This document shows positions 1 through 64,000 of a DNA stretch of 64,000 nucleotides, piece by piece (the stretch's first letter is position 1; each line of letters starts with the position of its first letter). The notes beneath the pieces are model-generated. The model saw only the letters and a list, made by a program, of their open reading frames with translations, had not been told where the DNA came from and made no database searches. The stretch spans positions 16,687-80,686 of the forward strand of contig CAWDQO010000003.1 of NCBI GenBank assembly GCA_963804525.1. Reading direction: 5' to 3'. The position numbers were made by a program, and so were the translations under genes. This stretch comes from an uncultured Thermoplasmata archaeon. Lineage in GTDB: Archaea; Thermoplasmatota; Thermoplasmata; Lutacidiplasmatales; UBA184.

Positions 1-806
1 AATCGGGCGATGCTGCCGGTCGTCAGCGCCCGACGCTCGAACGTGTTCCAGAGAGCCATCGAAAGCCCGATGCTGACGATGCCGCAAAGGGCCACACACC
101 CCCAGAGGTGGAGCATCGTGCCGAGGGGCGCCCCCGCAAGCCCCGCGCGGACCGCCGAGATTCCCCACGTCAAGGGCAGGAGGTCGCCGACATATTGCAG
201 CGGGAGCGGGAGGACGGAGAGTGGAAAGTTCGCGCCGGAAAGGAGGAGCCCGAGGAACAGGAAGATGTTCCCGAGAATGATCGACGTCCGCAGGTAGAGC
301 GCGACGCCGCCGAGCAGGAGTCCGAACCCGACCATCGCGAACGCGGTGAGGACGATCGAGATGGCGAGATTGCCGACGCTCGCGACGGCGAACGGGACGT
401 GGAACAGCACGACGGCGTAGACGATCGCGATCGCCACCGTGGCGAGCGAGCACAGGACCGGGATCAGCCCCCGCCCAAAGTACAGGGCGAATCGGTTCGC
501 GGGCGAGACGAGGAGGTGTTCCATCGTCCCGGCCTCCTTCTCATTGTCCGTCGTCTGGCAGACCGAGAACACCGAGGAGTAAGTGACGGTCGCCACCGCG
601 TTCCCGACCACGACGAACGCGACCCCGCCCGGCGTGCCTGAGAGCATCGCGACGAACGCGAAGAACGTCATCTGGGTGAGCGGGATGACGAAGATCGTCC
701 CGAGGACGAAATCGAGGCGCATGAACCCGAGGCTCGTCCGCGGGGCGAAGATCGCGTTCACCCAGAACGTCCGGGCGAACGAGGATCGCAAAGGGGCGTT
801 AGTCAC
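1..806 (-). CDS. ABC-2 type transporter permease (second permease; 3' end beyond window start)
   Basis: The ORF is absent from the track because it has no stop inside the window. My minus-strand translation from GTG 804-806, with GGAGGTGGAG just upstream, gives VTNAPLRSSFARTFWVNAIFAPRTSLGFMRLDFVLGTIFVIPLTQ...YVGDLLPLTWGISAVRAGLAG. It has multiple hydrophobic spans and lies co-directional with, and 13 nt after, the preceding permease. Confidence 0.75.
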   Translation of the reverse strand, partial: MTNAPLRSSFARTFWVNAIFAPRTSLGFMRLDFVLGTIFVIPLTQMTFFAFVAMLSGTPGGVAFVVVGNAVATVTYSSVFSVCQTTDNEKEAGTMEHLLVSPANRFALYFGRGLIPVLCSLATVAIAIVYAVVLFHVPFAVASVGNLAISIVLTAFAMVGFGLLLGGVALYLRTSIILGNIFLFLGLLLSGANFPLSVLPLPLQYVGDLLPLTWGISAVRAGLAGAPLGTMLHLWGCVALCGIVSIGLSMALWNTFERRALTTGSIAR

Positions 807-818
807 GGTCTCCACCTC

Positions 819-1578
819 CTACCAGTCGTTCAGGTCGCCGGCCTCGAGGACGTGTCGCTCGACCCGGTGGAAGACGGTCCCCGCGATCAGGAGGTAGACC
901 CCCGTCGTCGCGACCGCACCGGCCATATCCCCCCAGAACCCCCACGAGAACCCCTGGTACCCCGGGATCGCGAGGTACCGGAGGGCGTCGAGGGCCCACG
1001 TCGGGGGGAGGACGAGCGAGATCGGGTTCGACCAGAACGGAAGGAGTACGACGGGGAACATGCAGCCCGTCCCGATGTAGAAGGCGAACTCCCCGATGTT
1101 CTGGACGAACCCCGCGTACCGCGTGTACACGTAGGCCGCGGCGAAGACGACCCCGACGGCGGCGAGGGTGACGATGACGAAGACGAACATCAGGAAGAAC
1201 AGCAGCGGGTTCGCCAGCGGGATCGGGTGGCCGTAGGTGGCGGCGACGACGACGAACACGATCGCCCCTCCGAACAAGCCGGCGACGGTGTTCCAGATCA
1301 CCCGGCCGAGGACGACGTAGACGTAGGGCGTCGGGGCGGCGAGCGTCGGCTCGAGGGTGCCGAGGTGCCGGTCCTGCCCGGTCGCCCAGCCACTCCCGTA
1401 GAGGGTCTGGCCCCACATGCTCATCATCCCGGCGCCGAGGATCGCGTAGAGGACGAAGTACGGGCCGGCGCCGGTGAACAGCTCGATACGAGACGAGCCC
1501 GAAGATGACCGGGGCGATGAGGCTCGGGACGAGCCACTGCGGGTCGGCGAGGAACGTCAGGATCGAGAGCCGGAGCAC
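819..1578 (-). CDS. ABC-2 type transporter permease, reading frame interrupted near 1485-1495
   Basis: The N-terminus (M)LRLSILTFLADPQWLVPSLIAPVIFGLVSY is in the frame of ORF 799..1578. The rest, IELFTGAGPYFVLYAILGAGMMSMWGQTLYGSGW...PPTWALDALRYL, is in the frame of ORF 819..1427. Both pieces look like a membrane permease. The true start is uncertain because the open frame continues upstream as RRRSLLAV. Confidence 0.7.
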
Positions 1579-1622
1579 GGCGAGGAGCGAGCGCCGGCGG
1601 AGTACGTCGCCGCCGACACCGA

Positions 1623-2606
1623 CTAGCCCGCCTCCTCTTCGACCAGGTCGAGATAGATGTCCTCGAGCGACGTACGACGCTCCCGGACGGCGAGCTCCGG
1701 GTGGTTGACCAACTGGCCCCGGACGGCGTCGAGGCTCAGCTCGTTCGTCCGGACCCGCATCGTCAGCCGAAGGCGGGGGCCGAACTCCTCGCTCATGACC
1801 CGGGAGACGCCCGGGAGGTGGTTCAACCGGGAGATCTCCCCGTCGTCGAAGCCGTACGCCTCGACCTCGATGGTCCGGTCCCCTCCGACGAGCTTTCGAA
1901 GCCCGGCCACGGTGTCCCGGGCGACGATCTTGCCGCGGCTCAGGACCGCGATCCGCTGGCAGAGCTCCTCCGCCTCGAACATGTAGTGGGTGGTGAGGAA
2001 GATCGTGACGCCGTCGGCGACCAGCCCCCGGATGAGCTTCCGCGTCTCGCGCGCACTCTTCGGGTCGAGGCCGATCGTCGGCTCGTCGAGGAAGAGGACC
2101 TCGGGGCCGTGGAGGATCCCGCGGGCGAGGTGCAGTTTCTGCTTCATCCCACGGGAGTACTCCTCGACTCGCCGGTCGGCCGGCTCGGTGAGGCCGACCC
2201 GGTCGAGGACCTCCTGGATCCGCCGGTCCCGGTGGGCGAGGGGCACGCCGTAGATATCTGCGAAGTACCGGAGGTTCTCTCGGGCGCTGATCCGGTTGTA
2301 GAGCCCCCGTTCTCCGCCGAGGACGAGTCCGATTCGGGGACGGAGCTCGGCCGCCTGCCGGACCACGTCGAGACCCAGGACCTGGACGGTGCCGCTCGTG
2401 GGGATGAGCAGGGTCGACAGGACCTTCGTGAACGTCGTCTTGCCGGCCCCATTCGGTCCGAGGAGGCCGAAGATCTCCCCCGCATCGACGTCGAGGTCGA
2501 CGCCCCGGAGAGCCTCGGTCCGGACGAGCTCGTCGAAGAAGAACCCTTTCCTGCTCTCGAAGACCCGCCGGACATCGCGGGCGTGGATTGCGGGGTTCGT
2601 CGTCAT
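1623..2606 (-). CDS. ABC transporter ATP-binding protein (ABC-2/DrrA-like)
   Basis: Walker A is GPNGAGKTT, the signature is YSRGMKQKL and Walker B is VLFLDEPT. It is the first gene of the ATPase-permease-permease operon. Confidence 0.93.
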   Translation of the reverse strand: MTTNPAIHARDVRRVFESRKGFFFDELVRTEALRGVDLDVDAGEIFGLLGPNGAGKTTFTKVLSTLLIPTSGTVQVLGLDVVRQAAELRPRIGLVLGGERGLYNRISARENLRYFADIYGVPLAHRDRRIQEVLDRVGLTEPADRRVEEYSRGMKQKLHLARGILHGPEVLFLDEPTIGLDPKSARETRKLIRGLVADGVTIFLTTHYMFEAEELCQRIAVLSRGKIVARDTVAGLRKLVGGDRTIEVEAYGFDDGEISRLNHLPGVSRVMSEEFGPRLRLTMRVRTNELSLDAVRGQLVNHPELAVRERRTSLEDIYLDLVEEEAG

Positions 2607-2958
2607 CGGTACGGCTCGAGGAAGGCGCGCGCGAGGGTTCGCACTCCTACATACCCGTTACCCCTTTCTCTCGTCAGGTGAGGTCGTGAAACGGCACACG
2701 CCCTGTTGGAGGACCCGGGGACTCGAGCGTGGCCGAACCTCCCCGGAGGTCGGGTTGATTCCGGCGTCGTTCGCGGTCGATTCCGAGGGGCGGATCCTCG
2801 CGCACGACTCGGCGCCGGGAGGAATTCTCACCTTCCCGGCGGATGGGAGCCCGTACGGATTCGAGATCTACTCCCGGCCGTACGAGGTCGTCCGCGTGCA
2901 GGGAATCTGTGCCGCGTCGGCCCTTCCGTGACGAGACGGGCCCTCGATTCCTCAAGGG

Positions 2959-2964
2959 TTATAA
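2959..2964 (+). promoter_or_regulatory. TATA-like box (TTATAA) about 30 nt upstream of the E1-alpha ATG
   Basis: This is the only AT-rich hexamer in a GC-rich spacer. Its distance to ATG 2993 fits an archaeal promoter for a leaderless or short-leader mRNA. Confidence 0.45.
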
Positions 2965-2992
2965 CGAATGGCCCGGTCGCGCGACCGGTCCG

Positions 2993-4075
2993 ATGGCGAG
3001 CGGAGCGGAGGAGCCGTCCCAGCCAGTCGCCCCGGACGCCTCGCTCGACGTGCCGGACGCCGAGCTGCCGAAGATCTACAAGGCGATGGTCCTCGCACGG
3101 GCGATGGACGAGCGGTGCCTGACCCTGCAACGCCAGGGTCGGATCGGCTTCTACGTCCCCCTTCAGGGACAGGAGGCGGCCCAGGTCGGCTGCGCATGGG
3201 CGCTCGATTCCGAGGACTGGATCTTCCCGGCGTACCGCGAACTCGGGGTCGCCCTCGTCCGGGGCGTCCCGGTGAAATTGCTCCTCGACCAGTTCATCGG
3301 CAACTCGGGCGACGTCCTGAAGGGTCGCCAGATGCCGAACCATTACGGGTACCGGGAGTTCCGGTTTGTCACCGCTTCGAGCCCGGTCGGTACCCAGATC
3401 TCCCAGGCGGTCGGCGCCGCCATGGCGGCCCGCTGGAAGGGGGAGGAGATCGTGACCGTCACGTTTTTCGGGGACGGAACCACGAGCTCGAACGACTTCC
3501 ACGCCGGACTCAATTTCGCTGGGGTCTTCCAGGCGCCGACGATCTTCTTCTGCCAGAACAACCAGTGGGCGATTTCGCTTCCCCGGGAACGGCAGACCCG
3601 GAGCGAAACGCTCGCGGCCAAGGCGACTGCCTACGGGTTCCCTGGCGTCGTGGTCGATGGGACCGACGTCCACGCCGTGTACCATGCGGTCCGTGAGGCG
3701 CGGGAACGGGCGCTCGCCGGAAAAGGCCCGACCCTCATCGAGGCGCAGGTCTACCGGCTCGGGCCCCACTCGACGTCGGACGACCCCCGCCGGTACCGGA
3801 CCGACGCCGAGCTCCAGCTGTGGAAGGACAAGGACCCCCTCGCGCGCCTGAAGCACGAGCTCCTCACTTCCGGCGCACTGACCGAGCCGGACGATGCGGC
3901 CCTGTGGGAATCGACCCGGAAGGAGGTCGTCGCCGCCTTCGCCTCGGCCGAGGAGACCACGCCGGTCGACCCCCTCACGATGTTCGACGATGTCTTCGCG
4001 GAGCGGACCCCGCAACTCGAGCGCCAGCGGGCCGAGTTCGCCGAACTCCTGAAGGACGGGAGGATTCATCCGTGA
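2993..4075 (+). CDS. 2-oxoacid dehydrogenase E1 component, alpha subunit (TPP-dependent)
   Basis: The start is the internal ATG at codon 51 of ORF 2843..4075. Motifs are LQRQGRIGFY and the TPP motif GDGTTSSNDFHAGLNFAGVFQAPTIFFCQNNQWAIS, plus YRLGPHSTSDDP. Confidence 0.92.
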   Translation: MASGAEEPSQPVAPDASLDVPDAELPKIYKAMVLARAMDERCLTLQRQGRIGFYVPLQGQEAAQVGCAWALDSEDWIFPAYRELGVALVRGVPVKLLLDQFIGNSGDVLKGRQMPNHYGYREFRFVTASSPVGTQISQAVGAAMAARWKGEEIVTVTFFGDGTTSSNDFHAGLNFAGVFQAPTIFFCQNNQWAISLPRERQTRSETLAAKATAYGFPGVVVDGTDVHAVYHAVREARERALAGKGPTLIEAQVYRLGPHSTSDDPRRYRTDAELQLWKDKDPLARLKHELLTSGALTEPDDAALWESTRKEVVAAFASAEETTPVDPLTMFDDVFAERTPQLERQRAEFAELLKDGRIHP

Positions 4076-5049
4076 CCGAGCTCACGATCGTCCAGGCGAT
4101 CAACCGGGGACTTGGGGAGGCGATGCGGGCCGACCCCGACGTTCTGCTCCTCGGCGAAGACATCGGAGTCAACGGAGGCGTCTTCCGCGCCACCGAGGGC
4201 CTGTTCAAGGAGTTCGGGGGCGACCGCGTGATCGATACCCCGCTGAGCGAGACGGGGATCGTGGGCGCGGCGATCGGGATGGCGCTCTACGGCCTGAAGC
4301 CCATCGCGGAGATCCAATTTCTCGATTTCATCTATCCCGCGTTCGACCAGATCGTCAGCGAGCTCGCGAAGTTCCGGTACCGCTCCGGGGGCCAGTATCC
4401 GTGCCACGTCGTCATCCGGTCTCCGTACGGGGGCGGGATCAAGGGCGGGCTCTACCACTCGCAATCGAGCGAGGCGTACTTCGCCCACACCGCCGGCCTG
4501 AAGGTCGTCATTCCGTCGACCCCCGCCGATGCGAAGGGGTTGCTCGCGACCGCCATCTCCGACCCGGACCCGGTCCTGTTCCTCGAGCCGAAACGGATCT
4601 ACCGGGCCGTCTCCGGCGAGGTCCCCGAGGGAGAGCTGAAGGTCCCGTTCGGCGAGGCCCGTCTCGCCCGCGAGGGGACCGACCTCACGATCTTCGCGTA
4701 CGGCGCGATGATCCCGCCCTCGGTCGCGGCCGCCGAGTCGCTCGCCGCCGACGGTACGAGCGCGGAGGTCGTCGACCTAAGGACGCTCGTCCCGCTCGAT
4801 GAGAAGGCGGTGCTCGCCTCCGTGGAGAAGACCGGACGGGCCGTGATCGTCCACGAGGCGCCGCGGTTCTGCGGGTTCGGTGCCGAGCTCGCCGCGATCC
4901 TCGCCGAGCAGGCGTTCTTCTCGCTGAAGGCGCCGGTCCAGCGGGTCACCGGGTACGACACCCCGTTCCCGTACGCCCTCGAGAACGCGTACCTCCCGAA
5001 CGCCGAACGGATCGTCCACGCCGCCAAGACGGCGCTCTCGGCCGGGTGA
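4072..5049 (+). CDS. 2-oxoacid dehydrogenase E1 component, beta subunit
   Basis: The GTG start overlaps the alpha stop (GTGA). The translation reads VTELTIVQAINRGLGEAMRADPDVLLLGEDIG...IDTPLSETGIVGAAIGMAL...RVTGYDTPFPY. Confidence 0.92.
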   Translation: MTELTIVQAINRGLGEAMRADPDVLLLGEDIGVNGGVFRATEGLFKEFGGDRVIDTPLSETGIVGAAIGMALYGLKPIAEIQFLDFIYPAFDQIVSELAKFRYRSGGQYPCHVVIRSPYGGGIKGGLYHSQSSEAYFAHTAGLKVVIPSTPADAKGLLATAISDPDPVLFLEPKRIYRAVSGEVPEGELKVPFGEARLAREGTDLTIFAYGAMIPPSVAAAESLAADGTSAEVVDLRTLVPLDEKAVLASVEKTGRAVIVHEAPRFCGFGAELAAILAEQAFFSLKAPVQRVTGYDTPFPYALENAYLPNAERIVHAAKTALSAG

Positions 5050-5059
5050 GGGGCGGTCG

Positions 5060-6388
5060 GTGGCGTACGAGTTCCGGCTCCCCGACATCGGGGAGGGGGT
5101 CGCGGAGGGCGAGGTCGTCAAGTGGTTCGTCCAGGAAGGTGCCACCGTCCAGGAGGACGCGCCGCTCGTCTCAGTGCTGACCGACAAGGCGAACGTCGAG
5201 ATCCCGTCGCCGAAGTCCGGAACGGTCGTCAAGATCCACGCCAAGGAAGGCGAGAAGGTCAAGGTGGGCGGCCTCCTCGTCACCATCGAAACCGGTGCTC
5301 CTTCCGCCCCAAGCCCCTCGAAGCCGAGGGACGCCGCGGCGGCACCTTCCTCGGAGAATCCCGCCCCGACCGCCGCTCCCGCAGCCCCCACCGCCCCGGG
5401 CCCTCCGACGGCCTCTTCGGCTTCGACGCGCGTCCTCGCCTCCCCGTTCGTTCGTCGATTGGCCGCCGAGCGCGGAATCGACCTCTCGAACATCCGCGGC
5501 ACTGGTCCGGGCGGCCGGATCCAAGAGTCCGACCTTGGGGAGAGCGCCTCGGCTCCCCGGGCTCCGGCCTCCCCACCCCCCTCGGCGAGTGAGGGACCAG
5601 TACCGACCCCGGCCTCCGTATCTCCGGATGCTCCGCATGCGCCGGCCGCGGCCTCCGCCCCGGCTCCCGCGTCCGGCTCGGGAGACTTCGAGCGGGTACC
5701 GATCCGCGGGGTCCGGCGCGTCATCTTCGAGCACATGGGCACGGCGACCCACACAGCGGCGTTGTACACCTACGTCGAGGAGGTCGACGCGACCGAGCTG
5801 GTCCGATGGCGGGAGCGGATGGCGAAACACGTGGAGAAGAATGGAGTGAAGCTCTCCTACCTCCCTCTCATCCTCAAGGCGGTCGTCGCCGGACTCCGCA
5901 CCCAGCCCTGGATGAACGCCCGTATGGACGACGAGCACCAGGAACTGCACGTGTACCCCGAAGCGCACATCGGGATCGCAACGGCCGCGCCGGAAGGGCT
6001 CATCGTCCCGGTGGTCCGCAACGTCGAGCGGAAGAGCGTCTCGCAGCTCGCGAAGGAGATCGGCGAGCTCGCCGAACGGGGCCGCGCCGGAAAGCTGACC
6101 CGGGCCGAGCTGACCGGGGGGACCTTCACGATCACCAGCCTCGGAGCCCTCGGGGGGGTCCTCGCCACACCGATCGTGAACTACCCCGAGGTCGCGATCC
6201 TCGGCGTGCACCGGATCGTGAAGCGACCGGTCTACCTCGCGGACGGGACGATTGCGCCGGCGCATCTGATGAACCTCTCGGTCTCGCTCGACCACCGGGT
6301 CCTCGACGGGATCGTGGGGGCGCAGTTCCTCCAGGTCGTCAAATCCCACCTCGAGGACCCTCACCAACTCTTCGCCGAGCTCGCGTAG
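5060..6388 (+). CDS. Dihydrolipoamide acyltransferase E2 (lipoyl domain, subunit-binding domain, catalytic domain)
   Basis: The lipoyl-lysine context is VLTDKANVEIPSP. The peripheral subunit-binding domain is ASPFVRRLAAERGIDLSNIRGTGPGGRI, and the catalytic motif is SLDHRVLDG. Confidence 0.93.
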   Translation: MAYEFRLPDIGEGVAEGEVVKWFVQEGATVQEDAPLVSVLTDKANVEIPSPKSGTVVKIHAKEGEKVKVGGLLVTIETGAPSAPSPSKPRDAAAAPSSENPAPTAAPAAPTAPGPPTASSASTRVLASPFVRRLAAERGIDLSNIRGTGPGGRIQESDLGESASAPRAPASPPPSASEGPVPTPASVSPDAPHAPAAASAPAPASGSGDFERVPIRGVRRVIFEHMGTATHTAALYTYVEEVDATELVRWRERMAKHVEKNGVKLSYLPLILKAVVAGLRTQPWMNARMDDEHQELHVYPEAHIGIATAAPEGLIVPVVRNVERKSVSQLAKEIGELAERGRAGKLTRAELTGGTFTITSLGALGGVLATPIVNYPEVAILGVHRIVKRPVYLADGTIAPAHLMNLSVSLDHRVLDGIVGAQFLQVVKSHLEDPHQLFAELA

Positions 6389-6643
6389 GCGAATCCCGCG
6401 GCGACTCGGCAGGACACCTGCGACGGGGTTGACTTGACCAAGGGGGGCCGCCCGCGGTTGGCGCCTATTCGGCGATGGTCGGAATCCCTCGCGCCGGGAA
6501 CGTCTCGGACCGCCCGACCTCTCGGGAGAGAGTTCAAGCCAAGCGCGGAGTTCCGCAGCAACGGAGGAATGCCCGGTGAGGCCGGGACGGAGTCGAAGCG
6601 CATCCAGGGCCTTGGTGGCAGACCTCTCCCTCGGGGTGGGCGG

Positions 6644-7690
6644 ATGACCGAGACGCCCGCCGTCGTCCCTCTGGAGTACTCGACAGACTCGCTCGCCGAG
6701 CTTCTCGGACCGGACTGGTCGCCGACCCTCGTCAATGCGTTCCGCTGGATGACCCTCGCTCGCGTCCTGGACGGACGGATGCTCGCCCTCCAACGCCAGG
6801 GGCGGATCGGCTTCTACGGCCCGGCGACGGGCCAGGAAGCGGTCAGCGTGGGAGCGGCCCTTTCGGTGGGGCCGACCGATTGGGTGTTCCCTGGCCTTCG
6901 GGAGCAGCTGATCGCCCTCGCCCGGGGACACTCGCTCACGACGTACCTCCACCACCTGTTCGCCGACGACCTTGACCCCGCGCGCGGACGCCAGATGCCG
7001 TGCCATCCGTCGGCCCGCGAGGTCCGGTACGTGTCGATGTCGTCGGTGATCGGAACGCAGATCACCCAGGCGGTCGGTCTCGCCTACGCGCTCAAGGTCC
7101 GGGGTGACCCGTCGGTGGCCCTCGCCTTCTTCGGGGACGGAGCGACGAGCGCGAACGACTTCCATGCGGGCGCGAACCTCGCGGCCGTCTGGCAGGCACC
7201 GGTCGTCCTGTGCTGCACCAACAATCAGTGGGCGATCTCGGTCCCGGTCGAGCGTCAGACCCATTCGGCAACGATCGCGGAGAAGTCGTCTGCCTATGGA
7301 TTGCCGGGGGAGCGGGTCGATGGGACCGACGTCGTGGCGGTGACGAGCCGGCTGAGGGCGGCCGTCGCCCGCGCCCGCTCGGGCGGAGGCGCGACCCTCC
7401 TCGAGTTCGTCGTGTTCCGGATGACCCCGCACTCGAGCTCCGACGACCCCAGCCGGTACCAGGACCCGGAGTTCCTCCTTCGGGCGCGCCAGAAGGACCC
7501 GTACCTTCGCCTCGAGCTCCTCCTCCGGTCCCTCGACCTCGCCGACGACGGCAAGATCGCCGGATGGCGCGAGGAATCCGACGCCTCGGTCCGGGCCGCG
7601 ATCGAGGTCGCCGAGCGGACGCCCCCGCCCGCCCCGGAGTCGCTCGGGACCGACGTGTTCGCGCCGACCGGCCCCCCCGCACCGTCTTAG
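6644..7690 (+). CDS. Second E1 alpha-subunit paralogue (no adjacent beta subunit)
   Basis: The start is the ATG at codon 71 of ORF 6434..7690. It keeps LQRQGRIGFYGP and the TPP motif GDGATSANDFHAGANLAAVWQAPVVLCCTNNQWAIS, plus FRMTPHSSSDDP. Confidence 0.88.
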   Translation: MTETPAVVPLEYSTDSLAELLGPDWSPTLVNAFRWMTLARVLDGRMLALQRQGRIGFYGPATGQEAVSVGAALSVGPTDWVFPGLREQLIALARGHSLTTYLHHLFADDLDPARGRQMPCHPSAREVRYVSMSSVIGTQITQAVGLAYALKVRGDPSVALAFFGDGATSANDFHAGANLAAVWQAPVVLCCTNNQWAISVPVERQTHSATIAEKSSAYGLPGERVDGTDVVAVTSRLRAAVARARSGGGATLLEFVVFRMTPHSSSDDPSRYQDPEFLLRARQKDPYLRLELLLRSLDLADDGKIAGWREESDASVRAAIEVAERTPPPAPESLGTDVFAPTGPPAPS

Positions 7691-7715
7691 GCCGGGGCGG
7701 TTCCCCCACCGCACC

Positions 7716-9161
7716 ATGGCGGGAACGTACGCGCGACAGACCGACCTCCTCGTCATCGGCGGCGGACCGGGGGGATACGTCGCCGCGATCCGGGCCGGTC
7801 AGCTCGGGGTCAAGACCCTCCTGATCGAGAAGCGGGAGCTCGGCGGGGAGTGCCTGAACCGCGGGTGCATCCCGTCGAAGGCCCTCATCCACGCCGCCGG
7901 GCTTTACCACGCCCTCCGAACCGAAGGGCCGGGGATCGGCGTCGAGGCCGACGCCGTCCGGTTCGACCTCGCGAAAGCGATGCAGTGGAAGGAATCCGTG
8001 GTCGCGAAGGAGCGGAGCGGGGTCGCGATGCTCCTCAAGTCGGCGGGGGTCTCCGTCCTGTTCGGCGAGGCCCGATTCACGGGCCCGCGGTCGGCCGAGC
8101 TCGCCGCCGCCGACGGCGGACGGGAGCGGATCGACTTCGCGAAGGCGATCGTTGCAACGGGCGCGGTCCCGACGATCCTCCCCGGGTTCGAGCCCGATGG
8201 CGCCCGCGTGTCGACGCCGGAGCAGCTCCTCGGCTGGACGTCCCTCCCGAAGAGCCTCCTCGTCCTCGGAGGGGGGGTCAGCGGCTGCGAGCTCGGCGAA
8301 TTCCTCGCCGAGGTCGGAGTAGCCGTCACGATCGTCGAATGGATGCCCCAGATCCTTCCCGGCCTCGACCCCGACCTCGCGCAGGAACTCGCGCGGTCGC
8401 TCGCTCAGCTGGGTGTTGCGCTCCGAGTCGGCGCGAAAGCCACGAAGCTGGAGCGGACCGCCGACGGGGTGCAGCTCACCATCGAGTCGGGGGGGACGCA
8501 GGAGGTCCTCTCCGCCGAGCGTCTCTTCCTCACCATCGGGAAGCGCCCGGCGACCAACGACCTCGGGCTCGACGAGGCCGGGGTCCAACGGGACGCCAAG
8601 TCCGGGTTCCTCACCGTCAACGACCGCCAGCAGACGAACGTCCCGACGATCTTCGCCGTGGGGGACGTCGCGCGCCCGCCGATGCTCGCCCACAAGGCCT
8701 ACCGGGAGGGCGTGGTCGCGGCCGAGGTCGCCGCCGGGCGACCGACCCGCTACCAGTTCCAGGCGATCCCGTCGGTCGTGTTCACTTCGCCCGAGCTCGC
8801 GAGTGTCGGGTGGACAACCGCCGAGGCGACGGCCGCCGGACACCACCCCCGGGACGTCCGGTTCCCGTTCGCCGCGCTCGGACGGGCGCACGCCGCCCAC
8901 GCGACGACCGGATGGCTGAAGCTCGTCGGCGACGACACGACCGGGCTCGTCCTCGGGGTGCAGGCCGTGGGGGAGTCGGTCGGCGAGTTCATCGCCGAGG
9001 CGGCCCTCGCGATCGAGATGGGAGCGACGGTCCGCGACCTCGCCATGACGATCCATCCCCATCCGACGTTCTCCGAGACCCTCCAGGAAGCCGCCCTCCT
9101 GTGGCTCGGCGAGCCGTTCCACGTGGCCCGGAGGACCTCGGGTGCCGCTCGCCCTTCGTGA
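7716..9161 (+). CDS. lpdA: Dihydrolipoamide dehydrogenase E3
   Basis: The FAD fold motif is VIGGGPGGYVAA and the redox disulfide is GGECLNRGCIPSK. The C-terminal HPHPTFSE is the His-Glu dyad region. Confidence 0.95.
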   Translation: MAGTYARQTDLLVIGGGPGGYVAAIRAGQLGVKTLLIEKRELGGECLNRGCIPSKALIHAAGLYHALRTEGPGIGVEADAVRFDLAKAMQWKESVVAKERSGVAMLLKSAGVSVLFGEARFTGPRSAELAAADGGRERIDFAKAIVATGAVPTILPGFEPDGARVSTPEQLLGWTSLPKSLLVLGGGVSGCELGEFLAEVGVAVTIVEWMPQILPGLDPDLAQELARSLAQLGVALRVGAKATKLERTADGVQLTIESGGTQEVLSAERLFLTIGKRPATNDLGLDEAGVQRDAKSGFLTVNDRQQTNVPTIFAVGDVARPPMLAHKAYREGVVAAEVAAGRPTRYQFQAIPSVVFTSPELASVGWTTAEATAAGHHPRDVRFPFAALGRAHAAHATTGWLKLVGDDTTGLVLGVQAVGESVGEFIAEAALAIEMGATVRDLAMTIHPHPTFSETLQEAALLWLGEPFHVARRTSGAARPS

Positions 9162-9798
9162 GTGGGGCCGGTCCGACTACCCCGACGCCCTCGCCCGGAT
9201 GCGGGCCCTTCGGGCGGCTCGGCGACGCGGGGAGGTCCCCGATACCCTCGTTCTCACCGAGCACCCGCCTGTGATCACCGTCGGGGTCGGGGGGGCCGAC
9301 CCGCCGACCCTCCCGACGGACCTCCCGGTCGTCCACGTCGAGCGTGGGGGCATGGCCACCTACCACGGACCCGGGCAGCTGGTGGGCTACGCCATCGTCG
9401 ACCTCGACGCCCGTGGTCGCGACGTGCGGCGGTTCGTGCACGACCTCGAGGAGGTCGTCGCGCAGGCGGTCGGGGGACTCGGGATCCCCGCGTCCCGGGT
9501 TCCGGGCAAGCGCGGAGTCTGGGTCGACGACCGCCGGAAGATCGCCTCCGTCGGCGTGGCGGTCGAGGAATGGGTCACCTTCCACGGGTTCGCCCTCAAC
9601 GTCGACGTCGACCTCCGCGAGTTCGCCCGGTTCGACCCGTGCGGTCTCCCGGGGTCGGTGATGACCTCGGTCGCGCGGGAACTCGACCGACCCATCGTTC
9701 CGGGGCAGCTCCTCGCGCCGGTCGCCACCGCGTGGGAGACGGTGTTCGGCACCCCGTACGTCCGCGCCGACCCGCCGCTCGCCCACGTTCCCGCATGA
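9142..9798 (+). CDS. lipB: Octanoyl/lipoyl transferase LipB
   Basis: Motifs are LVLTEHPPVITVG, RGGMATYHGPGQLVGY, KIASVGV and HGFALNV. The GTG start overlaps the lpdA end by 20 nt. Confidence 0.88.
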   Translation: MPLALREWGRSDYPDALARMRALRAARRRGEVPDTLVLTEHPPVITVGVGGADPPTLPTDLPVVHVERGGMATYHGPGQLVGYAIVDLDARGRDVRRFVHDLEEVVAQAVGGLGIPASRVPGKRGVWVDDRRKIASVGVAVEEWVTFHGFALNVDVDLREFARFDPCGLPGSVMTSVARELDRPIVPGQLLAPVATAWETVFGTPYVRADPPLAHVPA

Positions 9799-10730
9799 GC
9801 GGAGCGGGCCAGCGGCCGACGCTCCTCCTCGCGGGAGGCGGGGGCGGCCTCCTCGGGCGGGCCATCCTCGACGAGTTCGCTTCCGGCTGGAAGTTCCGGT
9901 CCGTCCATCGACGTCCCGGGCCGCGAGAGGCGAACCACGCCGTCGAGGTGGTCCGCGCCGACCTCGCCGCGGTCCCGGACCTCGATCGATTGCTCGAAGG
10001 CGTCGATGCCGTCGTCAACGTTGCCTGGTACCGCTGGGGGTCCGAGCGGCGATTCCGAATCCTCTCCGATGGCCTCGGACGGCTCCTTGCCGCCGCCCGT
10101 CGGCGCCACGTTCCGTTCGTCCAGGTCAGCGTCCCACCGGCACCGGCGCACCTCGAAACCGGGATCCCCTACCTGACGTACAAGCGGCGCTTCGACGAGG
10201 CGGTCCGGACGAGCGGGCTTTCGTATGCCATCGTCCGGCCGACGCTGATGTTCGCCCGCGACGACGTCCTCCTTGGCGTGATGTTGCGGACGGTGCGGAG
10301 GTACCCGTTCTTCCCGATGTTCGGGGACGGGGCCTACCGGATCAGCCCCGTCGCCGCCGCCGATGTCGCGCGGCTCATCCAGACGCTCGCGCTCGACCCG
10401 CCGAATGCCACGGTCGACGTCGGGGGGCCCGCGGCGTACCGGTACCGCGATGTCACGGACCGGATGTTCGCCCTCGTGGGAAAGCGTCCGCGGTACTGGC
10501 ACCTTTCCCCCCGCGCCGGGGTCCGCCTCGCCACGCTCTCCCAATCGCTCGGTTCCTCCCTCCTCTACGCCTACGAAGTCGAGTGGCTCCTCTCCGACAC
10601 CCTCGCGTTGCCGCCGTCCCCCCGCGTGGACTGGCCGATGCGCCGGGTCGAGCCGTACCTTCGCGACGAGGCAGAGCGGCTCACGGGGCGTCCGGTGCCC
10701 GACCTCGGTCCGCTCGCGGGTCAACCGTAA
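9795..10730 (+). CDS. NAD(P)-binding Rossmann protein (NmrA / atypical SDR epimerase-like)
   Basis: The ATG overlaps the lipB stop (ATGA). The N-terminal glycine motif is LLLAGGGGGLLGRAI, and downstream PYLTYKR provides a YxxxK-like element. Confidence 0.75.
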   Translation: MSGAGQRPTLLLAGGGGGLLGRAILDEFASGWKFRSVHRRPGPREANHAVEVVRADLAAVPDLDRLLEGVDAVVNVAWYRWGSERRFRILSDGLGRLLAAARRRHVPFVQVSVPPAPAHLETGIPYLTYKRRFDEAVRTSGLSYAIVRPTLMFARDDVLLGVMLRTVRRYPFFPMFGDGAYRISPVAAADVARLIQTLALDPPNATVDVGGPAAYRYRDVTDRMFALVGKRPRYWHLSPRAGVRLATLSQSLGSSLLYAYEVEWLLSDTLALPPSPRVDWPMRRVEPYLRDEAERLTGRPVPDLGPLAGQP

Positions 10731-10762
10731 CTTTAAGGTCCGGACCCGACCATCAAATCGCG

Positions 10763-11712
10763 ATGGAAGCCGCCGACCTCACGCGCCGGATGAATGAGTT
10801 CTACCAAGTCGCGAGCGAAGTTCTGCGGGACGTCCAGGACATCACCGACCAGCAGATCAAGCACTGGATCGTCAACCCGTTCCTGATCACCCTCGGCTGG
10901 GACCCGCACGACAAGAAGCAGGTGTTCCTCGATTTCCCCGTCAAGTCCGACGGGGGCCACGCCGACTACGCCCTCCTCGACCTTGCCGGGCGGGCCCGGA
11001 TGATCCTCGAGGTCGGCGGAGGCAAGGAGACGATCGCGAAGGCGGAGGAGGCGGGCCGGAAGGCGAAGTTGCTCGGCGCGCCGCTCGCGCTCATCACGAA
11101 CGGCCAGGAGTTCTCGCTCTGGTTCATCGGCGGCGACGAACCGGCGACCCCGCTGTTCGTCCTCCCGCTCAAGGAGCTCGCCGAGAACGCGGAAGCGCTC
11201 CTCGGTCTCACGGTGGAGTACCCGGCTGAGCGAGACCGGGATCAACCAGCTGCGGAAGAGCGCGATCCGGCTCGCCGTCCTCCAGATGCTCGAGGAGAAC
11301 TCGGAGAAGACGTTCGACGCGATGGTCAACTGGGTCCAATCCCAGGTCGCCCCCGGCGCCCTCGACGAGACGACCGAGAACGCGATCCGGGACGCGACGA
11401 TGATCTGGCTCACCGAGGAGCACCTGACGATGCCCGCGTTCTCCGGCTCGGGTGACGCGAAGCGGCCCCACGAGCTCCACCCGACGAACGCCCGCGACTG
11501 GGAGGCGTTCCCGAAGGGGCCGGTCGGGACGTTCCAGGTACAAGTACGACGCGACGAAGACCCTCGACCTCCGGCAGAGCCCGAAGGAAGTGAAGGCGGC
11601 GCTCCGGGTGCAGGGGCTTCGGACTCCGACGGCGACAGCGTTCGGCGGGTTCTACTACGCTCTCCGGCAGCGGGCCGGTCTCCCGACGGGATCGTCCGGA
11701 CCGGCCGCGTAA
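10763..11712 (+). CDS. HsdR_N-like (PD-(D/E)xK fold) domain protein, frame broken twice
   Basis: The N-terminal part reads IKHWIVNPFLITLGWDPHDKK...GGHADYALLD...RMILEVGGG...LALITNGQEF, which resembles the type I restriction R-subunit N-terminal domain. Continuation needs +1 shifts at about 11222 (CCC run) and about 11537 (CCAGGTAC). The protein-like text continues across all three frames and ends at 11712. Confidence 0.6.
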
Positions 11713-11894
11713 GTCCCGAGGGGCTCCGCGAACCGCCTCCCCGGGCCGCGGACGCGTTCGACCTCCCCGAGACCTCGCTTCCGAAGCGACCCGTCCCCAC
11801 CGGTTGGGGACCGGAAGGTGCCGGCCGTCCCGGGACCGGGTGGCGCGACCCACGACCCGTCGGGGGGTGGGTGGTCCCGCTCGGGGGACTCCGC

Positions 11895-12722
11895 CTAGGT
11901 CGACGCCTTCCAGGTCACCTTGAAGCTGGTGCCGGCCGCGCTCATCGCCGTGGGAACGGAAAGGACCTTGGACTTGGCATCGACCAGCGTGAACTCGAAC
12001 AGGTAGGGGTACGCTCCCATCCCCTTCGAGGTCCCGTTGATCTTCGCGACGTTGGTCCCGGCCACGTGGGTGAACGACTTCCCGAACGCGACGGTGCCGA
12101 AATTGGCGAGCGGGGCGATCTTTCCATGGAGGACCCCGAAGCCGGTCACGCCGAGCGCCACGATCGAGAGCCGCGAGGTCGACGGCCTTGCCTTCGTAAC
12201 GCTGTGGCTGCCGACGGCGACCACGATCTTCAGGCTGCCGGACTTGTGGGTGATCGTCACTTTCACGATCGCGCCCGGGGAAACGGGGATGGTCGCGGTC
12301 GGGACCTTGGTCACGATCGAGGTGCCGTTGGAGTAGGAGAAGACGTAGAACGCGAACGCCGAGAGGACGCCCGCCGTGCAGTTCACGGCGGTTCCCCCGA
12401 TCGCGGCGATGGAGCTCCCCGAGGCGAACGCGTCGAACAGGACGGAGGTGTTCTTCGTCGTGCAGTTGACGTGGGGTTCGATCCACGACGTGTTGAACGC
12501 GGTGACGGAGCCGTTCGGGGAGAGCCCTCCCTCGTAGCCGGCGGTCCCGGTCGAGTTGAGCTTCAGGGTCGTGGCCGGGAGCGGGACGGCCGCAAGGGCC
12601 GTCGATTGGGCCGGTGGTGCGTACGGCGCGAGGCCGACGGTCGAGCCGAGGGCGGTCGGAATGAGGAGAGCAGAGACAGCTACGATCGCGGCGAGCGCCA
12701 GGACCCCGGTAAATGCGCGCAT
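11895..12722 (-). CDS. Secreted sequon-rich beta-sandwich protein, possibly peptidase G1/A4-like fold
   Basis: The start is the internal ATG at codon 35 of ORF 11895..12824. The signal peptide is MRAFTGVLALAAIVAVSALLIPTALG. The order of motifs (AGYEG, VTAF..W..P.V, AAIGG, VSPGAIVKVTI, ANFGTVAF) loosely tracks glutamic peptidases, but I do not see the Gln/Glu dyad. Confidence 0.7.
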   Translation of the reverse strand: MRAFTGVLALAAIVAVSALLIPTALGSTVGLAPYAPPAQSTALAAVPLPATTLKLNSTGTAGYEGGLSPNGSVTAFNTSWIEPHVNCTTKNTSVLFDAFASGSSIAAIGGTAVNCTAGVLSAFAFYVFSYSNGTSIVTKVPTATIPVSPGAIVKVTITHKSGSLKIVVAVGSHSVTKARPSTSRLSIVALGVTGFGVLHGKIAPLANFGTVAFGKSFTHVAGTNVAKINGTSKGMGAYPYLFEFTLVDAKSKVLSVPTAMSAAGTSFKVTWKAST

Positions 12723-12880
12723 CGGCGTTCGCCACCCGAGCCCCCCGTTTGAACCTATGGGCGTCGTCTGCGATTTGAGAAGGCGCCGCAACACCGGACC
12801 GCCGAGGGCCGCTCCTCGCCGCATGGGCGGGGCCGGGCCGGCAGCGAGGCGGACTCGAGCGCGAATTGGTCCCGGCGGCC

Positions 12881-13945
12881 CTACGTGGCGGTGCGGACCG
12901 GCCAGGTCCGGACGCCGCCCGGCTCGAGGGAAAAGTCGACGACCCGACCTCCCGCCGCCGTGACCGCCTTCGCGACGTTCGCCCGGCGCTCGAAGTCGCA
13001 GAACAGGAGGATGTACCCTCCCCCGCCGGAGCCGACGAGCTTGCCGCCGAGCGCCCCGGCGTCCCGCGCGTGCCGGTAGAACGAGTCGATCTGGTCGTTG
13101 GAGATCCCGTCAGTGAACTGCTTCTTCAGTTGCCACCCCTCGTCGAGCAGGCGTCCCATCTCGTCGATGTTGCCGCGCAGGAGCTCGTTCTTCATGTCGA
13201 CCGCGAGCCGTTTCGTGGCATCGAGGGCGTCGACGGTCGAGCGGCGCTTCTCGGCGTAGCTCGCCTGCTGCCGGGCGATGATGTCGTTCGAGTAGTGGCT
13301 CGTGCCGGTGTAGCAGAGGAGGAGCCGGTAGGCGAGCTCGTTCGTCACCTCCGGTCCGATCCGCAGAGGGTTGACGATCGTCTGGGAGCCGTTGAACTCC
13401 ATGAAGTTGAACCCGCCGAAGGCCGCGGCGTACTGGTCCTGCCGTCCACCCTTCATCCCGAGCTCCTCCCGTTCGATCCGGTACGCGAGCTCGGCGACCT
13501 CGTAGGGGGTCCACGGCTCCCGGAGGAACTGCTGGAACAGCCCGACGAGGGCGACGCACATCGTCGAGGAGCTTCCGAGTCCCGTCCCGGGCGGCGCATC
13601 CGAATGCAGGAAGAGTTCGAGCGCCCGGAGGCCGTTCCCCCGCTCGGTCGGGCGGATGAGTCGGAGGGCCGCCTTGACGAGGTCGAGCTCCCCGTTGTAC
13701 ACGAGGTCCTCCTCCTTCGCGTAGTCGTGCCGGACGTTGTAGTCGAGCGAGTGCACCGTCGTGGTCGTTTCGGTCGCCTCGCGGGCCTGGAGAGTGGCAT
13801 ACGCGAACTTGTCGATCGTGCAGTTCAGGACCGCCCCGCCCTTCTCCTCCGGGTACGGGGAGACGTCGGTGCCGCCTCCGGCGAAGCTGATCCGCAGCGG
13901 CGCCTTCGAGCGGAAGATGGGCATCGGGCCCCGGACCTCCGCCAC
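12881..13945 (-). CDS. GHMP-family sugar kinase (COG2605, heptose-7-P / fucose kinase-like)
   Basis: Motifs are RISFAGGGTDV, the GHMP motif PPGTGLGSSST, GGRQDQYAAAFGG and GSGGGGY. The start may instead be the ATG at 13924. Confidence 0.85.
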   Translation of the reverse strand: MAEVRGPMPIFRSKAPLRISFAGGGTDVSPYPEEKGGAVLNCTIDKFAYATLQAREATETTTTVHSLDYNVRHDYAKEEDLVYNGELDLVKAALRLIRPTERGNGLRALELFLHSDAPPGTGLGSSSTMCVALVGLFQQFLREPWTPYEVAELAYRIEREELGMKGGRQDQYAAAFGGFNFMEFNGSQTIVNPLRIGPEVTNELAYRLLLCYTGTSHYSNDIIARQQASYAEKRRSTVDALDATKRLAVDMKNELLRGNIDEMGRLLDEGWQLKKQFTDGISNDQIDSFYRHARDAGALGGKLVGSGGGGYILLFCDFERRANVAKAVTAAGGRVVDFSLEPGGVRTWPVRTAT

Positions 13946-14003
13946 CGCCTTAACGGTGCCGCGACGGAGGTCGAGTTATCGTCCCGAGCGCGATAACACG
14001 TCG

Positions 14004-14576
14004 GTGGCGCGGTACCCTCCCGGCCCGAAGCTGACGGTCGACGCGTTCTGGGTGTCCCGGGGGCGCCTCCTCCTCGTCCTCCGCGCGCGGGAGCCGTTCC
14101 GAGGGACGTGGGCGCTCCCCGGCGGGTTCGTCGAGGCAGCGGAATCGGTCGAGGATGCCGTGGTCCGGGAACTCCGAGAGGAGACCGGACTTCGGGCCCG
14201 GACCGTCGGGCTCGTCGGGGTCTACTCCCAACCCGGCCGCGACCCGCGGGGACCGACGGCCAGCGTCGTATTCCGGATCGGCCGGGCGCACCGGAGCCCC
14301 GTCGGCGGGGACGACGCCGCCGAGGCGCGGTGGTGGCCGGTCGAGGAGATTCCGGAGCTCGCGTTCGACCACGCGACGATCGTGCGGGACGGCTTGGCCG
14401 TCGTTACGCCGAAGACGACCCGGCGACCGCCGGTTCGTACACGGAAAGCCGCGCGAGGTGGACCCCCGCGAGGACCGCCCACAGCAGGATCGGGGCGACG
14501 ACGAGCCGCTCCATTCCGCCCGGACCGAGGGCGAAGGAGTGACCCGACGCGAAGAGCCCGATGGCCACGAGAGTAA
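14004..14576 (+). CDS. NUDIX hydrolase
   Basis: The NUDIX box is GGFVEAAESVEDAVVRELREETGL. I chose the GTG start because upstream starts would overlap the divergent kinase gene. The C-terminal 57 codons are R/P-rich and overlap the convergent DUF998 gene. Confidence 0.75.
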   Translation: MARYPPGPKLTVDAFWVSRGRLLLVLRAREPFRGTWALPGGFVEAAESVEDAVVRELREETGLRARTVGLVGVYSQPGRDPRGPTASVVFRIGRAHRSPVGGDDAAEARWWPVEEIPELAFDHATIVRDGLAVVTPKTTRRPPVRTRKAARGGPPRGPPTAGSGRRRAAPFRPDRGRRSDPTRRARWPRE

Positions 14577-15060
14577 CGACCCCCGAGAGGAACGTGTAGG
14601 CCCGGAGCCCCTGCCAGCGGGTGTCCCGGGACATCGCGAGGGCGAGGAACAGGAGGGCGACCGCCGACCCCAGGAACGTGACGAGGGAGACGACCGAGTG
14701 GATCCCGGAGAACGGCCAGCTGGAACCCTCGGGGAACGTCCCGACCGCGATCGCCCCCAGCTCGGCGACGAGGAGGGCGCCGAGACCGACGTGGGTGGTC
14801 GTCTTGCTCGCGAAGGCGGTCCGGACCAACACGGTTCCGAGGATCCCGAGGAGCCCGAGAAGGCGGATCGAGTCGTTGAAGAGCCACGCCCAGGGGGACA
14901 TCGAGCTCCCCAGGTCGCTGATGTAGTTCCCGGTGTCGCTGTAGCCGGGATAGTACAGCTGGACCACGATCATCGCGGCGACGAACTGGACCGAGCCGGC
15001 CGCGAGGAGCAGTCCCCCCAGCCGGGCGGAGCGACGAACCAAGGGGCCGAACGTGGTCAC
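14404..15060 (-). CDS. DUF998-like polytopic membrane protein
   Basis: There are six to seven hydrophobic spans. YISDLG lies after TM1, as in DUF998 proteins. Confidence 0.7.
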   Translation of the reverse strand: MTTFGPLVRRSARLGGLLLAAGSVQFVAAMIVVQLYYPGYSDTGNYISDLGSSMSPWAWLFNDSIRLLGLLGILGTVLVRTAFASKTTTHVGLGALLVAELGAIAVGTFPEGSSWPFSGIHSVVSLVTFLGSAVALLFLALAMSRDTRWQGLRAYTFLSGVVTLVAIGLFASGHSFALGPGGMERLVVAPILLWAVLAGVHLARLSVYEPAVAGSSSA

Positions 15061-15087
15061 GGGGTCGCCCGCCCGCCCGGAACCCGG

Positions 15088-15231
15088 TCAGTCCCGTCGG
15101 GCGTTGCGTTCGTACGACGCGTCGCTCGTCCGCTTGAGGCGGGCGCCGTCGCGGTCGCAGATCGGCTTGTTCGTCGGCGAAACATCCATGACGTACCCCC
15201 CGCCGCACTTCGGACACTCGTAATAGGCCAT
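15088..15231 (-). CDS. 47-aa Cys-knuckle mini-protein (below the ORF-track size cutoff)
   Basis: My translation is MAYYECPKCGGGYVMDVSPTNKPICDRDGARLKRTSDASYERNARRD. GAGG lies 9 nt upstream of the ATG. The ORF sits 27 nt upstream of, and co-directional with, the DUF998 gene. Confidence 0.5.
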   Translation of the reverse strand: MAYYECPKCGGGYVMDVSPTNKPICDRDGARLKRTSDASYERNARRD

Positions 15232-15260
15232 GGTTTTCCTCGACGGGGCTAGGACGGCGC

Positions 15261-15268
15261 TATATAAA
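15261..15268. promoter_or_regulatory. Shared TATA element (TATATAAA) between divergent genes
   Basis: The element is about 24 nt from GTG 15288 on the plus strand and about 33 nt from ATG 15231 on the minus strand. It is the only AT-rich element in the 56-nt spacer. Confidence 0.55.
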
Positions 15269-15287
15269 GCCCCTAGCTCGGCCGGTC

Positions 15288-16226
15288 GTGCCCTCGAGCT
15301 CGAAGCGGGTGGGTGGGCTCACCGTTCGTCGGGGCCCCCGAGCGGCAGCGCCCATTCCTCCCCCCGCACCTCCCGCGCGGTTTCGGCACCTCGACCGTTA
15401 CCGGGTCGATCGGGAGTGGAACCGGTACGAAGGAACGGCGCAACGGGAACTGTTCCGGACCCTGCGGGAGCGATTTCTCGCCCGGCACGCCGCGGACCAC
15501 GGGTGGGTGGTCGACATCGGGTCCGGGTCGGGGCGATTCACGCCGCGGCTCGGGGGCCCGGGCTGCCGAACGGTCGCGGTAGACCTCTCGGCCGAGATGC
15601 TCCGAGCCGTCCCGGACCATTGGCCCGCGGACCTCGACCGCCCCGAGCGAGTCCGCGCGGACGGCCGCAGGCCCCCGGGACGGTCCGGCTCCACGGCGGC
15701 CGTCGCGATCCTCGGGAATGCGGTGGGGTTCGCCGGGGCGGACGCTCTCGAACTGCTCGGCCAGTGCGCCGACCTCGTCGCTGTGGGCGGACGAATTCTC
15801 ATCGAGGCGGCCCCCGGCCCCGGAACGACGGCCCGATACCTCCATCGGCTCCCGCCGGGGGCCGTCCGCCGGCTGTTGCACGCGCCGCTCGGCGCCGTGG
15901 CGCCGCGGGTCCTCCGGGAGGGGTTCGTCACCCGGGAGTCGGAGGACCGGACCCGTCACGGGTTTCGACCGCTCTCCTTCCGCGCGATCTCTGCCCGCCT
16001 CGGGACGGTCGGGTTCGACGTCGCCGAGGCGACGGCGGTCGCCCCCGCGCTCGGCGCCGAACCGGACCGGCTGGAGGAGATCCGGGCCGACCCGGTCGCG
16101 TGGGGCCGACTCCTCGACCTCGAGGAGCGGCTCGGCGCATCGCCGCTGGTCCGGGACCGGGCGTCCGCCCTTCTGGTGGCCGCGGTCCGACCGGGCCCGG
16201 CCGCCGAAAAGCCAGCAATTAAGTAA
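15288..16226 (+). CDS. Class I SAM-dependent methyltransferase
   Basis: Motif I is VVDIGSGSGRF, the post-I acidic motif is AVDLS, and GGRILIE lies downstream. Confidence 0.8.
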   Translation: MPSSSKRVGGLTVRRGPRAAAPIPPPAPPARFRHLDRYRVDREWNRYEGTAQRELFRTLRERFLARHAADHGWVVDIGSGSGRFTPRLGGPGCRTVAVDLSAEMLRAVPDHWPADLDRPERVRADGRRPPGRSGSTAAVAILGNAVGFAGADALELLGQCADLVAVGGRILIEAAPGPGTTARYLHRLPPGAVRRLLHAPLGAVAPRVLREGFVTRESEDRTRHGFRPLSFRAISARLGTVGFDVAEATAVAPALGAEPDRLEEIRADPVAWGRLLDLEERLGASPLVRDRASALLVAAVRPGPAAEKPAIK

Positions 16227-16262
16227 CGGACGACGCCCTGTTTCTATCCACAGGGACGTCGC

Positions 16263-18902
16263 GTGGCGGACACAGCGAGTTCGACCCGCCGGGTAGTTGC
16301 GAGCCCCGTTCGGGCCGCGAATGCAAGCCCAGCCGCGCGGCCGTCCCGGTCGACGACGGTCCCGACCCCCCAGGACCTCGACCTCGTCAAGGACGACGCG
16401 CTCCTCCAGCTCCGGATCGGCCGCTCCGCCCACTACTACGCCGTGTTCGTCGCCATCGCGCTCCTCCTCGACGGATTCCTCGTCCTCTTCCTCCGCCCCA
16501 CGCTGATGGGCGTCGTCTCCTCGCGGTTCTGGAACCTTTCGTTCCTCCTCTTCCCGCTGTTCGCCGGTCTGTTCCTCGCGGTCTTCGGCCTCCGGGTGAA
16601 GTGGGAGGTCTACCAGCTCTGGCCGTGGGAACCCCACTTTTCGGTGACGGTGGCGGCCGTCGTCCTCGACCTCGCCCTCGTGGCGGTGTTCGTCATGGCG
16701 GTGGCGCAGGTCGGCCCCGGCGCGAACTGGAACCTCCTGCCGTGGTTCTTCCCCCTCGCGCTGCTGGGCATCTCGGCGCCGCTCTTCGGACTGATCTTCA
16801 CCTGGCCGTCGTGGTCGACGTGGAAGGTGATCTCGATCGGCTCGGCGGCGATCCCGGTCGGCCTCGCCTTCGCCACGTTCCTCCCGAGCGCCGACACGGC
16901 GAGCGGGATCGCGCTCACGCTCTCCTCGAGCGCGGTGCTGTTCCTCGTCGCCGGATCGTTCGTCCACATCATCTCGTCCGGGACCCGGACCCACGAGCGG
17001 GAGATCATCACCTCCGGACAGAGCCGGCTCTTCCAGATCGCCGACGAGCTCCGGGAGCGGGAGGAGGCCCACCACTTCCGGGAGAGCACCCTCCTCGAGC
17101 GGGAGGCGAACGTGGAGAACGCCGAACTGAGCCTCCAGCGAAAGCTCGACTCCCAGGAGGAGGCCCGCCGGCACATCTCCGCCCTCGAGGCCGACGTCCA
17201 GGCGCGGAGCCAGTCGGTCGTCCAGCAGCAGCGCGACCTCGCGATGAAGTCGGCGGAGACCAACGCGCTCAGCAAGACCCTCGAGGACCGGGCGACGAGC
17301 CTCTCCCTGAGGGAGGCCGACCTGGCGGCCCGCCTCCCGAAGCTCGCCGAGCGGGAACAGCAGATCTCCGCACGGGAGGGGGACGCCGCTCGCCATGATG
17401 CGGAGCTCGCCCAGCGGGAGGCCGAGACGAAGCGGCGCACCGATGCGCTCCCGGAGTCGGAGCGACTGCTCGAGGCGCGCCGCCAGGAGCTCGAGCTGAA
17501 GACCGGGGAGATCCTCCGCCAGGAGGGGGAGCTCCGGGGCCGGACCGCCGGGTTTGCGACGGACGACGCCAAGGCGTCCGACCTCGCCGCCCGGGAGGCC
17601 CAGCTCGCCCAGCTGAAGCTCGTCCTCGACGACCAGAACGCCTCGCTCGGCCGGAAAGCGAAGGAGGCCCGGGAGTCGCTCGCCCAGGCGCAGGCGCTCG
17701 CCCAGGAGAACGCGCGGCGCACGGAGGAGGTCGCGACTCGGGAAAGGAGCCTCACGGAGAAGGAGCGGGACGCCACGGAGAAGACCGAGCTCGCGGCGCA
17801 ACGGGCGGCCCAATACGAGGAGATTCTCCACACGTACGAGGAGCGGATCCGCGCCCTCGAGACTCGCGACGCCGAGCTCAAGAATCGCGGCGTCGACCTC
17901 AACCGGGTCAGCCAGACCCTGACCGAGCGCGACCGGACCGCGCGGACCGAGACCGAGCGGCTTCAGGCCCAGCGGGTCGAGCTCGAGCAGCGGGAGAAGG
18001 CGCTGCTCGTCCGCTCGAAGACCCTCGACGCTCGAGAGTCGGAGGTCAGCCTCAAGGGGCAGGCACTCGACCGTCGCGCCGTTCCGATGGCGGCGCCCAG
18101 GACGGGACCGGCGGCCGCCCCGGTCTTGGACGCCAACCTCCTCGCGCCCGCGAGCCGACCGAAGTTCGCGGACCGGATCCCGACCGGGACCCCGCGGCTC
18201 GACGATCTCTTGCTCGGGGGAGTCCCGCCCAAGGCCCACCTCGCGCTGATCGGGGACGCGTTCGTCGGCAAGGAGGTCGCGATCTACGCGTTCGTGGCGG
18301 AGGGGCTCCGGCGCGGCGAGCCGGTCGTCGTCGTCACCGCGTCCCGCTCCCCCGAGGAGCTCGGCCAGAAGATCGGCCTCGTCCTCCCGCAGCTGCACGA
18401 GTACGAGCAGCTCGGCAAGATCCACTGGGTCGACGCCTCGACCCCGACCGACGCCCCGACCGCTCAGCCGTCCACGTCGACCCGCTCGGTGACGCGGGGC
18501 CCGACCGACCACGCCGGGATCCTGAGCGCCCTCGTCCAGCGGTCGAACGCGATCACCACGGGCGGGGCGAAGTCGTTCCGGGTCGCGTACCTCGGCCTCT
18601 CGGCGTCGCTCTCCGCGGCCGACGAGCGGGTCCGGATGAACTTCCTCCAGAACCTCGTGGGCATCCTCAAGCCCCGCAACGCGGTCGCGATGTACTCCCT
18701 CGAATCCGGCTCGCTGCCGGAGAGCCAGGTCGAGACGATCCTCAGCCGGATGGACGGGGCGATCCGGTTCAAGCAGGAGCGGGACAAGACGTTCCTTTCC
18801 GTCCTCGGCCTCGGAGAAGTCGAGACCCACGACTGGGTCGAGTACCGGGCGACGCCGCGGGGCCTCGTGGTCGGCTCGTTCGCGCTCGAGCGGATTCGGT
18901 AA
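16263..18902 (+). CDS. Polytopic membrane domain, long coiled coil and C-terminal KaiC/RecA-like domain with degenerate Walker A
   Basis: Residues about 55-245 contain about six hydrophobic helices. Residues about 250-640 are heptad-like and E/R/A/L-rich. The C-terminus reads RIPTGTPRLDDLLLGGVPPKAHLALIGDAFVGKEV...VVVVT, like KaiC-type ATPases, but has GK-E in place of GK-[ST]. Confidence 0.85.
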   Translation: MADTASSTRRVVASPVRAANASPAARPSRSTTVPTPQDLDLVKDDALLQLRIGRSAHYYAVFVAIALLLDGFLVLFLRPTLMGVVSSRFWNLSFLLFPLFAGLFLAVFGLRVKWEVYQLWPWEPHFSVTVAAVVLDLALVAVFVMAVAQVGPGANWNLLPWFFPLALLGISAPLFGLIFTWPSWSTWKVISIGSAAIPVGLAFATFLPSADTASGIALTLSSSAVLFLVAGSFVHIISSGTRTHEREIITSGQSRLFQIADELREREEAHHFRESTLLEREANVENAELSLQRKLDSQEEARRHISALEADVQARSQSVVQQQRDLAMKSAETNALSKTLEDRATSLSLREADLAARLPKLAEREQQISAREGDAARHDAELAQREAETKRRTDALPESERLLEARRQELELKTGEILRQEGELRGRTAGFATDDAKASDLAAREAQLAQLKLVLDDQNASLGRKAKEARESLAQAQALAQENARRTEEVATRERSLTEKERDATEKTELAAQRAAQYEEILHTYEERIRALETRDAELKNRGVDLNRVSQTLTERDRTARTETERLQAQRVELEQREKALLVRSKTLDARESEVSLKGQALDRRAVPMAAPRTGPAAAPVLDANLLAPASRPKFADRIPTGTPRLDDLLLGGVPPKAHLALIGDAFVGKEVAIYAFVAEGLRRGEPVVVVTASRSPEELGQKIGLVLPQLHEYEQLGKIHWVDASTPTDAPTAQPSTSTRSVTRGPTDHAGILSALVQRSNAITTGGAKSFRVAYLGLSASLSAADERVRMNFLQNLVGILKPRNAVAMYSLESGSLPESQVETILSRMDGAIRFKQERDKTFLSVLGLGEVETHDWVEYRATPRGLVVGSFALERIR

Positions 18903-19021
18903 CCCGGGGACCCGCATCCCCCCCGGCGTAGGGTTCGAGGTCGACAGTTATTCCGAGAACGGGAATCGACGGCATTTCTCCGGTCAAGGTTTAAGAGCCC
19001 TGCCGTCGGGAGGAGCTTCTC

Positions 19022-21132
19022 GTGAGGCCCCGCGCCCGCCGAACGGCCCCCCGACCCGAACGCTTCCCTCTTCACCGGGTCGGGCGGGGCGTCTGGAGCG
19101 GGCTTGCCGTCGCAGCCGTTCTCGCGATGATCCTCGTTCTCCCTCTTCCGGCGTCCGCCCGTCTGGGTCCTCCGCCCGCAGCCGCAAAGGTCGTCCCCAC
19201 GACGAACGCCCTCGTCCGATCGATCGGGTTCCCTGCTCCCAGCGTCGTCCAGTACTTGCACGCGGTTTCCCCGGCCCACCCGCTCACCTGGCCGACGCCC
19301 GCGGGCCCGCGAGCCGCCGCATTGCCGAAGGCGACCGGGGTCAACGGAAGCTCCTGCGACCCGTACTGGCCGGCTTCCATGCCGATCGGGCTCGCGGCCA
19401 TCAACGGATCGGTCACCTGGACGGGAAACACGACGGGGGCGACCCCGCTCAATCTCTCCTGGTCGATCGTGATCGGCGGCGGAGGGATTCCGCCGTACCA
19501 GACGTACGTGGAAATCGAGCCGTACGTCGGCGGCAACTTGACGTGGAATTCCACGAACCTGACCGGGAACGTCTCCCTGACGGTCCCGGGAATGTACGTC
19601 GGCTTCGTGGAGGTCGTCGACTCGACCTGCGACGCCATCGGCGAGTCGTTGCTCGGGCCGGTCACGGTCTATGACCCGTCGGGCCTCGACCCGGTGCAGA
19701 TCTCCGCGTCGACCGCGGGCGGCACCGTCCCCCTCGCGGTCGCTTTTTCGCTGAACCTTTCGAGAGTACCGACGAACGCGAGCATGCTCTGGGAGACCCC
19801 CTTCTCGTACGATTCCGACGGATGGACGATCAACACGACGTACTACCAGCCCGGAAACGACACCGCGACGGGCTGCCTGGTCAACCCGACCACGGGGGCC
19901 TGGCTCGCCTGTGGGAATTCCAGCGCCGTGGCGGTGACCGGGTCGGACCTGACCACCGCGGTCTCGGTTGGGAACGGGACCCTTCCCGTGAACATCACCT
20001 TCTGGGTCAACGTCACGAACGGCTCCGCCCTCCCGGCGGGCTGGACCGTGAACCTGGATACCGACAACGGCACCCTCCTCGAGAACGCCTCGCAGAACGC
20101 CTCCACGAGCCTGACGGGGAGCTTTGGCTGCGGTCCCGAATTCCTCACCAATCCGGCGAACGCCGCCGGGATGTGCCCCTGGGTCGCGAGCTACTTCCTC
20201 GAGGCCGACCCGGGGGAACTCCGGTCTATGTGACCGGGGGAACCATCTGGGCGAACCTGACGGAAAACGGCTCGCCCGTCCTCTGGTACCCGACGGTGAC
20301 GTACACGGAGTCGCCGACGAACGGGTCCGCCCCCCTGAACGTCACCGTGAACGTGACCGCCTCGAACGGTCTCGCTCCGTACCAATACTGGTGGGCCGTC
20401 GTCGGCGCCTCGTCGGCGTTGCCGAACCAGACGTACTTCCCGACCGCCACCGGGAACGGTTCGGGATGGAACGGCTCCCTTCTTGCGCTGTCGTTCTCGT
20501 TCCCGCACCTCGGGATCTACAGGATCACCGTGACCGTCCGAGACTCGGACCTGAACTACGTCTTCCTGTATCCGCCGGTCGTCCCGGTCGGCGTCGCCCT
20601 TGCTCCCCGGCCCCTGCACGTCTCGACCTCCGAGGGAGCCGCCGCGGCGGCCGGCCCGAACGCCACCCGGGTCGCCTTCGTCGCGAACGTCCGCGGCGGG
20701 GAGGGCCCGTACGCGCTCCAGTGGACGTTCGGCGACGGGACCTACGGCAGTTCCCTCCCTGGGGTCCCGGTGACCCATACGTACGCGTCGGCGGGGACGT
20801 TCGTCCCCACCGTGACGGTGACGGATGAGACGGGGGCGACCCAGACGTCGACCCTCCCCGCCGTCGTGATTCTCCCGACACCCTCGACCGGGAACCAATC
20901 GTCTCCAGGCACGACCGGCCCGTCGCACGGGGCGTCCGGGAACGGCGGAGGACCCTCCGGGTGGCTCTCCCTCGGCACCGACGGATGGGTCGGCGGATTC
21001 CTCGTACTCGGGGCGCTCGCGCTCGTTGTCGTGGGGGCCGTCCAGGTCGAGCGGCAGAGGTCGGCCGAGCAGTTGGTGCGCCGGCTCGAGAGCGACACCG
21101 CTTCGGGGAAGCTGCCGCCGATGGGCGGCTGA
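19022..21132 (+). CDS. Sequon-rich surface glycoprotein with PKD-like domains and a C-terminal TM anchor; frame broken at the G-run 20212-20216
   Basis: The N-terminal signal/anchor is GLAVAAVLAMILVLPLPASA. PKD-type motifs are PYQYWW and PYALQWTFGDGTYG...THTY. The C-terminal TM is WVGGFLVLGALALVVVGAV. ORFs 19022..20233 and 19822..21132 join if one G is added. Confidence 0.8.
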
Positions 21133-21197
21133 GGCGGAACCCTCGCCGGCGCGTACCGAGATATCTTTCCGCGACCTCGGGGCGGTGGAACCGTCGG

Positions 21198-22460
21198 ATG
21201 CGCTTCCCGTCCCTGGCCGCGGTCGGCGTCCTCACCCTGGTGCCCGCGATGGGCGCGCTCTCTCCCGTGGTCGGGATCGGCCGTGCCTCGAACGACCGGC
21301 CCGGGACCGTCCCGCACGGCCTGACCCTGACCGCCACGCCCAGCACGGGCGTGGCCCCGCTCCCGGTCGACTTCGACCTCTCGATCCCCCCGAACACGAC
21401 CCTCCCGGAGGTCTCCTGGTCGTTCGGCGACGGCAGCTTCCTTAACGGGAGCGGGACCCCCGTTCTCGCTCCAGTCCACGACTACGAGGCGAGCGGGGTG
21501 TTCGTGGCGACGGCGTCGGCGACCTGGTCGAGCGGGACCGTGAACGCGACGATCCAGATCCAAGTGGCGGCGGCGAACCTCTCGGTCGGGATCCGCGCGA
21601 ACGTCACGAACGGCACCGCTCCGCTCACCGTGGCCTTCACGGGGAGCTCGGCCGGGGGGACCGGGACGTTCGTTTCGTTCGTCTGGGCGTTCGGGGACGG
21701 CGACGCCGGGACCGGCCGATCGATCCGGTACACGTTTACCGGCCCCGGGAATTTTCCGGTGACGCTCGTCGTGACGGACAGCCACGGCGACACCGGCAAG
21801 GCGACGGAATGGGTGAACGTCTCCGCCCGCCCGGATGGAAATTCGACCGGTCCCGGGTCCGGCGCCGCGGACCCCCCTACCTCTGGCCCGAACCCGTGGG
21901 ACCGCTTGCTGGTCGGTGGCTCGATCTGGCCCTTCCTGGGGGTCGTCGCGATCGCCGGCGCGGCGTTGGCCTTCGTGGGGTCCCGGTTCCTCAGCCGACG
22001 GGAAAGCGCTCGTCCGGAGGCCGCTCTCGCAACCAGCCGTTCCCCCATGGTCTCAGTCGGCCCGGGGTCACCTGACTCTCCGTCGCCAACGACCGGTCTG
22101 GAGCCACCCGCCGCACTCGCTTCTCCGCCCACGATTCCGGTCGGGTCGCGAAGGCTCCCCACGCGGGTCACCCAAGAGCGGCAGATTGCGAACCGGCTCA
22201 TCCGGCACCTGGCCGAGCTCCCCCGGATGGCGCCGGGCGACGTCCCGGGACAGGGTCGCACCCAGGCGGGCCTCGTGGTCGCCCTCGGGGCCGGTCAGAG
22301 CGCGGTCGGCCGGGTCCTGGGGCAGTTGGAGCGGGCGGGGGTCGTCACGGTCGTGACCACCCACGTCGTCGGCTCCCCGCGCCGAGTGAAAGTGTACCAG
22401 CTGACCCCCCGGGGGGAGCGGCTAGGACACGCGCTGCGCGAATCCGGCCCTCCGCCTTAG
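21198..22460 (+). CDS. Membrane-tethered regulator: signal peptide, two PKD-like domains, a TM helix and a cytoplasmic winged-helix domain
   Basis: The start is the ATG at codon 80 of ORF 20961..22460. PKD motifs are VSWSFGDGSF and FVWAFGDGDAG..RYTF. The TM helix is IWPFLGVVAIAGAALAFVG. The C-terminus RLIRHLAEL...RTQAGLVVALGAGQSAVGRVLGQLERAGVV...RRVKVYQLTPRGERLG is MarR/PadR-like wHTH. Confidence 0.8.
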   Translation: MRFPSLAAVGVLTLVPAMGALSPVVGIGRASNDRPGTVPHGLTLTATPSTGVAPLPVDFDLSIPPNTTLPEVSWSFGDGSFLNGSGTPVLAPVHDYEASGVFVATASATWSSGTVNATIQIQVAAANLSVGIRANVTNGTAPLTVAFTGSSAGGTGTFVSFVWAFGDGDAGTGRSIRYTFTGPGNFPVTLVVTDSHGDTGKATEWVNVSARPDGNSTGPGSGAADPPTSGPNPWDRLLVGGSIWPFLGVVAIAGAALAFVGSRFLSRRESARPEAALATSRSPMVSVGPGSPDSPSPTTGLEPPAALASPPTIPVGSRRLPTRVTQERQIANRLIRHLAELPRMAPGDVPGQGRTQAGLVVALGAGQSAVGRVLGQLERAGVVTVVTTHVVGSPRRVKVYQLTPRGERLGHALRESGPPP

Positions 22461-22482
22461 GCCCGGGCGGCGTCCCGGCTCC

Positions 22483-22890
22483 TCATCGGAGAGCGACCGG
22501 CTGCGCGGGGGACGTGTCCCGTTCCACGACGACGGCCGTCCCGTACGCAAGGACCTCGGTCATGACGCCGCCGAGCTCCGACGTGTCGAAGTTCACTCCG
22601 ACCACGGCGTTGGCGCCGAGGCTCTTCGCGTGCTCGGTCAGCCGCTCGATCGCTTGATGCCGGACCTGCTCGAGGAGCTTCGTATACACCTTGATCTCCC
22701 CGCCACCCCAGCTCCGGAAGAACGCCCAGATGTTCTGGCCGAGACCCCGCGACCGGACGATGAGGCCGAACGTCGCGCCGATGACCCGGGTCACCCGGTA
22801 GCCGGAAACGAACGGCGTCGTGACGATGAGGAAGTCCGGCGGGGGAGCGAACGACTCCGCCCCTGCGGTGGTTGGCACGGTGCCCTGCAT
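22483..22890 (-). CDS. YbjQ/UPF0145 family protein
   Basis: Motifs are TTPFVSGYRVTRVIGATFGLIVRSRG...ANAVVGVNFD...VLAYGTAVVV. Confidence 0.8.
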   Translation of the reverse strand: MQGTVPTTAGAESFAPPPDFLIVTTPFVSGYRVTRVIGATFGLIVRSRGLGQNIWAFFRSWGGGEIKVYTKLLEQVRHQAIERLTEHAKSLGANAVVGVNFDTSELGGVMTEVLAYGTAVVVERDTSPAQPVALR

Positions 22891-22984
22891 GACCGTGCTG
22901 AGGGCTCGGGGGAATTGAGCTTGGCGCGGGCGCGGAGGGTCGGGGGCTACGCACCCGCCGTCTCGCCAGGGACCCGGGGTCGCC

Positions 22985-23920
22985 TCAGCCGTCGACGACC
23001 GGTTTCCGGTCCTTGATGAAATCGCCCCGGCGGAGCTCCCGCATCGCTTCCTGGAGCTCCTCCTGGCGGTTCATCACAATCGGGCCGTACCACGCGACCG
23101 GTTCCCGGAGCGGACGGCCGGAAACGAGCAGGAACCGGACCCCGTCGGCCCCCGCCTTCACCTCGACCGAGTCGCCGTCGCCGTAGACCGCGACGTGGCG
23201 AGCGGCGGTGGGCCGGTGCGACACCGGGTCGAACGCGCCGGACCCTTCCACGGGGTAGGCGAACGTCGTGTGCCCGGGAACCGTGGGGGCCCGGAACGTC
23301 TCGTTCGGCCGGACCGTGACGTCGAGGTACGTCGGGTCGACCGGGAGCTGATCGACGGGTCCGACCGCGTCCTGGAACGTGCCCGCGACGACCTTGACCG
23401 TCGAGCCCGCCTCGTCGTGAACGATGGGGAACGCTGACCCCCGGACCCCCCGGTATTCCGGAGTCGACATCTTCGACTTCGCCGGCATGTTGACCCACAG
23501 CTGGAATCCGTCGAGCATCCCCTCCATCCGGCGGGGCATCTCCTGGTGGAGAATTCCGCTCCCGGAGCTCATCCATTGGACGTCGCCGGAGTCAATGGTC
23601 CCCGCGTTGCCGAGCGTGTCGCCGTGGTCGACCTGGCCGCTCAGCATGTAGGTCACGGTCTCGATCCCGCGGTGGGGATGCCAGGGGAACCCCGCGACGT
23701 AGTCGGCCGGGTCGGACGATCGGAAGTGGTCGAGCAGCAGGAACGGGTCGAGTCGCGGGACCTCCGAATGGCCGAACAGGCGATGCAGGCGGACTCCGGC
23801 TCCCTCGAGCGCCTCCAGCCCCTCGAACTCCTGATCGACCACCCGGACCTTCGCGGACATCGGAACCCCGTCGATTTGACGTCCGCCGGCCTGATAAGCT
23901 CGCGATAGGCCGAAGGCCAC
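22985..23920 (-). CDS. Pirin family protein (bicupin)
   Basis: Motifs are GFPWHPHRGIETVTYMLSG and ...DVQWMSSGSGILHQE. An alternative ATG start lies at 23860. Confidence 0.88.
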   Translation of the reverse strand: MAFGLSRAYQAGGRQIDGVPMSAKVRVVDQEFEGLEALEGAGVRLHRLFGHSEVPRLDPFLLLDHFRSSDPADYVAGFPWHPHRGIETVTYMLSGQVDHGDTLGNAGTIDSGDVQWMSSGSGILHQEMPRRMEGMLDGFQLWVNMPAKSKMSTPEYRGVRGSAFPIVHDEAGSTVKVVAGTFQDAVGPVDQLPVDPTYLDVTVRPNETFRAPTVPGHTTFAYPVEGSGAFDPVSHRPTAARHVAVYGDGDSVEVKAGADGVRFLLVSGRPLREPVAWYGPIVMNRQEELQEAMRELRRGDFIKDRKPVVDG

Positions 23921-23978
23921 CTGGGCCCTCGAGCCTCACCGGTAGGCGCCGCCATCGCCCGATTTGAGGAACTCTCAG

Positions 23979-24000
23979 ATTCTGGGGAATATTCTGGGGA
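23979..24000 (+). repeat. Direct repeat ATTCTGGGGA x2 (2-nt spacer) in the pirin / YVTN-gene spacer
   Basis: GATTCTGGGGAATATTCTGGGGATAG, read directly from the sequence. It lies about 130 nt upstream of ATG 24130. Confidence 0.6.
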
Positions 24001-24129
24001 TAGATGCGGCCGACCTTTATCCCGCTCCCGACCGTCGGACGCCACATGGAGACCTCGGACGGACCGATCCGGAATGCCGAGGCGGTCTTCGTCTCCCCCG
24101 CGTCGAGCTCCGTTCGAGGGTCGCGGGGC

Positions 24130-27100
24130 ATGCAATTGAGCTCCAGTCCCGCGCCGGCCCCATCGGCCCGTCGAGTCTCCCCTCCGAATCGTTGCCAGGA
24201 TCGACGGGGCCAACGGGGGCCCCGCACGAGTCGGAAGCTCCTCGCCGCGGCGGGAATCCTCGCCCTCGCCGTACTCGCGAGTTCCTTCGCGGGAGTGGGT
24301 GGGACCGTCCGCGGGGACCCGCCCTCCGGCCCTTCCGCGATCTCGAGTCGCTCCCTCTCGACGCCTGCCGGGACCGCCAGCGAGCTTCGGGCGTTGGCGG
24401 CGACCGCGTGTCCCGGGGCGTACACCCCCCAAAACGTCACGATCGTCAACGGCACCACGAATCGGGTGACGGCGAGCATCCCCGTCGGCACGGAGCCAAG
24501 TGCCCTCGTGACGGACACGGCCACGGGGGACCTATTCGTGACGAACTGGGGCTCATCGAACGTGAGCGTGCTGAACGGGTCGACGAACGACCTCGTGGCG
24601 ACCATCCCCGTGGGAAGCTCCCCTCGCGGGATCGCCTACGATCGCGCGAACGGCGACCTCTACGTCGCGAATTACCTCGTGGCCCCGGCGGCCGTGACCG
24701 TCCTCAGCGGCTCGAACCTCACCCGAATCGCGACGATCTCGATCCCGCTCAGCAACCTGCCGAGCACGTTCGCGGTGGACACGGCGACCGACACCATCTA
24801 CGTCGGGAACGGGAACTCGAACTACGTCAACGTGATCAACGGGACGACGAACCAACTCGCGGGGAACATCGCCGTCCCCTCGGACCCGTACGCGATGGCG
24901 ATCGACCCGGCGACGGGGGAACTCTACGCCCTCGACGAGCAGTCGGCGAACGTGAGCGTCATCAACACGACGTCCAACGTCGTCGTCGCGAACATCTCCG
25001 TCGGGATGTACCCCGTGGCCCTCGCGTTCGGCCCGATGGACCAGGACGCCTACATCGTCGACGCCGGCATCGCCAGCGGAAACGTCAGCGTGATCGACGT
25101 GGCGAACGACTCGGTGGTCGCCACGATTCCCGCGGGGCTCTCCCCGAACGGGATCGCGTTCGATGCTTCGAACCGCGAGGTCTACGTCTCGAACCAGTCG
25201 GCGAGGGCCCCGTACGGGGGCAACGTCGCCATTGTCAACACCACGACCAATACGGTCGTCGCGAACGTCAGCGTGGGGGCCGAGGACCATTCCCCGGTCG
25301 CGGATGCGGCGAACGGAGACGTCTACGTCGCGGACTTCGGTCCGGGGGATGTGGACGTGATCAACGGCTCCACGAACCGGCTGCTCCCCCCGGTCGCGAG
25401 TTGGAACGGGTCCGACGGGGCGAGCGACGTGCTCGTGGATTCCTCCAACGGGAACATCTACGTCCTGAACCAGGCCTTCTGGAGCGGCGTCACGACCTAC
25501 GAGCTCAGCTTCTCCGAGACGGGTCTTCCGGCGGGGACGAACTGGACGGTCGGACTCACCGCCTCGTGGGGGTCGACGGGATTCCCCACCTACGAATCGT
25601 CGACGCTCGGCTGCATCTGGTTCGAGGGGTACAACGCCACGTACGCGTTCACGGCGCGCCTCACGTCTCCCGCCGTCAATTGGACCTACGTGGCCTCCCC
25701 CGCGTCCGGATCCTTCAACGTCAGCGGGGGCCCCGTGAACGAATCGATCGTGTTCACGTTCGAGCCGATCTACCCGGTCGAGTTCAACGAAACCGGGTTG
25801 CCGAACGGGAGTGCCTGGTCTCTGACGTTCGAGGGGTACCCGGAGTCGTCTTCCACCGACACGATCGCTGTGTGGGAACCGAACGGCTCCTACTGGTACA
25901 ACGGTGTCGAGGGGCCCTCGGAGTACGCGGCAGCTCCCAATTCGGGTCGGCTCCTGGTGAACGGGTCGGCGCGGAACATCCCGATCGCATTTTCCACAAA
26001 GACGTTCGACGTCAACTTCACCGAATTCGGGCTTCCCGTCGGCACGACGTGGTCGGTCGACCTCGGTGGTGACACTCAGTCCAGCGCGTCGCGGGGTATC
26101 CCGTTCGAGGAGCCGTCCGGGAATTACTCGTACACCGTCGGCGCGGTTCCGGGCTACATCGCGACTCCGACCGCCGGCACCGTGACGGTGGTCGGCTGGA
26201 ACCAGTCGATCCTTCTGAAGTTCGGACCGATCCTCTACCCGGCCAACTTCACGGTCTCGGGGCTGCCGAGCGGGACGTCCTGGACGGTCGACCTCAACGG
26301 GACCGAGCTTTCCTCGACCGGAACCGTCATCTCGTTCCAGGAGCCGGCCGGGATCTATCCGTACTCGATCCCCCAGCTCGCGGGGTACTACTCGGCGCTC
26401 CAAGGGACGGTCACCGTCGGTGCCCCCGGGGTCACGCAATCGGTGGTGTTCGCCCCGATCGTCTTTTCCCTGACGTTCCGGGAGGCCGGATTGCCGAACG
26501 GGACCGGTTGGGGGGTGGCGATCGGGTCCTCCATCGAAACGACGCTGGGGGCGACGGTCACCTTCCCGGACGAGACCAACGGGACGTACGGGTATGTCGT
26601 GCTCTCCATCTCCGGGTACACGACGACCTATTCCGGGATCGCCGTCGTGAACGGGACCGACCGAACGGTCGAGGTACTGTTCGTTCCTCAAACGTTCCCG
26701 GTCGTCATCGTCGAGTTCGGCCTCGCCAACGGCACGAACTGGAGCGTGACGATCACGAACGCCTCTGCCGGGTTCAACGAGACGCACTGGTCGACGACCG
26801 AGGCGATCGTCTTCGACCTCCCCAATGGGACCTACGCGGTCTCGGTCGCCCTGCCGACGGGGTACACGTTCGCGCTCACCGCCACCCAGCTCACCGTGGC
26901 GGGTCGGGCGACGTCCGGACCGACTCTGAACGCGCAGTCGACGGCTCCCCCATCCTCCCGGGGCGTCCCGCCGGAGGGCTCGGGAACCCGGCCTGCGGGG
27001 TCCCCGGATCTGCCCGGTCGAACTCCTGGGGCTCGCGTTGGCGATCGCTGCCGTCCTCGTGGGGGCTTGGGTCCTCCGTCGCAGGCCCCCCCGGCCGGCT

Positions 27101-27169
27101 CGACCGCCCTTGTCGTTCCCAGATGCACCGCCGAAGGTGGTCCCGGAGAAACCATCGTTTCGGAGGTAG
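24130..27169 (+). CDS. Giant surface protein: YVTN beta-propeller repeats, six GLPxGTxW modules and a C-terminal TM anchor; frame broken about 26940-27020
   Basis: The start is the ATG at codon 43 of ORF 24004..27576. There are about ten repeats of the type NxVSVINxxTNxVVATIxVGxxPxGIAxDxxNGxLYVAN. The TM anchor ELLGLALAIAAVLVGAWVLRRR and a TAG at 27167-27169 lie in the +1 frame. The track frame instead runs on as R/G-rich text across the next gene. Confidence 0.8.
25498..26930 (+). repeat. Six tandem modules of about 77-91 aa, each starting [YF]xxxFxExGLPxGTxWSV
   Basis: Module starts, read from the sequence, are at about 25498, 25771, 26005, 26235, 26464 and 26695, a period of about 230-273 nt. 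Each contains a later PNGTY/GNYSY...GY segment. Confidence 0.8.
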
Positions 27170-27255
27170 GAGGGACGCAACGCCCCGGGTCGGGCGGACG
27201 CGCAGGACGGTCCTCGGGGGCCGCCCGTCCAGGACAGCCCCCTCGGGCGGCCCGG

Positions 27256-27534
27256 TCAGGCGTCATCCGTGATGGCGCGGGGCCGGGGGATGACCTTCGG
27301 CTGGTCGGCATCGGTGGGCATTCCCGACTTCCCCTCGACGATGTCGCAGTCCTGCCAGTTCACGCCGACCGTGACCTTCGGGAAGGCGACCTTGATCGTG
27401 TAGGTGGCGAGCTTCCCGACGACCAGCCCGTTCGCCCCCTCGACGAGGTTCGGGTTCATGATGGAGAGGTCCCGGGTGAGGACGACGCGGGTCTTGCCGA
27501 AGACGATCCGCTGGAGCTCCTCCCGGTTCTTCAT
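27256..27534 (-). CDS. Hypothetical 92-aa protein
   Basis: The composition is protein-like (MKNREELQRIVFGKTRVVLTRDLSIMNPNLVEG...). An AT-rich TTTAAG element lies about 38 nt upstream. I recognise no family. Confidence 0.55.
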   Translation of the reverse strand: MKNREELQRIVFGKTRVVLTRDLSIMNPNLVEGANGLVVGKLATYTIKVAFPKVTVGVNWQDCDIVEGKSGMPTDADQPKVIPRPRAITDDA

Positions 27535-27649
27535 CGGGGGTCCCTGCGCGCGCGCGTAGCGGCCTCCCGTTCTTAAACTCGCGGCGTCGGGAGCGGCCGA
27601 GAAGGGTATTTAGAGGGAACCGCGGTGCCTCCGACGCGCCGGGGCCCGA

Positions 27650-27859
27650 ATGGTGGAGCGGGGGCGTCCCATCGAACGGTTGGAGAAGACCGTTCATCTC
27701 AGGATCGACCCAAATGACGACAGCACGACCGTCGAGGACGTCCTCGCGAAGATCTCCGAGCTCCAGCGGAAGCACCCGGACCGGGAAGTCTTCTTCGACG
27801 GCGACGAGTACGCCATCTGCTCCCGGCCGAAACGCCCCCGCGTCACCGTCGCGCACTGA
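27650..27859 (+). CDS. Hypothetical 69-aa protein immediately upstream of tpiA
   Basis: The composition is protein-like (MVERGRPIERLEKTVHLRIDPNDDSTTVEDVLAKISELQRKHPDREVFFDGDEYAICS). TATTTAG lies about 35 nt upstream. I recognise no family. Confidence 0.55.
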   Translation: MVERGRPIERLEKTVHLRIDPNDDSTTVEDVLAKISELQRKHPDREVFFDGDEYAICSRPKRPRVTVAH

Positions 27860-28565
27860 CCACGCCCCGCTCGGCGCCCCGCTCTTCGTCCTCAACCTGA
27901 AGGCGTACCCGAACTGCCTCGGCCCCGGGGCGGCCAAGATCGGCACCGCTCTCGCCAAGGAGGGCCACCGTCTCGGCATCTCGGTCGCGATCTGCCCGTC
28001 GGCCCCGGACCTCGGCACCCTGGCGGCCCTGCTCCCGGTCCCCGTCCTCGCCCAGCACGTCGACCCGGAGGACCCCGGAGCCCACACGGGATCGATCGTC
28101 GCCGAGGCGCTCGCCGCCTCCGGCGTCTCCGGGAGCCTCCTCAACCACTCGGAGCATCCGATGGCCGAGGACGACCTCGGGCGGGTCGTCGCCCACTTGC
28201 AATCCCTCGGCCTCGTACCCGTCGTCTGCGCGAAGGACGTCGACGATTCCCGCCGGCTCGCCCGCTCCCGACCCGCCTACCTCGCCGTCGAGCCGCCGGA
28301 GCTGATCGGGGGAGACCGCTCGGTCGCCACGGCCCGCCCGGAGGTGGTCCGGGACGCCGTCGCGGCGGTCCGGGAGGTTTCCCCGGCCACCCGCGTCCTC
28401 TGTGGGGCCGGAGTCCGGGACCGGAACGACGTCCGCATCGCCCTCGAGCTCGGGGCCGTCGGGGTCCTCGTCGCGAGCGCGGTGACGCGGGTCGCCGACT
28501 GCGACGAGGCGATCGGCGAACTTCTTGCCGGGTATCCTACCCGCCACCCGTCCCCCCGTCCCTGA
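27858..28565 (+). CDS. tpiA: Triosephosphate isomerase, archaeal short type; start codon not identifiable
   Basis: Motifs are PLFVLNLKAY, LAQHVDPEDPGAHTGS, LLNHSEH, AVEPPELIGG and LCGAGV. The only in-frame start is ATG 27714, which gives an S/R/T-rich extension overlapping the upstream ORF. There is no ATG, GTG or TTG between 27860 and the conserved core. Confidence 0.85.
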   Translation, partial: DHAPLGAPLFVLNLKAYPNCLGPGAAKIGTALAKEGHRLGISVAICPSAPDLGTLAALLPVPVLAQHVDPEDPGAHTGSIVAEALAASGVSGSLLNHSEHPMAEDDLGRVVAHLQSLGLVPVVCAKDVDDSRRLARSRPAYLAVEPPELIGGDRSVATARPEVVRDAVAAVREVSPATRVLCGAGVRDRNDVRIALELGAVGVLVASAVTRVADCDEAIGELLAGYPTRHPSPRP

Positions 28566-28578
28566 ACTCGTCGCTGGC

Positions 28579-29558
28579 ATGCCGGAGCCGACCGACCCCG
28601 CGTCCTCGGACGTGGTCGGGATCGACCTCGGCGGCACGAAGATCGCGGCGGCGTTCGTCGACCCCTCCGGCCGATTGAGTTCCGAAGTCCTCCGCCGCAA
28701 CCACTCGAACGCGGGGCCGGAGGCGGTGACCGGCGAGGTCGTCTGGTTGGTGCGTCAGCTGGAGGAGCGTACCGGCTGGCACCCCCGGGGGGTGGGGATC
28801 GGCATCGCGGCGCAGGTCGACCGCGGGACGGGGGTCGTGCATCACGCGCCCAACCTCCGCTGGTCGAACATACCGCTCGGCGCGCGGCTCGGCGCGGAGC
28901 TCGGTGTCCCGGTGGCCGTTCTCAACGACGCCCGGGCCGCCACGGTCGGGGAGTGGCGTCACGGCGCCGGGCAGGGCGTGGACGACCTCCTCGTGGTCTT
29001 CGTGGGGACCGGCATCGGCGGAAGCGTCGTGCTGGGCGGGCGGCTCCCGGAGGGCGCCGACGGGGCGATCGGAGAGGTCGGCCATGCGATCCTCGTCGCG
29101 AACGGCCGCAAGTGCCACTGCCCGGGGCGGGGGTGCCTCGAGGCGTACGCTTCCGGATGGGCGGTCGCGGACCGCGCCCGAGAGGCGATTTTGGCGGACC
29201 CCGAGCGCGGCGCCACGCTGATCGCGGCGTCGGGGGGCCCGGACCTCGTCTCTGCGGAATCGGTCGGCCGTGCGGCCCGGTCCGGGACCCGCTCGCCAGC
29301 ACTCTCCGGGACGACTCGCTCGGATACCTCGGCGCGGGAGTCGCCGGGCTGGTGAACGCCTTCAATCCCCGCCGAGTTCTGTTGGGGGGAGGTGTGGTGG
29401 AGGGTTGGCCGGAAACCCTCCCCGCGGTCCAGGACGCTGTCCGGGGCCACTGTCAGCCCCCCGCACGGAACGCGGAGGTCCGACAGGTCGCGCTCGGGGC
29501 GAACGCGGTGCTGATCGGAGCGGCGAGCTGGGCGCGCCGGGCCGCGCCGACCCGATAG
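28579..29558 (+). CDS. ROK-family glucokinase; frame broken at the GGG run at 29284-29286
   Basis: Motifs are VVGIDLGGTKIAAA, VGTGIGGSVV and GHAILVANGRKCHCPGRGCLEAYASG. The text then runs ...RAARSG | DPLASTLRDDSLGYLGAGVAGLVNAFNPRRVLLGGGV in the -1 frame. Adding one G restores the familiar AR.GDPLA context. Confidence 0.85.
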
Positions 29559-29649
29559 GTCCGGGATTCGCTCCGCCGCCCGGGGGAGTTCGGCGTCGCG
29601 GTCGCGGCTTCGGGCGCCGGGCTCGTCGAGTCGGCGGGGGCGGCTCGGC

Positions 29650-30648
29650 TTAGGTGAGGCGGTACTCGCGCCGCCGGGAATCGACGAGCGAGACCCCTTC
29701 CCGGACCAACCCTTGGCGGCGGAGCGACTCGAGGCCGCTCTGGACCGTCCGTCGTGGGAGACGCGAGAGTCGGACGAGCTCGGACTGGTCCAGACCCCGG
29801 TAAGTCTCGAGGAGGAAGTAGAGGAATTTCGTGGCCGGGGGACCCCGGACCGACCGCGAGGAGCGGATGCTGCCGAACGTGTCGCCCCGCAGCCCAAGCC
29901 GCTCGCTCGCCAACGGCCCGACGGAACTGAGGGCGATGTTCCCGAGGTTCGTCTCGGACCCGAGCTCCTTGAGGAGCGCGACCTGCTGGGACTCCTGGGG
30001 GGCCTCGAAGATCAGCTCCTCGGCAGGGTGGTCGGCGACGATCGCGCGCACCCAATCCCACTTGATGGCGCCTTCCCCGTCGTAGATTCCCACCCCCCGT
30101 CCGGACTCCCGACTCTCGATGATGACCTTCCGGGGGTTGAGGGCAAGGGCCTGACCGATCCGGTCGAGCGTCTCCCGGAGGGAGAGCTGGTTCTGGGGAT
30201 TCTTCTTCCCGACCTCGATGAACACCCCGAGCCGGTGGGACTTGACCTCCTCGGCCAGCTTCGCGATCTGGGTGGCCGCCATTTCGATGACCCCATCGGA
30301 GACCTCGACGATATCGAACCCGAGCTCCTTGGCCTCGCTAATCGCGGCCGAGGCGCGGTCCCGCGCCACCGCGTACTCGAGGAGCGTACCCCCGGTCGAC
30401 ACCTCGACCCCGAGGTCGTGGTAGAACCGAATCCGTTTCCGGACCTGTTCCCGGGGGAGCAGCAGCGGGAGCCCCCATCCGATCTTGACGACGTCGATGT
30501 ATCGCGCGAGCGGCTTGAGCCACTCTTCGGAGAGAGGGTCGAGCCGGTCGAGAACGTGGGTCATCCCGGTCTTGCGAGGCCGGGTCGGGTTCGCCGGGTC
30601 GGACGGAAAGAACGTAGATGCGGGCTTCCGGTGCGCCGGGATTGCCAT
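29650..30648 (-). CDS. comA: Phosphosulfolactate synthase (ComA family) fused to a C-terminal winged-helix domain
   Basis: The start is the ATG at codon 80 of ORF 29650..30885. Motifs are YIDVVKIGWG, STGGTLLEYA, LGFDIVEVSDG, IIESRESG, LIFEAPQESQQVALLKELG and LGLRGDTFG. About 75 extra residues follow: FLYFLLETYRGLDQSELVRLSRLPRRTVQSGLESLRRQGLV...RRREYRL. Confidence 0.85.
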   Translation of the reverse strand: MAIPAHRKPASTFFPSDPANPTRPRKTGMTHVLDRLDPLSEEWLKPLARYIDVVKIGWGLPLLLPREQVRKRIRFYHDLGVEVSTGGTLLEYAVARDRASAAISEAKELGFDIVEVSDGVIEMAATQIAKLAEEVKSHRLGVFIEVGKKNPQNQLSLRETLDRIGQALALNPRKVIIESRESGRGVGIYDGEGAIKWDWVRAIVADHPAEELIFEAPQESQQVALLKELGSETNLGNIALSSVGPLASERLGLRGDTFGSIRSSRSVRGPPATKFLYFLLETYRGLDQSELVRLSRLPRRTVQSGLESLRRQGLVREGVSLVDSRRREYRLT

Positions 30649-30955
30649 CGTTCCCGCCTCTTGGGCGCCGGTCCCAGTTTTTGGCGGTATAAAGTCCTCG
30701 TGGGGGGGCCGCGGACGCGTGCCGCAATTCTCGCATCGATTGAGACGGCTCGGGCCGCGATCGGACGGCGGCCTGGACCGCACCTCCCCACCGTCGAGAT
30801 CGGACCGGGCCGTCGCGGAGCAGCCCTCCGGCGGTCCAACGGACGACTCCGGTCTTTCGACACGGGGAGGTCTGGCGCCCCCCATGGCGGGGAGTATCTC
30901 GCGGGTAACTCAGGGCGTTAAGCGGGGGGACGGAGTGCGGTCCCGGGAGAGAGCC

Positions 30956-31600
30956 ATGAAAGTTGGGATCATCGGGTCGGGAGAAGTTGGCCAGCACCTC
31001 GGGACGGGTTTTGCCGCTACCGGCCACGAGGTGATGGTCGGGAGCCGCGAACCCGCCAGTGAAAAACTCGCCAAGTGGACATCGGCTGCCGGCCCGAAGG
31101 CCTCCACGGGGACGTTCGCCGACGCTGCGAAGTTCGGCGAACTGGTGGTCGTCGCGACGCTCTGGAGCGGGACCGAAAGTGCCCTCCGGCTCGCGGCCCC
31201 CGCCAACCTCGCCGGCAAGGTCGTGATCGACGCGACCAACCCGCTCGCCTTCCGTGAGAACGGTCCCCCCGGGCTCGCGCTCGGGCACACCGATTCCGGC
31301 GGGGAGCAAGTCCAGAGGTGGCTGCCGAGCTCGCACGTCGTGAAAGCGTTCAACATCGTCGGCAACGAGGACATGTTCCGTCCGGAGTTTCCCGGCGGCC
31401 CACCGGACATGTTCTTTTGCGGCAACGACGAGGGTGCGAAGAAGTCGGTCGCAGCCATTCTGCAGTCGTTCGGTTGGAACCCCGTCGACATCGGGGGATT
31501 GGAGGGCGCTCGCCTCATGGAGTCCCTGTGCCTTCTCTGGGTGGGATACATGTTCCGGACCGGGTCGCGCCACCACGCGCTGAAGATGCTCCACCGCTGA
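30956..31600 (+). CDS. NADPH-dependent F420 reductase-like oxidoreductase (NpdG / F420-dependent NADP oxidoreductase family)
   Basis: The start is the ATG at codon 158 of ORF 30485..31600. The Rossmann motif is MKVGIIGSGEVGQ, followed by VVIDATNPL and VVKAFN. Confidence 0.75.
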   Translation: MKVGIIGSGEVGQHLGTGFAATGHEVMVGSREPASEKLAKWTSAAGPKASTGTFADAAKFGELVVVATLWSGTESALRLAAPANLAGKVVIDATNPLAFRENGPPGLALGHTDSGGEQVQRWLPSSHVVKAFNIVGNEDMFRPEFPGGPPDMFFCGNDEGAKKSVAAILQSFGWNPVDIGGLEGARLMESLCLLWVGYMFRTGSRHHALKMLHR

Positions 31601-31627
31601 GGGCCCTCGGGGGGGCTCCCCGAGGGC

Positions 31628-31652
31628 GGTCCCCGCCGGCCGGGCGGGGACC
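31628..31652 (+). terminator. GC hairpin (10-bp stem, 5-nt loop) 28 nt after the reductase stop
   Basis: The hairpin is GGTCCCCGCC-GGCCG-GGCGGGGACC. No T-tract follows, so the terminator function is uncertain. Confidence 0.3.
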
Positions 31653-31676
31653 CGGGCGCGTCGACCGACCGCCTTA

Positions 31677-31695
31677 ACTATACATATGCATATGA
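31677..31695 (+). promoter_or_regulatory. AT-rich TATA-like element overlapping the perfect 12-bp palindrome CATATGCATATG, directly upstream of vapB
   Basis: The sequence is TAACTATACATATGCATATGACTATGCATG. The palindrome spans 31684-31695 and the vapB ATG is at 31702. Confidence 0.55.
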
Positions 31696-31701
31696 CTATG
31701 C

Positions 31702-31917
31702 ATGTCGTCCCGAAACGTCGCCGTTCGAATGGACGTCTACGACGCGCTCCGAAAGGAGCGTCGCCCTCAGGAGAGCTTCACGAAGCTCTTCCTCCGCCTG
31801 ATGAGCCAGAAGACCCCGATCGAACAGACCGTCGGAGCGTGGGGGAGGTTCGACCGTCGACGGGCGGGCCGCCTCCTCCACGAGCTCCGCGGCGGGTCCC
31901 CCGGGGGTCGACGGTGA
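31702..31917 (+). CDS. vapB: VapB-type antitoxin (COG1753-like archaeal antitoxin)
   Basis: It begins MSSRNVAVRMDVYDALRKERRPQESFTKLFLRLM. It is small and basic, and its stop overlaps the PIN gene start (GTGA). Confidence 0.7.
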   Translation: MSSRNVAVRMDVYDALRKERRPQESFTKLFLRLMSQKTPIEQTVGAWGRFDRRRAGRLLHELRGGSPGGRR

Positions 31918-32312
31918 AGGGGTTCGATACCCCCGTGCTCCTCGAGATCCTCGAGGGGAGACCGGCGGCGGCGAAGCTCCTGAACCGCCTGTCGGGAGAG
32001 GAGCTCTGCACGACGGAGGCGAACCTCTTCGAGCTCGAGGCGATCGCACGTCAGGAGCGCGGACCGGCCCTCGAAAAGCGACTTGCCGCGCTCGCGCGAC
32101 TCCGACGGGGCCTCACCGTCCTCGCGCTCGACGAGACGGCCGCGAGGACCGCGGGGGCCAGGTGGAGAGACGGCGGCCAGGGCCTGACCGCGCAAGCCTG
32201 GATGGTGTTCGGCGCCCTGGAGGCGAACGGTTGCACCGAGTGGTTGACCTCCCGCGGAGCAGCGTTCCCGAAGGTCCCTGGGAAGCTCCGTGTCAATCGC
32301 TGCGTACCTTAG
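31914..32312 (+). CDS. vapC: PIN-domain ribonuclease toxin VapC
   Basis: VKGFDTPVLLEIL supplies the first acidic residue, TTEANLFELE the second and LALDETAA the third. Confidence 0.72.
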   Translation: MKGFDTPVLLEILEGRPAAAKLLNRLSGEELCTTEANLFELEAIARQERGPALEKRLAALARLRRGLTVLALDETAARTAGARWRDGGQGLTAQAWMVFGALEANGCTEWLTSRGAAFPKVPGKLRVNRCVP

Positions 32313-33256
32313 CGTCTGAGTCGTTTAGGAGCGCATCTCGCAGTCTGTAGAGCCGTTACGGGGTGGAATTGGGGCGCCTCTCTCTCGAGTCGCGACCGGG
32401 GCGGTTCTCCAGGCCCGATCGCCTGCGCCCCCCTGCTCTGGACGGCGTGGACGGGGAAATCGACGGCTCGCCTATCTGCGCTACTTGTTCTCACATGTGC
32501 GCGACTATGGCTCCCAACACGGGTGGACGCAGTATCGGGCCCCCTTGAGACGCCCGGCTCGACCTGCAGGTGAGGGTTGGAGGCGGAAACTCTCCGTCGA
32601 GAAGTTGTATAACACGAGTTATACGAACCCCCTTGGGGCCAAGACGCTACCGTCGGAGAACGGTCGATTTGCCTCCCCCCAGGGCAGAGGGTCTAGTCTG
32701 GAGGCAGGCTGGCCCCCGGAAGTCGACCCTGGGGCCAGATCCGCCGGTCGGGATGTCCCCAGACCTCTGCAGACTCCCCCTCCCTAAGCTCCGCCCCGAG
32801 GGTCGTCGGAGCGCGGAGCGACCATTTTCCGGCCCGATCTCGGTGGCAACTCCGAACTCCTCGTCTCCAACGCTGAGATGCGCGCCTCGAGATGTGTGAG
32901 TTGCGTCGACGACCTCGTCCATCGGACGCCCACCCTCCAGCGTGTGGGGAGGGCGCCCGTCCGCCGTTCTCGGGAGTCTTCTGCCGAGGATTCGACCCTC
33001 GAGTACCTCTCGGCCAAGGCCGCCCGTCGAGATCGTGCGCCCAGTCCCGCGTTGCGGAAGGAGTACCGACCGCTTAAGTTCGGCAACTCCACATATGTAT
33101 CCCCATATATGGAGTGCATGAACTCCCAAACCTCCTCTCGCGAGCATTCGTGCCGCTCGGGACGATCCGGAAGTCTCCGATGCGGGTCGAAGTCGCACCG
33201 AGGACTCTCCGGTAGGAACATTACAAAGAAGTAGCCCACCGACGGCTAGTACGTCG

Positions 33257-36200
33257 ATGTTGAGGGTTCGACCCTCCACAGCCGTCGTTGTTTTCATCGT
33301 AGCGTTAGCCCTGCTCCTGCCGGGACTTCCCTCGGGGCGAGGCGGCCCGAGTGCGGGTATGCCGCGTGCAGCGGAGCCGACGCTCGGGGAGAGGGTCCTC
33401 CAGGCCGACGACGGCCAGGCGAGCTCCCCGGTCCGCCGGTGTGGGTCCGGCCGTTGCCCTACCGAGCGCCCGCGCCATCGTTTCGGCGCCGCCGCTCCCC
33501 TCTCCTGCCTGGGTCGACCGGACCGTCGAGATCTCCCACCTCTCGCTCTACCCCGGAATGCTCGCGTACGACCCGGCGATTTCCGCGACGGTGGAGTATG
33601 ACGGGTACTTCGGGACCACGTGGGCGTACACCGCGACCGGGTGGACGAACATCACGCCCGCGGTTTCCCCGCCGCCACGGATCTACGGGGGCCTCGCGTA
33701 CGATGCGGCATTCGCCGAACTTGTCCTGTTTGGAGGATACTCGATCCGCTCTGGCGCTCCCCTCAACGATACCTGGGTCTTCCACGGCGGAGCTTGGACG
33801 AACGAGACCTCCGCCGTCTCCCCCTCGCCGCGGTACTCTGTCGGGTTCGCGGCGGACCCGATGAACGCGGGGGTCCTGCTGTACGGTGGATTCCAGAACG
33901 TCACCCCCGACCCGGCATCGAACCAGACGTGGATCTGGAACGCCTCGGGGTGGCACGACCTACCGGGCCCGCCCGGTCTCCCGCCGATCTGGGGTGGGGC
34001 GATCGCCTACGATTCCGTCGACCAACAGGAGGTCGCCTTCGGGGGCTCGAACGTAGTCGGTGGCGTCGTCGTCCTCTCCAACCAGACATGGACGTACGCG
34101 AACGGGGCGTGGACCAACCGAACGACCGCGGGCCCCGGTCCTCGGACTGGGGCGTCGATGGCCGATTATCCCACCCTCGGGGGGGTGGCCCTCTTCGGAG
34201 GGACGAACGGCTCCGCGCTGGCGACGACGTACAACGACACCTGGGTGTTCCACAACAACGCATGGTCGCTGGTCCTCGGCGGCGTGGCGCCGGATTCCCG
34301 CGCTTTCGCGGGGTTCGCCTGGGACACCGCGACCGGCGACGCCGTCCTCGACGGGGGACTTGGCCCCCACGGCGTGGACGGCTCGGAGTTTCACCTGGAC
34401 ACATGGACGTTCCGCGCCGGCGCGTGGAGCGAGGTCCAAGGGAACTACACCCCGGACGACCGCGCTGGGGAAGGGTTCGCCCCGGTCGGGGGTGCCGGCG
34501 TGAGCGCAGTGCTGTTCGGGGGGATCAACGCGACGGGGGCGTACGGGAACGATTCGTGGTCGTTCACCCACGACACCTGGGTCGAGCACCTCGACCCGGC
34601 CGCGCCGCCGGCACGAACCGAATCGATGTTCGCCTCGGACCCGGCCGATGGCTACGACGTCCTGTTCGGCGGGTCAAACAGAACGGAGGTGTTCAACGAC
34701 ACCTGGTCGTACTCTTCGGGACAATGGACGGACCGATCCGGCCCCGCGGCCCCCCAACCCCGGCAAGGAGGTGTGTTCGTGTACGACCCGGTGATCGGAG
34801 AGGACCTCCTCTTCGGCGGCCGGAGCGCCTCGAACCGGACGCTGAACGACACGTGGACCTACCACGGCGGGACCTGGACGGAGATGTTCCCGACGGTGGT
34901 CCCCCCGGCCAGGGCCTTCGCCACCGCCGCCTACGATCATGCGCTGCAAGGCGTGGTCGTGTTCGGCGGGGCGTCGAGCGGGAGCACGCTGACACCCCGT
35001 CCCCTGAACGATACGTGGCTGTACACGAACGGCACGTGGACCCAACTCTCGACTCCCGTCGCGCCGAGCCCCCGATACGCTTCGACGATGGAATTCGACC
35101 CGCGACTCCAGTCGCTCGTGCTGTTTGGAGGTTGGACGTACCCGAACAGCCCGTACGCCGACAACGACACCTGGACCTACGGAGCGAACGGATGGCAGCG
35201 GTTCGGTGTCCACGGCGCCCTGCCGCCGGCAGGGTTTGCTGTCACGTGGTGGGACCCGACGACGAACGCGACGTGGATGTACGGGGGGGCGGCGCTGAAC
35301 CTCACGAGCTCCACGGCGAGCCTTTCGTCCGCCACGCTCGCCCTCGACCTCCTCGGATCCAACGTGACGCTCTCCGGGAGCGGAGGGTCGACCCCGTACC
35401 GGTGGAACTACTCCGCCTCCGCGCGGGACGGGGCTGCGCCGTACCAGGTACTCGTGGAGCCTTCCCGGCGCGACCGGATCGGGCGCAAGCGGCTCCTACA
35501 CGTTCGACACCCCGGGAACCTACGTGGTCCGGCTCAACCTGACCGACGCCTGGGGGGTGGTCTGGAATCGAACGTACGTCATCACGGTCGTTCCGGGCCC
35601 CCTGCTCGTCTCGTTCACCAGCACGCCGAGCTCCGGCTCCGCCCCGCTCCTCGTCACGTTCGCCGCCACGGCCCAGGGGGCGAGCCCTCCGTTCGCGTAC
35701 TCGTGGGACTTCGGGAACGGAGAGACCGCGCCACAGAGCCCGGACCCGAATGCCTCGACCACGTACGTCCACAACGGCACCTACACGGTCACCCTGAACG
35801 TCAGCTCCGGGAACGTCTCGGCGACGCACACGGAGTCCGTTCCGTTGATCTCGCTGGCCCCGTTCCAGATCCAGGCGTCGGTCAGCCCGAGCCACAGCAC
35901 CCCTCCCCTCAACATCTCGTTCTCGGCGAACCCGCTGAACGGGACGCCTCCGTTCGCGTACGACTGGACGTTCGAGGGAGGCGGCAACTCGTCGAAGGCG
36001 TCCGGGTATCACGTCTTCGACACCGCGGCGGTCCCCATTTCGGTCAACTACACGCTCTCGGTGAACGTGACCGACGGGAATGGGACCGTCGTCGGGGAGA
36101 CGTTCCGGGTCTACGTGCTCCCGTACATGTCCGTGCCAGGCTCCCCCTCGAACCGTTCGAGTCCCGCCCCGGGCATCCCCGATTGGGCCTGGGTGCTCGT

Positions 36201-36339
36201 GGGAATCGCGGTGCTGGGGGCCGTCGCCGCCGTCGTTCTCCTTCGCCGCCGGACTCCACCAGCAGGCGGGGAGGCTTCGGCCGGGGCGGCCACGTCGCCG
36301 ATGCCTTGGGATGAGGGCGACACCTCCGGTACGAGGTAG
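33257..36339 (+). CDS. Surface protein: signal peptide, about 11 Kelch-type propeller blades, three PKD domains and a TM anchor; frame broken twice
   Basis: The signal peptide (M)LRVRPSTAVVVFIVALALLLPGL lies in one frame (33257). The Kelch body, with repeated YDxxxxxxxLFGGxxxxxxxNDTWxYxxGxWT, lies in the frame of ORF 33351. After ...GAAPYQ the text continues in the +1 frame as YSWSLPG...YTFDTPGTYVVRLNLTD...FAYSWDFGNGE...FAYDWTFEGGG. The TM anchor is WAWVLVGIAVLGAVAAVVLL. Breaks lie between 33300 and 33430 and at 35447-35449. Confidence 0.8.
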
Positions 36340-36539
36340 GGGATCGGAGCTCCCCCCCGATTCGCGCAATGTTCTGTCCGGTCTCGTTCCCTCCGAACGG
36401 AGGGCGGCCGGCGAAGGAGCAGCTGCCCTCGCGCTCGGCGGGGGCGATGGGAATCGTGCGGAGAACCTCGTAGGAAACGGTTGGGAGGGGCGGTGGCCGC
36501 CCCTCCCCGGGAGGCGTCTTGGGGTCGAGTTCGGGTCCG

Positions 36540-37880
36540 TTAGGCGACCTCGAAGTTCAGGTAGGTGTTCGTGTCGAGGTCGGCCGAAGCGTCGCCCGCG
36601 AGCTGGGCCGCGTGGAGCGCCGACATCGACGTGATTCCGTGCGTTCCCGCGAGGTTGGGGAAGACCGAGCTGTTCGTGATCAGCACGACGACCAGGCTCC
36701 ACCAGGTGTCCGCGTGGTGGAAGTCGGTGCCGATCAGGTGGTCGTGGCCGGGCAGCGGGACGACCCCGAGGCCCGGGACATCGATCGTCGACGGGTGGTC
36801 GTAGCACAGCGCGATCGTCTCCGGCGCGCACATCAACCCGATGCCGTAGGCGGCCGGGTTGTAGGCGGGCGCGTACGGGGCGCTCGACGGCCCCCACCAG
36901 GGGACGAGCACGACGAAGAGCGGCTCGTTGGAGGGGATGGTCGGGTCGCGGATGTCGGGAGCGCCGATGCCGGGTTCCTGGAGGAGCGGCTCCATCCCGT
37001 AGCGGAACATGTGGGTCGCGTTGCTGCTCGTGAAGAACCCGTTCTCATAGACGGTGTTCACGATGTGGCCGTTCAGGAACGCGGGCATGTCTTCCGCCAG
37101 GACGAGGGCGTGGGTCGCGACCGGCTCGCTCGCGTTGAACGCACCGCTCGAGCTCGCGACGGCGAAGTTCAGGAAGTCGTTCGTCCCCAGCGACGCGCTG
37201 GTCACGCCGAGCTTCTGCGCCGCGCGGAGCGCCGCGATCGAGGTGATCGGGTTCGACTGGTGCATGCCGCGGAGACCCGGCCAATAGCTCTCGTTGTACA
37301 CGAGGACGACCTTCAGGCTCCACCACGTGTCCTTGTTGCCGTTCGCGGTTCCGATCAGGTGGTCGTGGCCGGGCAGCGGGACGACCCCGAGGCCCGGTAC
37401 GCTGATCGTCGCCGGGTGGTCCCAGCAGACCGCGACCGTCGCGGGGGCGCACATCTCGCGGATCCCGTAGGCGGTCGGGTTGTACGCGGGAGCGTACGGG
37501 TCGGTCGCCGGGCCCCACCACGGCACGAGGACCGTGAACACGGGGATCGCGGCGGTCGTCGGGAAGACCGTCGGGGCGACGCCGATCGCGGCCTGCGCGG
37601 CCATCGGCTCCATCCCGAACGTCGCATTGTGCGCGTTAACGGTGCCGACGAAGTTCCCCTGGAGGTAGATCGTGTTCACGATCGACCCGTTGAGGAACGC
37701 CGGCATCTGCTCCGAATGGTTGAGCTGGGCCCGCGGCGGGGGCTGGGGCGTCAGGGTAGGCGAGTTCGTCGTGAGGTTGGCGCCGGCGACACTCGGAGCC
37801 GCGAGGAGGATCGCCAGCGCGAACGTGGCCACCACGCTCGCGAGGGCGACTCCGGCGACTCGGTTTCTGGGGTTGGTCAT
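36540..37880 (-). CDS. Secreted protein built from two copies of an unrecognised domain of about 205 aa
   Basis: The start is the ATG at codon 43 of ORF 36540..38006, with GAGG 8 nt upstream. The signal peptide is VALASVVATFALAILLAAPSVAG. Both copies share MPAFLNGxIVNT, GMEP, VLVPWWGP..PYAPAYNP.AYGI..MCAP.T.A.C.DHP.TI.VPGLGVVPLPGHDHLIGT, TWWSL.VVL and FLNF.VA. Confidence 0.85.
   Translation of the reverse strand: MTNPRNRVAGVALASVVATFALAILLAAPSVAGANLTTNSPTLTPQPPPRAQLNHSEQMPAFLNGSIVNTIYLQGNFVGTVNAHNATFGMEPMAAQAAIGVAPTVFPTTAAIPVFTVLVPWWGPATDPYAPAYNPTAYGIREMCAPATVAVCWDHPATISVPGLGVVPLPGHDHLIGTANGNKDTWWSLKVVLVYNESYWPGLRGMHQSNPITSIAALRAAQKLGVTSASLGTNDFLNFAVASSSGAFNASEPVATHALVLAEDMPAFLNGHIVNTVYENGFFTSSNATHMFRYGMEPLLQEPGIGAPDIRDPTIPSNEPLFVVLVPWWGPSSAPYAPAYNPAAYGIGLMCAPETIALCYDHPSTIDVPGLGVVPLPGHDHLIGTDFHHADTWWSLVVVLITNSSVFPNLAGTHGITSMSALHAAQLAGDASADLDTNTYLNFEVA
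36543..37720 (-). repeat. Intragenic tandem duplication, period about 621 nt
   Basis: A 47-nt identical stretch, CCGATCAGGTGGTCGTGGCCGGGCAGCGGGACGACCCCGAGGCCCGG, starts at about 36730 and about 37351. The flanks are similar but diverged. Confidence 0.85.
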
Positions 37881-38140
37881 TTGACCGTCCTCGGAGGCGG
37901 GCCAGCCGGTCGTCCACCATAATCGTCGGTTGTCCAATTTTGAAACACAGGCGGTCCGGGGCCGGCCGCGCGCAAATCGAGCCGTCCGCGCCCGTCGGCT
38001 GGACAATCGCGCATTTCGGCTCCGGCGCCCTCCGCCGGGGCGGCCACGCGATGGACAAACGCGCAGTTTTGGGTGGACTTATAGGCTCGGCCGCCTAGTC
38101 ACTCTCCGTCGGAGCGCACGCGCCGGCGAAGGGGTCGCAG

Positions 38141-39112
38141 ATGATGGCCACGCAGGGCAAGAAGGTCTGGATGGACGGCACCCTCGTCGACTTCGCGGAT
38201 GCGAAGGTCCACGTTCTGAACCACACGCTCCACTACGGAGTCGGGGTGTTCGAGGGGATCCGGTGTTACCCGAGCGCCTCGGGTGCGGCGATCTTCCGGC
38301 TCCCCGACCACGTCAAGCGCCTCCTCGATTCGGCCCGGTTGTACCGGATGCCGGTCCCGTACACCGCCGACGAGATCTCCCAGGCGGTCCTCGAGACCCA
38401 GGCGGCGAACGAGTTCATCCCGTCGTACATCCGCCCGATCCTCTATCGCGGCGAGCCGGCGCTCGGCGTGAAGAACCGGACCGGGAAGGTCTCGCTCGCG
38501 ATCGGCGCGATCCCGGCGAAGAAGTACCTCGGCGAGGCGTCGGAGACCGGGGTCCGGGCGAAGATCTCCCAGTACCGGAAGCCCCGTTCGGACGCGATCC
38601 CGTCGTTCGCGAAGGCGTCGGGGAACTACCTGAACAGCTACCTCGCCGGCGTCGATGCGGCCGAGGAGGGGTACGAGGAGGCGATCCTCCTCGACGCGAA
38701 CGGGTACGTCGCCGAGGGATCGGGGGAGAACATCTTCGTCGTCCGCAATGGCACGGTCTACACCCCGGGGCTCGAGTCGGACATCCTCCTCGGGATCACC
38801 CGGACCTCGGTCCTCCAGATCGCGGCCGACCTCGGGTACCGGACGGTCGAGAAGCTCGTCAGCGTCAACGAGCTCTTGACGGCCGACGAGGTGTTCTTCT
38901 CCGGCACCTACGCCGAAATCGCTCCGGTCCGCGAGGTCTCGCACTACGTGATCGGCAACGGCCGTGCCGGACCGGTAACGCGCGACATCCTCGACGTCTT
39001 CAACCGGGCCGTCCGCGGGGAGGAGCCGAAGTACACCGCGTGGCTCACCCCGGTGCCGCCCCTCGCGCGGGTCGTGTCGCGCGCCGCCCGGCGCGAGCGC
39101 GGCTCAGCCTGA
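38141..39112 (+). CDS. ilvE: Branched-chain amino acid aminotransferase
   Basis: Motifs are HYGVGVFEGIRCY, IRPILYRG, KASGNYLNS, VAEGSGENIFVV and LLGITR. Confidence 0.92.
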   Translation: MMATQGKKVWMDGTLVDFADAKVHVLNHTLHYGVGVFEGIRCYPSASGAAIFRLPDHVKRLLDSARLYRMPVPYTADEISQAVLETQAANEFIPSYIRPILYRGEPALGVKNRTGKVSLAIGAIPAKKYLGEASETGVRAKISQYRKPRSDAIPSFAKASGNYLNSYLAGVDAAEEGYEEAILLDANGYVAEGSGENIFVVRNGTVYTPGLESDILLGITRTSVLQIAADLGYRTVEKLVSVNELLTADEVFFSGTYAEIAPVREVSHYVIGNGRAGPVTRDILDVFNRAVRGEEPKYTAWLTPVPPLARVVSRAARRERGSA

Positions 39113-39538
39113 GTCGTCGTCGACCGGGGCCACCGGTGGGGGCGCCGGGTTGGCGCACTTGTGCGTCTCAGGGTCCGGCCGGTAAACCAGCTCGATCCGG
39201 AGCCCCTCGGGCCCCTTGAGGTAGAGCGAGCGGGAGTTGTCCCGCTCCTTCTCCGCGATGACGTCGACCCGCGCGCGCGTGATGCGGCTCCGGAGACCGA
39301 GCCAAGAGTCGACGCGGAGCGCGAGATGATCGACCCCGCCGGGCCGCTCCCCCTTCTTCGCATCCCGGAGCCCGAGGACCTGGTTGCCGAGGAGGAGGAA
39401 CGTGTGGTCGGGTCCTTCGCCGAGGACGTCGAGCGCGAGCTGCTCGACGAAGAAGCGGCGCGCCTTCGCCCGGTCCCGGAAGCGAAGGTCCACATGGTCG
39501 AACCCGGTGACGCCGAAATCGACGCTCTTGCGGGCCAC
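39104..39538 (-). CDS. VOC / glyoxalase-bleomycin resistance family protein
   Basis: Motifs are FDHVDLRFRD...A..FF, VDHLALRV and LYLKGPEGLRIELV. The 3' end overlaps the ilvE 3' end by 9 nt, in convergent orientation. Confidence 0.72.
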   Translation of the reverse strand: MARKSVDFGVTGFDHVDLRFRDRAKARRFFVEQLALDVLGEGPDHTFLLLGNQVLGLRDAKKGERPGGVDHLALRVDSWLGLRSRITRARVDVIAEKERDNSRSLYLKGPEGLRIELVYRPDPETHKCANPAPPPVAPVDDDSG

Positions 39539-39575
39539 TCGGAGAACCTCTCCGCTCCGTCAGGAGAGAAGGTAT

Positions 39576-40424
39576 ATGGAGGCTTTCGGAGCCCACCCGG
39601 CCTGTCGCAGCGGGAACCGTCATCCGCGCCTTCGATTCCGGTCGTTCGTGGCTCCGCGTGCCCCGATCGCCCCGACCCGACCGGTGCGGCTCGTCCTCTT
39701 CGACATGGACGACACGCTGTTCGACCACTCGTTCGCGTTGCGGCGGGCGCTCGTCGTACTTTGGCGGGAGGACCGCCGGCTCGGTCGTCGTCCACTCGGG
39801 TCCCTCGTGGCCGAGTACGAGCGGCTCCTCGAGGCGATCCACCCGGAGGTCCTCCGGAAACGTCGGACCCACGCCGAGGCGCGGCGCGAACGGTTCCGCG
39901 GCCTGTTCGAGTGGGCCGGGACGCCGCTCCCGGCGCCCGAGCTTGAGGCGGTCTCCGCGCGCTACCGGGAGTTCTACCAGCAGGCCCGGCGACCCGTGGA
40001 GGGGGCACCGGCCCTCCTCCGTGCCCTCCGGGGCAAGGTTGCGGTCGGGATCGTCAGCAACAACCACACCGTCGAGCAGCAGGACAAGCTCGCCGCCACC
40101 GGGATGAGGGCCCTCATCGACTTCCTTCTGACGTCCGAGGACGCCGGCGCCGAGAAGCCGGACCCGAAGATCTTCGACCTCGCGCTCGAGCGGGGCGGGG
40201 CGCGGCGGGACGAGGCCGTGATGGTGGGGGACACGTGGGGGACCGACATCGTCGGCGCCCGCGCCGCGGGGATTCGGTCCTTCTGGCTGAACCGGCGGGG
40301 CGTGCCGCGGCCCGACCGGACCGCCGAGGTCGCGGAGCTCCGCTCGCTGCGTCCGGCCCGGGCCGTCCGGGACCGGTTGCTCCTCCCGACCCGTCCCCGG
40401 GACGGTCCCGAATCTCTGCCGTGA
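39576..40424 (+). CDS. HAD-superfamily hydrolase (subfamily IA-like)
   Basis: Motif I is LVLFDMDDTLF, motif II is VGIVSN and motif III-IV is EKPDPKIF...VMVGDTWGTDIVGA. I chose the start at ATG 39576; a GTG near 39649 is also possible. Confidence 0.8.
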   Translation: MEAFGAHPACRSGNRHPRLRFRSFVAPRAPIAPTRPVRLVLFDMDDTLFDHSFALRRALVVLWREDRRLGRRPLGSLVAEYERLLEAIHPEVLRKRRTHAEARRERFRGLFEWAGTPLPAPELEAVSARYREFYQQARRPVEGAPALLRALRGKVAVGIVSNNHTVEQQDKLAATGMRALIDFLLTSEDAGAEKPDPKIFDLALERGGARRDEAVMVGDTWGTDIVGARAAGIRSFWLNRRGVPRPDRTAEVAELRSLRPARAVRDRLLLPTRPRDGPESLP

Positions 40425-40432
40425 CCCGGGGT

Positions 40433-40438
40433 TATAGG
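40433..40438 (+). promoter_or_regulatory. TATA-like TTATAG about 27 nt upstream of ATG 40462
   Basis: This is an isolated AT-rich hexamer. The geometry matches the other putative leaderless genes in the window. Confidence 0.4.
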
Positions 40439-40461
40439 GAGTGCCGCCCTCGCGCCCGTCG

Positions 40462-41856
40462 ATGGCCAGCCTTCGGGACGCCGAGGACGGGATTGCGCTC
40501 GCGCTCCGCCGGATCGCCCCCCACACCTCGTACGCGGAGGCGATGGCCGAACGGACGGCCGGGCACAGCGTCCGCCTCGACCGGACCCAGACCACGATCG
40601 GGGTGACGCCCCGGCTCGAGGGGGCGGTGTTCCGGGCCTGGGACGGGCAGCGTTGGGTCGAGGCCGCGGCGAGCGGGCTGGACGCCGCGAGCGTCGCGGA
40701 GACCGCGGACGCACTGCGCCGTCGGCTCCCGGCCGATGCCACCCGGAGCCAGCCCCCGGGAGCCTCCGCAACTGGGACCGGCGAGCGCCGGACCGACGCG
40801 AAGCAGCCGCTCGAGTCGCTGTCGTTGGAGGGACGTCTCGCGATCGCCCGACAGATGTACGAGCTCGCTCGCTCGGGGGGCGGTATCGACAACGCCATCG
40901 TGAGCCTCGCGAGCCAGCTCGAGGAGCGCCTGTTCCTTTCCACCGCCGGCGCCCGCCGATGGCAGGAGACCCAACGGACGCGCGGAACGGTCGTCCCCGT
41001 CGCGATGGAGAACGGGAAGGTCGAGTACGACTACCTCAGCGAAGGCGGGACGGGGGGCTGGGAGGTCCTCGAAGGGATCACCGAGGCCCGGATCCTGGAG
41101 ACGGCGAACGAGGCGCGGGCGCTCCTGAAGGCGGGGGCGGCGCCGACCGGAGCGATGCCGGTGATCCTCGACCCGGGGACGGCGGGGACGTTCGCCCACG
41201 AGTCGTTCGGGCACGGCACCGAGGCCGACCAGCTCTTGCGCGACCGGTCGTACCTGAAACCGTTGCTCGGGCAAATGGTCGGTCCGGAGTTTCTGAGCCT
41301 CGTCGACGACGGTTCCTACCCCGGCGGGTGGGGCTCGGTCTTCTTCGACGACGAGGGGCACCCGTCCCAGCGGACGGTGCTCGTCGACCACGGGAAGTTC
41401 GTGTCCGTGCTTCACGACCGCGAGTCGGCCGCCGTCTACCACAGCGCCGCGACCGGCAACACCCGGCGGGCCGATTTCCTGAGCCGTCCGTTCGTCCGGA
41501 TGACCAATACGTTCGTCGAGCCGGGGGACTGGTCGCTCGAAGAGATGGTGAAGGAGGCGAAGAACGGGATCCTGCTCCAGAACTGCACGAGCGGGATCGA
41601 GGACCCGTTGGGCGGGCAGATGCAGATCAAGGTGAAGAAGGCCCGACTGATCCGGAACGGCGAGCTCGGCCCGGTCGGACCGTCGATGGCGCTCTCGGGG
41701 AAAGTCCTCGATTTCCTCCGGGCCATCCGGGGAGTCGGGAAGGCCGAGCACTTCGCGATCTGGCCCGGCTACTGCGGCAAAGGCCATACCGACCTCATCC
41801 CGGCCGGGACCGGAGGGTCGTACCTCCTCTCCGAGGCGGTCGTGGGGCCCGCATGA
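40462..41856 (+). CDS. tldD: TldD-family metalloprotease
   Basis: The metal motif is HESFGHGTEAD, and GNTRRA lies downstream. The track start GTG 40441 is an alternative. I prefer ATG 40462 because of the TATA spacing. Confidence 0.88.
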   Translation: MASLRDAEDGIALALRRIAPHTSYAEAMAERTAGHSVRLDRTQTTIGVTPRLEGAVFRAWDGQRWVEAAASGLDAASVAETADALRRRLPADATRSQPPGASATGTGERRTDAKQPLESLSLEGRLAIARQMYELARSGGGIDNAIVSLASQLEERLFLSTAGARRWQETQRTRGTVVPVAMENGKVEYDYLSEGGTGGWEVLEGITEARILETANEARALLKAGAAPTGAMPVILDPGTAGTFAHESFGHGTEADQLLRDRSYLKPLLGQMVGPEFLSLVDDGSYPGGWGSVFFDDEGHPSQRTVLVDHGKFVSVLHDRESAAVYHSAATGNTRRADFLSRPFVRMTNTFVEPGDWSLEEMVKEAKNGILLQNCTSGIEDPLGGQMQIKVKKARLIRNGELGPVGPSMALSGKVLDFLRAIRGVGKAEHFAIWPGYCGKGHTDLIPAGTGGSYLLSEAVVGPA

Positions 41857-43271
41857 GCGACCCCTCCTTCGGCGCCCAGACGGCGTTCCAGGCCGCCGAC
41901 CACTTCCGGCGCGGACACCTTCCCGGCGCCTGGGACGTCTTCGGTCAACGGGCCGAGCGGTACGAGATCCACTTGAACGGAACCCAGCGCGAGATGGTCC
42001 GGGCGCCCCTCAAGCTCGAGGGGATCGGGCTCCGATTGATTCGCCCGGCCGACGGCCAGCTCGGGGTCGGATTCGCCGCGACCACGGACCGGTCGCCCGA
42101 GTCGCTCGCAAAGGCCGTCGAGGACGCGGGCGCCACCGCCCGGTACTCCCGGTTCCCCGCGGCGACGGTCGACCTCCCGTCCGGCGCCGCCACCGGGGCC
42201 GCCGGCGTCGATTCGGTGGACCGGGCGGCGTGGTCGGACCCGCTCGAATCGCTGGACCGGTACGTCCACGAACTCCTCACCGCGTTCGAGGGCCGGGCGG
42301 GGGTCGTCCCAAGCTTCGGGTCGGTCCACCTGACGTTGATCGAGTCGACGCTCGCGAACTCGGCCGGGCTCGAGCACCGGTCGAGTCGGACGCTCGTCGA
42401 CCTCGAGGTGGCGGTCAAGGCGTTCGGAGGACCCGAAGGGCGGGCGCCGGGCGAGTACTGGGTCACTTCGCGGGGGGTCCAGCTCGATGCGCGGTCCCTT
42501 CGCGACGACGTATCGACCTGGTGCGCCCGCGCCGCCGACGTCCGGGTGGCGAAGCCCCCGAGCGCGGGGGAGCAGACCGTCGTCCTCCCGCCGCGCGTCC
42601 TCACCGACATCCTCCCCGAGATCCTCAGCTACCGGCTCTCCGGGTCGGCCGCCCTCCGAGGGATGGCGCCCAAGCCCGGGGAGGCCATCGGGGCCCCGAC
42701 CGTCTCCATCTGGGACGATGGCCGGTTCCCGTTCGCCGTCGGTTCCTCGGCGGTCGACGATGAGGGGAATCCCCAGTCGAAGCGGGCGCTCATCAGCTCC
42801 GGCGCCGCCGCCGCCACGCTCTACGACGTCCTGCACGGCAGCGCGGCCGGCAGCCCCTCGACCGGCAGCGGGTTCCGAGACTCGATCGGCTACCCGGTCT
42901 GGGAGCACTTTTCCGTGCCCCCCTCGCCCCTCGCCACGACCCTCGTGGTCGGGACGGGCGACGTCGGCTCCGATGCCGAGCTCGCAGAGGTCGTGGGCGA
43001 GGGGATCTGGCTCGACCAGCTCGGCTACGCGTTCCCGGACGCGCTCAGCGCCGCGTTCGGCGGCGAGATCCGGATCGGATACCGGATCCACCACGGGAAG
43101 GTCGGCGAGCCGCTCCGCGGCGGCACGGTCGGTGGGGTGGTCGTCGCCGGGTCCGGGGAGCGTTCCCTCCTGAACTCGGTCGTCGCCCTCGGCAAGCGGT
43201 CCCAGCTCACCGCCCACCTGTCGACCCCGACTCTCGTGGTCGAGAAGATGGGCGTGGGCGGGGCCGACTGA
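41853..43271 (+). CDS. pmbA: PmbA/TldE-family protein (partner of TldD)
   Basis: The ATG overlaps the tldD stop (ATGA). The protein is of similar length, has no HExxH motif, and carries GSGFRDS and GGTVGGVVVAG near the C-terminus. Confidence 0.8.
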   Translation: MSDPSFGAQTAFQAADHFRRGHLPGAWDVFGQRAERYEIHLNGTQREMVRAPLKLEGIGLRLIRPADGQLGVGFAATTDRSPESLAKAVEDAGATARYSRFPAATVDLPSGAATGAAGVDSVDRAAWSDPLESLDRYVHELLTAFEGRAGVVPSFGSVHLTLIESTLANSAGLEHRSSRTLVDLEVAVKAFGGPEGRAPGEYWVTSRGVQLDARSLRDDVSTWCARAADVRVAKPPSAGEQTVVLPPRVLTDILPEILSYRLSGSAALRGMAPKPGEAIGAPTVSIWDDGRFPFAVGSSAVDDEGNPQSKRALISSGAAAATLYDVLHGSAAGSPSTGSGFRDSIGYPVWEHFSVPPSPLATTLVVGTGDVGSDAELAEVVGEGIWLDQLGYAFPDALSAAFGGEIRIGYRIHHGKVGEPLRGGTVGGVVVAGSGERSLLNSVVALGKRSQLTAHLSTPTLVVEKMGVGGAD

Positions 43272-43354
43272 ACCGACGACGGTCCGGGTGACTCTCCGGC
43301 TCCGCCGCAGGTGGCGCCGGGACCGCCCCGGGAGGGGGCGAACGACCACCCCCG

Positions 43355-43633
43355 CTACGCGGGGCCGTGCGACGCGTCGAGAGGCCCAGGGGGCATCGGT
43401 TGGCGCCCGTGGACCCACCCGGCGACTCCGACGAGGATGGGGACGACCCCCGCTCCCAGGAGACCCCATCCAAACCAAGCGAACCCTGGGATCCTCGGGT
43501 TGAGGCGGAATAGGATCGCGCCGCTCGCGACCGCCACGACGCCGGTCCCGATGCAGATGGCCCAGTTCGTCGGAACGTTCCGGAGCGAGAGGGAGAACCC
43601 GACCATCGGCGGCGGACGGAGCGCCGAGGTCAA
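43355..43633 (-). CDS. Small membrane protein (2-3 TM)
   Basis: Hydrophobic spans are WAICIGTGVVAVASGAILF and FAWFGWGLLGAGVVPILVGVAGWV. Confidence 0.55.
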   Translation of the reverse strand: MTSALRPPPMVGFSLSLRNVPTNWAICIGTGVVAVASGAILFRLNPRIPGFAWFGWGLLGAGVVPILVGVAGWVHGRQPMPPGPLDASHGPA

Positions 43634-43679
43634 GGAGTCGCTGGAGCGCCGACCGAACCGGCCGGTCGGACCGCCCGGG

Positions 43680-43904
43680 TTATTTCGGGCCCTTCAGCTC
43701 GATCGTGCCGCAGCTGCGGCACCGGGTCCCCGGTAGGTTCGCCGAGTACGTCCCGCTGAACCCCGTCCCGACGAGGACCTCGAGCCCGTTCGGACGCAGG
43801 CGGGCCGCCGGCGCCTCGTGGGACCAGAACAGTCCCGACCCGTTCGACGTGGCGAGGAATCCGCCGTCGAGCTCGCCCCCACACTTCGCGCAGCTTGCCG
43901 CCAT
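43680..43904 (-). CDS. 74-aa zinc-ribbon protein
   Basis: This is the last 74 codons of ORF 43680..44492: MAASCAKCGGELDGGF...RCRSCGTIELKGPK, with two CxxCG knuckles. The upstream part of that ORF is R/P-rich shadow text. Confidence 0.6.
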   Translation of the reverse strand: MAASCAKCGGELDGGFLATSNGSGLFWSHEAPAARLRPNGLEVLVGTGFSGTYSANLPGTRCRSCGTIELKGPK

Positions 43905-43958
43905 GCCTTGGAATCCCGCCCGACCCAGCCACGGTCGGGTATCTTTGGTTTGCGCTCG

Positions 43959-43994
43959 AAAAAAGAGGGGAAGACGCCCCCTTGCGGGGGCGTC
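43959..43994 (-). terminator. Hairpin plus oligo-T (read on the minus strand) downstream of the 44670-44108 gene pair
   Basis: GACGCCCCC-TTGC-GGGGGCGTC spans 43973-43994, a 9-bp stem. On the minus strand it is followed by CCTCTTTTTTCG; the A6 run on the plus strand is 43959-43964. Confidence 0.5.
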
Positions 43995-44107
43995 GGCATT
44001 GGAATGCCTCCCCCGCCCACGGGCGGGGAAAACACGACCCCCGCCGAGCTCCGGGTAAGCCCGGCGGGGGCCAAAGACATCGTGATGGTTAGAGGCCAAC
44101 CAGCATT

Positions 44108-44323
44108 CTATTCGCTCCGAGCGGAATCCCGGGAGGAGGCGAGGGCGCCGCTGCGCTTCCAGCCGGCGTCGACAGGCGCCAGCCACGAGGGCCAGCGGTA
44201 GATCGCGAAGACCGGGACTGTCGGCTCGCCCTCCGCCAGGGGATAGCCCCCCTGGTGGAGGGCGGGCGCCCGCCGAACACGCGGCAGGCTGGTAACCCCG
44301 GGCCCTTCTGGGAGTAGCATCAT
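44108..44323 (-). CDS. Hypothetical 71-aa protein, translationally coupled to the upstream ORF
   Basis: Its ATG overlaps the stop of ORF 44320..44670 (ATGA). I recognise no family. Confidence 0.4.
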   Translation of the reverse strand: MMLLPEGPGVTSLPRVRRAPALHQGGYPLAEGEPTVPVFAIYRWPSWLAPVDAGWKRSGALASSRDSARSE

Positions 44324-44670
44324 AGGAACTCCTCCGACTGGGTCGGCATGACCCAGGGGATCGAGAGGCCCGACCGTCGCGCGTTGAGCACGGGGCTCGC
44401 GGCGACCGTCCCCGCGGGAATCGGGAACGCATAGTCGGGCTCCTCGGCGGGGAGCTCCTCGTCATCGGCAAGTCCGCCGGCCTCGGGTTCACCGAGGCCG
44501 GCCATCATCGGGAAGGCACCGAGGACCGCAGGGCACTCCTCGGAGGGCTGGGCGCGGAAGCGGAAGAGGCGATCCTCGTGGACGCGGCCGCACGCCGGGC
44601 AGACATCGGTCTGCATCAGCATGGTGCCGATCCCCGAAAGGTAAGCACCGCTTGCCGCCGTCCGCGCCAT
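44320..44670 (-). CDS. Hypothetical 116-aa acidic protein with one CPACG knuckle
   Basis: It begins MARTAASGAYLSGIGTMLMQTDVCPACGRVHEDRLFRFRAQPSEECP. TTTAAATAG lies about 30 nt upstream. Confidence 0.5.
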   Translation of the reverse strand: MARTAASGAYLSGIGTMLMQTDVCPACGRVHEDRLFRFRAQPSEECPAVLGAFPMMAGLGEPEAGGLADDEELPAEEPDYAFPIPAGTVAASPVLNARRSGLSIPWVMPTQSEEFL

Positions 44671-44694
44671 AGCAAGGAGAGTGGGGCGTTTTTG

Positions 44695-44740
44695 ACTATT
44701 TAAATCGAAAGCGATATTTTGTACAAATTAACGATAAGTA
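44695..44740. promoter_or_regulatory. AT-rich divergent promoter region
   Basis: The sequence is TTTTGACTATTTAAATCGAAAGCGATATTTTGTACAAATTAACGATAAGT. TATA-like elements lie about 30 nt from ATG 44670 (minus strand) and about 30-40 nt from GTG 44767 (plus strand). Confidence 0.55.
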
Positions 44741-44766
44741 GTCGGGGGCCCCTACTAGGACCAGCC

Positions 44767-47190
44767 GTGCCCGTCCAGACCCAGCTGCCGACGGAGATCC
44801 TCGACTACGTCGAGACCCACGCCCCCCCTCCGGACAGCGCCTTCGGGATCAGCCAGCGGGAGCTGGCGAAGTCGCTCGGGTACCACCCCTGCTCGATGTC
44901 CCGTCCCCTCTCCGAGCTCGTCCAGGACGGGTTCCTCCACCGCCGACGGGGCCACGTCCGGGGCGGGGAACGCCGCCAGCTCGTCTATGGCCTCACGGAG
45001 AAGGGACGGGACCACCTGAAGGAGCAGACCCGGGACGTCCCGGTCCTCTCCGGGGAGCTTCCGGCCCCCCCCAACCCGTTCGTGGGGCGGAAACCGGAGC
45101 TGAAGGAGCTCTGGAACTACTCGCGGGAGGGCGGGTCGGTCGTCTTCGTCCAGGGCGGGAGCGGGATGGGCAAGACCGCCCTCGTCAGCCGGCACGTCCG
45201 CCGGTTCCGGGGGTGGGTCCCGTTCTGGTTCACGATCCGGGTCGGGAGCTCGGTCCGGCAGTTCACCTCGGCCCTCTCCCACGCCCTCTCGGTCCTGGGG
45301 GCCCCCCAGCTCGCGTACTACTCGCAGCTTCCTCGCCAGCCGGTCGGCCGCGAGGTCGCCGACCTCGTCCAACGGGCGCTCGGCGACCGACCTCTTCTCA
45401 CGGTCATCGACGACCTGCAGAACGCCGACCCGGACTTCCGGGCGTTCGTGAAGGACCTGGTGCAGAGCCTCGCCCCCGAGCGGCGCCACCTGTTCGTGCT
45501 CCTCGGGCATGACGGCCCGTTCTTCCAACCGGAGAAGATCGCGACCCACCACTTCGTGCTCGGCGGCCTCGACCGGCCGGCTGCGCACGAGCTGACCGAC
45601 CGGCAAGGGGGACTCGCCGACCGGTTCGAGTCGATCTACCAGGCGACCCTCGGGAGTCCGCTCCTCCTGCAACTCGCCGTCACCAACCCGGGGCTCGACG
45701 CGGCCCCGAGTGCCTTGCCGGCCGCCGTGGTCGACCGGCTCCCGATCGAGGACGCGATCGGCCTCCTCCCCGTCGCGCTGGCGCACGAGCCGCTTCCGGT
45801 GGCGTTCCTCCGCGAAACGAGTGGGCTCGAGCCGCCGCGCCTCGACGAGCTCCGGCGGATGGGTCTTCTCCAGTCAACGGTGGAGGGGCACGTCGAGCTC
45901 CTCCAGGCCGTCCGCGCGGCGCTGATCAGCCGGCTCGGTCCGATCGAGGAACGGGAGGCCCACCTCCGCCTCGCCGCGTTCTACGGCCGGAGCCACCGCC
46001 CCGAGGCGATCCGGGAACGGTTCCTCCACCTCACCTCGGGCGAGCACTGGAACGACGCGGTGCTCGTCCTGACCCGCCACGAGCGGGCGATCCTGTCCCT
46101 CGGCTACACCGACGCCTTCCGGAGCGCGTTGAACCACATGACGCTCGCGATGCCCGCCGGGATCCACCGCGTGCGCGCGCTCCGGATGGAGGCGATGGTC
46201 CTCCGCTCCCACTCGGAGTATCCCGAGGCGATCCTCGCGTTCCGCCGGGCGATCCTGGAGGCCGCCGGGGATGGCCGGATCGAGGCCGAGTGCCTGCACC
46301 AGATCGTCGACCTGTACGTCCGGCTCCATCAGGTCGAAGAGGCCGAACGTGCGATCGTCGAGGCCCGGGGGCGGGGAACCTCGACGAAGCGACAGCAGGC
46401 GATGCTCCTCCTCTCCGAGTCGCGAATCGTCGAGGCCCGGGGCGACATGTTCCGGGCCAAGGGGATGTACCAGGAGACGTTCGATTTCGCCCGTCGGTCC
46501 CGGCTCCCGGACCTCGAGCTCGAATCGGTCGCGGCCTGGTCCCGCCTCGCGGCGATCGGGGGCGACCACGAGGCCGCCCTCCGCGTCGTGTCGCAGGGGC
46601 TCTCGGAGGCCCGCCAGTCGGGACGGATCGACATCGTCCTCCGCCTCCTGCTCGTCCGCGCCCGAAGCTACGTCGAGACGGGCCGGCGCGAATTGGCCGA
46701 GCAGGAGATGCAGGCGATCCGGGTCGAGGCAGAGTCGCTGGGGTACCTGGGCCAGCTCGCGTACACCCTGAGCGGCCTGGCGGCGATGGCGACCGAGGCC
46801 GGACGGTGGGCCGAGGCGGTCAGCTACGGCCGGCAGGCGAGCAGCCTCGCCGAACGGCTGGGGAACGACCTCGTCCTCGGCCATACGCTCGGACTGATGG
46901 CCTCCGGGGAGACCCGCCAAGGTCTGTTCAAGGAGGCGGTCCAGCACGCGGAGCGGAGCGTGACCGTCCTCCGGCGGCTTCCGCCGTCCGATTCGCTCGC
47001 GCTCGCCGTCGCCTACCTGGCCGAGGCGTACCTGGCGAGCGGCGAGCTCGCTCTCGGGAAGCGGAACTTCGACGAGGCGCTCCGGATCGCGGAGAGCCTC
47101 GGCATGACGCAGTGGAAGGAGAGCATCCAGCGCGAGTTGAGCGCGATGATCGCCGAGGGAGAAAAGAAGGCACGGGAACAGGGGACCTGA
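44767..47190 (+). CDS. wHTH, AAA/STAND-type ATPase and TPR-like repeats (MalT/AfsR-style regulator architecture)
   Basis: I prefer the GTG at codon 17 of ORF 44719..47190. The wHTH is ISQRELAKSLGYHPCSMSRPLSELVQDGFLHRRR...RQLVYGLTEKG. Walker A is VQGGSGMGKTAL and Walker B is LLTVIDDLQ. The C-terminal ~400 aa form an alpha-helical repeat region. Confidence 0.8.
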   Translation: MPVQTQLPTEILDYVETHAPPPDSAFGISQRELAKSLGYHPCSMSRPLSELVQDGFLHRRRGHVRGGERRQLVYGLTEKGRDHLKEQTRDVPVLSGELPAPPNPFVGRKPELKELWNYSREGGSVVFVQGGSGMGKTALVSRHVRRFRGWVPFWFTIRVGSSVRQFTSALSHALSVLGAPQLAYYSQLPRQPVGREVADLVQRALGDRPLLTVIDDLQNADPDFRAFVKDLVQSLAPERRHLFVLLGHDGPFFQPEKIATHHFVLGGLDRPAAHELTDRQGGLADRFESIYQATLGSPLLLQLAVTNPGLDAAPSALPAAVVDRLPIEDAIGLLPVALAHEPLPVAFLRETSGLEPPRLDELRRMGLLQSTVEGHVELLQAVRAALISRLGPIEEREAHLRLAAFYGRSHRPEAIRERFLHLTSGEHWNDAVLVLTRHERAILSLGYTDAFRSALNHMTLAMPAGIHRVRALRMEAMVLRSHSEYPEAILAFRRAILEAAGDGRIEAECLHQIVDLYVRLHQVEEAERAIVEARGRGTSTKRQQAMLLLSESRIVEARGDMFRAKGMYQETFDFARRSRLPDLELESVAAWSRLAAIGGDHEAALRVVSQGLSEARQSGRIDIVLRLLLVRARSYVETGRRELAEQEMQAIRVEAESLGYLGQLAYTLSGLAAMATEAGRWAEAVSYGRQASSLAERLGNDLVLGHTLGLMASGETRQGLFKEAVQHAERSVTVLRRLPPSDSLALAVAYLAEAYLASGELALGKRNFDEALRIAESLGMTQWKESIQRELSAMIAEGEKKAREQGT

Positions 47191-47548
47191 GGGCGGCGGA
47201 GGTCGCCACCGACACCGGGGCCCCCGAGGGGACCCTGAGACCGGCGGCGAGAGGGTACGCCACCCTCAGGTCGTCGGCCGGGTTACAGCTGCTCGGTCGG
47301 GACTGGGGGGAGTGCCGGAAGATACATTGGATTTGCCCACCTCCGGGCCACCCCGCGGAAACGCGGTAGATAAACATTGTGGGAATTGGTCGAGGACAGT
47401 GCGCAGTTATACGCCACGCATTCGTGAGGGTAAATGCGCACCCAGATAAGAATCCTAAGAAGCCCCGATGCGCGCTGTATTCCGTCTCACCGGCGCGGGG
47501 TTCGGTGCGCCGGACGGAGCCGTTCGGTCCCTCGCTCCGCCGCCGCGC

Positions 47549-48205
47549 TCACGTTCGCACGATCCGTCGGAAGAGGTTTTGCTTCCGCATCCGGTGGATC
47601 TCCCGGACGTCGTCGACGTCGTATCGGGTCTGGAGCCACGGGTCCGCGACGTTGGAGTACCCCCGCACTTCCCAGAACCCAGGAGCGTCCTCGGCGACGA
47701 AATCGAGCCCCCGCACCCACTTCGCGCTCTTGTAGAAGTACCGTCGCGGGACGAGCATCCGTACGGGACCGCCGTGCTCGGCCGGGAGCGGGAGACCGTC
47801 GTACGTGTGGGCGAGCAGGACGTCGTCGTCGAGCAGCGCGGCGAGCGGGAGGGAGGTCGTGAACCCTTCCTCACATTCCATGACCACGAACCGGACCGTG
47901 GGGTCGGGGCGGACGAGGTCGACGACCGCCCGGAACGGTACCCCCGCCCATAGGGTGCCCAGCTTGGTCCAGCTCGTCACGCAATGGATGTCGACGACCT
48001 GTTGGTTCTGCGGGAGCGCGAGGAGCCCGGCGAAGTCGAGCGTCTGCGGGTGGTCGACCCGGCCGTGGAGCCGGACCGTCCAGTTCGCCCGGGTCAGCTC
48101 GGAGGGGACCGACCCGGCGTGCAGGACGGGAAACCCGTTCGTGACGACCTGACCGGGCGGGACCCGGACCCGCGCCGCGGGGTCGCCCTCCGCGTCGGGC
48201 GACAT
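47549..48205 (-). CDS. Molybdopterin-binding oxidoreductase (sulfite oxidase / YedY-like catalytic domain)
   Basis: This is the last 218 codons of ORF 47549..49576. Motifs are IHCVTSWTKLGTLWAGVPF, HGGPVRMLVP, YFYKSAKWVRGL and PGFWEVRGY. Confidence 0.82.
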   Translation of the reverse strand: MSPDAEGDPAARVRVPPGQVVTNGFPVLHAGSVPSELTRANWTVRLHGRVDHPQTLDFAGLLALPQNQQVVDIHCVTSWTKLGTLWAGVPFRAVVDLVRPDPTVRFVVMECEEGFTTSLPLAALLDDDVLLAHTYDGLPLPAEHGGPVRMLVPRRYFYKSAKWVRGLDFVAEDAPGFWEVRGYSNVADPWLQTRYDVDDVREIHRMRKQNLFRRIVRT

Positions 48206-48219
48206 CGGGGTCGGCCCCG

Positions 48220-49320
48220 CTAGCGGGCGCCCGGCCGCTCGACCTTCACATCGACCTCGTCGCCCGTCCAGTCGAAGCGGAGCCGGGAGCGGGGCTGCCA
48301 GACCTTCCGGCGGTCCCAGAGGGCGCCCACGAGGAGCGGGAGTCCGATCGAGGCGTCGAGGTGCGCCATCGACCGTGTGGCGGTCTTGGAGATCTTTCCC
48401 CACGATTGCGCCTCGTCGAGGGTCGACCCGGAAAGACCCCCCCAGTGCGGGACGTCGGTCGTGATCTGGAGCGCATAGAAGTGCCCCTCCCCTTCGCGGC
48501 CGAAGGCGTAGTTCGCCATGACGATTCCGTCGTTGATCCAATTCTTCGGCGTTCCGCCCCCGATGTAGACGACGGCCGTCCTGGGCGAGTGGGCGAGGAT
48601 CTGGACGAGCTCGTAGTTGTCCCGGACCGCGTCGAGGAGGAACCGGGGTTTGCCGCGGTGCTTCTGGTAGTGGAGCGTGAGGCCGATCCCGATCGAGCTG
48701 TCGATGAGCGCGGGGGAGAACACGGGGACTCCGCGGCGGGCGGCGGTGGCGACGATCGAATCGGGGTTGTCGAACCGCTCGCCGAGGAACCGGAGGTACT
48801 CCCGGGACGACGCCGGGCGGGCCGGGAACTCCTCGGTCACCGCGCCGATCGCCCGGTCGGTGTCCTCGAACTTCAGTTCGTCGACGTACGTGTCGTAGAT
48901 CCGGTCGAGGTAGAGCTCGCGGAGCTGGACGTCGTCGGCGGTCGGGGTCCCGACCCAATGCTTCCCGCCGATCGTCTGGTAGATGTCCTGGTAGAGGACG
49001 GCGCCGGTGGAGACGACGACGTCGACGAGACCCCAGTCGATGGCGTCGCGGATCACCTTCCGGAGTCCCGCGGCGATCAGCGGACCGGAGAGCCCCAGGA
49101 AGATGGTGGGCCGCTTCCGGTCGGTGAGGGCGTTCTCCCAGACCTCGAGCGCCCGGCCGAGGTTGCGCGCCTGGATGGAGGTTCCCTGGAACTGGCGCAG
49201 AAGCGCCCCAAGGCCGTCGACCTCGGTGACGTCGACCGGCACGACGCTCTTCTTCAGGATCGCCCGGCGCGCGGCGTCGATCTTCTTCGACACGGCCCCG
49301 CGCAACGAGGGGCCGTTCAT
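48220..49320 (-). CDS. dys: Deoxyhypusine synthase
   Basis: Motifs are LGLSGPLIAAGLR, VVVSTGA, IGGGTPKNW and TLDEAQSWGKI. Confidence 0.92.
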   Translation of the reverse strand: MNGPSLRGAVSKKIDAARRAILKKSVVPVDVTEVDGLGALLRQFQGTSIQARNLGRALEVWENALTDRKRPTIFLGLSGPLIAAGLRKVIRDAIDWGLVDVVVSTGAVLYQDIYQTIGGKHWVGTPTADDVQLRELYLDRIYDTYVDELKFEDTDRAIGAVTEEFPARPASSREYLRFLGERFDNPDSIVATAARRGVPVFSPALIDSSIGIGLTLHYQKHRGKPRFLLDAVRDNYELVQILAHSPRTAVVYIGGGTPKNWINDGIVMANYAFGREGEGHFYALQITTDVPHWGGLSGSTLDEAQSWGKISKTATRSMAHLDASIGLPLLVGALWDRRKVWQPRSRLRFDWTGDEVDVKVERPGAR

Positions 49321-49388
49321 AACCCGGTCGGCACCCGGGGTCCCGACGCAGGGAAGTAGGAGAGCGATGCTGTTCCTTTGCGTTCCCG

Positions 49389-51659
49389 ATGCCGCTCACC
49401 CCCGCTCCGGTGGCCCGCTCCCTCAGCGGGCTCGCGGACGGAAGCGGCCGGACCCTCGTCGTCACCGGTCCGCCGCTCTCCGGGAAGAGCGACCTGTTGG
49501 CGACACTGAAAGCCGAGCTCACCAGCCACCCGGTCCGGCTGATCGAGCTCCGGGGGACGTACCGGGACCGGACCACGCCGTACGCGACGTTCGCCGCGGC
49601 CGACGCCCGGTCCGACGGGAGCGCCGACCCGGACCCCGCGATCGGCCCGTTCGCCGACCCCGAGCCCGAGATCGCTCCCGAGGTCGAGTCCGAGCTCCCC
49701 TCCTCGCCGTTCGCCTTCGCTCCGGTCGACGACGCCCCGCGGAGTCGACGGCGTCCCGAGCGGGCCCGCTCGGTGTTCTTCGGGCCGTCCCGGCCGCGGG
49801 GCGAGGCGATGGTCGACTCCCGCGAATATTACCGGGGACTCGTCGAGGGGTTCCGCGCCGAGCCCGGAAAGTCCGCCGCGATCCTCGTGGAGGACGCGAC
49901 GCTGGTCGACGCCGAGAGCCGGGATGTCCTCCTCTACGTCAGCGAGCGGACCCGGTGGCGCCCCCTGCTCGTCGTGCTGATCCTGGACACCTCGCTCCCC
50001 GCGTTCTCCGCCTGGGAAGAACGGCTCGTAGGACGCGGCGATGTCGATTGGCTCCGGATCCCGCAGGCGAAGCCCGACCCGCGGGAGGCCCACCGCCTCG
50101 GCGAGAACTTCGAGGCGATCCCCGACGCGACCCGGAGGGTCCTCGTGTTCCTCGCCCTCATGGGCGGCACGGTCAGCGAGGTCAGCCTCGGCCGGGCGAC
50201 CCGCCTCAATTTCCGCGCCCTCGCCGAGACGCTCGCCCCGGCGGTCGAGGCCAACCTCGTCCGCGTCGCCGACGGGCGCGTGACGATCCCGCATGCGGCG
50301 TGGGTCGGGCTCATCCCCGACCTCGTCCCGGAAGCGGTGCGGCGGGACATGGAGCGCGAGATCGGCGACGCGCTCGCCGCGCTCAACCCGGAGCCCGACC
50401 TCAAGCGCCGCATCGAGCTCGCCAACCACTACTACGCGGCGGCCCCCGACCCGACCGCCCTCCGGTACCTCCTCGAGACCGCGGAGATCAGCGAGCGGCT
50501 CGCCGCCTACGACGCGAGCGAGGAGACCGTCGCCAAGGCGCTCACCTGCCTCCCGTCCCTCCCCGCCGCCGACCGGCCGGAGGCGGAGGTCGAGCTCGAG
50601 CTCTTCCACGCCCGGACGCTCGTGTTCACCGGCCGGGTCACGGCGGCCGAGCAGGCGCTCCAGGAAGGGATCTCGACCGCGCTGAACGAGAACGTGCCGC
50701 CGGAGCGGCTCGAGGAGGGGGTCGAACTTCTCCTCCCGGCCCTCCGGGCCGCAGGACCCCGGCCGTCGCTCGTGCTGGAACTGACCGAGCTCGCCGACCG
50801 GTGCCATAGCTCCGGAGCGATCGCGGCCGAAGTGCTGCTCCAGATCGCCCTCAGCGAGTTCGCCTTCGACCGGGAGCAGCGCGACCGGGCCCGGGTCGAG
50901 GCCGAACGGGCGCTCAAGATGGCCCGGACCCTCGGGCCCGGACCGGTGCAGGGGCTCGCCCTCCTCTCGATGGGGACGATCCTCGCGGAAGGGACGGCGC
51001 CCGAACGGGCGCTCGGCCAGCGGTTCTTCGCGAGCGCCCGGAGCATGCTCGCGGCCTCCCGGCGCTACGGTCTCGAGCAGATCGCCGAGGAGCTCCGGCT
51101 GAGGATCCTCGAGCATCGCCGGGACCCGAAGGAGGCGATCGCCGGCCACGAACGGGCGATCCCGGTCTCCCAGCGGCTCCGGGCCGGGATGGTCGAGCTC
51201 TACCACCATATCGACGTCGCGACGCTCCTGTTCGACGGACCGGAGAGCGGCTACGCGAAGGCCACGAAGTCCGTGCACCGGGCCCGCGAGCTGACCGAGA
51301 CCCTCCACCTCCTCCCCCCGTCCTCCGCGTACCTTCGGGAGTGGGTCCTCGAGGGCCGGCTCGCCGCCGCCGACGAACGGCTCGACGTCGCCCGGGACCG
51401 CTGGACCGCGATCCTCGACCGGCCCGGGCCCGTCCTCTATCCCAGGATCCGGGCCGAGGCGGCGGTCCGGCTCGCGATCCTCGAGTTCGCGGACCACCGA
51501 CCGAACGAGGCGCGGGCGTACCTGGAGCGGCTGCGCGCCGACGACATCGAAAAGGCGGTCCCGAAAGGCTGGGTCATCGGCCCGGACACCCTCGCCCAGC
51601 AGGCGGACGGGCTCCGGCACGGGGCGGCCCAGCTGCCGTCGACGAAGGCGGGGCGCTAG
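49389..51659 (+). CDS. P-loop NTPase (AAA_16/STAND-like) with a long helical-repeat C-terminus and no DNA-binding domain
   Basis: Walker A is VTGPPLSGKSDL and the Walker B-like motif is AAILVEDATLVD. An acidic low-complexity insert of about 100 aa lies between them. The C-terminus is helical and TPR-like. Confidence 0.72.
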   Translation: MPLTPAPVARSLSGLADGSGRTLVVTGPPLSGKSDLLATLKAELTSHPVRLIELRGTYRDRTTPYATFAAADARSDGSADPDPAIGPFADPEPEIAPEVESELPSSPFAFAPVDDAPRSRRRPERARSVFFGPSRPRGEAMVDSREYYRGLVEGFRAEPGKSAAILVEDATLVDAESRDVLLYVSERTRWRPLLVVLILDTSLPAFSAWEERLVGRGDVDWLRIPQAKPDPREAHRLGENFEAIPDATRRVLVFLALMGGTVSEVSLGRATRLNFRALAETLAPAVEANLVRVADGRVTIPHAAWVGLIPDLVPEAVRRDMEREIGDALAALNPEPDLKRRIELANHYYAAAPDPTALRYLLETAEISERLAAYDASEETVAKALTCLPSLPAADRPEAEVELELFHARTLVFTGRVTAAEQALQEGISTALNENVPPERLEEGVELLLPALRAAGPRPSLVLELTELADRCHSSGAIAAEVLLQIALSEFAFDREQRDRARVEAERALKMARTLGPGPVQGLALLSMGTILAEGTAPERALGQRFFASARSMLAASRRYGLEQIAEELRLRILEHRRDPKEAIAGHERAIPVSQRLRAGMVELYHHIDVATLLFDGPESGYAKATKSVHRARELTETLHLLPPSSAYLREWVLEGRLAAADERLDVARDRWTAILDRPGPVLYPRIRAEAAVRLAILEFADHRPNEARAYLERLRADDIEKAVPKGWVIGPDTLAQQADGLRHGAAQLPSTKAGR

Positions 51660-52255
51660 CCGAGCGCGGCCGGGAACCACCCCGGCATGAGGGCGAAGAC
51701 GATCGTGACGACCCCGGCCACGGCCAGGATCGCGACCACGACCCGCTCGAGGACCTTCGGCTCGACCCGCGCCCCAAGCCGGGAGCCGATCAGCGAGGCC
51801 GTCGCGGCGACCCCCGCGAGGGCGAGCGCGGCCGCCACGGCGACGAGGACCGGGTTCTGGGTCGTCCCAACGAACAGGATCGTGAAGATCATCGTCGTGT
51901 CGCCGATCTCGAGGAGGAGGATCAGGAGGAACGCGGTCGCGAACGCCGAGCGGCCCTGCGGGGGCCGGCGGTTCGCCTCGGGGACGATGACCAGGTAGGC
52001 GGCGTACCCGAGGAGGAAGAACCCGCCGCCGAGCCGCAGGTAGACCACGTGGCCCCCGAGCGCGGCGAGGAGGGCCGTCCCGATGGCGACGGCGAGGAGC
52101 GTGGTGACGACGAAGGCGCTCGCCGCCCCCGCCCAGGTCGACCGGGGGTCCTGCCGGGCGGCGAGACCGATGAGGGCGAAGTTCGTCCGGTCGAGGAGCT
52201 CGAGGCCCCCGACCACCGCGAAGACGAGGACGAACTCGGCGAGGAGGTCGGCCAC
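51656..52255 (-). CDS. UPF0016 / GDT1 (TMEM165) family cation transporter
   Basis: There are two copies of the E-x-G-D-[KR]-[TS]-like motif: ELLDRTNF and EIGDTTMI. The protein has six TM helices. Confidence 0.82.
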   Translation of the reverse strand: MADLLAEFVLVFAVVGGLELLDRTNFALIGLAARQDPRSTWAGAASAFVVTTLLAVAIGTALLAALGGHVVYLRLGGGFFLLGYAAYLVIVPEANRRPPQGRSAFATAFLLILLLEIGDTTMIFTILFVGTTQNPVLVAVAAALALAGVAATASLIGSRLGARVEPKVLERVVVAILAVAGVVTIVFALMPGWFPAALG

Positions 52256-52273
52256 GGCGGGGCGTCCTCCGGC

Positions 52274-52732
52274 CTAGGCGAGGTGGAGGAGGAAGTCGTC
52301 GACGAGCCGTTCGCAGTACGCGCACCGCAGGACGACCGGCCTTCGTCGGGCGACGTCGAACTCGCTCTCGACCGGCTCCTTCTGGTTCGTGATGCAGCTC
52401 GGGTTCGGGCACCGGACCACGCCGACGATCCGCTCCGGGAGGTCGACGACCCGCTTCTCCCGGACCTTGAAGTCCTGGATGATCGAGATCGTGGCCGTCG
52501 GGGCGATCAGCGCGATCGCGTTGACCTTCCTCGGCGAGAGCTCCATGTTCTCGACCTTGACGATGTCCTTCCAGCCCAGCTTCTGGCTGCGGACGTGAAG
52601 GGCGACCGAGACGGTCGAGTCCTTGTCGAGGTCGTTGACGCCGATGATCCGGAGGACCTCGAGTGAGAGGCCGTTGCCGATGTGGTCGATGACGGTCCCG
52701 TTCTTGATCGGCGTGATCTTCAGTTCCCGCAT
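52274..52732 (-). CDS. pyrI: Aspartate carbamoyltransferase regulatory chain
   Basis: It begins MRELKITPIKNGTVIDHI. The zinc domain is CPNPSCITN...LRCAYCE. Confidence 0.92.
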   Translation of the reverse strand: MRELKITPIKNGTVIDHIGNGLSLEVLRIIGVNDLDKDSTVSVALHVRSQKLGWKDIVKVENMELSPRKVNAIALIAPTATISIIQDFKVREKRVVDLPERIVGVVRCPNPSCITNQKEPVESEFDVARRRPVVLRCAYCERLVDDFLLHLA

Positions 52733-52740
52733 GCGGCCGC

Positions 52741-53673
52741 TCACGCCGCCTTCCCGGTGAGGATGAGGGACAGGAGCGCCATCCGGGTCGGGACCCCGAG
52801 GAACGCCTGGCGGAAGTACGCCGCATGGGGGCTCCCGTCGACCTCGGGCGCGATCTCGGTCGTCCGGGGGAGCGGATGCATCACGATCAGCCGGGAGTTC
52901 GCGCCGGCGAGAAGCGCTGCATCGACCCGGTACGAGCCGGCGACCTTCGCGTACTCCGCTTCGTCGGCAAACCGCTCTCGCTGGATCCGGGTGACGTAGA
53001 GGACGTCGGAGTCCCGGACCGCCTGGTGCAACTGGTCGACCTCGGTGACCTTGGCGCCGAGATGGTCGAGGTCTTCCCGGACCTCTTCCGGGAGGGCGAG
53101 CGACGGGGGAGAGGCGAGGACGAGCTCCGCGCCGAAGACGGCGAGCGCGTGCGCGAGCGAGTGGACGGTCCGTCCGTACCGGAGGTCTCCCAGAAGAACG
53201 ACCCGGAGCCCCGTCAGGGTCCCGAACGCCTCCTGCATCGTGGCGAGGTCGAGGAGCGTCTGGCTCGGGTGCTGGCCGGCCCCGTCGCCGGCGTTGATGA
53301 CCGGCTTGTCGGACGCCTGGGCGGCGAGACGGCCCGCTCCTTCGTTCGGGTGGCGGAGGACGATCGCATCGCCGTACGCCGACAGCATCCGGGTGGTGTC
53401 GTAGAGGCTCTCGCCCTTCTTCACGGAGCTCGCGGCCGGGTCGGTGATCGAGGCGGTCCGACCCCCGAGCCGGAGCATCGCCGTCTCGAACGAGAGGCGG
53501 GTCCGGGTCGACGGCTCGAGGAAGGCGAGCATGAGGAGCTTCCCGGCGAGCTGCTGGCCGACCTTCGTCCCCTCGGCGTACGGGATCATCCGTCGGGTCC
53601 CCTTCAGGACCTCCTCGATCTCCTCGCGGGAGAGGTCCCGGATGGAGATCACGTCCCGGCCCTTGAGCCCCAT
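52741..53673 (-). CDS. pyrB: Aspartate carbamoyltransferase catalytic chain
   Basis: The start is the ATG at codon 21 of ORF 52741..53733. Motifs are EPSTRTRLSFE, HPSQTLLD, GDLRYGRTVHS and HPLPR. Confidence 0.94.
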   Translation of the reverse strand: MGLKGRDVISIRDLSREEIEEVLKGTRRMIPYAEGTKVGQQLAGKLLMLAFLEPSTRTRLSFETAMLRLGGRTASITDPAASSVKKGESLYDTTRMLSAYGDAIVLRHPNEGAGRLAAQASDKPVINAGDGAGQHPSQTLLDLATMQEAFGTLTGLRVVLLGDLRYGRTVHSLAHALAVFGAELVLASPPSLALPEEVREDLDHLGAKVTEVDQLHQAVRDSDVLYVTRIQRERFADEAEYAKVAGSYRVDAALLAGANSRLIVMHPLPRTTEIAPEVDGSPHAAYFRQAFLGVPTRMALLSLILTGKAA

Positions 53674-53766
53674 CCGGTCGGCGGAACCGAGGGTGCAACA
53701 TAATCGTTTGGCCAACCGAACCGACCCCCGCAACGGCCAAGCTCCGCGGTCGATGCGAACCTCGTC

Positions 53767-54699
53767 GTGCCGAACGCCCGGAAGAACGCGGTCGACGCGG
53801 GGCTGTTCGCGGTCGTCGCGGTCGCCTGGGGTCTGAACTACCTCTTCGTCCGGGAGGGGCTCACCCTTGCCTCCCCGCTCTGGCTGGCCGCGCTCCGGTC
53901 CGGTGTCGGGGCGCTGGCGCTGGCCCCGTTCGTGCTCACGCGGGCCCGACGGGCCACCCTGACGGCCGTCGACGTCCGGGACGCGCTCGCGATCGGGGTC
54001 CCGAACACAGCGGTCTTCTTCGGGCTCTGGTTTCTGGCCGCCCGTTCCGTGCTCCCGGGCGAGGCGGCGGTCCTGGTGTACACGTTTCCGCTCTTCGTCA
54101 CCCTCCTGGCCGGGCCGGTCCTGGGGTCGTACCCCGGACGGGGGCAGATGCTGGCCGTGGCGTGCGGGTTCGGCGGGGTGGTCCTCGTCTCGCAGCCCTG
54201 GGCCGGGAGTGGAGGCAACTTGGCCGCCCTCCCGGTGGCCGCCCTCCTCCTCGGGGCGTTGTCCTGGGCGATGGGGACCGTACTGTTCAAGCGCCGGTTC
54301 GCCGGCCCGAAGGTGGCCCCCGCGAACGCCCTCCAGCTGGTCGGGGGGACGGTGGGACTTCTCCTCGCGGCCGCGTTCGTGGAGCCCACGGCACTTCCGA
54401 CCGCGAGCGTCCCCCTGCTGGCGACGGTCGCGTGGTTGGGTCTCCTCGGGACGGCCGTCGCGTATGCGATCTGGTTCGACCTCCTCGACCGGACTCCCGC
54501 GAGCACGCTCAGCGCGTACACCTTCGTGGTGCCGCTCGTGGCCCTTCTGGCCTCCGCGTTCGTATTTGGTGAGCGGGTCGACATCGTGGAAGCAGGGGGG
54601 GTCGCCCTCGTGCTCCTCGCGGTGTTCCTCAATGGGAGGAGCCCGCGGTCCGACCGAACGGACACCGCCCGATCCCCGAACGCGGTCGACCTGGAGTAA
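53767..54699 (+). CDS. EamA/DMT-family transporter
   Basis: The protein has ten hydrophobic helices in a 5+5 arrangement. FAVVAVAWGLNYLF lies at the N-terminus. Confidence 0.8.
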   Translation: MPNARKNAVDAGLFAVVAVAWGLNYLFVREGLTLASPLWLAALRSGVGALALAPFVLTRARRATLTAVDVRDALAIGVPNTAVFFGLWFLAARSVLPGEAAVLVYTFPLFVTLLAGPVLGSYPGRGQMLAVACGFGGVVLVSQPWAGSGGNLAALPVAALLLGALSWAMGTVLFKRRFAGPKVAPANALQLVGGTVGLLLAAAFVEPTALPTASVPLLATVAWLGLLGTAVAYAIWFDLLDRTPASTLSAYTFVVPLVALLASAFVFGERVDIVEAGGVALVLLAVFLNGRSPRSDRTDTARSPNAVDLE

Positions 54700-54747
54700 C
54701 GGTCGCTCGGAGGGGTCGGCCCCTCCGGGGGGGGCGAGAGTCGCGAC

Positions 54748-56094
54748 CTATACAATCCACGCCGTGTAGTAGAAGTAGACCAGGTAGACCCCGACGATGA
54801 TCAGGACGACGGCGCTGACCTTCTTGATCACGGGGGTATACGCCTTGAGCAGGTTCACGTACCGCTTCCCGGCCAGGGCCAGAAGGACCGTGACCACGAT
54901 CATCAGCACGGCGGCGGTCAAGCTGTAGATCAGGATGTTGATCAGGCCGCCCAAGAGCCCGAGCGCGAGCCCGGCGATGATCGCCGAGAAGATGACCGGC
55001 GCGACGCAGCCGGCCGCGGCGGCGGCATATCCCATCCCGTAGCTGAACAACTTGAGGTAGAACCCCTTCCCGGACGTCGGGCCCTCGGCGATTGCCGGGT
55101 GAGCCGGGGGGTTCCCCCGGAGCCGTTGCCAGAGGGATTGGAGGGGCGCGACGATCCGCCAATACTGGATGTTGGTGAGCAGGAGGGCTCCGAGCCCTAC
55201 GAGGATCGCCCCGACGACGATCAGGAGATACGGAATGTACCCGCTCACCGTGCTGGCGGCGAGGATGAGGGCGACCCCGACCAGCAAGAAGACGACGATC
55301 ATCCCCAGCGCCGTTACCGACCCCGCGGCGACGGCCCGACGCGCCGCCCCTTTGTAGGTCGTTCCGTCCTCCGCGGTCGATTCGGACTTCGTGGCATTCA
55401 GCCCGAGGAAGAGCCCCATGTACCCGGGGAACATGGGGAAGGCACACGGGGAGAAGAACGTGGACACCCCGGCGATCGCCGCGAGCGAGAAGACGCTCAC
55501 GGTCACGAGCGAGATCGGCGTGGCGGTTCCGGCGAGGGACGCCGCGATGCTCGACTGCAGCTGGCTCGTGCTCTGGGCCCCCGCCTCCTGGTAGACCACC
55601 CTCCCCTGCTTGTCGATCATCACGACGTTGGGGATGTCGCTGACCCCGTACGACCGCGAGACGGACAGGCTCGGCGTGTCCTGCGCCATCGTCCAGGTGA
55701 TGTTGTTCTTCGCGTGGTACGCCTTCAGGGCGGGGATCGTGTCGCCGAATTGCGGCTCGATGTAGATGGACACGATCTGGACGTTCGTCGTCCCGGTCGC
55801 GTTGTAGTTCGTGTAGAGCGTTTTCAGGCTCTGCTCGACGATCTGGCACTCGCTGCACGAGAGGGAGGTGAACTCGATCAGCACCACCGAGTTGGTCCGG
55901 TAGTCGGTCAGATTGAAGTTCTGACCATAGATGGTCGTGAGCGAGAAGGTGGGAGCGAGCGGTTGGGTGGCGTTCCCCGCCTTCGCGGACGGGAGCACGA
56001 GGCCGACGTAAAGTCCCGTCGCGACGAGCGCGGCGACCACGACCAGGATGAGGACGACTCGACCCTTCCCCAGCTTTCCCCACCGGCCGGGCAT
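54748..56094 (-). CDS. Fusion of an extracytoplasmic TlpA/ResA-like thioredoxin domain (CSEC) with a CcdA/DsbD-type transmembrane electron-transfer domain
   Basis: An N-terminal anchor is followed by LIEFTSLSCSECQ and DIPNVVMIDKQGRV. The membrane domain carries the two CcdA cysteines in FFSPCAFP and AAAGCVAPV. Confidence 0.85.
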   Translation of the reverse strand: MPGRWGKLGKGRVVLILVVVAALVATGLYVGLVLPSAKAGNATQPLAPTFSLTTIYGQNFNLTDYRTNSVVLIEFTSLSCSECQIVEQSLKTLYTNYNATGTTNVQIVSIYIEPQFGDTIPALKAYHAKNNITWTMAQDTPSLSVSRSYGVSDIPNVVMIDKQGRVVYQEAGAQSTSQLQSSIAASLAGTATPISLVTVSVFSLAAIAGVSTFFSPCAFPMFPGYMGLFLGLNATKSESTAEDGTTYKGAARRAVAAGSVTALGMIVVFLLVGVALILAASTVSGYIPYLLIVVGAILVGLGALLLTNIQYWRIVAPLQSLWQRLRGNPPAHPAIAEGPTSGKGFYLKLFSYGMGYAAAAAGCVAPVIFSAIIAGLALGLLGGLINILIYSLTAAVLMIVVTVLLALAGKRYVNLLKAYTPVIKKVSAVVLIIVGVYLVYFYYTAWIV

Positions 56095-56184
56095 CTACCC
56101 CTCGCGTGCAGCGGTGGACGAGGACGATCGACTCCGGCCGACTGGCTGACCACCCATCCCGAGCATGTCCACGGACCCTTCGGA

Positions 56185-57153
56185 TCAGTTGGCGGGCCCC
56201 TGCGGGGGGGCGTCCGTTGTGGCGGGTACCGTGGCGGGTGTCTTGGCTTGGTTTGCCTTCCTACGGGAGGACACAAGGAGACCGATCGCCACGACAACGA
56301 CCACCGCTACGACGATCGCCACGACCGAGATTCCCGCGGCGGTCCCCAAGAATCCGCCCCCGGCCGTTTGCGTACCGACAGGGGTCGGGAGGGTCGTACC
56401 GTTGGTGAGAGAGAAATCCTTGACCGTATTCTGCCCGGCGATCGTGACCGTGGTGCTGCTGCTTTGGTAGCCGCTCGCCGTGACCGCAACGCTGTAGGTG
56501 CCATTCGCCAAGCCGGGGAACGAGTAGGCTCCCGAGGCGTTGGTCACCGCCGAGGTTCCGCTGCCGGGGCTAAGGGTAACCTCCGCCCCCGCGAGTCCGC
56601 CATGAGTGGTCGCGCTCGAAACGACGCCCGTCAACGCGTAGACTGGGTTGACCACGGTCATCTCGAACATGAACTCCCCGATGACCGTCGTCGCGATCGT
56701 CAGGTTCGTGAACGAGTTCGGGACGGTCGGCTCGGTCACGTTCGTCCCGTTCGCGTAGTCGATGGTGATGTTGTATCCGGCCCGGACCCCGACCGTCATC
56801 CCGTTGTAGCTGGTCATCGGGCCCGTGGTTCCGGCGAACCAGCTCGCGCCGTGCGCCGTCATGAGGACCGGGGCGTAGCAAAGCGAATTCGTCAGCTGGC
56901 AGAAGGTGAAGTAGGCCATCGAGACATCGGATGGGTTCGCCAGCTCGAGGGAGACGGTGAACCCGCTCTGCTCGGTCGTGTTGTTCGACTGGTAGATCGC
57001 TTCGACACCCGTCCACGGAGCTGGGGCCGATTGCGCGGTCGTACCTCCCACGGAGAGAAGGAGGACCAGCCCGACAAGGGCGGCGATCGCCCATCGCCCG
57101 CTCCCGGAGCGGAGGGCTGCCGCCGCCGCCAATCTCCCGGTCGTTCCCATCAT
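56185..57153 (-). CDS. Sequon-rich surface protein with a carboxypeptidase-regulatory-like (CarboxypepD_reg) domain and a C-terminal TM anchor
   Basis: A signal peptide is present. The regulatory-like domain reads GVVSSATTHGGLAGAEVTLS...TNASGAYSFPGLANGTYSVAVTASGY. The TM anchor is ISVVAIVVAVVVVVAIGLLV. Confidence 0.75.
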   Translation of the reverse strand: MMGTTGRLAAAAALRSGSGRWAIAALVGLVLLLSVGGTTAQSAPAPWTGVEAIYQSNNTTEQSGFTVSLELANPSDVSMAYFTFCQLTNSLCYAPVLMTAHGASWFAGTTGPMTSYNGMTVGVRAGYNITIDYANGTNVTEPTVPNSFTNLTIATTVIGEFMFEMTVVNPVYALTGVVSSATTHGGLAGAEVTLSPGSGTSAVTNASGAYSFPGLANGTYSVAVTASGYQSSSTTVTIAGQNTVKDFSLTNGTTLPTPVGTQTAGGGFLGTAAGISVVAIVVAVVVVVAIGLLVSSRRKANQAKTPATVPATTDAPPQGPAN

Positions 57154-57156
57154 CCC

Positions 57157-59193
57157 CTACTTCCGGCTCCCGGTCCCCTTCTTGGGAAGGAGCGCGATCA
57201 CGCCGAGGAGAGCGACAACGCCGACGGCCACCCCGACGATCGCAATCGTTTCATCGGTCGTAAGCCCGCCGGCGGAGCTCGAGGAGGTTCCCGAGCCGGA
57301 CGGGACCGGCACGAGAGCGACGTTGATGGTCGTCACATTCCCGGGGGCGAGCGTGACGGAGGTCGTATTCGCCCGGTACCCGGGGGTCGTGACGTTCAGC
57401 GAGTAAATCCCGGGCTGGACTCGTTCGGAAAACGCTCCATCCACGACGGCAACGGCCGTTCCGTTCAGGGTCACTGTGGCGTTCGATGGGCTCACCGTAC
57501 CTTGCAAGGTCGCCATCGTCAGCGCAAAGTCGACGGTGAACGAGACCGGCGCATCCGAGACCACCACCGGTGCGGTGGGCTCCGCCGTCGGAACGCGGGC
57601 GTACCAGTCGGTGCCGTAGGTGTAGTTGTACGACCCGTCCCCGAGATAGAGCGTCAAGGGAGCGCTCGTGGCCGAGGTGAAATTCATCGTATCGATCGAA
57701 AGCCACCATCCGATGCTGTCGGGGAGGCCCTGAGACGCAGCGGTCACGGAGCTGGCCGAGATCGCGCTCGTGTTCAGCGAGAACCCGCCGGCGTCCCCGG
57801 CATCGACCTCGTACCAGTAGCTCTGGCCAGCGACCAGATCCGACTCGACGTACTGGGTCGCCGACGTTTCCGTGAGCAACGCGTAGACTCCCGAGGGCGA
57901 GGCGGATTGGTAGAGGTAGTACAGTACGCCCCCCGCTCCGGTCGTTGGAGCGGTCCAGTTGATCGTGACCTCCTGTACCCCCGGGGTGATGGACAGGCCA
58001 GTCGGGACCGCTGGCGGCTCGAGGGGATTCACGACGATCGCAGTCGCACCGTACCCGGCGTACCCCGTCGCGGTCGCATTGGCATAGATGGGGATGGACT
58101 CCGTCGAGGTGACCGCCGGGGCCGTGAACGTCGAGGTGAACGTGCCGTTCGAGGCCGTGGTCCCGGTCGCCGGGCTGAAAGAGCCGCCGCCGGCCGAGGT
58201 CAAGTTGACCGTGGCTCCCGCGACGACCGCGTTGGAGCTGCTGTTCGTCACATGGATCGTGACGGTCGTGCTCGCCGCCGACGTGACCGTCGCTGGGCTC
58301 GCCTCGATAGCGGCGGTCAACGTCGAAACGGGCACCATGTTGGCGTTCTCGACGATCTTCGTCGAATTCTGCTGGATCAACGTGATGACGCTGAGGTTCT
58401 TCTCGTTCCAGGCGGCGTTCAGAGTGCCGGTCGCGTTGATCTCGGTCGTCTCGCCTGCCACGAGGCTCACGGGGTGGTTGACCAACGTTTCGCGGACCAC
58501 GTTGCCGATGTCGTGGGGGCCGTACCCATTGCTCACGTTCTGCTTCCCGATGTACTCCATCAGGTACGAGACCGCGTTGTAGGTACCCGTGATCCCCGAG
58601 GTGACGTTCGCCTGCTCGGTCACGTTACCCGAGCTCACGGTAGCGCTCTGCGAGATGGAGACGTTGCCGGGGTACGCGGCCGCGCTCGAAATGTTCTGCA
58701 GATACCACGACCCCATCTGCGACGCCGAGTCGGTAGCCCCGCAGACCGAGGCGACCCCATCGAAGAAGACGTCAGGAAATCCGCAGACGTTGTAGAAGTT
58801 CCCCCGGTCGGTGGACGTCCCGTCCGCGGGCACGTAGTTCTCCAAGCACGAGCCTTCCCCGGGAGGGAACGCGCAGACGTGCAGTTCCGCGATGACGACC
58901 TTGCTGTGGCTCGTGTTCAAGTCGATGTGATAGAGCGCGTTCGATTCGGCGGGGCAGTGAATGCACCAGACCGCCGTGAACGTCTCGATCAACACGGTCC
59001 GCGGGAACGTGGTCATGGGGGTCGGAGTGGCGGGGGTCGCGTCGGCGACGACGGGCCCCACGGAGGCGGCTGTGGTCCGAGCCGGGGTCGGAGCGACCGC
59101 GCTGGCCGGCCCAGCGAGCTGGGTGGGCGCCGACAGGAGGATCGCCATCACGAATACCGACACCAACACCGCCGCCACGCCAACTTTCTTCAT
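57157..59193 (-). CDS. Surface protein: N-terminal thioredoxin-like domain (WCIHCP), FN3-like domain, CarboxypepD_reg-like domain and a TM anchor
   Basis: The start is the ATG at codon 39 of ORF 57157..59307. The signal peptide is MKKVGVAAVLVSVFVMAILLSAP. VLIETFTAVWCIHCP is followed by several more Cys residues. The FN3-like part is PTGLSITPGVQEVTINWTAP...YYLY. The regulatory-like part is GTVSPSNATVTLNGTAV...GIYSLNVTTPGY. The TM anchor is IAIVGVAVGVVALLGVIALL. Confidence 0.8.
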   Translation of the reverse strand: MKKVGVAAVLVSVFVMAILLSAPTQLAGPASAVAPTPARTTAASVGPVVADATPATPTPMTTFPRTVLIETFTAVWCIHCPAESNALYHIDLNTSHSKVVIAELHVCAFPPGEGSCLENYVPADGTSTDRGNFYNVCGFPDVFFDGVASVCGATDSASQMGSWYLQNISSAAAYPGNVSISQSATVSSGNVTEQANVTSGITGTYNAVSYLMEYIGKQNVSNGYGPHDIGNVVRETLVNHPVSLVAGETTEINATGTLNAAWNEKNLSVITLIQQNSTKIVENANMVPVSTLTAAIEASPATVTSAASTTVTIHVTNSSSNAVVAGATVNLTSAGGGSFSPATGTTASNGTFTSTFTAPAVTSTESIPIYANATATGYAGYGATAIVVNPLEPPAVPTGLSITPGVQEVTINWTAPTTGAGGVLYYLYQSASPSGVYALLTETSATQYVESDLVAGQSYWYEVDAGDAGGFSLNTSAISASSVTAASQGLPDSIGWWLSIDTMNFTSATSAPLTLYLGDGSYNYTYGTDWYARVPTAEPTAPVVVSDAPVSFTVDFALTMATLQGTVSPSNATVTLNGTAVAVVDGAFSERVQPGIYSLNVTTPGYRANTTSVTLAPGNVTTINVALVPVPSGSGTSSSSAGGLTTDETIAIVGVAVGVVALLGVIALLPKKGTGSRK

Positions 59194-59864
59194 GTTTCGT
59201 TCCTTGCTCGAATCTTCGTACTCGTCGAATCGCCCTTCCGTCGCACTATATGGCCGTTCCGGAACCCGGCCGCTGCTCGATTGCGCCCGTTCGGCGCGAT
59301 TTCGCAAGCGACGTCAGGTCCGCGGCAGGACGGAGCGCGGGGTCGTGCCGAGAGGCACGGATCGATCCGCTCGAACGGGATCGGGACACATCCTCGGCTT
59401 TTCGTTCGGCCATTCCGTTAGTCGGGCGACGGCCTAGAGGACACCAATACTTAAGGGTCAAGGACGAGATTCTCTTCGATTTTTCCGTCGTGGGGCGGGC
59501 GCTCGTGCCGGGTTCCGGGTCGCGGCCCGTGGCAATTGCCGGCCCCACCCGCCGCGGGGACCATGTTTCTCGTCCCGAGGACGAGGCACGGAAGCGGCCG
59601 AGCCGGAGAAGGTCGGGGGCAAGATCGCCCGTTGCAGGACGTGCGGTGGACCGGACCGGGCTTCCCGGGCGCCGACGGCTGCTAGTCCCGGAACAAAGAG
59701 CCACCCGACCCGAGGCGAATGCCGACGGCAAGCTGCCAGAAAATCCCCGTCGGTCGAATCCGGGCGTCTCCGCATCGCCATCGGCGCAGCGTGCAGCGGA
59801 TGAGGCGCACCGAACCGATCGGGAGACCTGCGACGGCGTCCCGAGTCATTCGACCAGGCCGCTT

Positions 59865-60422
59865 TCACCGGGTGCGTGCTGGAGTCGCCAGATCCCGTGG
59901 AAGACCGTTCTCCAACCCAAGGACGAGGGGGTGCGCTACCGAGCGAGGGAATTGGGCAAGAGGCTTCACGGTGACCGCACGAGGTGGGGCAATAACCGGC
60001 CGACTTTTACGTCGGCCGGGCCAGGTCGCAGTAGTAAGCCCCACTACCACTGTGAAATGTCGGTCTGAGCCTCGACCGAACCCCGGCGGGAGGACCACGC
60101 GGCCGACGGTGGCGCTGCCTGAAGAAGGCCGAGGTAGAGACATCGCGGCGTCTGGCGACCTCAGGGCCCGAGCGACTCGGATGGTATCGGTCGCACGTCG
60201 GACGAGGTGTCGGAACGCCAGGACAATTCCAAAGCCGAGTAGCCCTAGTCCTACGAAGAAGAGAATGTCCGTGGGGACCCACTCGCTCGGAAAGGACAGG
60301 GCCAGAACGATGCCGGCAGCCGCAAGGCCCATGCCTAGGAGTAAGAACACGAATGCCTGATTCACGGCCCGAAAGGCGGTCTCTTGGAATCGCCTGAGAG
60401 CCCGAGGATCGCTCGCACCCAT
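59865..60422 (-). CDS. Hypothetical membrane protein (2 TM at the N-terminus; C-terminal half of doubtful authenticity)
   Basis: The first ~90 aa, AFVFLLLGMGLAAAGIVLALSF...ILFFVGLGLLGFGIVLAF, look genuine. The rest is R/P-rich and spans a strong hairpin at 59996-60019. Confidence 0.4.
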   Translation of the reverse strand: MGASDPRALRRFQETAFRAVNQAFVFLLLGMGLAAAGIVLALSFPSEWVPTDILFFVGLGLLGFGIVLAFRHLVRRATDTIRVARALRSPDAAMSLPRPSSGSATVGRVVLPPGFGRGSDRHFTVVVGLTTATWPGRRKSRPVIAPPRAVTVKPLAQFPRSVAHPLVLGLENGLPRDLATPARTR

Positions 60423-60480
60423 CCGAGTCTTCCGGCGACGGTCCGCCTTCTATAAGGGACCTCCGCCAAATCGGCGACCG

Positions 60481-60726
60481 TCACGCGCGGAGGTCGCGGA
60501 GTCGCTGGAATCCGAAGACGGTGATGATCCCGCCCGCGACCGAGAGCAGCACGCCGACCGCGAGAAGTCCGAGGAACAACGCCAAGGTCGAGGCCGACCC
60601 AGGCGCCACGCAGCTCGTGCTCGCGAGGCACGCGTCGAACGCCGCGAACCACTCCGCGACAATCGCGGAGATGGTCAGCCCGACCGCGAGGAGGATGGCC
60701 CCGGTCGCGAGCAGCCGGGGGGTCAT
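60481..60726 (-). CDS. Small 81-aa membrane protein (2 TM)
   Basis: The start is the ATG at codon 42 of ORF 60481..60849. It reads MTPRLLATGAILLAVGLTISAIV...ALFLGLLAVGVLLSVAGGIITVFGF. Confidence 0.5.
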   Translation of the reverse strand: MTPRLLATGAILLAVGLTISAIVAEWFAAFDACLASTSCVAPGSASTLALFLGLLAVGVLLSVAGGIITVFGFQRLRDLRA

Positions 60727-60959
60727 GCCCGGTTCCGGTCGCGGTGGATCGTTCGGCGAGTGGGGGCTCGGCGTCGTTGGTTTCGGATGCGGTCGAGCAT
60801 CTTGCTCCCTCGTGGGGAGAGGGAGCAAGGGCGAGGAATCGAGGCTCACACGCGGGGGGGACCCCGAGCGAAGCGAGGGGGAGGACCCGCGGTCGGACGC
60901 GGTCTGGTTCGGGGAACCGATATCTAGAGCTGGACCCCTCCCAATCGCGTTCGGACTCG

Positions 60960-63900
60960 ATGGCGCTCCTCCGAAGGCTCTGCCTTCCGCTCTTCGTTCT
61001 CGCGCTCCTTGTCTCGCAGACCGGAATTGCTACCCTTGAAGTGGGCGACGGCCACGACCCGACTGGTTCCGCGCTCCCGACCGGCGCCCGGTCGGTGGGA
61101 TTCGAATCTGGGTTGAGCCCGAGGCACCCTGGATCGGCTCTGGGCCGTTCTTCCGGCTTGCTGCATGACTTCCTGACTTCGCCAGGGCAGCGGTCATACT
61201 CAGCTACCGTGACCGGGCCGGGCTATGTCTCAAAGACGGTCGTCCTCTACAACGAATCCGTTCAGCCAGGGACCGTGCCTGCCTACCCCGTTTCGGGTGT
61301 GGATGCACTAGCGCTGGACACGGCCAACCATCACCTCTGGGTTGTCGGGTACAACCTCGGTTCGTTGAACTTGACCACTGGGCTGGAGGATATGGGCGAG
61401 CTCGGGGGGACGTACTCGACGAGTGCGACCCACCTGCTCTACGTGCCCTCCACCGACCAGATACTCGAGATGTTCGTCACCGGGGGTAACGTCTCAGTTT
61501 ACTGGGCGAACAACGGGACGTACGTTCGAAACCTGACGCTGCCTGGCGGCCCATACGATGCCTCCTTCGATCCCGCGACCAAGGACATTTTCCTCGTGAA
61601 TCAGGGCGGCAACAATGTCTCGGTGATGAACGCGTCCAGCCTGACCACTGCGAAGTGGGTCACCGTTGGCTCCAGCCCCCAGCAGGCGGCCTATGATCCA
61701 CTCGACCACGCGATGTTCGTGTCGGTCTCCGCGGGGCACGTTTCCATCATCAACGATACCAACCTCACGGTCACCGCGGTCCCGCTCCCTCAGACCAGCG
61801 GAGGAGGCTCGGGGGATCCCACCGGACTGGTGTATGACCCCGCGAACGGATCGGTGCTCGTTTCAGAGTACAACCTCGGACGCCTTGCCGTGCTGAACGC
61901 TTCGACCGGGGCCTACGAGATGCTCGTCAAGACGCTCGCCTATCCCGGCTACTTGGCGTACGATGGTGCGAACGGCGGAGTCTACGTCCTCAATTGGTTT
62001 GGAGACAGCCTGAACATACTGAACTCGACACTCGCGTCCGTATCGAATGGTTCCGCGAGTGCAACCGCACCGCCGGTCTACGACCCCGCTGACGGCTGGA
62101 TGCTGGTCGCCGCGGGCGGTGTTGAGCGGTTCAACGCATCCTCAGACGTCCGAATCTCCAGGCTCCTTCCCTCGCAACAGGCTCCTTGGGGTATGGCGTA
62201 TGACGCGACGAACTCCTCGGTCTTCGTCGTCGGATCTTCGGGACCCTCGTCGAACGCAGGAGTCGTGAGCGCTTGGAACTCCTCGACGGGAGCGTTCGAG
62301 GGCTCACTCGGCTTCAACGAGACGAACGAACCCGTCGACGCGGCGTATGATTCCGGCACGGCCGAGGTCTACGTCTCGGACCAGGGCAGCAGCTGGATTG
62401 CCGCGTGGAACGCGACTTACCCCTACGCTCTTGTAAACCAGACCTACGTCGGCGAGAACCCGACCGGGATGGCCGTCGACCCGCGCCGGGACAGACTCGT
62501 AGTGGCCGAGGTGCAGTCCAAGAACGTCGAGGTTCTAACTGCATCGAATCTGTCTGTCGTCGCGAACGTAACGGTCGGCTGGAACCCTACCGACGTGGTC
62601 TACGTACCAATCACCGACCAATACTACGTGGCCGATTCCGGGTCCAACAACCTCTCGATAATCAACGCCTCCACGCTCAACGTCATCACCAATGTGTCGG
62701 TTGGCGGTTGCCCATTCGACGAGACGTATGACTCCGCAAGCCAGACAGTCCTAGTGACCGATTCTTGCACGAATAGCGTGACCGCCGTGAACGTCACGAC
62801 TCACGCGGCACGTAGTGTACCGGTCGGCGGCTCGCCCGAGGGGGTCGCCTTCGACTCGGTGACGGGGGGATCTACGTCGCGAATCTCTACTCGAACAACG
62901 TCACCGTCTTCAATGCCTCGAGTTTGAGCGTCGTGAACAACATCACGGTCGACGGCGGTCCGAGTGACGTTACGGTGAATCCGACGTCAGGTCGGGTCTA
63001 CGCGGCGGACTCGAACGATGACACGCTGGGGTTCATCGACCCCTGCCCCACGCCGTCGTGCTTGTCGATTACATCATTCCAGGCTGCTCCCGCTTCCTTC
63101 CTCGTGAGGGGAGGGACGAATTTGACCACCGAGCTAGATTACGCAGTCGGAAAGCCGACCTACGCCTATACCGGGTTGCCGCCTGGTTGCGCCTCCGCAA
63201 ACCGATCTGTCCTCTTCTGCCGCCCGACGACTTCGGGAAATTTCACGGTCGAGGTCAACGTCTCCGATCAGACTGGCAAGACCGTGCACGCGAACTTGAC
63301 TCTGTCCGTCGAGAGGGTCTACTACGCCGCGACCTTTTCGGAGACCGGCCTCCCCGCCGGGACGAACTGGTCGGTCGATCTGAACGGGACGGTCGAATCG
63401 TCCCTGACATCCTCGCTCGGCTTCCGCGAGCCGGCGGGAGCGTATCCCTACTCCGTCGGAGCGCCTGGCGGATACGCTGCGACGCCGCAATCTGGGAACC
63501 TCACGGTCAACTCCTCGAGCACGACTGTGGTGATTGCATTCGCCCCGGCGACCTTCGTGGTCCTGTTCGAGGAGGATGGGCTGCCGGGCGGGACGGAATG
63601 GTGGCTCGATATCACCGGCGGGACACGCGCCTCGTCTGATACGAGTACCCTTTCGTTCGAGGAGGTGAACGGCACCTACCACTACTCGGTGGCCGCTGCA
63701 AATCGGACCTTCTCCGCCGCGGGCGGATCGTTTAGGATCAACGGAACCGGATACTCCCAGACCGTCCAGTTTACCCGGGTAGACTACACTCTCTCGTTCG
63801 TGGAATCCGGCCTCCCGCCGGGGACAGCTTGGTCGGTGGCCCTGAGCGAGAGCTCTGCTCCGTCATTGTCGACTACGAATACGGTAGCCTTCCGCGTGCC

Positions 63901-64000
63901 GAATGGAACGTACACGTACGAGATCGCGGGAGTTCAAGGCTGGAGTACGCCCCAGTACACCGGACGGGTCCAGGTGCTGGGCCAGGGAACTCCCACGATT
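60960..64000 (+). CDS. Second giant YVTN-propeller / GLPxGTxW-module surface protein; frame broken at the G-run 62864-62869; 3' end beyond the window
   Basis: The start is the ATG at codon 73 of ORF 60744..62927. The signal peptide is MALLRRLCLPLFVLALLVSQTG. YVTN repeats are of the type NNVSVMNASSLT, GHVSIINDTNLT and NNLSIINASTLNVITNVSVGG. After AFDSVTGG the text continues in the -1 frame as IYVANLYSNNVTVFNASSL..., and that frame stays open to 64000. Modules YYAATFSETGLPAGTNWSV, FVVLFEEDGLPGGTEWWL and YTLSFVESGLPPGTAWSV start at about 63310, 63550 and 63785. Confidence 0.8.

Follow-up and report, generated by a model that had tools for sequence, protein, structure and literature searches.

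Little is understood of how archaea pass signals from the cell surface on to transcription. To our knowledge, ArnR and ArnR1 are the only well-studied membrane-bound transcription factors of archaea, and an extracellular domain is absent from both. ArnR, which acts on the archaellum of Sulfolobus acidocaldarius, consists of a helix-turn-helix (HTH) domain at the N terminus, cytoplasmic HAMP and sensor domains and two C-terminal transmembrane (TM) segments (PMC6396743). In Vibrio and Yersinia, the regulators of the ToxR/ToxS, TcpP/TcpH and PsaE/PsaF systems are bitopic proteins with one TM helix, a cytoplasmic winged helix and a sensor on the outside (PMC7496328, PMC6657601), and the last of the four genes considered here is predicted to encode a protein with these same elements.

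These genes lie in a stretch of 64,000 nucleotides (the window) of a Lutacidiplasmatales-type Thermoplasmata genome with a GC content of ~70%, which was compared with about 90 related archaeal loci. A first-pass annotation had described them as a self-contained, four-gene route from the cell surface to DNA. Its observations are confirmed in part and its interpretation is supported in part: the four plus-strand genes, the spacers between them (36 nt between g1 and g2, 119 nt between g2 and g3, and 65 nt between g3 and g4) and the domain calls for all four proteins hold, and a surface-to-DNA route is a reasonable reading for g3 and g4, although not for the four genes together. Our best explanation, to which we assign a probability of about 0.6, is that the locus consists of two independent two-gene modules, pair A (g1 and g2) and pair B (g3 and g4), with the roles proposed for them below.

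Gene order around the locus

The genes of the locus and its neighbours are as follows.

14404-15060, minus strand: DUF998 membrane protein (Pfam DUF998, E 1.4e-22), divergent neighbour of pair A
15091-15231, minus strand: zinc-ribbon protein, 47 aa, divergent neighbour of pair A
15288-16226, plus strand: g1, class I SAM-dependent methyltransferase, 312 aa, pair A (Pfam Methyltransf_25/11 above cutoff)
16263-18902, plus strand: g2, membrane protein, 879 aa, pair A
19022-21132, plus strand: g3, bitopic, N-glycosylation-sequon-rich PKD surface protein, ~702 aa, pair B (start GTG 19022)
21198-22460, plus strand: g4, type I bitopic membrane protein, 420 aa, pair B (start ATG)
22985-23920, minus strand: Pirin gene, boundary marker downstream of g4

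In all 71 testable loci, that is, Thermoplasmata loci with enough flanking sequence, g1 precedes g2 on the same strand, and the two are adjacent in 69. The divergent DUF998 and zinc-ribbon genes were found by tblastn at 60 and 67 of 80 loci, respectively. In contrast, g3 and g4 follow g2 in only two of 60 species-representative loci and are missing from that position in the other 58, so the idea of a self-contained four-gene system fails. Among the latter are L010, L011 and L012, which are close relatives by g2 (76-82% identity); there, Pirin directly follows g2 and pair B is absent, which means that g3-g4 represents an insertion or a deletion between g2 and Pirin. The metagenome-assembled genome (MAG) JAKIWD01 has both pairs on different contigs, 14 for pair B and 21 for pair A. 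Thirteen loci with g4 were found, distributed over eight genomic contexts, from seven of which g1-g2 is absent; in every one of the 13, a co-directional gene for a bitopic PKD-containing protein lies immediately upstream of g4.

Neighbourhood conservation among relatives, which the first-pass annotation had left to be checked, thus holds for g1-g2 and for g3-g4 as pairs, but the order of all four genes is not conserved beyond closely related, syntenic genomes. It is kept in five related loci (the window, L001, L002, L003/L004 and L013), and because these are syntenic over a much wider region, recent common ancestry explains the shared order; a lineage-specific functional link among the four genes is possible. 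We conclude that pair A is a core gene pair across Thermoplasmata, that pair B is best explained as an accessory, relocatable signalling pair, and that the two are neighbours only in one Lutacidiplasmatales sub-lineage. Because no testable Thermoplasmata locus lacks pair A, the pair probably matters for cell biology.

Promoter-like elements

The upstream and intergenic elements of the locus are as follows.

15261-15268, plus strand: TATA box TATATAAA, located between g1 and the minus-strand zinc-ribbon gene, in their divergent promoter region
16217-16255, plus strand: g1-g2 junction, with a conserved TTAAGTAACGG that includes the g1 stop codon (window, L001, L002, L004 and L013)
18950-18995, plus strand: promoter-like region of g3, with a palindrome, ATTTC and a TATA-like box, from the alignment of loci
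21157-21165, plus strand: CGAGATATC, 32 nt upstream of the g4 ATG, invariant in five loci, its exact match unique in the window

In L002 and L003, an identical TATATAAA precedes the start of g1 by 26-31 nt. The box before g1 had been taken for the only TATA box of the cluster, which is wrong, as conserved TATA-like boxes precede g3 and g4 too. Upstream of g3, the TATA-like GGTTTAAG (18988-18995), which is unique in the window, is located 26 nt before the GTG start and is preceded by ATTTC (18974-18978). Both are invariant across six loci, among them L094, where the genomic context differs and g2 is absent. An imperfect palindrome, ATTCCG-N4-CGGGAAT (18950-18966), is kept only in the window, L001 and L002 and is a candidate operator; CGAGATATC is likewise a candidate promoter or operator element for g4. 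The g1-g2 junction contains an inverted repeat, CCCTGT-N8-ACAGGG (16236-16255), which may serve as an internal promoter or form a hairpin in the RNA. No obvious terminators were seen between the genes, so that transcription from the g1 promoter may read through and all four may be co-transcribed in this lineage.

The methyltransferase and the KaiC-like membrane protein of pair A

The product of g1 matches Pfam Methyltransf_25 with 32.2 bits (cutoff 27) and has the class I motif I (D/E-x-G-x-G-x-G) as VVDIGSGSG at aa 74-82, in agreement with its first description as a class I SAM methyltransferase. A search for a specific subfamily returned no specific NCBIfam model or PDB relative, and by these matches g1 is a generic SAM methyltransferase. 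Its translation may start at an alternative in-frame GTG at 15309.

The architecture originally given for g2, with six TM helices, a coiled coil and a KaiC/RecA-like domain in 879 aa, was reproduced. The TM helices (aa 56-238) are followed by two long helices (aa 243-424 and 439-596, ~180 and ~160 residues) that form a helical hairpin or coiled coil, a disordered linker and the C-terminal domain (aa 646-879), whose fold was recognised by Pfam KaiC (PF06745; E 1.3e-11, 44.8 bits against a cutoff of 26.6), by PDB matches to KaiC and PH0284 and by Foldseek on the model (TM-score 0.78 to PH0284, 2dr3). The NCBIfam KaiC_arch models also match, far under the family cutoffs (40 bits against 248). The family is full-length, with 194 relatives among GTDB species representatives.

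18198-18899, plus strand: KaiC-like domain of g2 with degenerate catalytic motifs (HMMER alignment to KaiC and PH0284)

The name pseudo-KaiC holds, since neither the Walker A Thr nor the catalytic Glu pair nor the Walker B Asp has been kept. GDAFVGKE aligns to GTPGTGKT and departs from the Walker A consensus GxxxxGK[ST], with a Glu at the Ser/Thr position (E671) that is invariant across 18 homologues; VTASRSPEE in place of VTFEESPDD turns the catalytic EE, expected after strand 2, into SR; and VAYLGLSA in place of IAIDSLSA turns the Walker B Asp into Leu. The domain is therefore most likely non-hydrolysing, and we predict that it is catalytically inactive. It would most likely serve as an oligomerisation or docking module of a membrane-anchored scaffold, and g1 could methylate g2 or a ligand. 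The further suggestion that the KaiC-like protein could be a scaffold or switch in a four-gene route found no support; nothing ties g2 to g4.

The sequon-rich surface protein of pair B

The description of g3 as a sequon-rich PKD protein with a C-terminal TM anchor stood, except that the gene is not a single open frame. Asn-x-Ser/Thr sequons include 30 of its 39 Asn residues, against 6.8 expected, and a count of 30 was reached by none of 2,000 shuffled sequences. A PKD domain was detected in the C-terminal half (E 1e-12), and the C-terminal TM helix is followed by a short conserved cytoplasmic tail. In the assembly, a one-base frameshift splits the gene into open reading frames at 19022-20233 (TGA stop) and about 20215-21132.

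20212-20216, plus strand: G5 run at the g3 frame break; G6 would restore ...EADPGGTPVYVTGGTIWANL..., as in homologues

In homologues, g3 is a single intact gene of 690-708 aa, to which the two halves in the window align at residues 8-397 and 395-705. At the corresponding site, L013 reads ...ATPGGSAEFVTEGTRWANL....

A one-base frame break also occurs in another surface-protein gene of the window (33351-36339).

Pair B may be inactive or decaying in this genome. We nevertheless consider it unlikely that the pair is a non-functional remnant, which would require that the g3 frameshift is real and that the module is being lost here as in sister genomes. Several observations point that way: the frame break itself; the closest relative, L013, whose g3 contains two in-frame TAG codons and whose g4 retains a single PKD domain after loss of the other; the absence of pair B from L010, L011 and L012; and the faster divergence of g3 and g4 (about 50-59% identity) than of g2 (73-85%) and other neighbours. 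However, a one-base change in homopolymer length is a typical assembly or sequencing error, and the frame break in the 33351-36339 gene is consistent with an error-prone consensus. Both halves of g3 and all of g4 are otherwise open, the upstream motifs are intact, and surface proteins normally diverge fast.

The winged-helix protein of pair B

The first description of g4, two PKD domains joined through one TM helix to a C-terminal winged helix, agrees with the Pfam PKD matches, the AlphaFold2 (AF2) model (domain pLDDT 92-98) and a MarR/SlyA profile match. From the N terminus, the protein has a signal peptide, PKD1 (aa 43-124), PKD2 (aa 128-209), a TM helix (aa 243-267), a tether and the winged helix (aa 322-415). 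Two copies of PKD_4 were found (E 7e-22; PKD families PF00801/PF18911), modelled as beta-sandwiches with pLDDT >90 that superpose on the ColG PKD domain with an rmsd of 1.3-1.5 A. The predicted topology, N terminus out and C terminus in, is supported by the sequons of the ectodomain, which include 8 of its 11 Asn residues, and by an Arg-rich stretch (RR) directly after the TM helix. The tether (aa 268-320; ~55 residues) is Pro/Ser-rich, poorly conserved and disordered (pLDDT <50).

22161-22442, plus strand: winged-helix domain of g4, H1-H2-H3-beta-wing-beta-H4 (AF2 model, profile matches)

That the C terminus might not model as a winged helix was a stated doubt, and it was removed by the AF2 model, in which helices 322-340, 356-363 and 367-379, strands 383-389 and 396-402 and helix 404-415 make up the core (pLDDT 92-97). 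A profile of this region matches MarR and SlyA structures over helix 2, helix 3 and the wing (E 2e-5 to 4e-5). Matches to the Pfam winged-helix families HTH_Crp_2, MarR_2 and PadR were obtained for 19 of 19 family members tested; g4 of the window itself stays under the Pfam cutoffs for every specific family (MarR_2, 18.5 bits against 27), and no OmpR/Trans_reg_C match was found in it by Pfam. Conservation peaks in the recognition helix and in the basic wing (GQSAVSRVL..., GSPRRVKVY), where R395 and Y400 are invariant. The family comprises 535 cluster representatives, with the domain almost always C-terminal, behind a TM helix and a Pro-rich linker, and with ectodomains that vary or, in some members, are missing. 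The putative DNA-binding domain of g4 is the defining feature of these membrane-tethered regulators, a family so far uncharacterised.

The ectodomains of g3 and g4 do resemble each other, as had been pointed out before (28% identity over 261 aa, E 5e-9): that of g4 aligns colinearly with g3's C-terminal half through two PKD-like domains, a stalk and the TM helix. Because the g4 PKD domains share more identity with unrelated PKD proteins (34-41%) than with g3 (28%), this likeness may be generic. A partner tail of the form R-R-x-x-R-x-E/G-E-x-L-V-x-x-L ... RPP is kept in 11 partner proteins that differ in their ectodomains, which are PKD only or Kelch plus PKD.

Discussion

The PKD domains outside, the TM helix, the tether and the cytoplasmic winged helix together argue that g4 is a membrane-tethered one-component transcription factor, and g3 would be its co-encoded bitopic partner. 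We propose that g3 and g4 form a membrane complex in the fashion of ToxR/ToxS, but with their topology reversed. The PKD ectodomains would sense a cue outside the cell, and this would alter the activity or stability of g4, whose winged helix would then act on promoters, probably including the conserved elements upstream of pair B itself. By analogy, pair B is best read as resembling ToxR/ToxS, with its topology inverted.

Less likely than the mechanism just proposed, and also than decay of the pair, is that pair B works through regulated proteolysis, as Notch, SREBP or RsgI do, instead of through DNA binding at the membrane. Here, a signal at the ectodomain would trigger cleavage in or near the TM helix and free the winged helix, with its disordered linker, into the cytoplasm, with g3 protecting or exposing the cleavage site. 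The type I arrangement of g4 with its long, disordered tether fits such a mechanism, as does the recurrence of the TM-linker-winged-helix design in the wider family, even in members without an ectodomain; ToxR and TcpP are also subject to regulated proteolysis modulated by their partners. However, no linked protease gene was found in any of the 13 g4 loci, and the 55-residue tether would also let a membrane-bound domain reach DNA.

It is improbable that g4 is no transcription factor and that its winged helix makes protein-protein contacts, for example to anchor a surface glycoprotein complex to a cytoplasmic partner. Winged-helix folds do sometimes serve protein binding, and the sub-cutoff Pfam scores of g4 in the window and its incomplete set of MarR dimerisation helices would be in keeping with such a role, but a conservation peak in the recognition helix and basic wing is typical of DNA-binding winged helices, and the profile matches are to the DNA-binding MarR and SlyA. 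Least probable, and already contradicted by the gene-order data, is a single operon-encoded route with the coiled-coil pseudo-KaiC scaffolding or switching the PKD sensor-regulator pair, for although the four genes run in one direction, are separated by short spacers that lack terminator-like sites and share their order with L001, L002, L003/L004 and L013, those loci are broadly syntenic through recent common ancestry, most g2 loci lack pair B, most g4 contexts lack pair A, the pairs lie on separate contigs in one MAG, and g3 and g4 each have promoter-like elements of their own. For annotation, this means in practice that a common direction and short spacers, in a compact archaeal genome, do not amount to evidence that genes belong to one system.

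A broader reading, which we offer tentatively and with less confidence than the two-module explanation, is that the g4 family represents uncharacterised, Thermoplasmata-centred, type I membrane-tethered transcription factors with partners and that, separately, g1-g2 is a methylation-tuned scaffold on a dead KaiC ring. The g4 class includes proteins with no ectodomain, with up to four PKD domains, and with Kelch plus PKD, and on this reading each ectodomain-bearing member examined has a dedicated bitopic glycoprotein partner, marked by the conserved cytoplasmic tail. If so, the g4 class would be an archaeal counterpart to ToxR/ToxS or to Notch-type signalling that links a glycosylated surface straight to promoters; with its glycosylated PKD sensors and partners, it would give uncultured soil Thermoplasmata a simple route from surface to promoter, and g1-g2 could be a membrane scaffold whose dead KaiC ring is tuned by methylation.

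Compared with known systems, the C-terminal domain of g2 shares its fold with cyanobacterial KaiC and the archaeal single-domain KaiC-like proteins PH0284, PH0186 and ArlH/FlaH, but in g2 it is joined to a six-TM domain and to long helices totalling ~350 residues. The winged helix of g4 has the H-H-H-beta-beta-H topology of MarR/SlyA regulators, although it is membrane-tethered and lacks their N- and C-terminal helical dimerisation domain, with one helix on each side of the core and the disordered tether in front. Like ArnR and ArnR1 (PMC6396743), g4 would be a membrane-anchored archaeal transcription factor with a DNA-binding domain and a sensing part; no homology between ArnR and g4 was detected, and ArnR, from a different phylum, has no extracellular domain, PKD domain or paired partner gene. 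With ToxR, g4 shares the single membrane pass and would share the cytoplasmic DNA-binding and extracytoplasmic domains, in the topology predicted here from its sequon-rich N-terminal part and the Arg-rich stretch after the TM helix, and with ToxR/ToxS, pair B shares an adjacent gene for a second bitopic protein, an adjacency conserved in 13 of 13 loci. There is no sequence homology of pair B to ToxR or ToxS. The DNA-binding domain of ToxR is N-terminal and OmpR-like, whereas that of g4 is MarR-like and C-terminal, behind a signal peptide (type I); the ectodomains of pair B are glycosylated PKD domains, and its partner gene lies upstream and encodes an apparent partial paralogue of the g4 ectodomain.

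Gene layout and genomic setting

The window has a GC content of ~70%, and its closest relatives are MAGs of the Thermoplasmata, including Candidatus Lutacidiplasma silvani (85% identity in g2), whose genus is described as having a GC content of ~69% (PMC9287336). This agrees with the first-pass assignment to Thermoplasmatota. The first-pass annotation had placed four plus-strand genes (g1–g4) between 15288 and 22460, with spacers of 36, 119 and 65 nt, and the ORF coordinates bear this out. The minus-strand neighbours are a 47-aa zinc-ribbon gene and a DUF998 gene on the 5′ side and Pirin on the 3′ side.

Genes of the cluster and its divergent neighbours (window positions)
14404–15231, minus strand: DUF998 membrane protein and 47-aa zinc-ribbon protein (MAYYECPKCGG...), divergent from g1
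15288–16226, plus strand: g1, generic class I SAM methyltransferase
16263–18902, plus strand: g2, 879 aa; six TM helices, two very long helices, a disordered linker and a RecA-fold domain
19022–20233 and, in another frame, up to 21132, plus strand: g3, putative PKD glycoprotein
21198–22460, plus strand: g4, 420 aa, PKD-anchored winged-helix protein

Overall, the first-pass description was largely accurate, although it missed a frameshift in g3 and the promoter-like elements before the later genes. Rfam and tRNA scans of the window returned no matches. An antisense ORF (15273–18917, 1214 aa) was treated as a non-gene; its translation is Arg/Pro/Gly-rich, and the other strand is occupied by the conserved g1 and g2. 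Long antisense ORFs are usual in genomes of ~70% GC.

Two gene pairs rather than one system

There are 194 relatives of g2 among the GTDB species representatives, and gene order was read from tblastn of the window proteins on 80 loci. Where the upstream flank reaches 900 nt or more (71 loci), g1 always lies upstream of g2 on the same strand, directly adjacent in 69 and separated by 1.6–2.4 kb in the other two. Among the 60 loci whose downstream flank reaches 3 kb or more, only 2 have g4, the gene for the winged-helix protein, after g2. In three loci (L010, L011 and L012; g2 identity 76–82%), Pirin directly abuts g2, and g3–g4 therefore represents an insertion or a deletion between these two genes.

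The same separation is seen from the side of g4. About 30 full-length homologues were found, in MAGs of the Thermoplasmata, and a metagenome scan with an alignment of close g4 relatives yielded three short contigs only, which were not informative. A bitopic PKD-containing protein (302–1010 aa, with ectodomains of PKD only or Kelch plus PKD) is encoded immediately upstream of g4 and co-directionally in 13 of 13 recovered loci. These 13 loci fall into eight genomic contexts, and g1–g2 is present only in the window's own context. In MAG JAKIWD01, g3–g4 is located on contig 14 (L009) and g1–g2 on contig 21 (L025), where the 10 kb flanks contain neither g3 nor g4. All four genes are kept together in L001, L002, L003/L004 and L013; here, synteny reaches far past the cluster, with GHMP kinase, DUF998 and the zinc-ribbon gene shared upstream and Pirin and PurT downstream, and the shared order thus reflects recent common ancestry.

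The earlier proposal that the four genes form one self-contained route from the cell surface to DNA, with the KaiC-like protein as a switch, finds no support in the gene order: g4 rarely follows g2, and seven contexts lack g1–g2. A surface-to-DNA route is plausible as a two-gene module of g3 and g4.

Of the 80 Thermoplasmata loci, 60 keep DUF998 and 67 keep the zinc-ribbon gene beside the g1–g2 pair. A conserved four-gene neighbourhood may thus exist, but with a different membership from the one first proposed. Separately, the last ~100 codons of ORF 24004–27576 (~27244–27544, plus strand) match a coding region conserved in more than 50 loci, 2–3 kb downstream of g2. The N-terminal part of this ORF has NHL repeats, and its C-terminal end probably belongs to a small conserved gene of its own that the ORF call has absorbed.

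Promoter-like and other intergenic elements

A TATA box had been reported only before the first gene. This does not hold, as AT-rich octamers are rare in this GC-rich genome, yet occur at promoter distance before each of the four genes, and those before g3 and g4 are conserved.

Intergenic elements of the cluster
Before g1: candidate promoter element TATATAAA
Before g2: candidate promoter element TTAAGTAA, overlapping the g1 stop codon
26 nt before the g3 start: TATA-like GGTTTAAG, preceded by ATTTC; both are invariant in six loci
32 nt before the g4 start: CGAGATATC, invariant in five loci
16236–16255, plus strand: inverted repeat CCCTGT-N8-ACAGGG in the 36-nt g1–g2 spacer
18950–18966: imperfect palindrome ATTCCG-N4-CGGGAAT upstream of the g3 TATA-like box

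Neither the g3 nor the g4 motif recurs elsewhere in the window, and the six loci that keep the g3 motif with ATTTC include L094, in which the upstream gene is not g2. The inverted repeat is kept in close relatives, along with TTAAGTAACGG at the g1 stop codon, and may form an RNA hairpin or serve in an internal promoter. The palindrome is kept in three close loci only and can be regarded as no more than a candidate operator. Nothing resembling a terminator was seen between the four genes, so read-through is possible. A scan with bacterial-type promoter and terminator models, uninformative for an archaeon, gave 0 promoters; the 3 terminator-like sites that it gave (3.2 expected) all lie outside the intergenic regions.

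A conserved methyltransferase and pseudo-KaiC pair

The g1 product scores above cutoff for Methyltransf_25/11 and carries motif I as VVDIGSGSG; neither NCBIfam nor the PDB offered a closer relative or a specific subfamily. Its start is ambiguous between two in-frame GTG codons, 15288 and 15309 (plus strand). The TATA box ends 19 nt before GTG 15288 and the homologues align from about residue 17–31; GTG 15309 would be the better fit to a leaderless transcript.

In g2, a variable hinge lies between the two long helices (aa 243–424 and 439–596). The RecA-fold domain is a match to Pfam KaiC (E 1.3e-11) and superposes (TM-score 0.78) on the archaeal KaiC-like protein PH0284, KaiC CI and FlaH. When aligned directly to KaiC and PH0284, the domain reads GDAFVGKE at Walker A instead of GTPGTGKT, and has SR in place of the catalytic EE and Leu in place of the Walker B Asp; the label 'pseudo-KaiC' is therefore a fair description. 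The Glu that follows the Walker A Lys is invariant across 18 homologues. The domain may still bind nucleotide.

The g2 family spans the Thermoplasmata (172 database proteins at E ≤ 0.001), and nearly all of the 120 matches listed are full-length. The g1–g2 pair is a core Thermoplasmata module. We infer that g2 may serve as a membrane-anchored scaffold, with the dead KaiC domain used for oligomerization or docking, and that g1 may modify g2. Methylation of the g2 coiled coil by g1, after the manner of CheR and chemoreceptors, had no sequence support, no CheR match being found, and is speculation only. Literature searches found no description of this pair.

An accessory, putative glycoprotein partner

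The first-pass description of g3 as a sequon-rich PKD protein with a C-terminal anchor stands, but not as a single open frame: ORF 19022–20233 ends with TGA and the remainder continues in another frame. The two parts match residues 8–397 and 395–705 of homologous single genes of 707–708 aa, and one additional G in the G5 run at 20212–20216 restores ...EADPGGTPVYVTGG..., matching the relatives. The break may reflect either an error in the assembly or a genuine mutation. The reconstructed protein (~702 aa) has a hydrophobic N-terminal segment, a PKD domain and a C-terminal TM anchor, and 30 of its 39 Asn residues lie in N-x-S/T sequons (6.8 expected; 0 of 2,000 shuffles reach 30).

In the closest relative, Candidatus Lutacidiplasma silvani (L013), the g3 homologue has in-frame TAG codons at L013:10454 and L013:11240, where the window has Pro and Leu, and in its g4 homologue (L013:12372–13436) an in-frame deletion merges the two PKD domains into one. 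These defects could be due to pseudogenization or assembly error; amber read-through is less likely.

Both g3 and g4 are absent from L010, L011 and L012, and their identity to the homologues in L001, L002 and L004 is 50–59%, as against 73–77% for g2. Together with the g3 frameshift and the L013 defects, this indicates that g3–g4 is an accessory, fast-evolving pair, which may be decaying in this lineage.

A second large surface protein, encoded at 33351–36339 (plus strand), combines Kelch beta-propeller repeats with PKD-like domains and is anchored by a C-terminal TM segment; L007 and L096 have g3-like partners of this architecture. An extra G near 35449–35451 (CAG-G-TAC) splits the gene, with the Kelch part in one frame and the PKD part in another, and no winged-helix gene lies downstream.

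A predicted membrane-tethered winged-helix protein

Regions of the g4 AlphaFold2 model (input alignment of 24 sequences)
aa 43–124: PKD sandwich 1, pLDDT above 90
aa 128–209: PKD sandwich 2, pLDDT above 90
aa 243–267: TM helix, modelled as one helix
aa 268–320: disordered Pro/Ser-rich tether, pLDDT below 50
aa 322–415: C-terminal H-H-H-beta-beta-H domain, pLDDT 92–97

Foldseek with the whole model gave tandem Ig/PKD matches only, so the winged helix was judged by profile searches. The C-terminal profile matched MarR and SlyA structures (E 2e-5 to 4e-5) over helix 2, helix 3 and the wing, and HTH_Crp_2, MarR_2 and PadR were matched by 19 of 19 family members tested; model and profiles thus agree with the predicted winged helix. 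Sequons hold 8 of the 11 Asn residues of the ectodomain, and basic residues stand just after the TM helix, which fit a predicted N-out, C-in topology.

The suggested resemblance between the g3 and g4 ectodomains was confirmed: the C-terminal half of g3 is colinear with the ectodomain, stalk and TM helix of g4 (28% over 261 aa, E 5e-9). The g4 PKD domains are closer to those of unrelated PKD proteins (34–41% identity) than to g3 (28%). A match of the g3 tail to helix 1 of the winged helix, considered as mimicry, was insignificant (E 1.2) and was dropped. Elsewhere, the 823-aa product of 44719–47190 (plus strand) has a winged helix at its N-terminus (a weak match to the g4 wHTH profile, E 1e-8), together with an AAA_16 STAND-type NTPase domain and MalT-like TPR repeats. 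It is probably a large regulator that acts in signal transduction.

The distal ectodomains of the g3-like partners have little in common; every partner ends with a TM helix and then a conserved ~20-residue tail, R-R-x-x-R-x-(E/G)-E-x-L-V-x-x-L ... RPP. A full-library phmmer search with the g4 winged helix retrieved 535 cluster representatives (E ≤ 1e-3), of which 154 reach E ≤ 1e-10. Nearly all of the 535 have this domain at the extreme C-terminus; sampled members have an N-terminal or internal TM helix followed by a Pro-rich linker and the winged helix. Ectodomains differ within the family: some members have none (~200-aa proteins), some have Kelch plus PKD, and others have PKD domains alone, in one, two or four copies. 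In databases, the proteins go by no more specific name than 'PKD domain-containing protein' or MarR/PadR/ArsR 'family regulator', and literature searches found no description of a PKD-TM-wHTH family; g4 belongs to an uncharacterized family.

Comparison with known membrane-bound regulators

On the best reading, g4 would be a membrane-tethered one-component transcription factor and g3 its dedicated bitopic partner; g4 might bind DNA at the membrane or following proteolytic release. The nearest archaeal precedent is ArnR/ArnR1 (PMC6396743), in which the HTH is N-terminal, sensing takes place in cytoplasmic domains and the two TM segments lie at the C-terminus. As in ToxR/ToxS (PMC7496328), the g3–g4 pair would combine a membrane-tethered one-component regulator with a dedicated partner; it would differ from that system in its inverted topology, its MarR-like rather than OmpR-like domain and its predicted glycosylated PKD sensors.

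Follow-up and report, generated by a model that had tools for sequence, protein, structure and literature searches.

A conserved membrane protein of acid-soil Thermoplasmata archaea combines a probably inactive KaiC-like domain with a probable helical hairpin

A 64,000-nt stretch of DNA (here called the window) from an uncultured Thermoplasmata archaeon encodes a protein built, from N- to C-terminus, of a six-helix membrane domain, a heptad-repeat rod, a linker rich in Pro and Ala and a KaiC-like domain, and the original prediction of an unusual architecture was thereby borne out. The protein represents a conserved, uncharacterised family of acid-soil Thermoplasmata archaea, and its KaiC-like domain carries conserved replacements at all three catalytic determinants of the fold. 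Overall, the evidence tips slightly towards the gene encoding a membrane-embedded pseudo-ATPase scaffold or sensor with a hairpin stalk and a membrane-proximal head.

RESULTS

A core gene of a Thermoplasmata clade

The open reading frame was confirmed as predicted. Its composition is that of a coding sequence (GC3 of 0.94 and GC2 of 0.47 in a genome of about 70% GC), more than 170 full-length homologues of the 879-aa protein were found, and the C-terminal peptide that had been quoted in support of a KaiC-like domain, RIPTGTPRLDDLLLGGVPPKAHLALIGDAFVGKEVAIYAF, corresponds to residues 638-677. One 239-nt metatranscriptome contig (n=1) is identical to window positions 16501-16739, which lie within the gene. 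An exact search of the assembly index for the window protein gave no match. A reference-genome scan located the gene in 131 species-level genomes, nearly all of which are labelled Thermoplasmata (Lutacidiplasmatales where named), and its genomic surroundings are housekeeping; the gene thus has core-gene status in the clade. Short relatives of 536-671 aa were also found, in which the membrane and KaiC-like domains are kept and the rod and the entire P-loop are gone. These short forms indicated that the two domains work together without nucleotide chemistry or a long spacer. The features of the locus are collected in Table 1.

Table 1. Features of the KaiC-like gene and its upstream region (window positions, with residue numbers of the 879-aa protein)
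Feature	Residues	Position	Strand	Remarks
TATA-box-like element, archaeal, TATATAAA		15262..15269	+	About 20 nt upstream of methyltransferase start; read from sequence
Class I SAM-dependent methyltransferase, 312 aa		15288..16226	+	Pfam Methyltransf_25/11; upstream, 36 nt from KaiC-like gene
Whole gene, membrane/coiled-coil/inactivated-KaiC protein, 879 aa		16263..18902	+	GTG start, TAA stop
Arg-rich variable N-terminal tail	1-35	16263..16367	+	Low conservation; predicted cytoplasmic (positive-inside reading)
Six-TM domain specific to the family	36-239	16368..16979	+	Hydropathy and AF2
Pre-TM1 motif DDALLQLRIGRSAHYY		16392..16439	+	Conserved, cytoplasmic face; D45 A46 L47 Q49 L50 invariant
TM2-TM3 cytoplasmic loop motif KWExYQLWPWExHF		16599..16640	+	Conserved; K113 W114 P121 W122 E123 H125 F126 invariant
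Juxtamembrane motif GSF(L/V)H(L/I)ISSGTRxHEREIITSGQSR		16953..17027	+	Link between TM6 and rod
Rod arm 1	255-425	17025..17537	+	About 24 heptads, consensus L-x-x-R-E-A-x; conserved kinks P359, P397
Mid-rod tip loop	426-437	17538..17573	+	Gly/Pro/Ser-rich; only rod site varying in length
Rod arm 2	438-603	17574..18071	+	About 24 heptads, arm-1 consensus; probably packs antiparallel on arm 1, register i+j about 865
Pro/Ala-rich flexible linker	604-636	18072..18170	+	Length varies; insertions at 618 and 630; pLDDT <50
Inactivated KaiC/RecA-like domain	637-879	18171..18899	+	Pfam, profile versus PDB, AF2, Foldseek
Degenerate Walker A, G-D-A-F-V-G-K-E	664-671	18252..18275	+	Glu at Mg-coordinating Ser/Thr position
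T-A-S-R-S, aligned to KaiC T-F-E-E-S catalytic glutamates	692-696	18336..18350	+	HMMER alignments to 8zn5
Walker-B-equivalent strand FRVAYL, then Gly778 for Asp		18576..18602	+	AF2 strand 772-777
Extreme C-terminus GSFxLERIR-COOH, invariant		18873..18899	+	G871 S872 F873 L875 R877 I878 R879 invariant

A membrane domain nearly exclusive to the family

Six membrane helices had been predicted, and both hydropathy and an AF2 model of six long helices (pLDDT 84, pTM 0.81) agreed, with TM helices at about residues 58-78, 91-111, 127-149, 159-180, 190-208 and 214-236. TM1 contains a conserved acidic residue, D70. With the N-terminus inside, the conserved motifs of the domain would face the cytoplasm; in the juxtamembrane motif, G231, H235, S239, G240, I249 and Q253 are invariant. 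The domain is nearly exclusive, and essentially unique, to this protein family, its profile giving 74 matches among 1.84 billion representatives. A related membrane module occurs in P0166, in four fusions with an OppC-type permease. Foldseek searches returned nothing significant from the PDB (best hit cytochrome b561, E=0.037, TM about 0.33) or from a viral structure library (best E=0.1), and the likeness to cytochrome b561 was rejected as generic six-helix similarity.

The rod is probably an antiparallel hairpin

The original prediction described about 400 uninterrupted residues of coiled coil. We found that the helical region covers about 350 residues (255-603) and is broken at P359, at P397 and at the loop 426-437. 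It comprises about 48 LxxREAx heptads in total, and its midpoint falls exactly at the variable Gly/Pro-rich loop. Only one residue per heptad, the Leu, is bulky and hydrophobic, and along each arm the heptad repeat is strictly kept, with no shift of phase. Rod length is nearly constant across relatives; the tip loop, 14-38 aa long, is the sole indel hotspot, carries an insertion in 125 of 149 relatives and is rich in Gly (12.9% versus 3.0% in the rod) and Pro (7.9% versus 0.5%).

Covariation was analysed by gap-free MI-APC, from about 103 effective sequences on which all hairpin statistics are based. An anti-diagonal peak appeared at i+j = 864-871, the top of 734 bands, with a z score of about 6 (6.2); the next-highest band reached 5.2, at the position of a gap artefact (offset 55). 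MI-APC replaced mean-field DCA, whose output for the rod was discarded because paired 7-aa deletions (473/528) in 1-2 sequences gave rise to a gap-gap coupling that swamped it. In the distant members of the family, an unpaired 7-residue insertion was observed at 479, without obvious compensation on arm 1.

The mirror symmetry of conservation along the rod was best at i+j 868 and 865. For the LxxREAx repeat, only one antiparallel register class, 4 mod 7, pairs Leu with Leu and Arg with Glu, and this class includes 865; the mirror correlation of hydrophobicity likewise limits the register to i+j = 4 mod 7 and picks no single one, since the heptad phase is coherent along the whole rod. A hairpin is favoured by the indels, the covariation, the symmetry of conservation and the pattern of charges alike, and the KaiC-like head would consequently adjoin the membrane domain. 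On these sequence-derived patterns, the rod probably doubles back as an antiparallel hairpin, about 25 nm long, thereby bringing the KaiC-like domain back to the membrane.

The earlier view of the rod as a 400-residue extended tether is probably wrong. In its explicit form, the rods of several identical molecules would join in a parallel coiled coil about 50 nm long, which would hold a KaiC-like ring far from the membrane and act as a ruler or tether for some cytoplasmic structure, e.g., the nucleoid. We consider this arrangement unlikely, although strict periodicity, in phase over each arm, would suit it, conserved rod length is expected of a ruler, and KaiC-like domains commonly oligomerise (bioRxiv 10.1101/2021.03.19.436134). 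In-register parallel pairing would stack the L+3 position, which is 60-65% basic, on itself, and each heptad offers a single bulky hydrophobic residue. Moreover, the length-variable Pro/Gly-rich loop lies exactly at the rod midpoint, antiparallel covariation and conservation symmetry are both centred on it, and the short relatives manage without any rod.

The C-terminal domain has a KaiC-like fold

The assignment of the C-terminal domain as KaiC-like was upheld by sequence and structure. Pfam PF06745 matched residues 639-840 above its threshold (E=1.3e-11, 44.8 bits versus a cutoff of 26.6), and the family profile searched against the PDB retrieved KaiC at 7.6e-19 and PH0284 at 4.9e-15. An AF2 model of the domain (pLDDT 79, pTM 0.79) gave Foldseek matches to PH0284 (2dr3; 3e-12, TM 0.66-0.71), FlaH (4yds; 8e-11) and KaiC CI/CII. 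A circadian KaiC identity was rejected, the protein having a single domain and scoring 22.8 bits on NF006799 versus a cutoff of 408.

Distant members scored above the cutoff on DUF7504 (PF24336; 34-45 bits versus 27) over the C-terminal domain, two of them also exceeded the Pfam cutoff of DUF7090 (PF23365) across the same domain, and precomputed DUF7504 matches exist for several closer family members. The window protein itself matched neither DUF7504 nor DUF7090 at E up to 1, and we found no literature on these two families of unknown function. PADLOC anti-phage defence models did not match the KaiC-like protein. Most homologues have a listed match to PF27881 (CRWN_N, a coiled-coil family of plants), which was set aside as noise, as were the RNase_Y_N matches, which are coiled-coil noise of the same kind.

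All three catalytic determinants are replaced

The signatures of an active ATPase, namely GxxxxGK[ST], hhhhD at the end of beta4 and the catalytic Glu after beta2 (TFEE), are absent from the domain. A Walker A motif without its Ser/Thr had been predicted, and among 120 relatives G664, F667 and E671 are each conserved in 120/120, while G669 and K670 are each present in 117. GKE also occurs in 12 distant, compositionally different members, and a canonical GK[ST] was found in none of the 120 relatives or the 12 distant members. Since Glu671 is invariant across the family, GK-E is not a sequence error. The position of the catalytic Glu pair is occupied by Ser694-Arg695, with Arg695 in 112 of the 120 relatives and R, K or H in distant members. 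Finally, the segment FRVAYLGLSA, which had been named as the candidate when no clear Walker B could be recognised, is the Walker-B-equivalent strand, with Gly778 replacing the Asp; G778 is found in 117/120 relatives, the residue is never Asp, and distant members have S, T or P.

Conserved replacement at all three determinants indicated that the domain is a selected pseudo-ATPase, and from these motifs we infer that it no longer hydrolyses ATP. The loss of the Walker A, catalytic Glu and Walker B residues fits the predicted catalytically dead, membrane-attached KaiC-like module, with Glu671 and Arg695 probably filling the former Mg/gamma-phosphate site. The ArlH mutants K33A and D122N lose ATP binding (bioRxiv 10.1101/2021.03.19.436134), and the natural Asp-to-Gly change is therefore expected to disable the domain.

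The glycines and the lysine of the P-loop are retained, and the domain may therefore still bind a nucleotide or some other ligand with a phosphate. We regard it as unlikely, nonetheless, that the protein is a ligand sensor in which a pocket formed by the P-loop Lys, Glu671 and Arg695 binds Mg-free nucleotide or another small phosphate/anionic ligand and its occupancy regulates the membrane domain, e.g., a channel- or transporter-like activity, in a manner resembling MEDS-type sensor domains. MEDS is an inactive RecA/KaiC-fold sensor domain. The retention of G664, G669 and K670 under selection, the acidic D70 inside TM1 and the permease fusions of the related module in P0166 are consistent with such a sensor, as is a weak match to MEDS PF14417 (E=4e-4), which is confined to residues 674-727 and, at 20.6 bits, is below the Pfam cutoff of 29.8. 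Against it, short relatives that lack the P-loop still keep the remainder of the domain, and the membrane domain is structurally unlike any channel or transporter in the two libraries searched with Foldseek.

It is very unlikely that the domain is still an enzyme, that is, an ATPase or autokinase of a non-canonical kind, with Mg coordinated directly by Glu671 and with other residues in place of the Walker B Asp and the catalytic Glu. GxxxxGK is conserved, and euryarchaeal ArlH autophosphorylates with Gln in place of the catalytic Glu (bioRxiv 10.1101/2021.03.19.436134); however, three catalytic determinants have been lost together, the Arg at the catalytic-base position is a charge reversal, ArlH D122N fails to bind ATP (same reference), and the sister short forms lack the whole P-loop.

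An upstream methyltransferase is linked to the gene in one clade

Of 82 informative loci, 80 have the methyltransferase gene next to the KaiC-like gene and in the same orientation. It is absent beside the distant KaiC-like homologues, the linkage being specific to one clade. Homologues of the methyltransferase are all unannotated and confined to that clade, with no characterised relative found, and in NCBIfam it has only generic SAM-binding-region matches, far below cutoffs. The methyltransferase is thus a conserved neighbour within the clade and at most a candidate partner of the KaiC-like protein. As a mechanistic clue the enzyme led nowhere, and CheR/MCP-like methylation was accordingly kept only as a low-probability reading. 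The element TATATAAA could be a candidate promoter for a methyltransferase/KaiC-like transcript.

DISCUSSION

In the scaffold-or-sensor reading that we favour, the rod would fold back at the Gly/Pro-rich loop near residue 432 to give a stalk of two antiparallel helices, about 170 residues (about 25 nm) long, which would be held by one Leu per heptad and by interhelical Arg-Glu pairs on its flanks. This would place the KaiC-like head beside the membrane domain, at its conserved cytoplasmic face, with the stalk pointing into the cytoplasm. Such a protein would work through binding, not catalysis: head and membrane domain would oligomerise or dock partners as a single unit, and the fixed-length stalk would serve as a spacer or as a recruitment or signalling arm. 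Covariation is blind to the difference between intra- and intermolecular antiparallel contacts, and rods of two molecules paired head-to-tail along the inner membrane surface would leave the same i+j signature, but we judge this dimer highly improbable, for it needs a 50-nm strut lying flat beneath the membrane, and the rod midpoint is a length-variable Pro/Gly-rich loop, not a continuous helix.

The best matches of the protein in sequence and structure are single-domain archaeal KaiC-like proteins. PH0284 (2dr3), PH0186 (2zts) and SSO2452 (2w0m) share with it the RecA/KaiC fold and the N-terminal TGxxxLDxxLGGG. In the alignments they carry a canonical GKT, whereas our protein has GKE, Ser-Arg and Gly at the motif positions. 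It also carries a membrane domain and a rod, unlike these three, which we take to be soluble stand-alone proteins. A degenerate KaiC-superfamily domain within a multidomain archaeal protein, as found here, corresponds to the iKaiC concept in PMC5847659, where iKaiC denotes inactivated KaiC-like domains of archaeal signalling proteins (Makarova, Galperin and Koonin 2017, cited in PMC5847659), and both have a degenerate-motif domain as a non-enzymatic module. In the passages of PMC5847659 that deal with iKaiC, the fusions described are to REC, PAS and HalOD1 in haloarchaea and methanogens, and the description there includes neither the 6-TM and hairpin-rod layout nor the invariant GKE/Arg pair.

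The iKaiC class is a better precedent than FlaH/ArlH, which had been proposed as an example of a degenerate KaiC-like scaffold. In ArlH both Walker motifs, A and B, are canonical, and it is an ATP-binding, autophosphorylating protein that docks on ArlI (bioRxiv 10.1101/2021.03.19.436134); our protein is far more degenerate. The likeness lies in a single KaiC-like domain acting as a non-hydrolysing partner at the membrane, and FlaH is the next-best structural match after PH0284. Identity with ArlH/FlaH was rejected, as the protein scored 12.4 bits on NF004723 versus a cutoff of 194, neither the scanned ORFs of the window nor related loci included archaellum genes (arlI/arlJ), and the host order Lutacidiplasmatales is without archaellum genes (PMC9287336).

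MCP cytoplasmic domains and SMC/Rad50 arms resemble the protein in its inferred topology only, i.e., a long, fixed-length antiparallel helical hairpin that is rooted at the membrane or in an NTPase-fold head and varies in length just at the tip. There is no sequence relationship, and neither Pfam nor NCBIfam gave a match to MCPsignal or to SMC hinge/head domains. The rod has one hydrophobic residue per heptad and an Arg/Glu ladder, not an a/d core, and the head is a single dead RecA-like domain, whereas that of SMC/Rad50 is a split ABC ATPase. By analogy, the protein might belong to a previously unrecognised class of archaeal membrane receptor or mechanical device, in which a membrane-proximal unit of six TM helices and a dead KaiC head bears a 25-nm hairpin of fixed length as an arm for signalling or recruitment, in the manner of MCP or SMC, and which the methyltransferase might tune covalently in Lutacidiplasmatales; we hold this to be improbable.

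KaiC-like proteins have been proposed as the main signalling hubs of archaea, and to our knowledge almost none besides ArlH has a known mechanism. The family described here offers a clean natural case of a KaiC fold that has stayed under strong selection after all three catalytic determinants were lost, the former active site probably now containing a charge-swapped Glu/Arg pair, and it couples this dead fold to its own membrane domain and to an unusually regular coiled coil. The scaffold-or-sensor reading predicts that the protein would have no ATPase activity, a 25-nm hairpin and a head at the membrane. The soil lineage concerned is widespread and uncultured, and with 131 of its species-level genomes carrying the gene, the protein probably reflects a basic piece of the cell biology of these archaea.

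RESULTS

The KaiC-like open reading frame (ORF) has codon-position GC values (GC3 0.94, GC2 0.47) typical of real genes in this genome; the GC content of the window is about 70%. A search of 5.8 billion proteins yielded more than 170 full-length relatives (850 to 935 aa, 44 to 89% identity). Every relative with a name belongs to uncultured Thermoplasmata; the annotations go no further than hypothetical, "ATPase domain-containing" or "KaiC/GvpD/RAD55 family" protein. When one genome per species was scanned, 131 carried a relative, including Candidatus Lutacidiplasma silvani (membrane domain 88% identical), a Ca. Lutacidiplasmatales MAG and MAG UBA184. Lutacidiplasmatales have about 69% GC and lack archaellum genes (PMC9287336). 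A single 239-nt rhizosphere metatranscriptome contig is identical to part of the gene, which is weak evidence of expression.

The original prediction had assigned the C-terminus to the KaiC-like proteins, and both sequence and fold bear this out. Pfam KaiC (PF06745) matched residues 639 to 840 at 44.8 bits (cutoff, 26.6), and a profile built from 24 family members retrieved PDB KaiC (E=7.6e-19) and PH0284 (4.9e-15). The AF2 model of residues 622 to 879 (pLDDT 79, pTM 0.79) gave PH0284 as the best Foldseek match (3e-12, TM 0.66 to 0.71), followed by FlaH (4yds) and KaiC CI/CII. The domain is thus a practically certain member of the KaiC/RecA superfamily. All specific NCBIfam models (archaeal KaiC types, circadian KaiC and FlaH) scored far under their cutoffs, so that identity with circadian KaiC or with ArlH/FlaH was rejected. 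The final residues, GSFxLERIR-COOH, do not vary within the family and could serve as a docking tail.

The active site has lost its catalytic motifs. A Glu had been noticed after the P-loop GK, and GK[ST] in homologues would have implied a sequence error; this is excluded, since Walker A in 120 relatives reads G664-x-x-F667-x-G669-K670-E671, with Gly664, Phe667 and Glu671 in 120/120 and Gly669 and Lys670 each in 117/120. In HMMER alignments, the catalytic glutamates of KaiC (T-F-E-E) stand opposite T-A-S694-R695, and Arg695 is present in 112/120. The absence of a Walker B motif at FRVAYLGLSA was likewise confirmed: the Walker B strand, at 772 to 777 in AF2 (FRVAYL), is directly followed by Gly778 in 117/120 relatives and never by Asp. 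The pattern extends to 12 far more remote full-length members, several of which are Lys-rich and stem from low-GC organisms: they show GKE, a basic residue at 695 and no Asp in Walker B. Every catalytic-motif test was failed by the domain. Judged by this conservation, the GKE, Arg695 and Gly778 substitutions are fixed features of an active site remodelled under selection. Because the ArlH mutants K33A and D122N lose ATP binding (bioRxiv 10.1101/2021.03.19.436134), we infer that the domain would carry out no Mg-ATP chemistry, and its catalytic inactivity is likely. At the positions of the Mg ligand and the catalytic base stand Glu671 and Arg695, a charge-swapped pair that probably fills the former site.

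The six-helix membrane domain originally proposed agrees with hydropathy (six TM segments within residues 58 to 236) and with AF2 (six long helices, pLDDT 84, pTM 0.81). Its outer loops are variable, with indels, and four motifs are strongly conserved: DALLQLRIGRSAHYY, KWExYQLWPWExHF, TWxxW and GSFLHLISSGTRxHERE. All four are predicted to lie on the cytoplasmic face, given a cytoplasmic Arg-rich N-terminus and a cytoplasmic KaiC-like domain. The domain is in effect family-specific; Pfam holds no model for it, its profile matched only 74 of 1.84 billion representatives, and Foldseek against the PDB and a viral library gave no significant match. Asp70, an acidic residue in mid-TM1, is conserved in 90% or more of close relatives but not in several of the distant members; it may serve to sense ions or protons.

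A heptad tether of some 400 uninterrupted residues had been described. The helical heptad rod stands (residues 255 to 603, Pro and Gly scarce), but it is broken at its midpoint by a loop of 14 to 38 residues. Each arm is a strict, in-phase L-x-x-R-E-A-x heptad (150 full-length members), with one bulky hydrophobic position (75 to 90%), Arg/Lys at +3 (60 to 65% basic, 2 to 3% acidic) and Glu/Asp at +4. This repeat differs from a canonical a/d core; pairing two rods in parallel and in register would place like charges on each other. Five features argue instead for an antiparallel fold centered near residue 432. The rod hardly varies in length (350 to 365 residues in 105/131 members), the sole indel hotspot is the exact midpoint (insertion at 430 to 434 in 125/149 sequences), and the rare indels elsewhere are mostly exactly one heptad. 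The midpoint loop is enriched in Gly (12.9% versus 3.0% in the rod) and Pro (7.9% versus 0.5%). MI-APC covariation averaged along anti-diagonals peaks where the paired residue numbers sum to i+j = 864 to 871 (z ~6), exceeding all other bands among 463 antiparallel and 271 parallel-offset ones; the peak survives when gaps are not counted as a state, and in each separation bin between tip and base the signal is positive. In the mirror correlation of per-column conservation, i+j = 868 and 865 are the top two of 187 registers, and Leu-on-Leu with Arg-on-Glu occurs only where i+j = 4 mod 7, a class to which 865 belongs. Since the statistical margin is moderate (z 6.2, with 5.2 for the runner-up band, which is an artefact of gaps) and Neff amounts to just ~103, we favor the hairpin with some reserve. 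Such a stalk would measure ~170 residues (~25 nm), and the Pro/Ala linker would bring the KaiC-like head back near the membrane, beside the conserved cytoplasmic face. Paired 7-residue deletions at alignment positions 473 to 479 and 528 to 534, 55 residues apart in the same arm, occur in one or two sequences (e.g., the relative P0150) and may reflect either a heptad slip in the alignment or a genuine local feature.

Searching 1.84 billion representatives with the membrane-domain profile also retrieved relatives of other architectures. Four proteins of 536 to 671 aa (P0171, P0175, P0185 and P0187) form a short-form sister clade, in which only a Pro/Ser-rich linker, and no long rod, separates the membrane domain from the KaiC-like domain; their P-loops are wholly degenerate (e.g., AYDGVGPD and DDSGLAST). 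The membrane-proximal head proposed for the long forms agrees with this arrangement. In P0166 (1,107 aa), a module related to TM3-TM5 occurs four times in tandem and is joined to an OppC/BPD_transp_1 ABC permease.

In 80 of the 82 loci that extend far enough to judge, the gene directly upstream, in the same orientation, encodes a class I SAM methyltransferase of 280 to 330 aa; in the window, 36 nt separate the two genes, and a TATATAAA element precedes the methyltransferase start by ~20 nt. A DUF998 membrane protein was found in 73/84 loci, and NUDIX and GHMP kinase genes in only ~22. Because the neighbors of two distant homologues of the KaiC-like protein are unrelated and NCBIfam models and a homologue search gave no characterized methyltransferase relative, this linkage is a clade-specific hint rather than evidence of mechanism. 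In the window, we saw no KaiC paralogue or pilus, archaellum or division genes, and PADLOC defense-system models gave no match. The remainder is housekeeping (an aminotransferase, a carbamoyltransferase, deoxyhypusine synthase, the 2-oxoacid dehydrogenase complex and PKD surface proteins); features of the window are listed below.

Features of the window
Feature	Position	Strand	Remarks
2-Oxoacid dehydrogenase complex operon	2843-9161	+	E1 alpha-type genes, E2 lipoyl acyltransferase, E3 dihydrolipoamide dehydrogenase; consistent with aerobic organoheterotrophy proposed for Lutacidiplasmatales
47-aa ORF MAYYECPKCGGGYVMDVSPTNKPICDRDG...	15088-15231	-	Between DUF998 and methyltransferase; zinc-ribbon-like look, weak ADK_lid match (E=7e-4); called at same spot in three relatives' loci (L001, L002, L004)
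1,214-aa ORF	15273-18917	-	Antisense to whole KaiC-like gene; best read as GC-rich shadow ORF (70% GC genome; missing from GC3-filtered gene set)
Methyltransferase	15288-16226	+	312 aa
KaiC-like gene	16263-18902	+	879 aa
Asp70 codon	16470-16472		
Metatranscriptome match	16501-16739		
GSFxLERIR tail	18873-18899	+	
Secreted/surface protein cluster	19022-21132, 35524-36339, 24004-27576	+	Rich in N-glycosylation sequons (PKD domains); 1,190-aa NHL-repeat protein
PKD-domain surface protein	20961-22460	+	TM helix, then C-terminal segment with weak, sub-cutoff winged-helix matches (MarR_2, PadR, HTH_27); possibly a membrane-tethered transcription factor
ComA (phosphosulfolactate synthase) homologue	29650-30885	-	N-terminal extension of ~100 aa
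Large AAA_16 (STAND-type) protein	44719-47190	+	TPR repeats, weak N-terminal HTH; candidate MalT/LuxR-like regulator
Second large AAA_16 (STAND-type) protein	49389-51659	+	

DISCUSSION

The dead, membrane-tethered KaiC-like module first envisaged holds for the KaiC fold, the replaced catalytic motifs and the six TM segments, but not for the uninterrupted rod or the FlaH/ArlH precedent, and probably not for the extended tether. [quoted passage not shown] By the description in PMC5847659, the right category is iKaiC, a class of inactivated KaiC domains in archaeal signaling proteins; in the accessible literature, we found no iKaiC description with a six-TM domain, a hairpin rod of one-Leu/Arg-Glu heptads or an invariant GKE/Arg pair. 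The likeness to MCP or SMC/Rad50 hairpins would be one of topology, with no sequence relationship.

The existence of short forms shows that the membrane and KaiC-like domains are a unit and can work without nucleotide chemistry or a long spacer. We put forward a scaffold or signaling role tentatively, at somewhat less than an even chance, over ligand sensing or a purely structural function. Overall, the best account, toward which we lean slightly, is that the KaiC-like protein is a pseudo-ATPase embedded in the membrane, has a stalk folded back on itself and acts as a scaffold or sensor.

What the first reader, a model, noticed from the sequence alone, without database searches (positions are those of the whole stretch)
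29650..30648. Phosphosulfolactate synthase (ComA) fused to a winged-helix DNA-binding domain, with no other coenzyme M genes nearby
The first ~255 aa match ComA closely (IFEAPQESQQVALLKELG, LGLRGDTFG, EVSDG, IIESRESG). The ORF then continues for about 75 aa with a clear HTH plus wing: DQSELVRLSRLPRRTVQSGLESLRRQGLV...RRREYRL.

An enzyme-wHTH fusion suggests a metabolite-sensing regulator or a moonlighting enzyme. No comB, comC or comDE genes are adjacent, and the rest of the window does not look methanogenic. The enzyme may therefore act in sulfolactate or sulfonate metabolism rather than CoM synthesis.
Basis: partly seen in the sequence, partly recalled or inferred. Interest (0 to 1): 0.55.

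Follow-up and report, generated by a model that had tools for sequence, protein, structure and literature searches.

The report
ComA enzyme fused to DNA-binding domain
A soil archaeon that makes no methane carries a sulfite-capturing enzyme (phosphosulfolactate synthase) joined in one protein to a DNA-binding domain, and this undescribed fusion, common in two archaeal phyla, is probably a sulfur-related gene switch rather than a coenzyme M enzyme.

Summary
Window 29650-30648 (-) encodes a 332-aa protein. It has a complete ComA barrel (Pfam E 1.3e-68; model matches PDB 1QWG, TM 0.89), a short linker, and a 65-aa winged helix whose model matches MarR-family DNA-binding domains (TM 0.8-0.89).

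It is not a frameshift artefact. More than 100 independent assemblies give the same full-length frame, and 73 of 121 genomes of the order carry it, always fused. Reads could not be inspected.

The genome (Lutacidiplasmatales, 81% complete) showed no comB, comC, comDE, mcrA, cysH or sulfite reductase. It has sat and APS kinase.

In relatives the gene sits beside sulfur genes: sat/APS kinase, a dehydrogenase and a phosphodiesterase in Thermoplasmata, cysH-sat-sir in Thermogymnomonas, and sulfonate-type ABC importers in Nitrososphaerota. A palindrome (CGCA-N5-TGCG) marks the gene's promoter in many relatives, and a similar site lies upstream of cysH-sat-cysC operons.

In this window the promoter palindrome has decayed and the neighbours are not sulfur genes, so this copy's targets are unknown.

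Best reading: a sulfite/PEP-responsive regulator that probably keeps catalysis.

The scan had already found this fusion on at least ten other genomes.

The parts
29650..30648 (-). CDS of the ComA-wHTH fusion protein (332 aa plus stop)
   Evidence: Translation. Full-length homologues of 332-336 aa at 66-92% identity.
29881..30591 (-). ComA (phosphosulfolactate synthase) (beta/alpha)8 barrel, residues 20-256
   Evidence: Pfam PF02679 at 231.5 bits against a cut-off of 25.2. PDB 1QWG at E 6.6e-48 by sequence. Foldseek 1QWG TM (target) 0.89, rmsd 2.0 A. All family-wide near-invariant columns are kept.
29848..29880 (-).
   Evidence: pLDDT dips to 73-84 in residue blocks 251-270, with no secondary structure. 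The frame is continuous here in all homologues.
29653..29847 (-). Winged helix-turn-helix, residues 268-332 (H271-283, H288-295, recognition helix H299-311 starting LPRRTVQ, wing 315-331)
   Evidence: AF2 tail model pLDDT 94.7. Foldseek top 50 hits are almost all MarR-family regulators, several DNA-bound, TM (query) 0.8-0.89. Pfam TrmB and MarR_2 are hit by 49 and 48 of 51 family tails.
30688..30693 (-). TATA-like box (TTTATA) about 42 nt upstream of the start codon
   Evidence: Read from the sequence. An AT-rich box lies at the same distance in nearly all 78 related loci.
30661..30671 (-). Box CCGGCGCCCAA, conserved in the closest relatives at the place where more distant relatives carry the palindrome CGCA-N5-TGCG
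   Evidence: Upstream regions lined up. This window's copy scores only 3.4 against the family matrix, so it is degenerate.
30649..30955 (.). 307-bp divergent intergenic region between the fusion gene and an npdG-like F420-type oxidoreductase gene (starts at 30956, + strand)
   Evidence: The same neighbour occurs in the closest relatives. The NCBIfam npdG match is below its cut-off.

Best explanation
The gene encodes a one-component sulfur-state regulator built from an enzyme. An intact PEP- and sulfite-binding ComA barrel is joined by a flexible linker to a MarR/TrmB-type winged helix. The proposed mechanism is as follows. The barrel binds sulfite and PEP and probably still condenses them to phosphosulfolactate. 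Occupancy of the barrel changes how the winged helices of the oligomer sit on a palindromic operator (about GyGCA-N5-TGCrC) that lies over the transcription start of its own gene. In relatives a similar site lies upstream of the cysH-sat-cysC sulfate-activation operon. Gene expression would thereby be tied to sulfite supply.

Shown here: the architecture, its conservation, the intact conserved barrel residues, the gene linkage to sulfur genes across two phyla, and the recurring palindrome.

Inferred: the ligand, DNA binding itself, the direction of regulation, and retained catalysis.

In this particular genome the gene has been separated from the sat/APS-kinase cluster, its own operator has decayed and no cysH was found. 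Its present targets are therefore unknown. One candidate is a sulfite-oxidase-family gene on contig 5.
For: Architecture and fold.

Conservation: the tail's recognition helix (R299 R300 T301 V302 Q303) and wing residues (D323, R325, Y329) are invariant in an 11-sequence set down to 41% identity. R300 is invariant and T301 at least 90% conserved across 24 fused sequences down to 27% identity. This fits a conserved DNA target.

Barrel residues: every column that is at least 90% conserved across 110 fused and stand-alone ComA sequences is kept. This includes K149, which aligns with Lys137 of 1QWG.

Sole copy: it is the only ComA homologue in the genome. All 73 copies found in 121 genomes of the order are fused.

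Linkage in 77 Thermoplasmata loci: a short-chain dehydrogenase lies directly downstream on the same strand in 38. A type I phosphodiesterase lies directly upstream in 18. ATP sulfurylase lies directly upstream in 5 (within four genes in 8) and APS kinase lies within four genes in 6.

Linkage elsewhere: in Thermogymnomonas acidicola the gene is divergent from cysH-sat-sulfite reductase-siroheme genes. In Nitrososphaerota it is divergent from SsuA/NMT1-type ABC importers.

cysH co-occurrence: all 11 genomes of the genus with a true cysH also carry the fusion.

Operator: CGCA-N5-TGCG is exact in 9 of 78 own promoters against 8 of 13,049 control windows. With one mismatch or fewer it is 25 of 78 against 316 of 13,049. 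It lies between the TATA box and the start codon.

Second site: a matrix trained only on those promoters places its best hit at -112 to -122 upstream of cysH in 9 of 10 unlinked cysH-sat-cysC operons. Per-window empirical p ranges from 0.0015 to 0.15.

Sulfite as a plausible metabolite: PMC9287336 predicts that this order forms sulfite from thiosulfate and oxidises it.
Against: No binding or enzyme assay exists.

This window's own promoter does not match the operator matrix (score 3.4). Neither do the sat and APS-kinase upstream regions of this genome.

The operator-like site before the sulfite-oxidase-family gene on contig 5 scores 10.6 with the matrix trained on own promoters only, and 14.2 with the wider matrix. 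It is not kept in the two closest orthologous promoters. It recurs in only one of the other nine orthologues of at least 49% identity.

Exact palindromes elsewhere in five relatives' genomes are mostly inside genes and are rarer than a control pattern. Any regulon is therefore small.

The cysH-upstream loci are related to one another, so they count as about four independent observations.

M. jannaschii ComA serves as a trimeric building block (the designed I3 icosahedral cage 9cm1). A trimer does not obviously pair winged helices on a two-fold site.

The conserved promoter element could instead be a start-site or leader feature.
Confidence: 0.5

Rival explanations
1. It is first of all a working phosphosulfolactate synthase in a non-methanogen sulfonate pathway. 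Sulfite plus PEP would give phosphosulfolactate. The neighbouring phosphodiesterase-family enzyme would dephosphorylate it and the short-chain dehydrogenase would oxidise it. The winged helix would only tune the gene's own expression or serve a structural role.
For: All conserved ComA columns are intact. It is the only ComA copy in the genome. The dehydrogenase is directly downstream in 38 of 77 loci at a median gap of 57 nt, and the phosphodiesterase directly upstream in 18. B. subtilis has a ComA homologue (PSL synthase, PDB 1U83) outside methanogenesis.
Against: No ComB or ComC family member was found. Both candidate partner enzymes are generic families with no specific annotation. In this genome they are not adjacent: the dehydrogenase homologue is only 48% identical and lies on another contig. 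This reading does not explain the divergent placement next to cysH-sat-sir or ABC importers in other phyla. It also does not explain the near-invariant recognition helix.
Confidence: 0.27
2. The barrel no longer catalyses anything. It is purely a ligand-binding sensor domain for a transcription factor.
For: In the Nitrososphaeraceae cluster (P0167, P0301) and a marine member (P0263), several family-invariant barrel positions are replaced. Examples are FEAP to FDTD and GGTLLE to DSKITD. Some lineages have therefore probably lost catalysis while keeping the tail. The protein scores below NCBI's equivalog cut-off for archaeal ComA (213 against 280 bits).
Against: In this protein and its whole Thermoplasmata clade, every conserved barrel column is retained over divergence down to about 60% identity. 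That is more than ligand binding alone would usually require.
Confidence: 0.18
3. The fusion is an assembly indel that joined a normal comA to a small separate wHTH gene.
For: The assembly does carry frame breaks close by: ROK at about 29286, and two phosphodiesterase genes on contig 2.
Against: The same continuous frame occurs in more than 100 independent clusters, in 80 of 80 fetched genome loci and in 73 genomes of the order, with no internal stops. It also occurs in the cultured Thermogymnomonas acidicola.
Confidence: 0.01

Closest known systems
Phosphosulfolactate synthase ComA (M. jannaschii MJ0255, PDB 1QWG; B. subtilis PSL synthase, PDB 1U83)
   Same: Same barrel: about 38% identity to 1QWG, TM 0.89 for 1QWG and 0.87 for 1U83, and all family-conserved residues kept.
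   Different: The known enzymes are stand-alone proteins of about 250 aa that end where the linker begins here. No solved structure covers both domains. The coenzyme M pathway partners were not found. The score is below the NCBIfam equivalog cut-off.
MarR- and TrmB-type winged-helix regulators (for example MepR, AdcR, HpaR, E. coli MarR bound to DNA)
   Same: The wHTH core superposes at 0.8-1.5 A rmsd over 62-67 columns. Weak but consistent Pfam TrmB and MarR_2 matches occur across the family.
   Different: Only the 65-aa wHTH core is present. The N- and C-terminal dimerisation helices that define MarR proteins, and the TrmB sugar-binding domain, are absent. Oligomerisation would have to come from the barrel.
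Enzyme-fused one-component regulators such as BirA, and archaeal RbkR (riboflavin kinase with wHTH) and ThiR (ThiN domain with HTH); comparison drawn from my own knowledge
   Same: Same logic: a metabolic enzyme domain supplies ligand sensing to a covalently attached DNA-binding domain that controls genes of the same pathway.
   Different: Here the DNA-binding domain is C-terminal, the enzyme is a TIM barrel acting on sulfite and PEP, and the pathway (sulfur assimilation or sulfite handling in archaea) has no described regulator of this type. I found no paper on this fusion.

Membership tests
ComA / phosphosulfolactate synthase family (PF02679) | Full-length match above Pfam's gathering score | tested here: met
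   231.5 bits against 25.2, profile positions 3-243 of 243.
ComA / phosphosulfolactate synthase family (PF02679) | (beta/alpha)8 barrel like 1QWG | tested here: met
   AF2 pLDDT 92.2. Foldseek 1QWG TM (target) 0.89, rmsd 2.0 A over 243 columns.
ComA / phosphosulfolactate synthase family (PF02679) | Family-invariant barrel residues retained, including the Lys equivalent to Lys137 of 1QWG (its catalytic role is from my memory of the structure paper, which is not held in the library) | tested here: met
   All columns at least 90% conserved in 110 sequences are kept. K149 aligns with chain residue 137.
Archaeal ComA equivalog (NCBIfam TIGR03849), meaning the coenzyme M enzyme itself | Score above the curated equivalog cut-off | tested here: not met
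   213.1 bits against a cut-off of 280.
Archaeal ComA equivalog (NCBIfam TIGR03849), meaning the coenzyme M enzyme itself | Pathway context: comB, comC, comDE and a CoM user such as Mcr | tested here: not met
   No PF04029, PF02615, TIGR03845 or PF02249 match in the 80.8%-complete genome.
Archaeal ComA equivalog (NCBIfam TIGR03849), meaning the coenzyme M enzyme itself | Catalyses PEP plus sulfite to (2R)-phospho-3-sulfolactate | not testable with these tools
   Needs an enzyme assay.
MarR family transcription factors | Winged helix-turn-helix fold | tested here: met
   Tail model pLDDT 94.7. MarR-family hits at TM (query) 0.8-0.89.
MarR family transcription factors | Pfam MarR, MarR_2 or TrmB match above the gathering score | tested here: not met
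   The tail alone scores MarR_2 22.1 against 27 and TrmB 20.5 against 25.6. Relatives reach E 4e-9.
MarR family transcription factors | Flanking helices that form the MarR dimer interface | tested here: not met
   The tail is only H1-H2-H3-wing, 65 aa, and ends at the wing. The aligned MarR targets are 124-180 aa.
MarR family transcription factors | Sequence-specific binding to a palindromic operator | tested here: inconclusive
   A palindrome is enriched at relatives' own promoters and upstream of cysH. It is absent from this window's promoter. No binding data exist.

The most novel reading that the evidence does not exclude
ComA-wHTH is the missing regulator of sulfur assimilation in aerobic archaea (Thermoplasmatota and Nitrososphaerota). 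It would sense sulfite enzymatically: the barrel converts sulfite and PEP into phosphosulfolactate, and that turnover or product sets DNA binding at the cysH-sat-cysC, sulfonate-importer and sulfite-oxidase promoters. This would be a 'catalytic sensor' for a toxic intermediate.
Probability: 0.2. Interest if true: 0.8.

Novelty: new variant of a known kind. Interest (0 to 1): 0.55.

Why it matters
To my knowledge, how archaea control sulfate activation, sulfite handling and sulfonate uptake is essentially unknown, and I found no paper on this fusion. Databases name these several hundred proteins 'phosphosulfolactate synthase'. That label wrongly implies coenzyme M synthesis in organisms where no methanogenesis genes were found. 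If the fusion is a sulfite-linked switch, it would give a testable regulator, a candidate operator and a cultured host (Thermogymnomonas acidicola). It would also correct pathway inference in soil Thermoplasmata and ammonia-oxidising archaea.

Tried and rejected
- **Homodimer prediction.** Complex prediction with two copies of the whole protein gave no verdict (score 0.02). It is not used either way.
- **ComA structure paper.** It is not held in the library. One literature search was wasted on a residue name.
- **Locus search with a wide alignment.** The search for related loci failed for lack of a conserved stretch. A narrower alignment worked.
- **Operator scan of this genome.** It gave 120 hits at score 11 or above, too many to read as a regulon. 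The hit at the start of APS kinase lies inside coding sequence. The sat and APS-kinase upstream regions have no match.
- **Exact palindrome GCGCA-N5-TGCGC in five relatives' genomes.** There were 4-6 per genome, fewer than a control pattern. Apart from the own promoters, nearly all were inside genes. One lay between coxD-like and coxE-like genes and was taken as chance.
- **Sulfite-oxidase promoters of relatives.** The site is not conserved in the two nearest orthologues.
- **Class IV aminotransferase near the gene.** I considered it as a cysteate-forming step. It is an ordinary IlvE above the equivalog cut-off, so I dropped it.
- **Tree of barrel domains.** It cannot tell one fusion event from one loss. 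Stand-alone ComA forms one starred clade and fused forms make up the rest.

Full report
**1. What is there**

On the minus strand, 29650-30648 is one open frame of 332 aa. The mechanical ORF runs back to 30885. However, homologues begin at the ATG at 30648, and a TTTATA box lies at 30688-30693, about 42 nt upstream.

Residues 20-256 match Pfam ComA from end to end (231.5 bits, E 1.3e-68). They match M. jannaschii ComA (1QWG) at E 6.6e-48.

An AlphaFold2 model built on 110 sequences has mean pLDDT 92.2. Its best PDB matches are:
- 1QWG: TM 0.89 by target, rmsd 2.0 A
- 9cm1: a designed icosahedral cage built from ComA
- 1U83: B. subtilis PSL synthase, TM 0.87

Every column that is at least 90% conserved in 110 fused and stand-alone ComA sequences is kept in this protein. 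This includes K149, which aligns with residue 137 of 1QWG. From memory, that residue is the proposed catalytic lysine. The structure paper is not held in the library.

After an 11-residue linker of lower confidence, residues 268-332 form helix, helix, recognition helix and a two-stranded wing. The tail modelled alone has pLDDT 94.7. Its top 50 PDB matches are almost all MarR-family regulators, several bound to DNA. TM by query is 0.8-0.89 and rmsd about 1-1.5 A.

By sequence, this tail scores below Pfam's cut-offs (MarR_2 22.1 bits, TrmB 20.5 bits). Even so, 49 of 51 family tails hit TrmB and 48 hit MarR_2, with E-values down to 4e-9.

**2. It is not an artefact**

- The protein search returned more than 100 clusters of 332-336 aa at 66-91% identity and full coverage. 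They come from JGI, NCBI, ENA and Logan assemblies.
- At 50% clustering, about 17 further clusters of 320-340 aa align through to residue ~330 at identities as low as 28%.
- All 80 best genome loci cover the tail. The nearest is Ca. Lutacidiplasma silvani at 92%.
- In a sample of 121 genomes of the order, 73 carry the gene (45 of 71 high-quality genomes). Each copy is full-length with no internal stop, and no stand-alone ComA was seen.
- Reads could not be examined.
- The assembly does have frame breaks nearby: the ROK gene at about 29286 and two phosphodiesterase genes on contig 2.

**3. Who has it**

Named members come from these groups:
- soil and peat Thermoplasmata MAGs
- the cultured Thermogymnomonas acidicola
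- Nitrososphaerota MAGs, including a 143-member Nitrososphaeraceae cluster
- a Tara Oceans contig

On a tree of the barrel alone, stand-alone ComA forms one well-supported clade and the fused forms make up the rest. A single fusion or a single loss is not excluded.

**4. Genome inventory**

The assembly is 2.19 Mb in 6 contigs and 80.8% complete. It has a single ComA homologue.

Not found:
- ComB, Ldh_2 (ComC) and McrA
- sulfopyruvate decarboxylase, and cysteate synthase above its cut-off
- PAPS/APS reductase and sulfite reductase

Present:
- ATP sulfurylase and APS kinase on contig 2, next to glycogen genes and two phosphodiesterase genes
- two sulfite-oxidase-family genes, one of them in the window at about 47672-48115

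The missing cysH is probably real. Only 11 of 41 genomes of the genus have a true cysH, and several relatives that are 95-99% complete lack it.

The published description of this order predicts sulfite formation from thiosulfate and its oxidation by that oxidase. It does not mention ComA (PMC9287336).

**5. Neighbourhood**

In this window the gene is flanked by:
- a divergent npdG-like oxidoreductase gene
- a PIN toxin gene
- a convergent ROK kinase gene
- triosephosphate isomerase

The closest relatives have the same neighbours. None of these is a sulfur gene.

Across 77 Thermoplasmata loci a different pattern appears:
- A short-chain dehydrogenase lies directly downstream on the same strand in 38, at a median gap of 57 nt.
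- A type I phosphodiesterase lies directly upstream in 18.
- ATP sulfurylase lies directly upstream in 5 (within four genes in 8), and APS kinase lies within four genes in 6.
- ROK, GH15, GH57 and TIM genes lie beyond these.

So this genome appears to have split an older cluster. Its sat, APS kinase, phosphodiesterases and glycogen genes are now on contig 2, while the fusion gene stays with ROK and TIM.

Outside this clade:
- T. acidicola has the gene head to head with cysH-sat-sulfite reductase-siroheme genes.
- One relative, G011, has a 45%-identical second type of the fusion head to head with cysH-sat.
- Two Nitrososphaerota loci place it head to head with SsuA/NMT1-type ABC importers.
- All 11 genomes of the genus with a true cysH also carry the fusion.

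**6. A candidate operator**

Upstream regions of the related loci cannot be aligned as a whole. Most still share an AT-rich box at about -45 and a motif near -22 to -16. In many of them the motif is the palindrome CGCA-N5-TGCG.

| Match | Own promoters (60 nt) | Control 60-nt windows, same loci |
|---|---|---|
| Exact | 9 of 78 | 8 of 13,049 |
| One mismatch or fewer | 25 of 78 | 316 of 13,049 |

A matrix trained only on these promoters was then run on ten cysH-sat-cysC operons that lie elsewhere in their genomes. In nine, its best hit falls at -112 to -122 from cysH, upstream of the TATA box. Per-window empirical p values are 0.0015, 0.0044, 0.0088, 0.012, 0.019, 0.044, 0.08, 0.15 and 0.15. 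These loci are related to one another, so they amount to roughly four independent observations.

The near-invariant recognition helix (RRTVQ) and wing residues fit one conserved DNA target.

Limits of this evidence:
- This window's own promoter keeps only a degenerate right half (CCGGCGCCCAA, 30661-30671) and scores 3.4.
- The sat and APS-kinase promoters of this genome do not match.
- Perfect palindromes elsewhere in five relatives' genomes are few and mostly inside genes.
- A good site (CGTGCGAATCCTGCAC) lies 35-50 nt before a sulfite-oxidase-family gene on contig 5, just after a TTAAT box. It is not kept in the two nearest orthologous promoters and recurs in only one more distant orthologue.

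**7. Reading**

The best-supported model is an enzyme-derived one-component regulator of sulfur state that probably still catalyses sulfite capture (confidence 0.5). Three rivals were considered:
- mainly an enzyme of an unrecognised sulfonate pathway, with the dehydrogenase and phosphodiesterase as partners (0.27)
- a non-catalytic sensor (0.18); some Nitrososphaeraceae members have replaced conserved barrel residues, but this clade has not
- an assembly artefact (0.01)

**8. Comparison and novelty**

The barrel is a member of the ComA family. It is not an equivalog of the coenzyme M enzyme: it scores 213 against a cut-off of 280 bits and the pathway partners were not found.

The tail shares only the wHTH core with MarR and TrmB proteins and lacks their dimerisation or sensor parts.

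In logic it resembles BirA, RbkR or ThiR (my own knowledge). I found no paper describing this fusion, and databases call it plain phosphosulfolactate synthase.

**9. Earlier scan notes**

This scan had already noted the fusion on at least ten other genomes. Follow-ups there reached similar readings. I re-checked their linkage claims on independent loci.

**10. Unpublished genomes**

G016, G030 and G044 are included in the tallies. G016 supplies one of the ten cysH loci (L100). G152 is one of the five genomes. No conclusion rests on them alone.

Noticed in passing
window 28525-29558 (+), break at about 29286: The ROK-family kinase gene convergent with the fusion gene is split into two frames. 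Residues 12-236 of a relative's ROK match frame 1 and residues 237-320 match frame 3. This is either a pseudogene or an assembly indel.
   Followed up: partly
G000 contig 2, about 98553-101409 (outside the window): Two tandem type I phosphodiesterase genes are homologues of the gene that precedes the fusion in 18 relatives' loci. Both are broken into several frames in this assembly. They lie about 6 kb from APS kinase and ATP sulfurylase.
   Followed up: partly
window about 47672-48115 (-): A sulfite-oxidase-family (Oxidored_molyb) domain lies inside a 759-aa open frame, about 17 kb from the fusion gene. A second copy lies on contig 5.
   Followed up: partly
L103 2231-2246 (G000 contig 5, about 49120-49135, minus strand): The near-palindrome CGTGCGAATCCTGCAC lies 35-50 nt upstream of the start codon of the contig-5 sulfite-oxidase-family gene, right after a TTAAT box. 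It is a possible operator, but it is not conserved in the two nearest orthologous promoters.
   Followed up: yes
L092 1480-2496 (-) and matches in G052, G093, G033: Some genomes of the genus carry a second ComA-wHTH type, 45-47% identical to the first. In G011 it is head to head with cysH-sat. Its recognition helix reads KRRTVQ.
   Followed up: partly
L089 1630-2616 (-) and 6001-6981 (+): A Nitrososphaeraceae contig carries two ComA-family genes (328 and 326 aa) flanking a sulfonate-type ABC importer. The barrels of this cluster have lost several family-invariant residues.
   Followed up: partly
window 24004-27576 (+) and 33351-36314 (+): Very large open frames are rich in N-x-S/T sequons. Relatives' versions carry Kelch and PKD repeats. 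They are probably glycosylated surface proteins, and the 3' parts of the frames look over-extended.
   Followed up: no
window 31686-32312 (+) and 31702-31917 (+): A PIN-domain (VapC-like) gene with a small overlapping upstream ORF, probably a VapBC pair, lies next to the npdG-like gene. The same pair recurs in many related loci.
   Followed up: no
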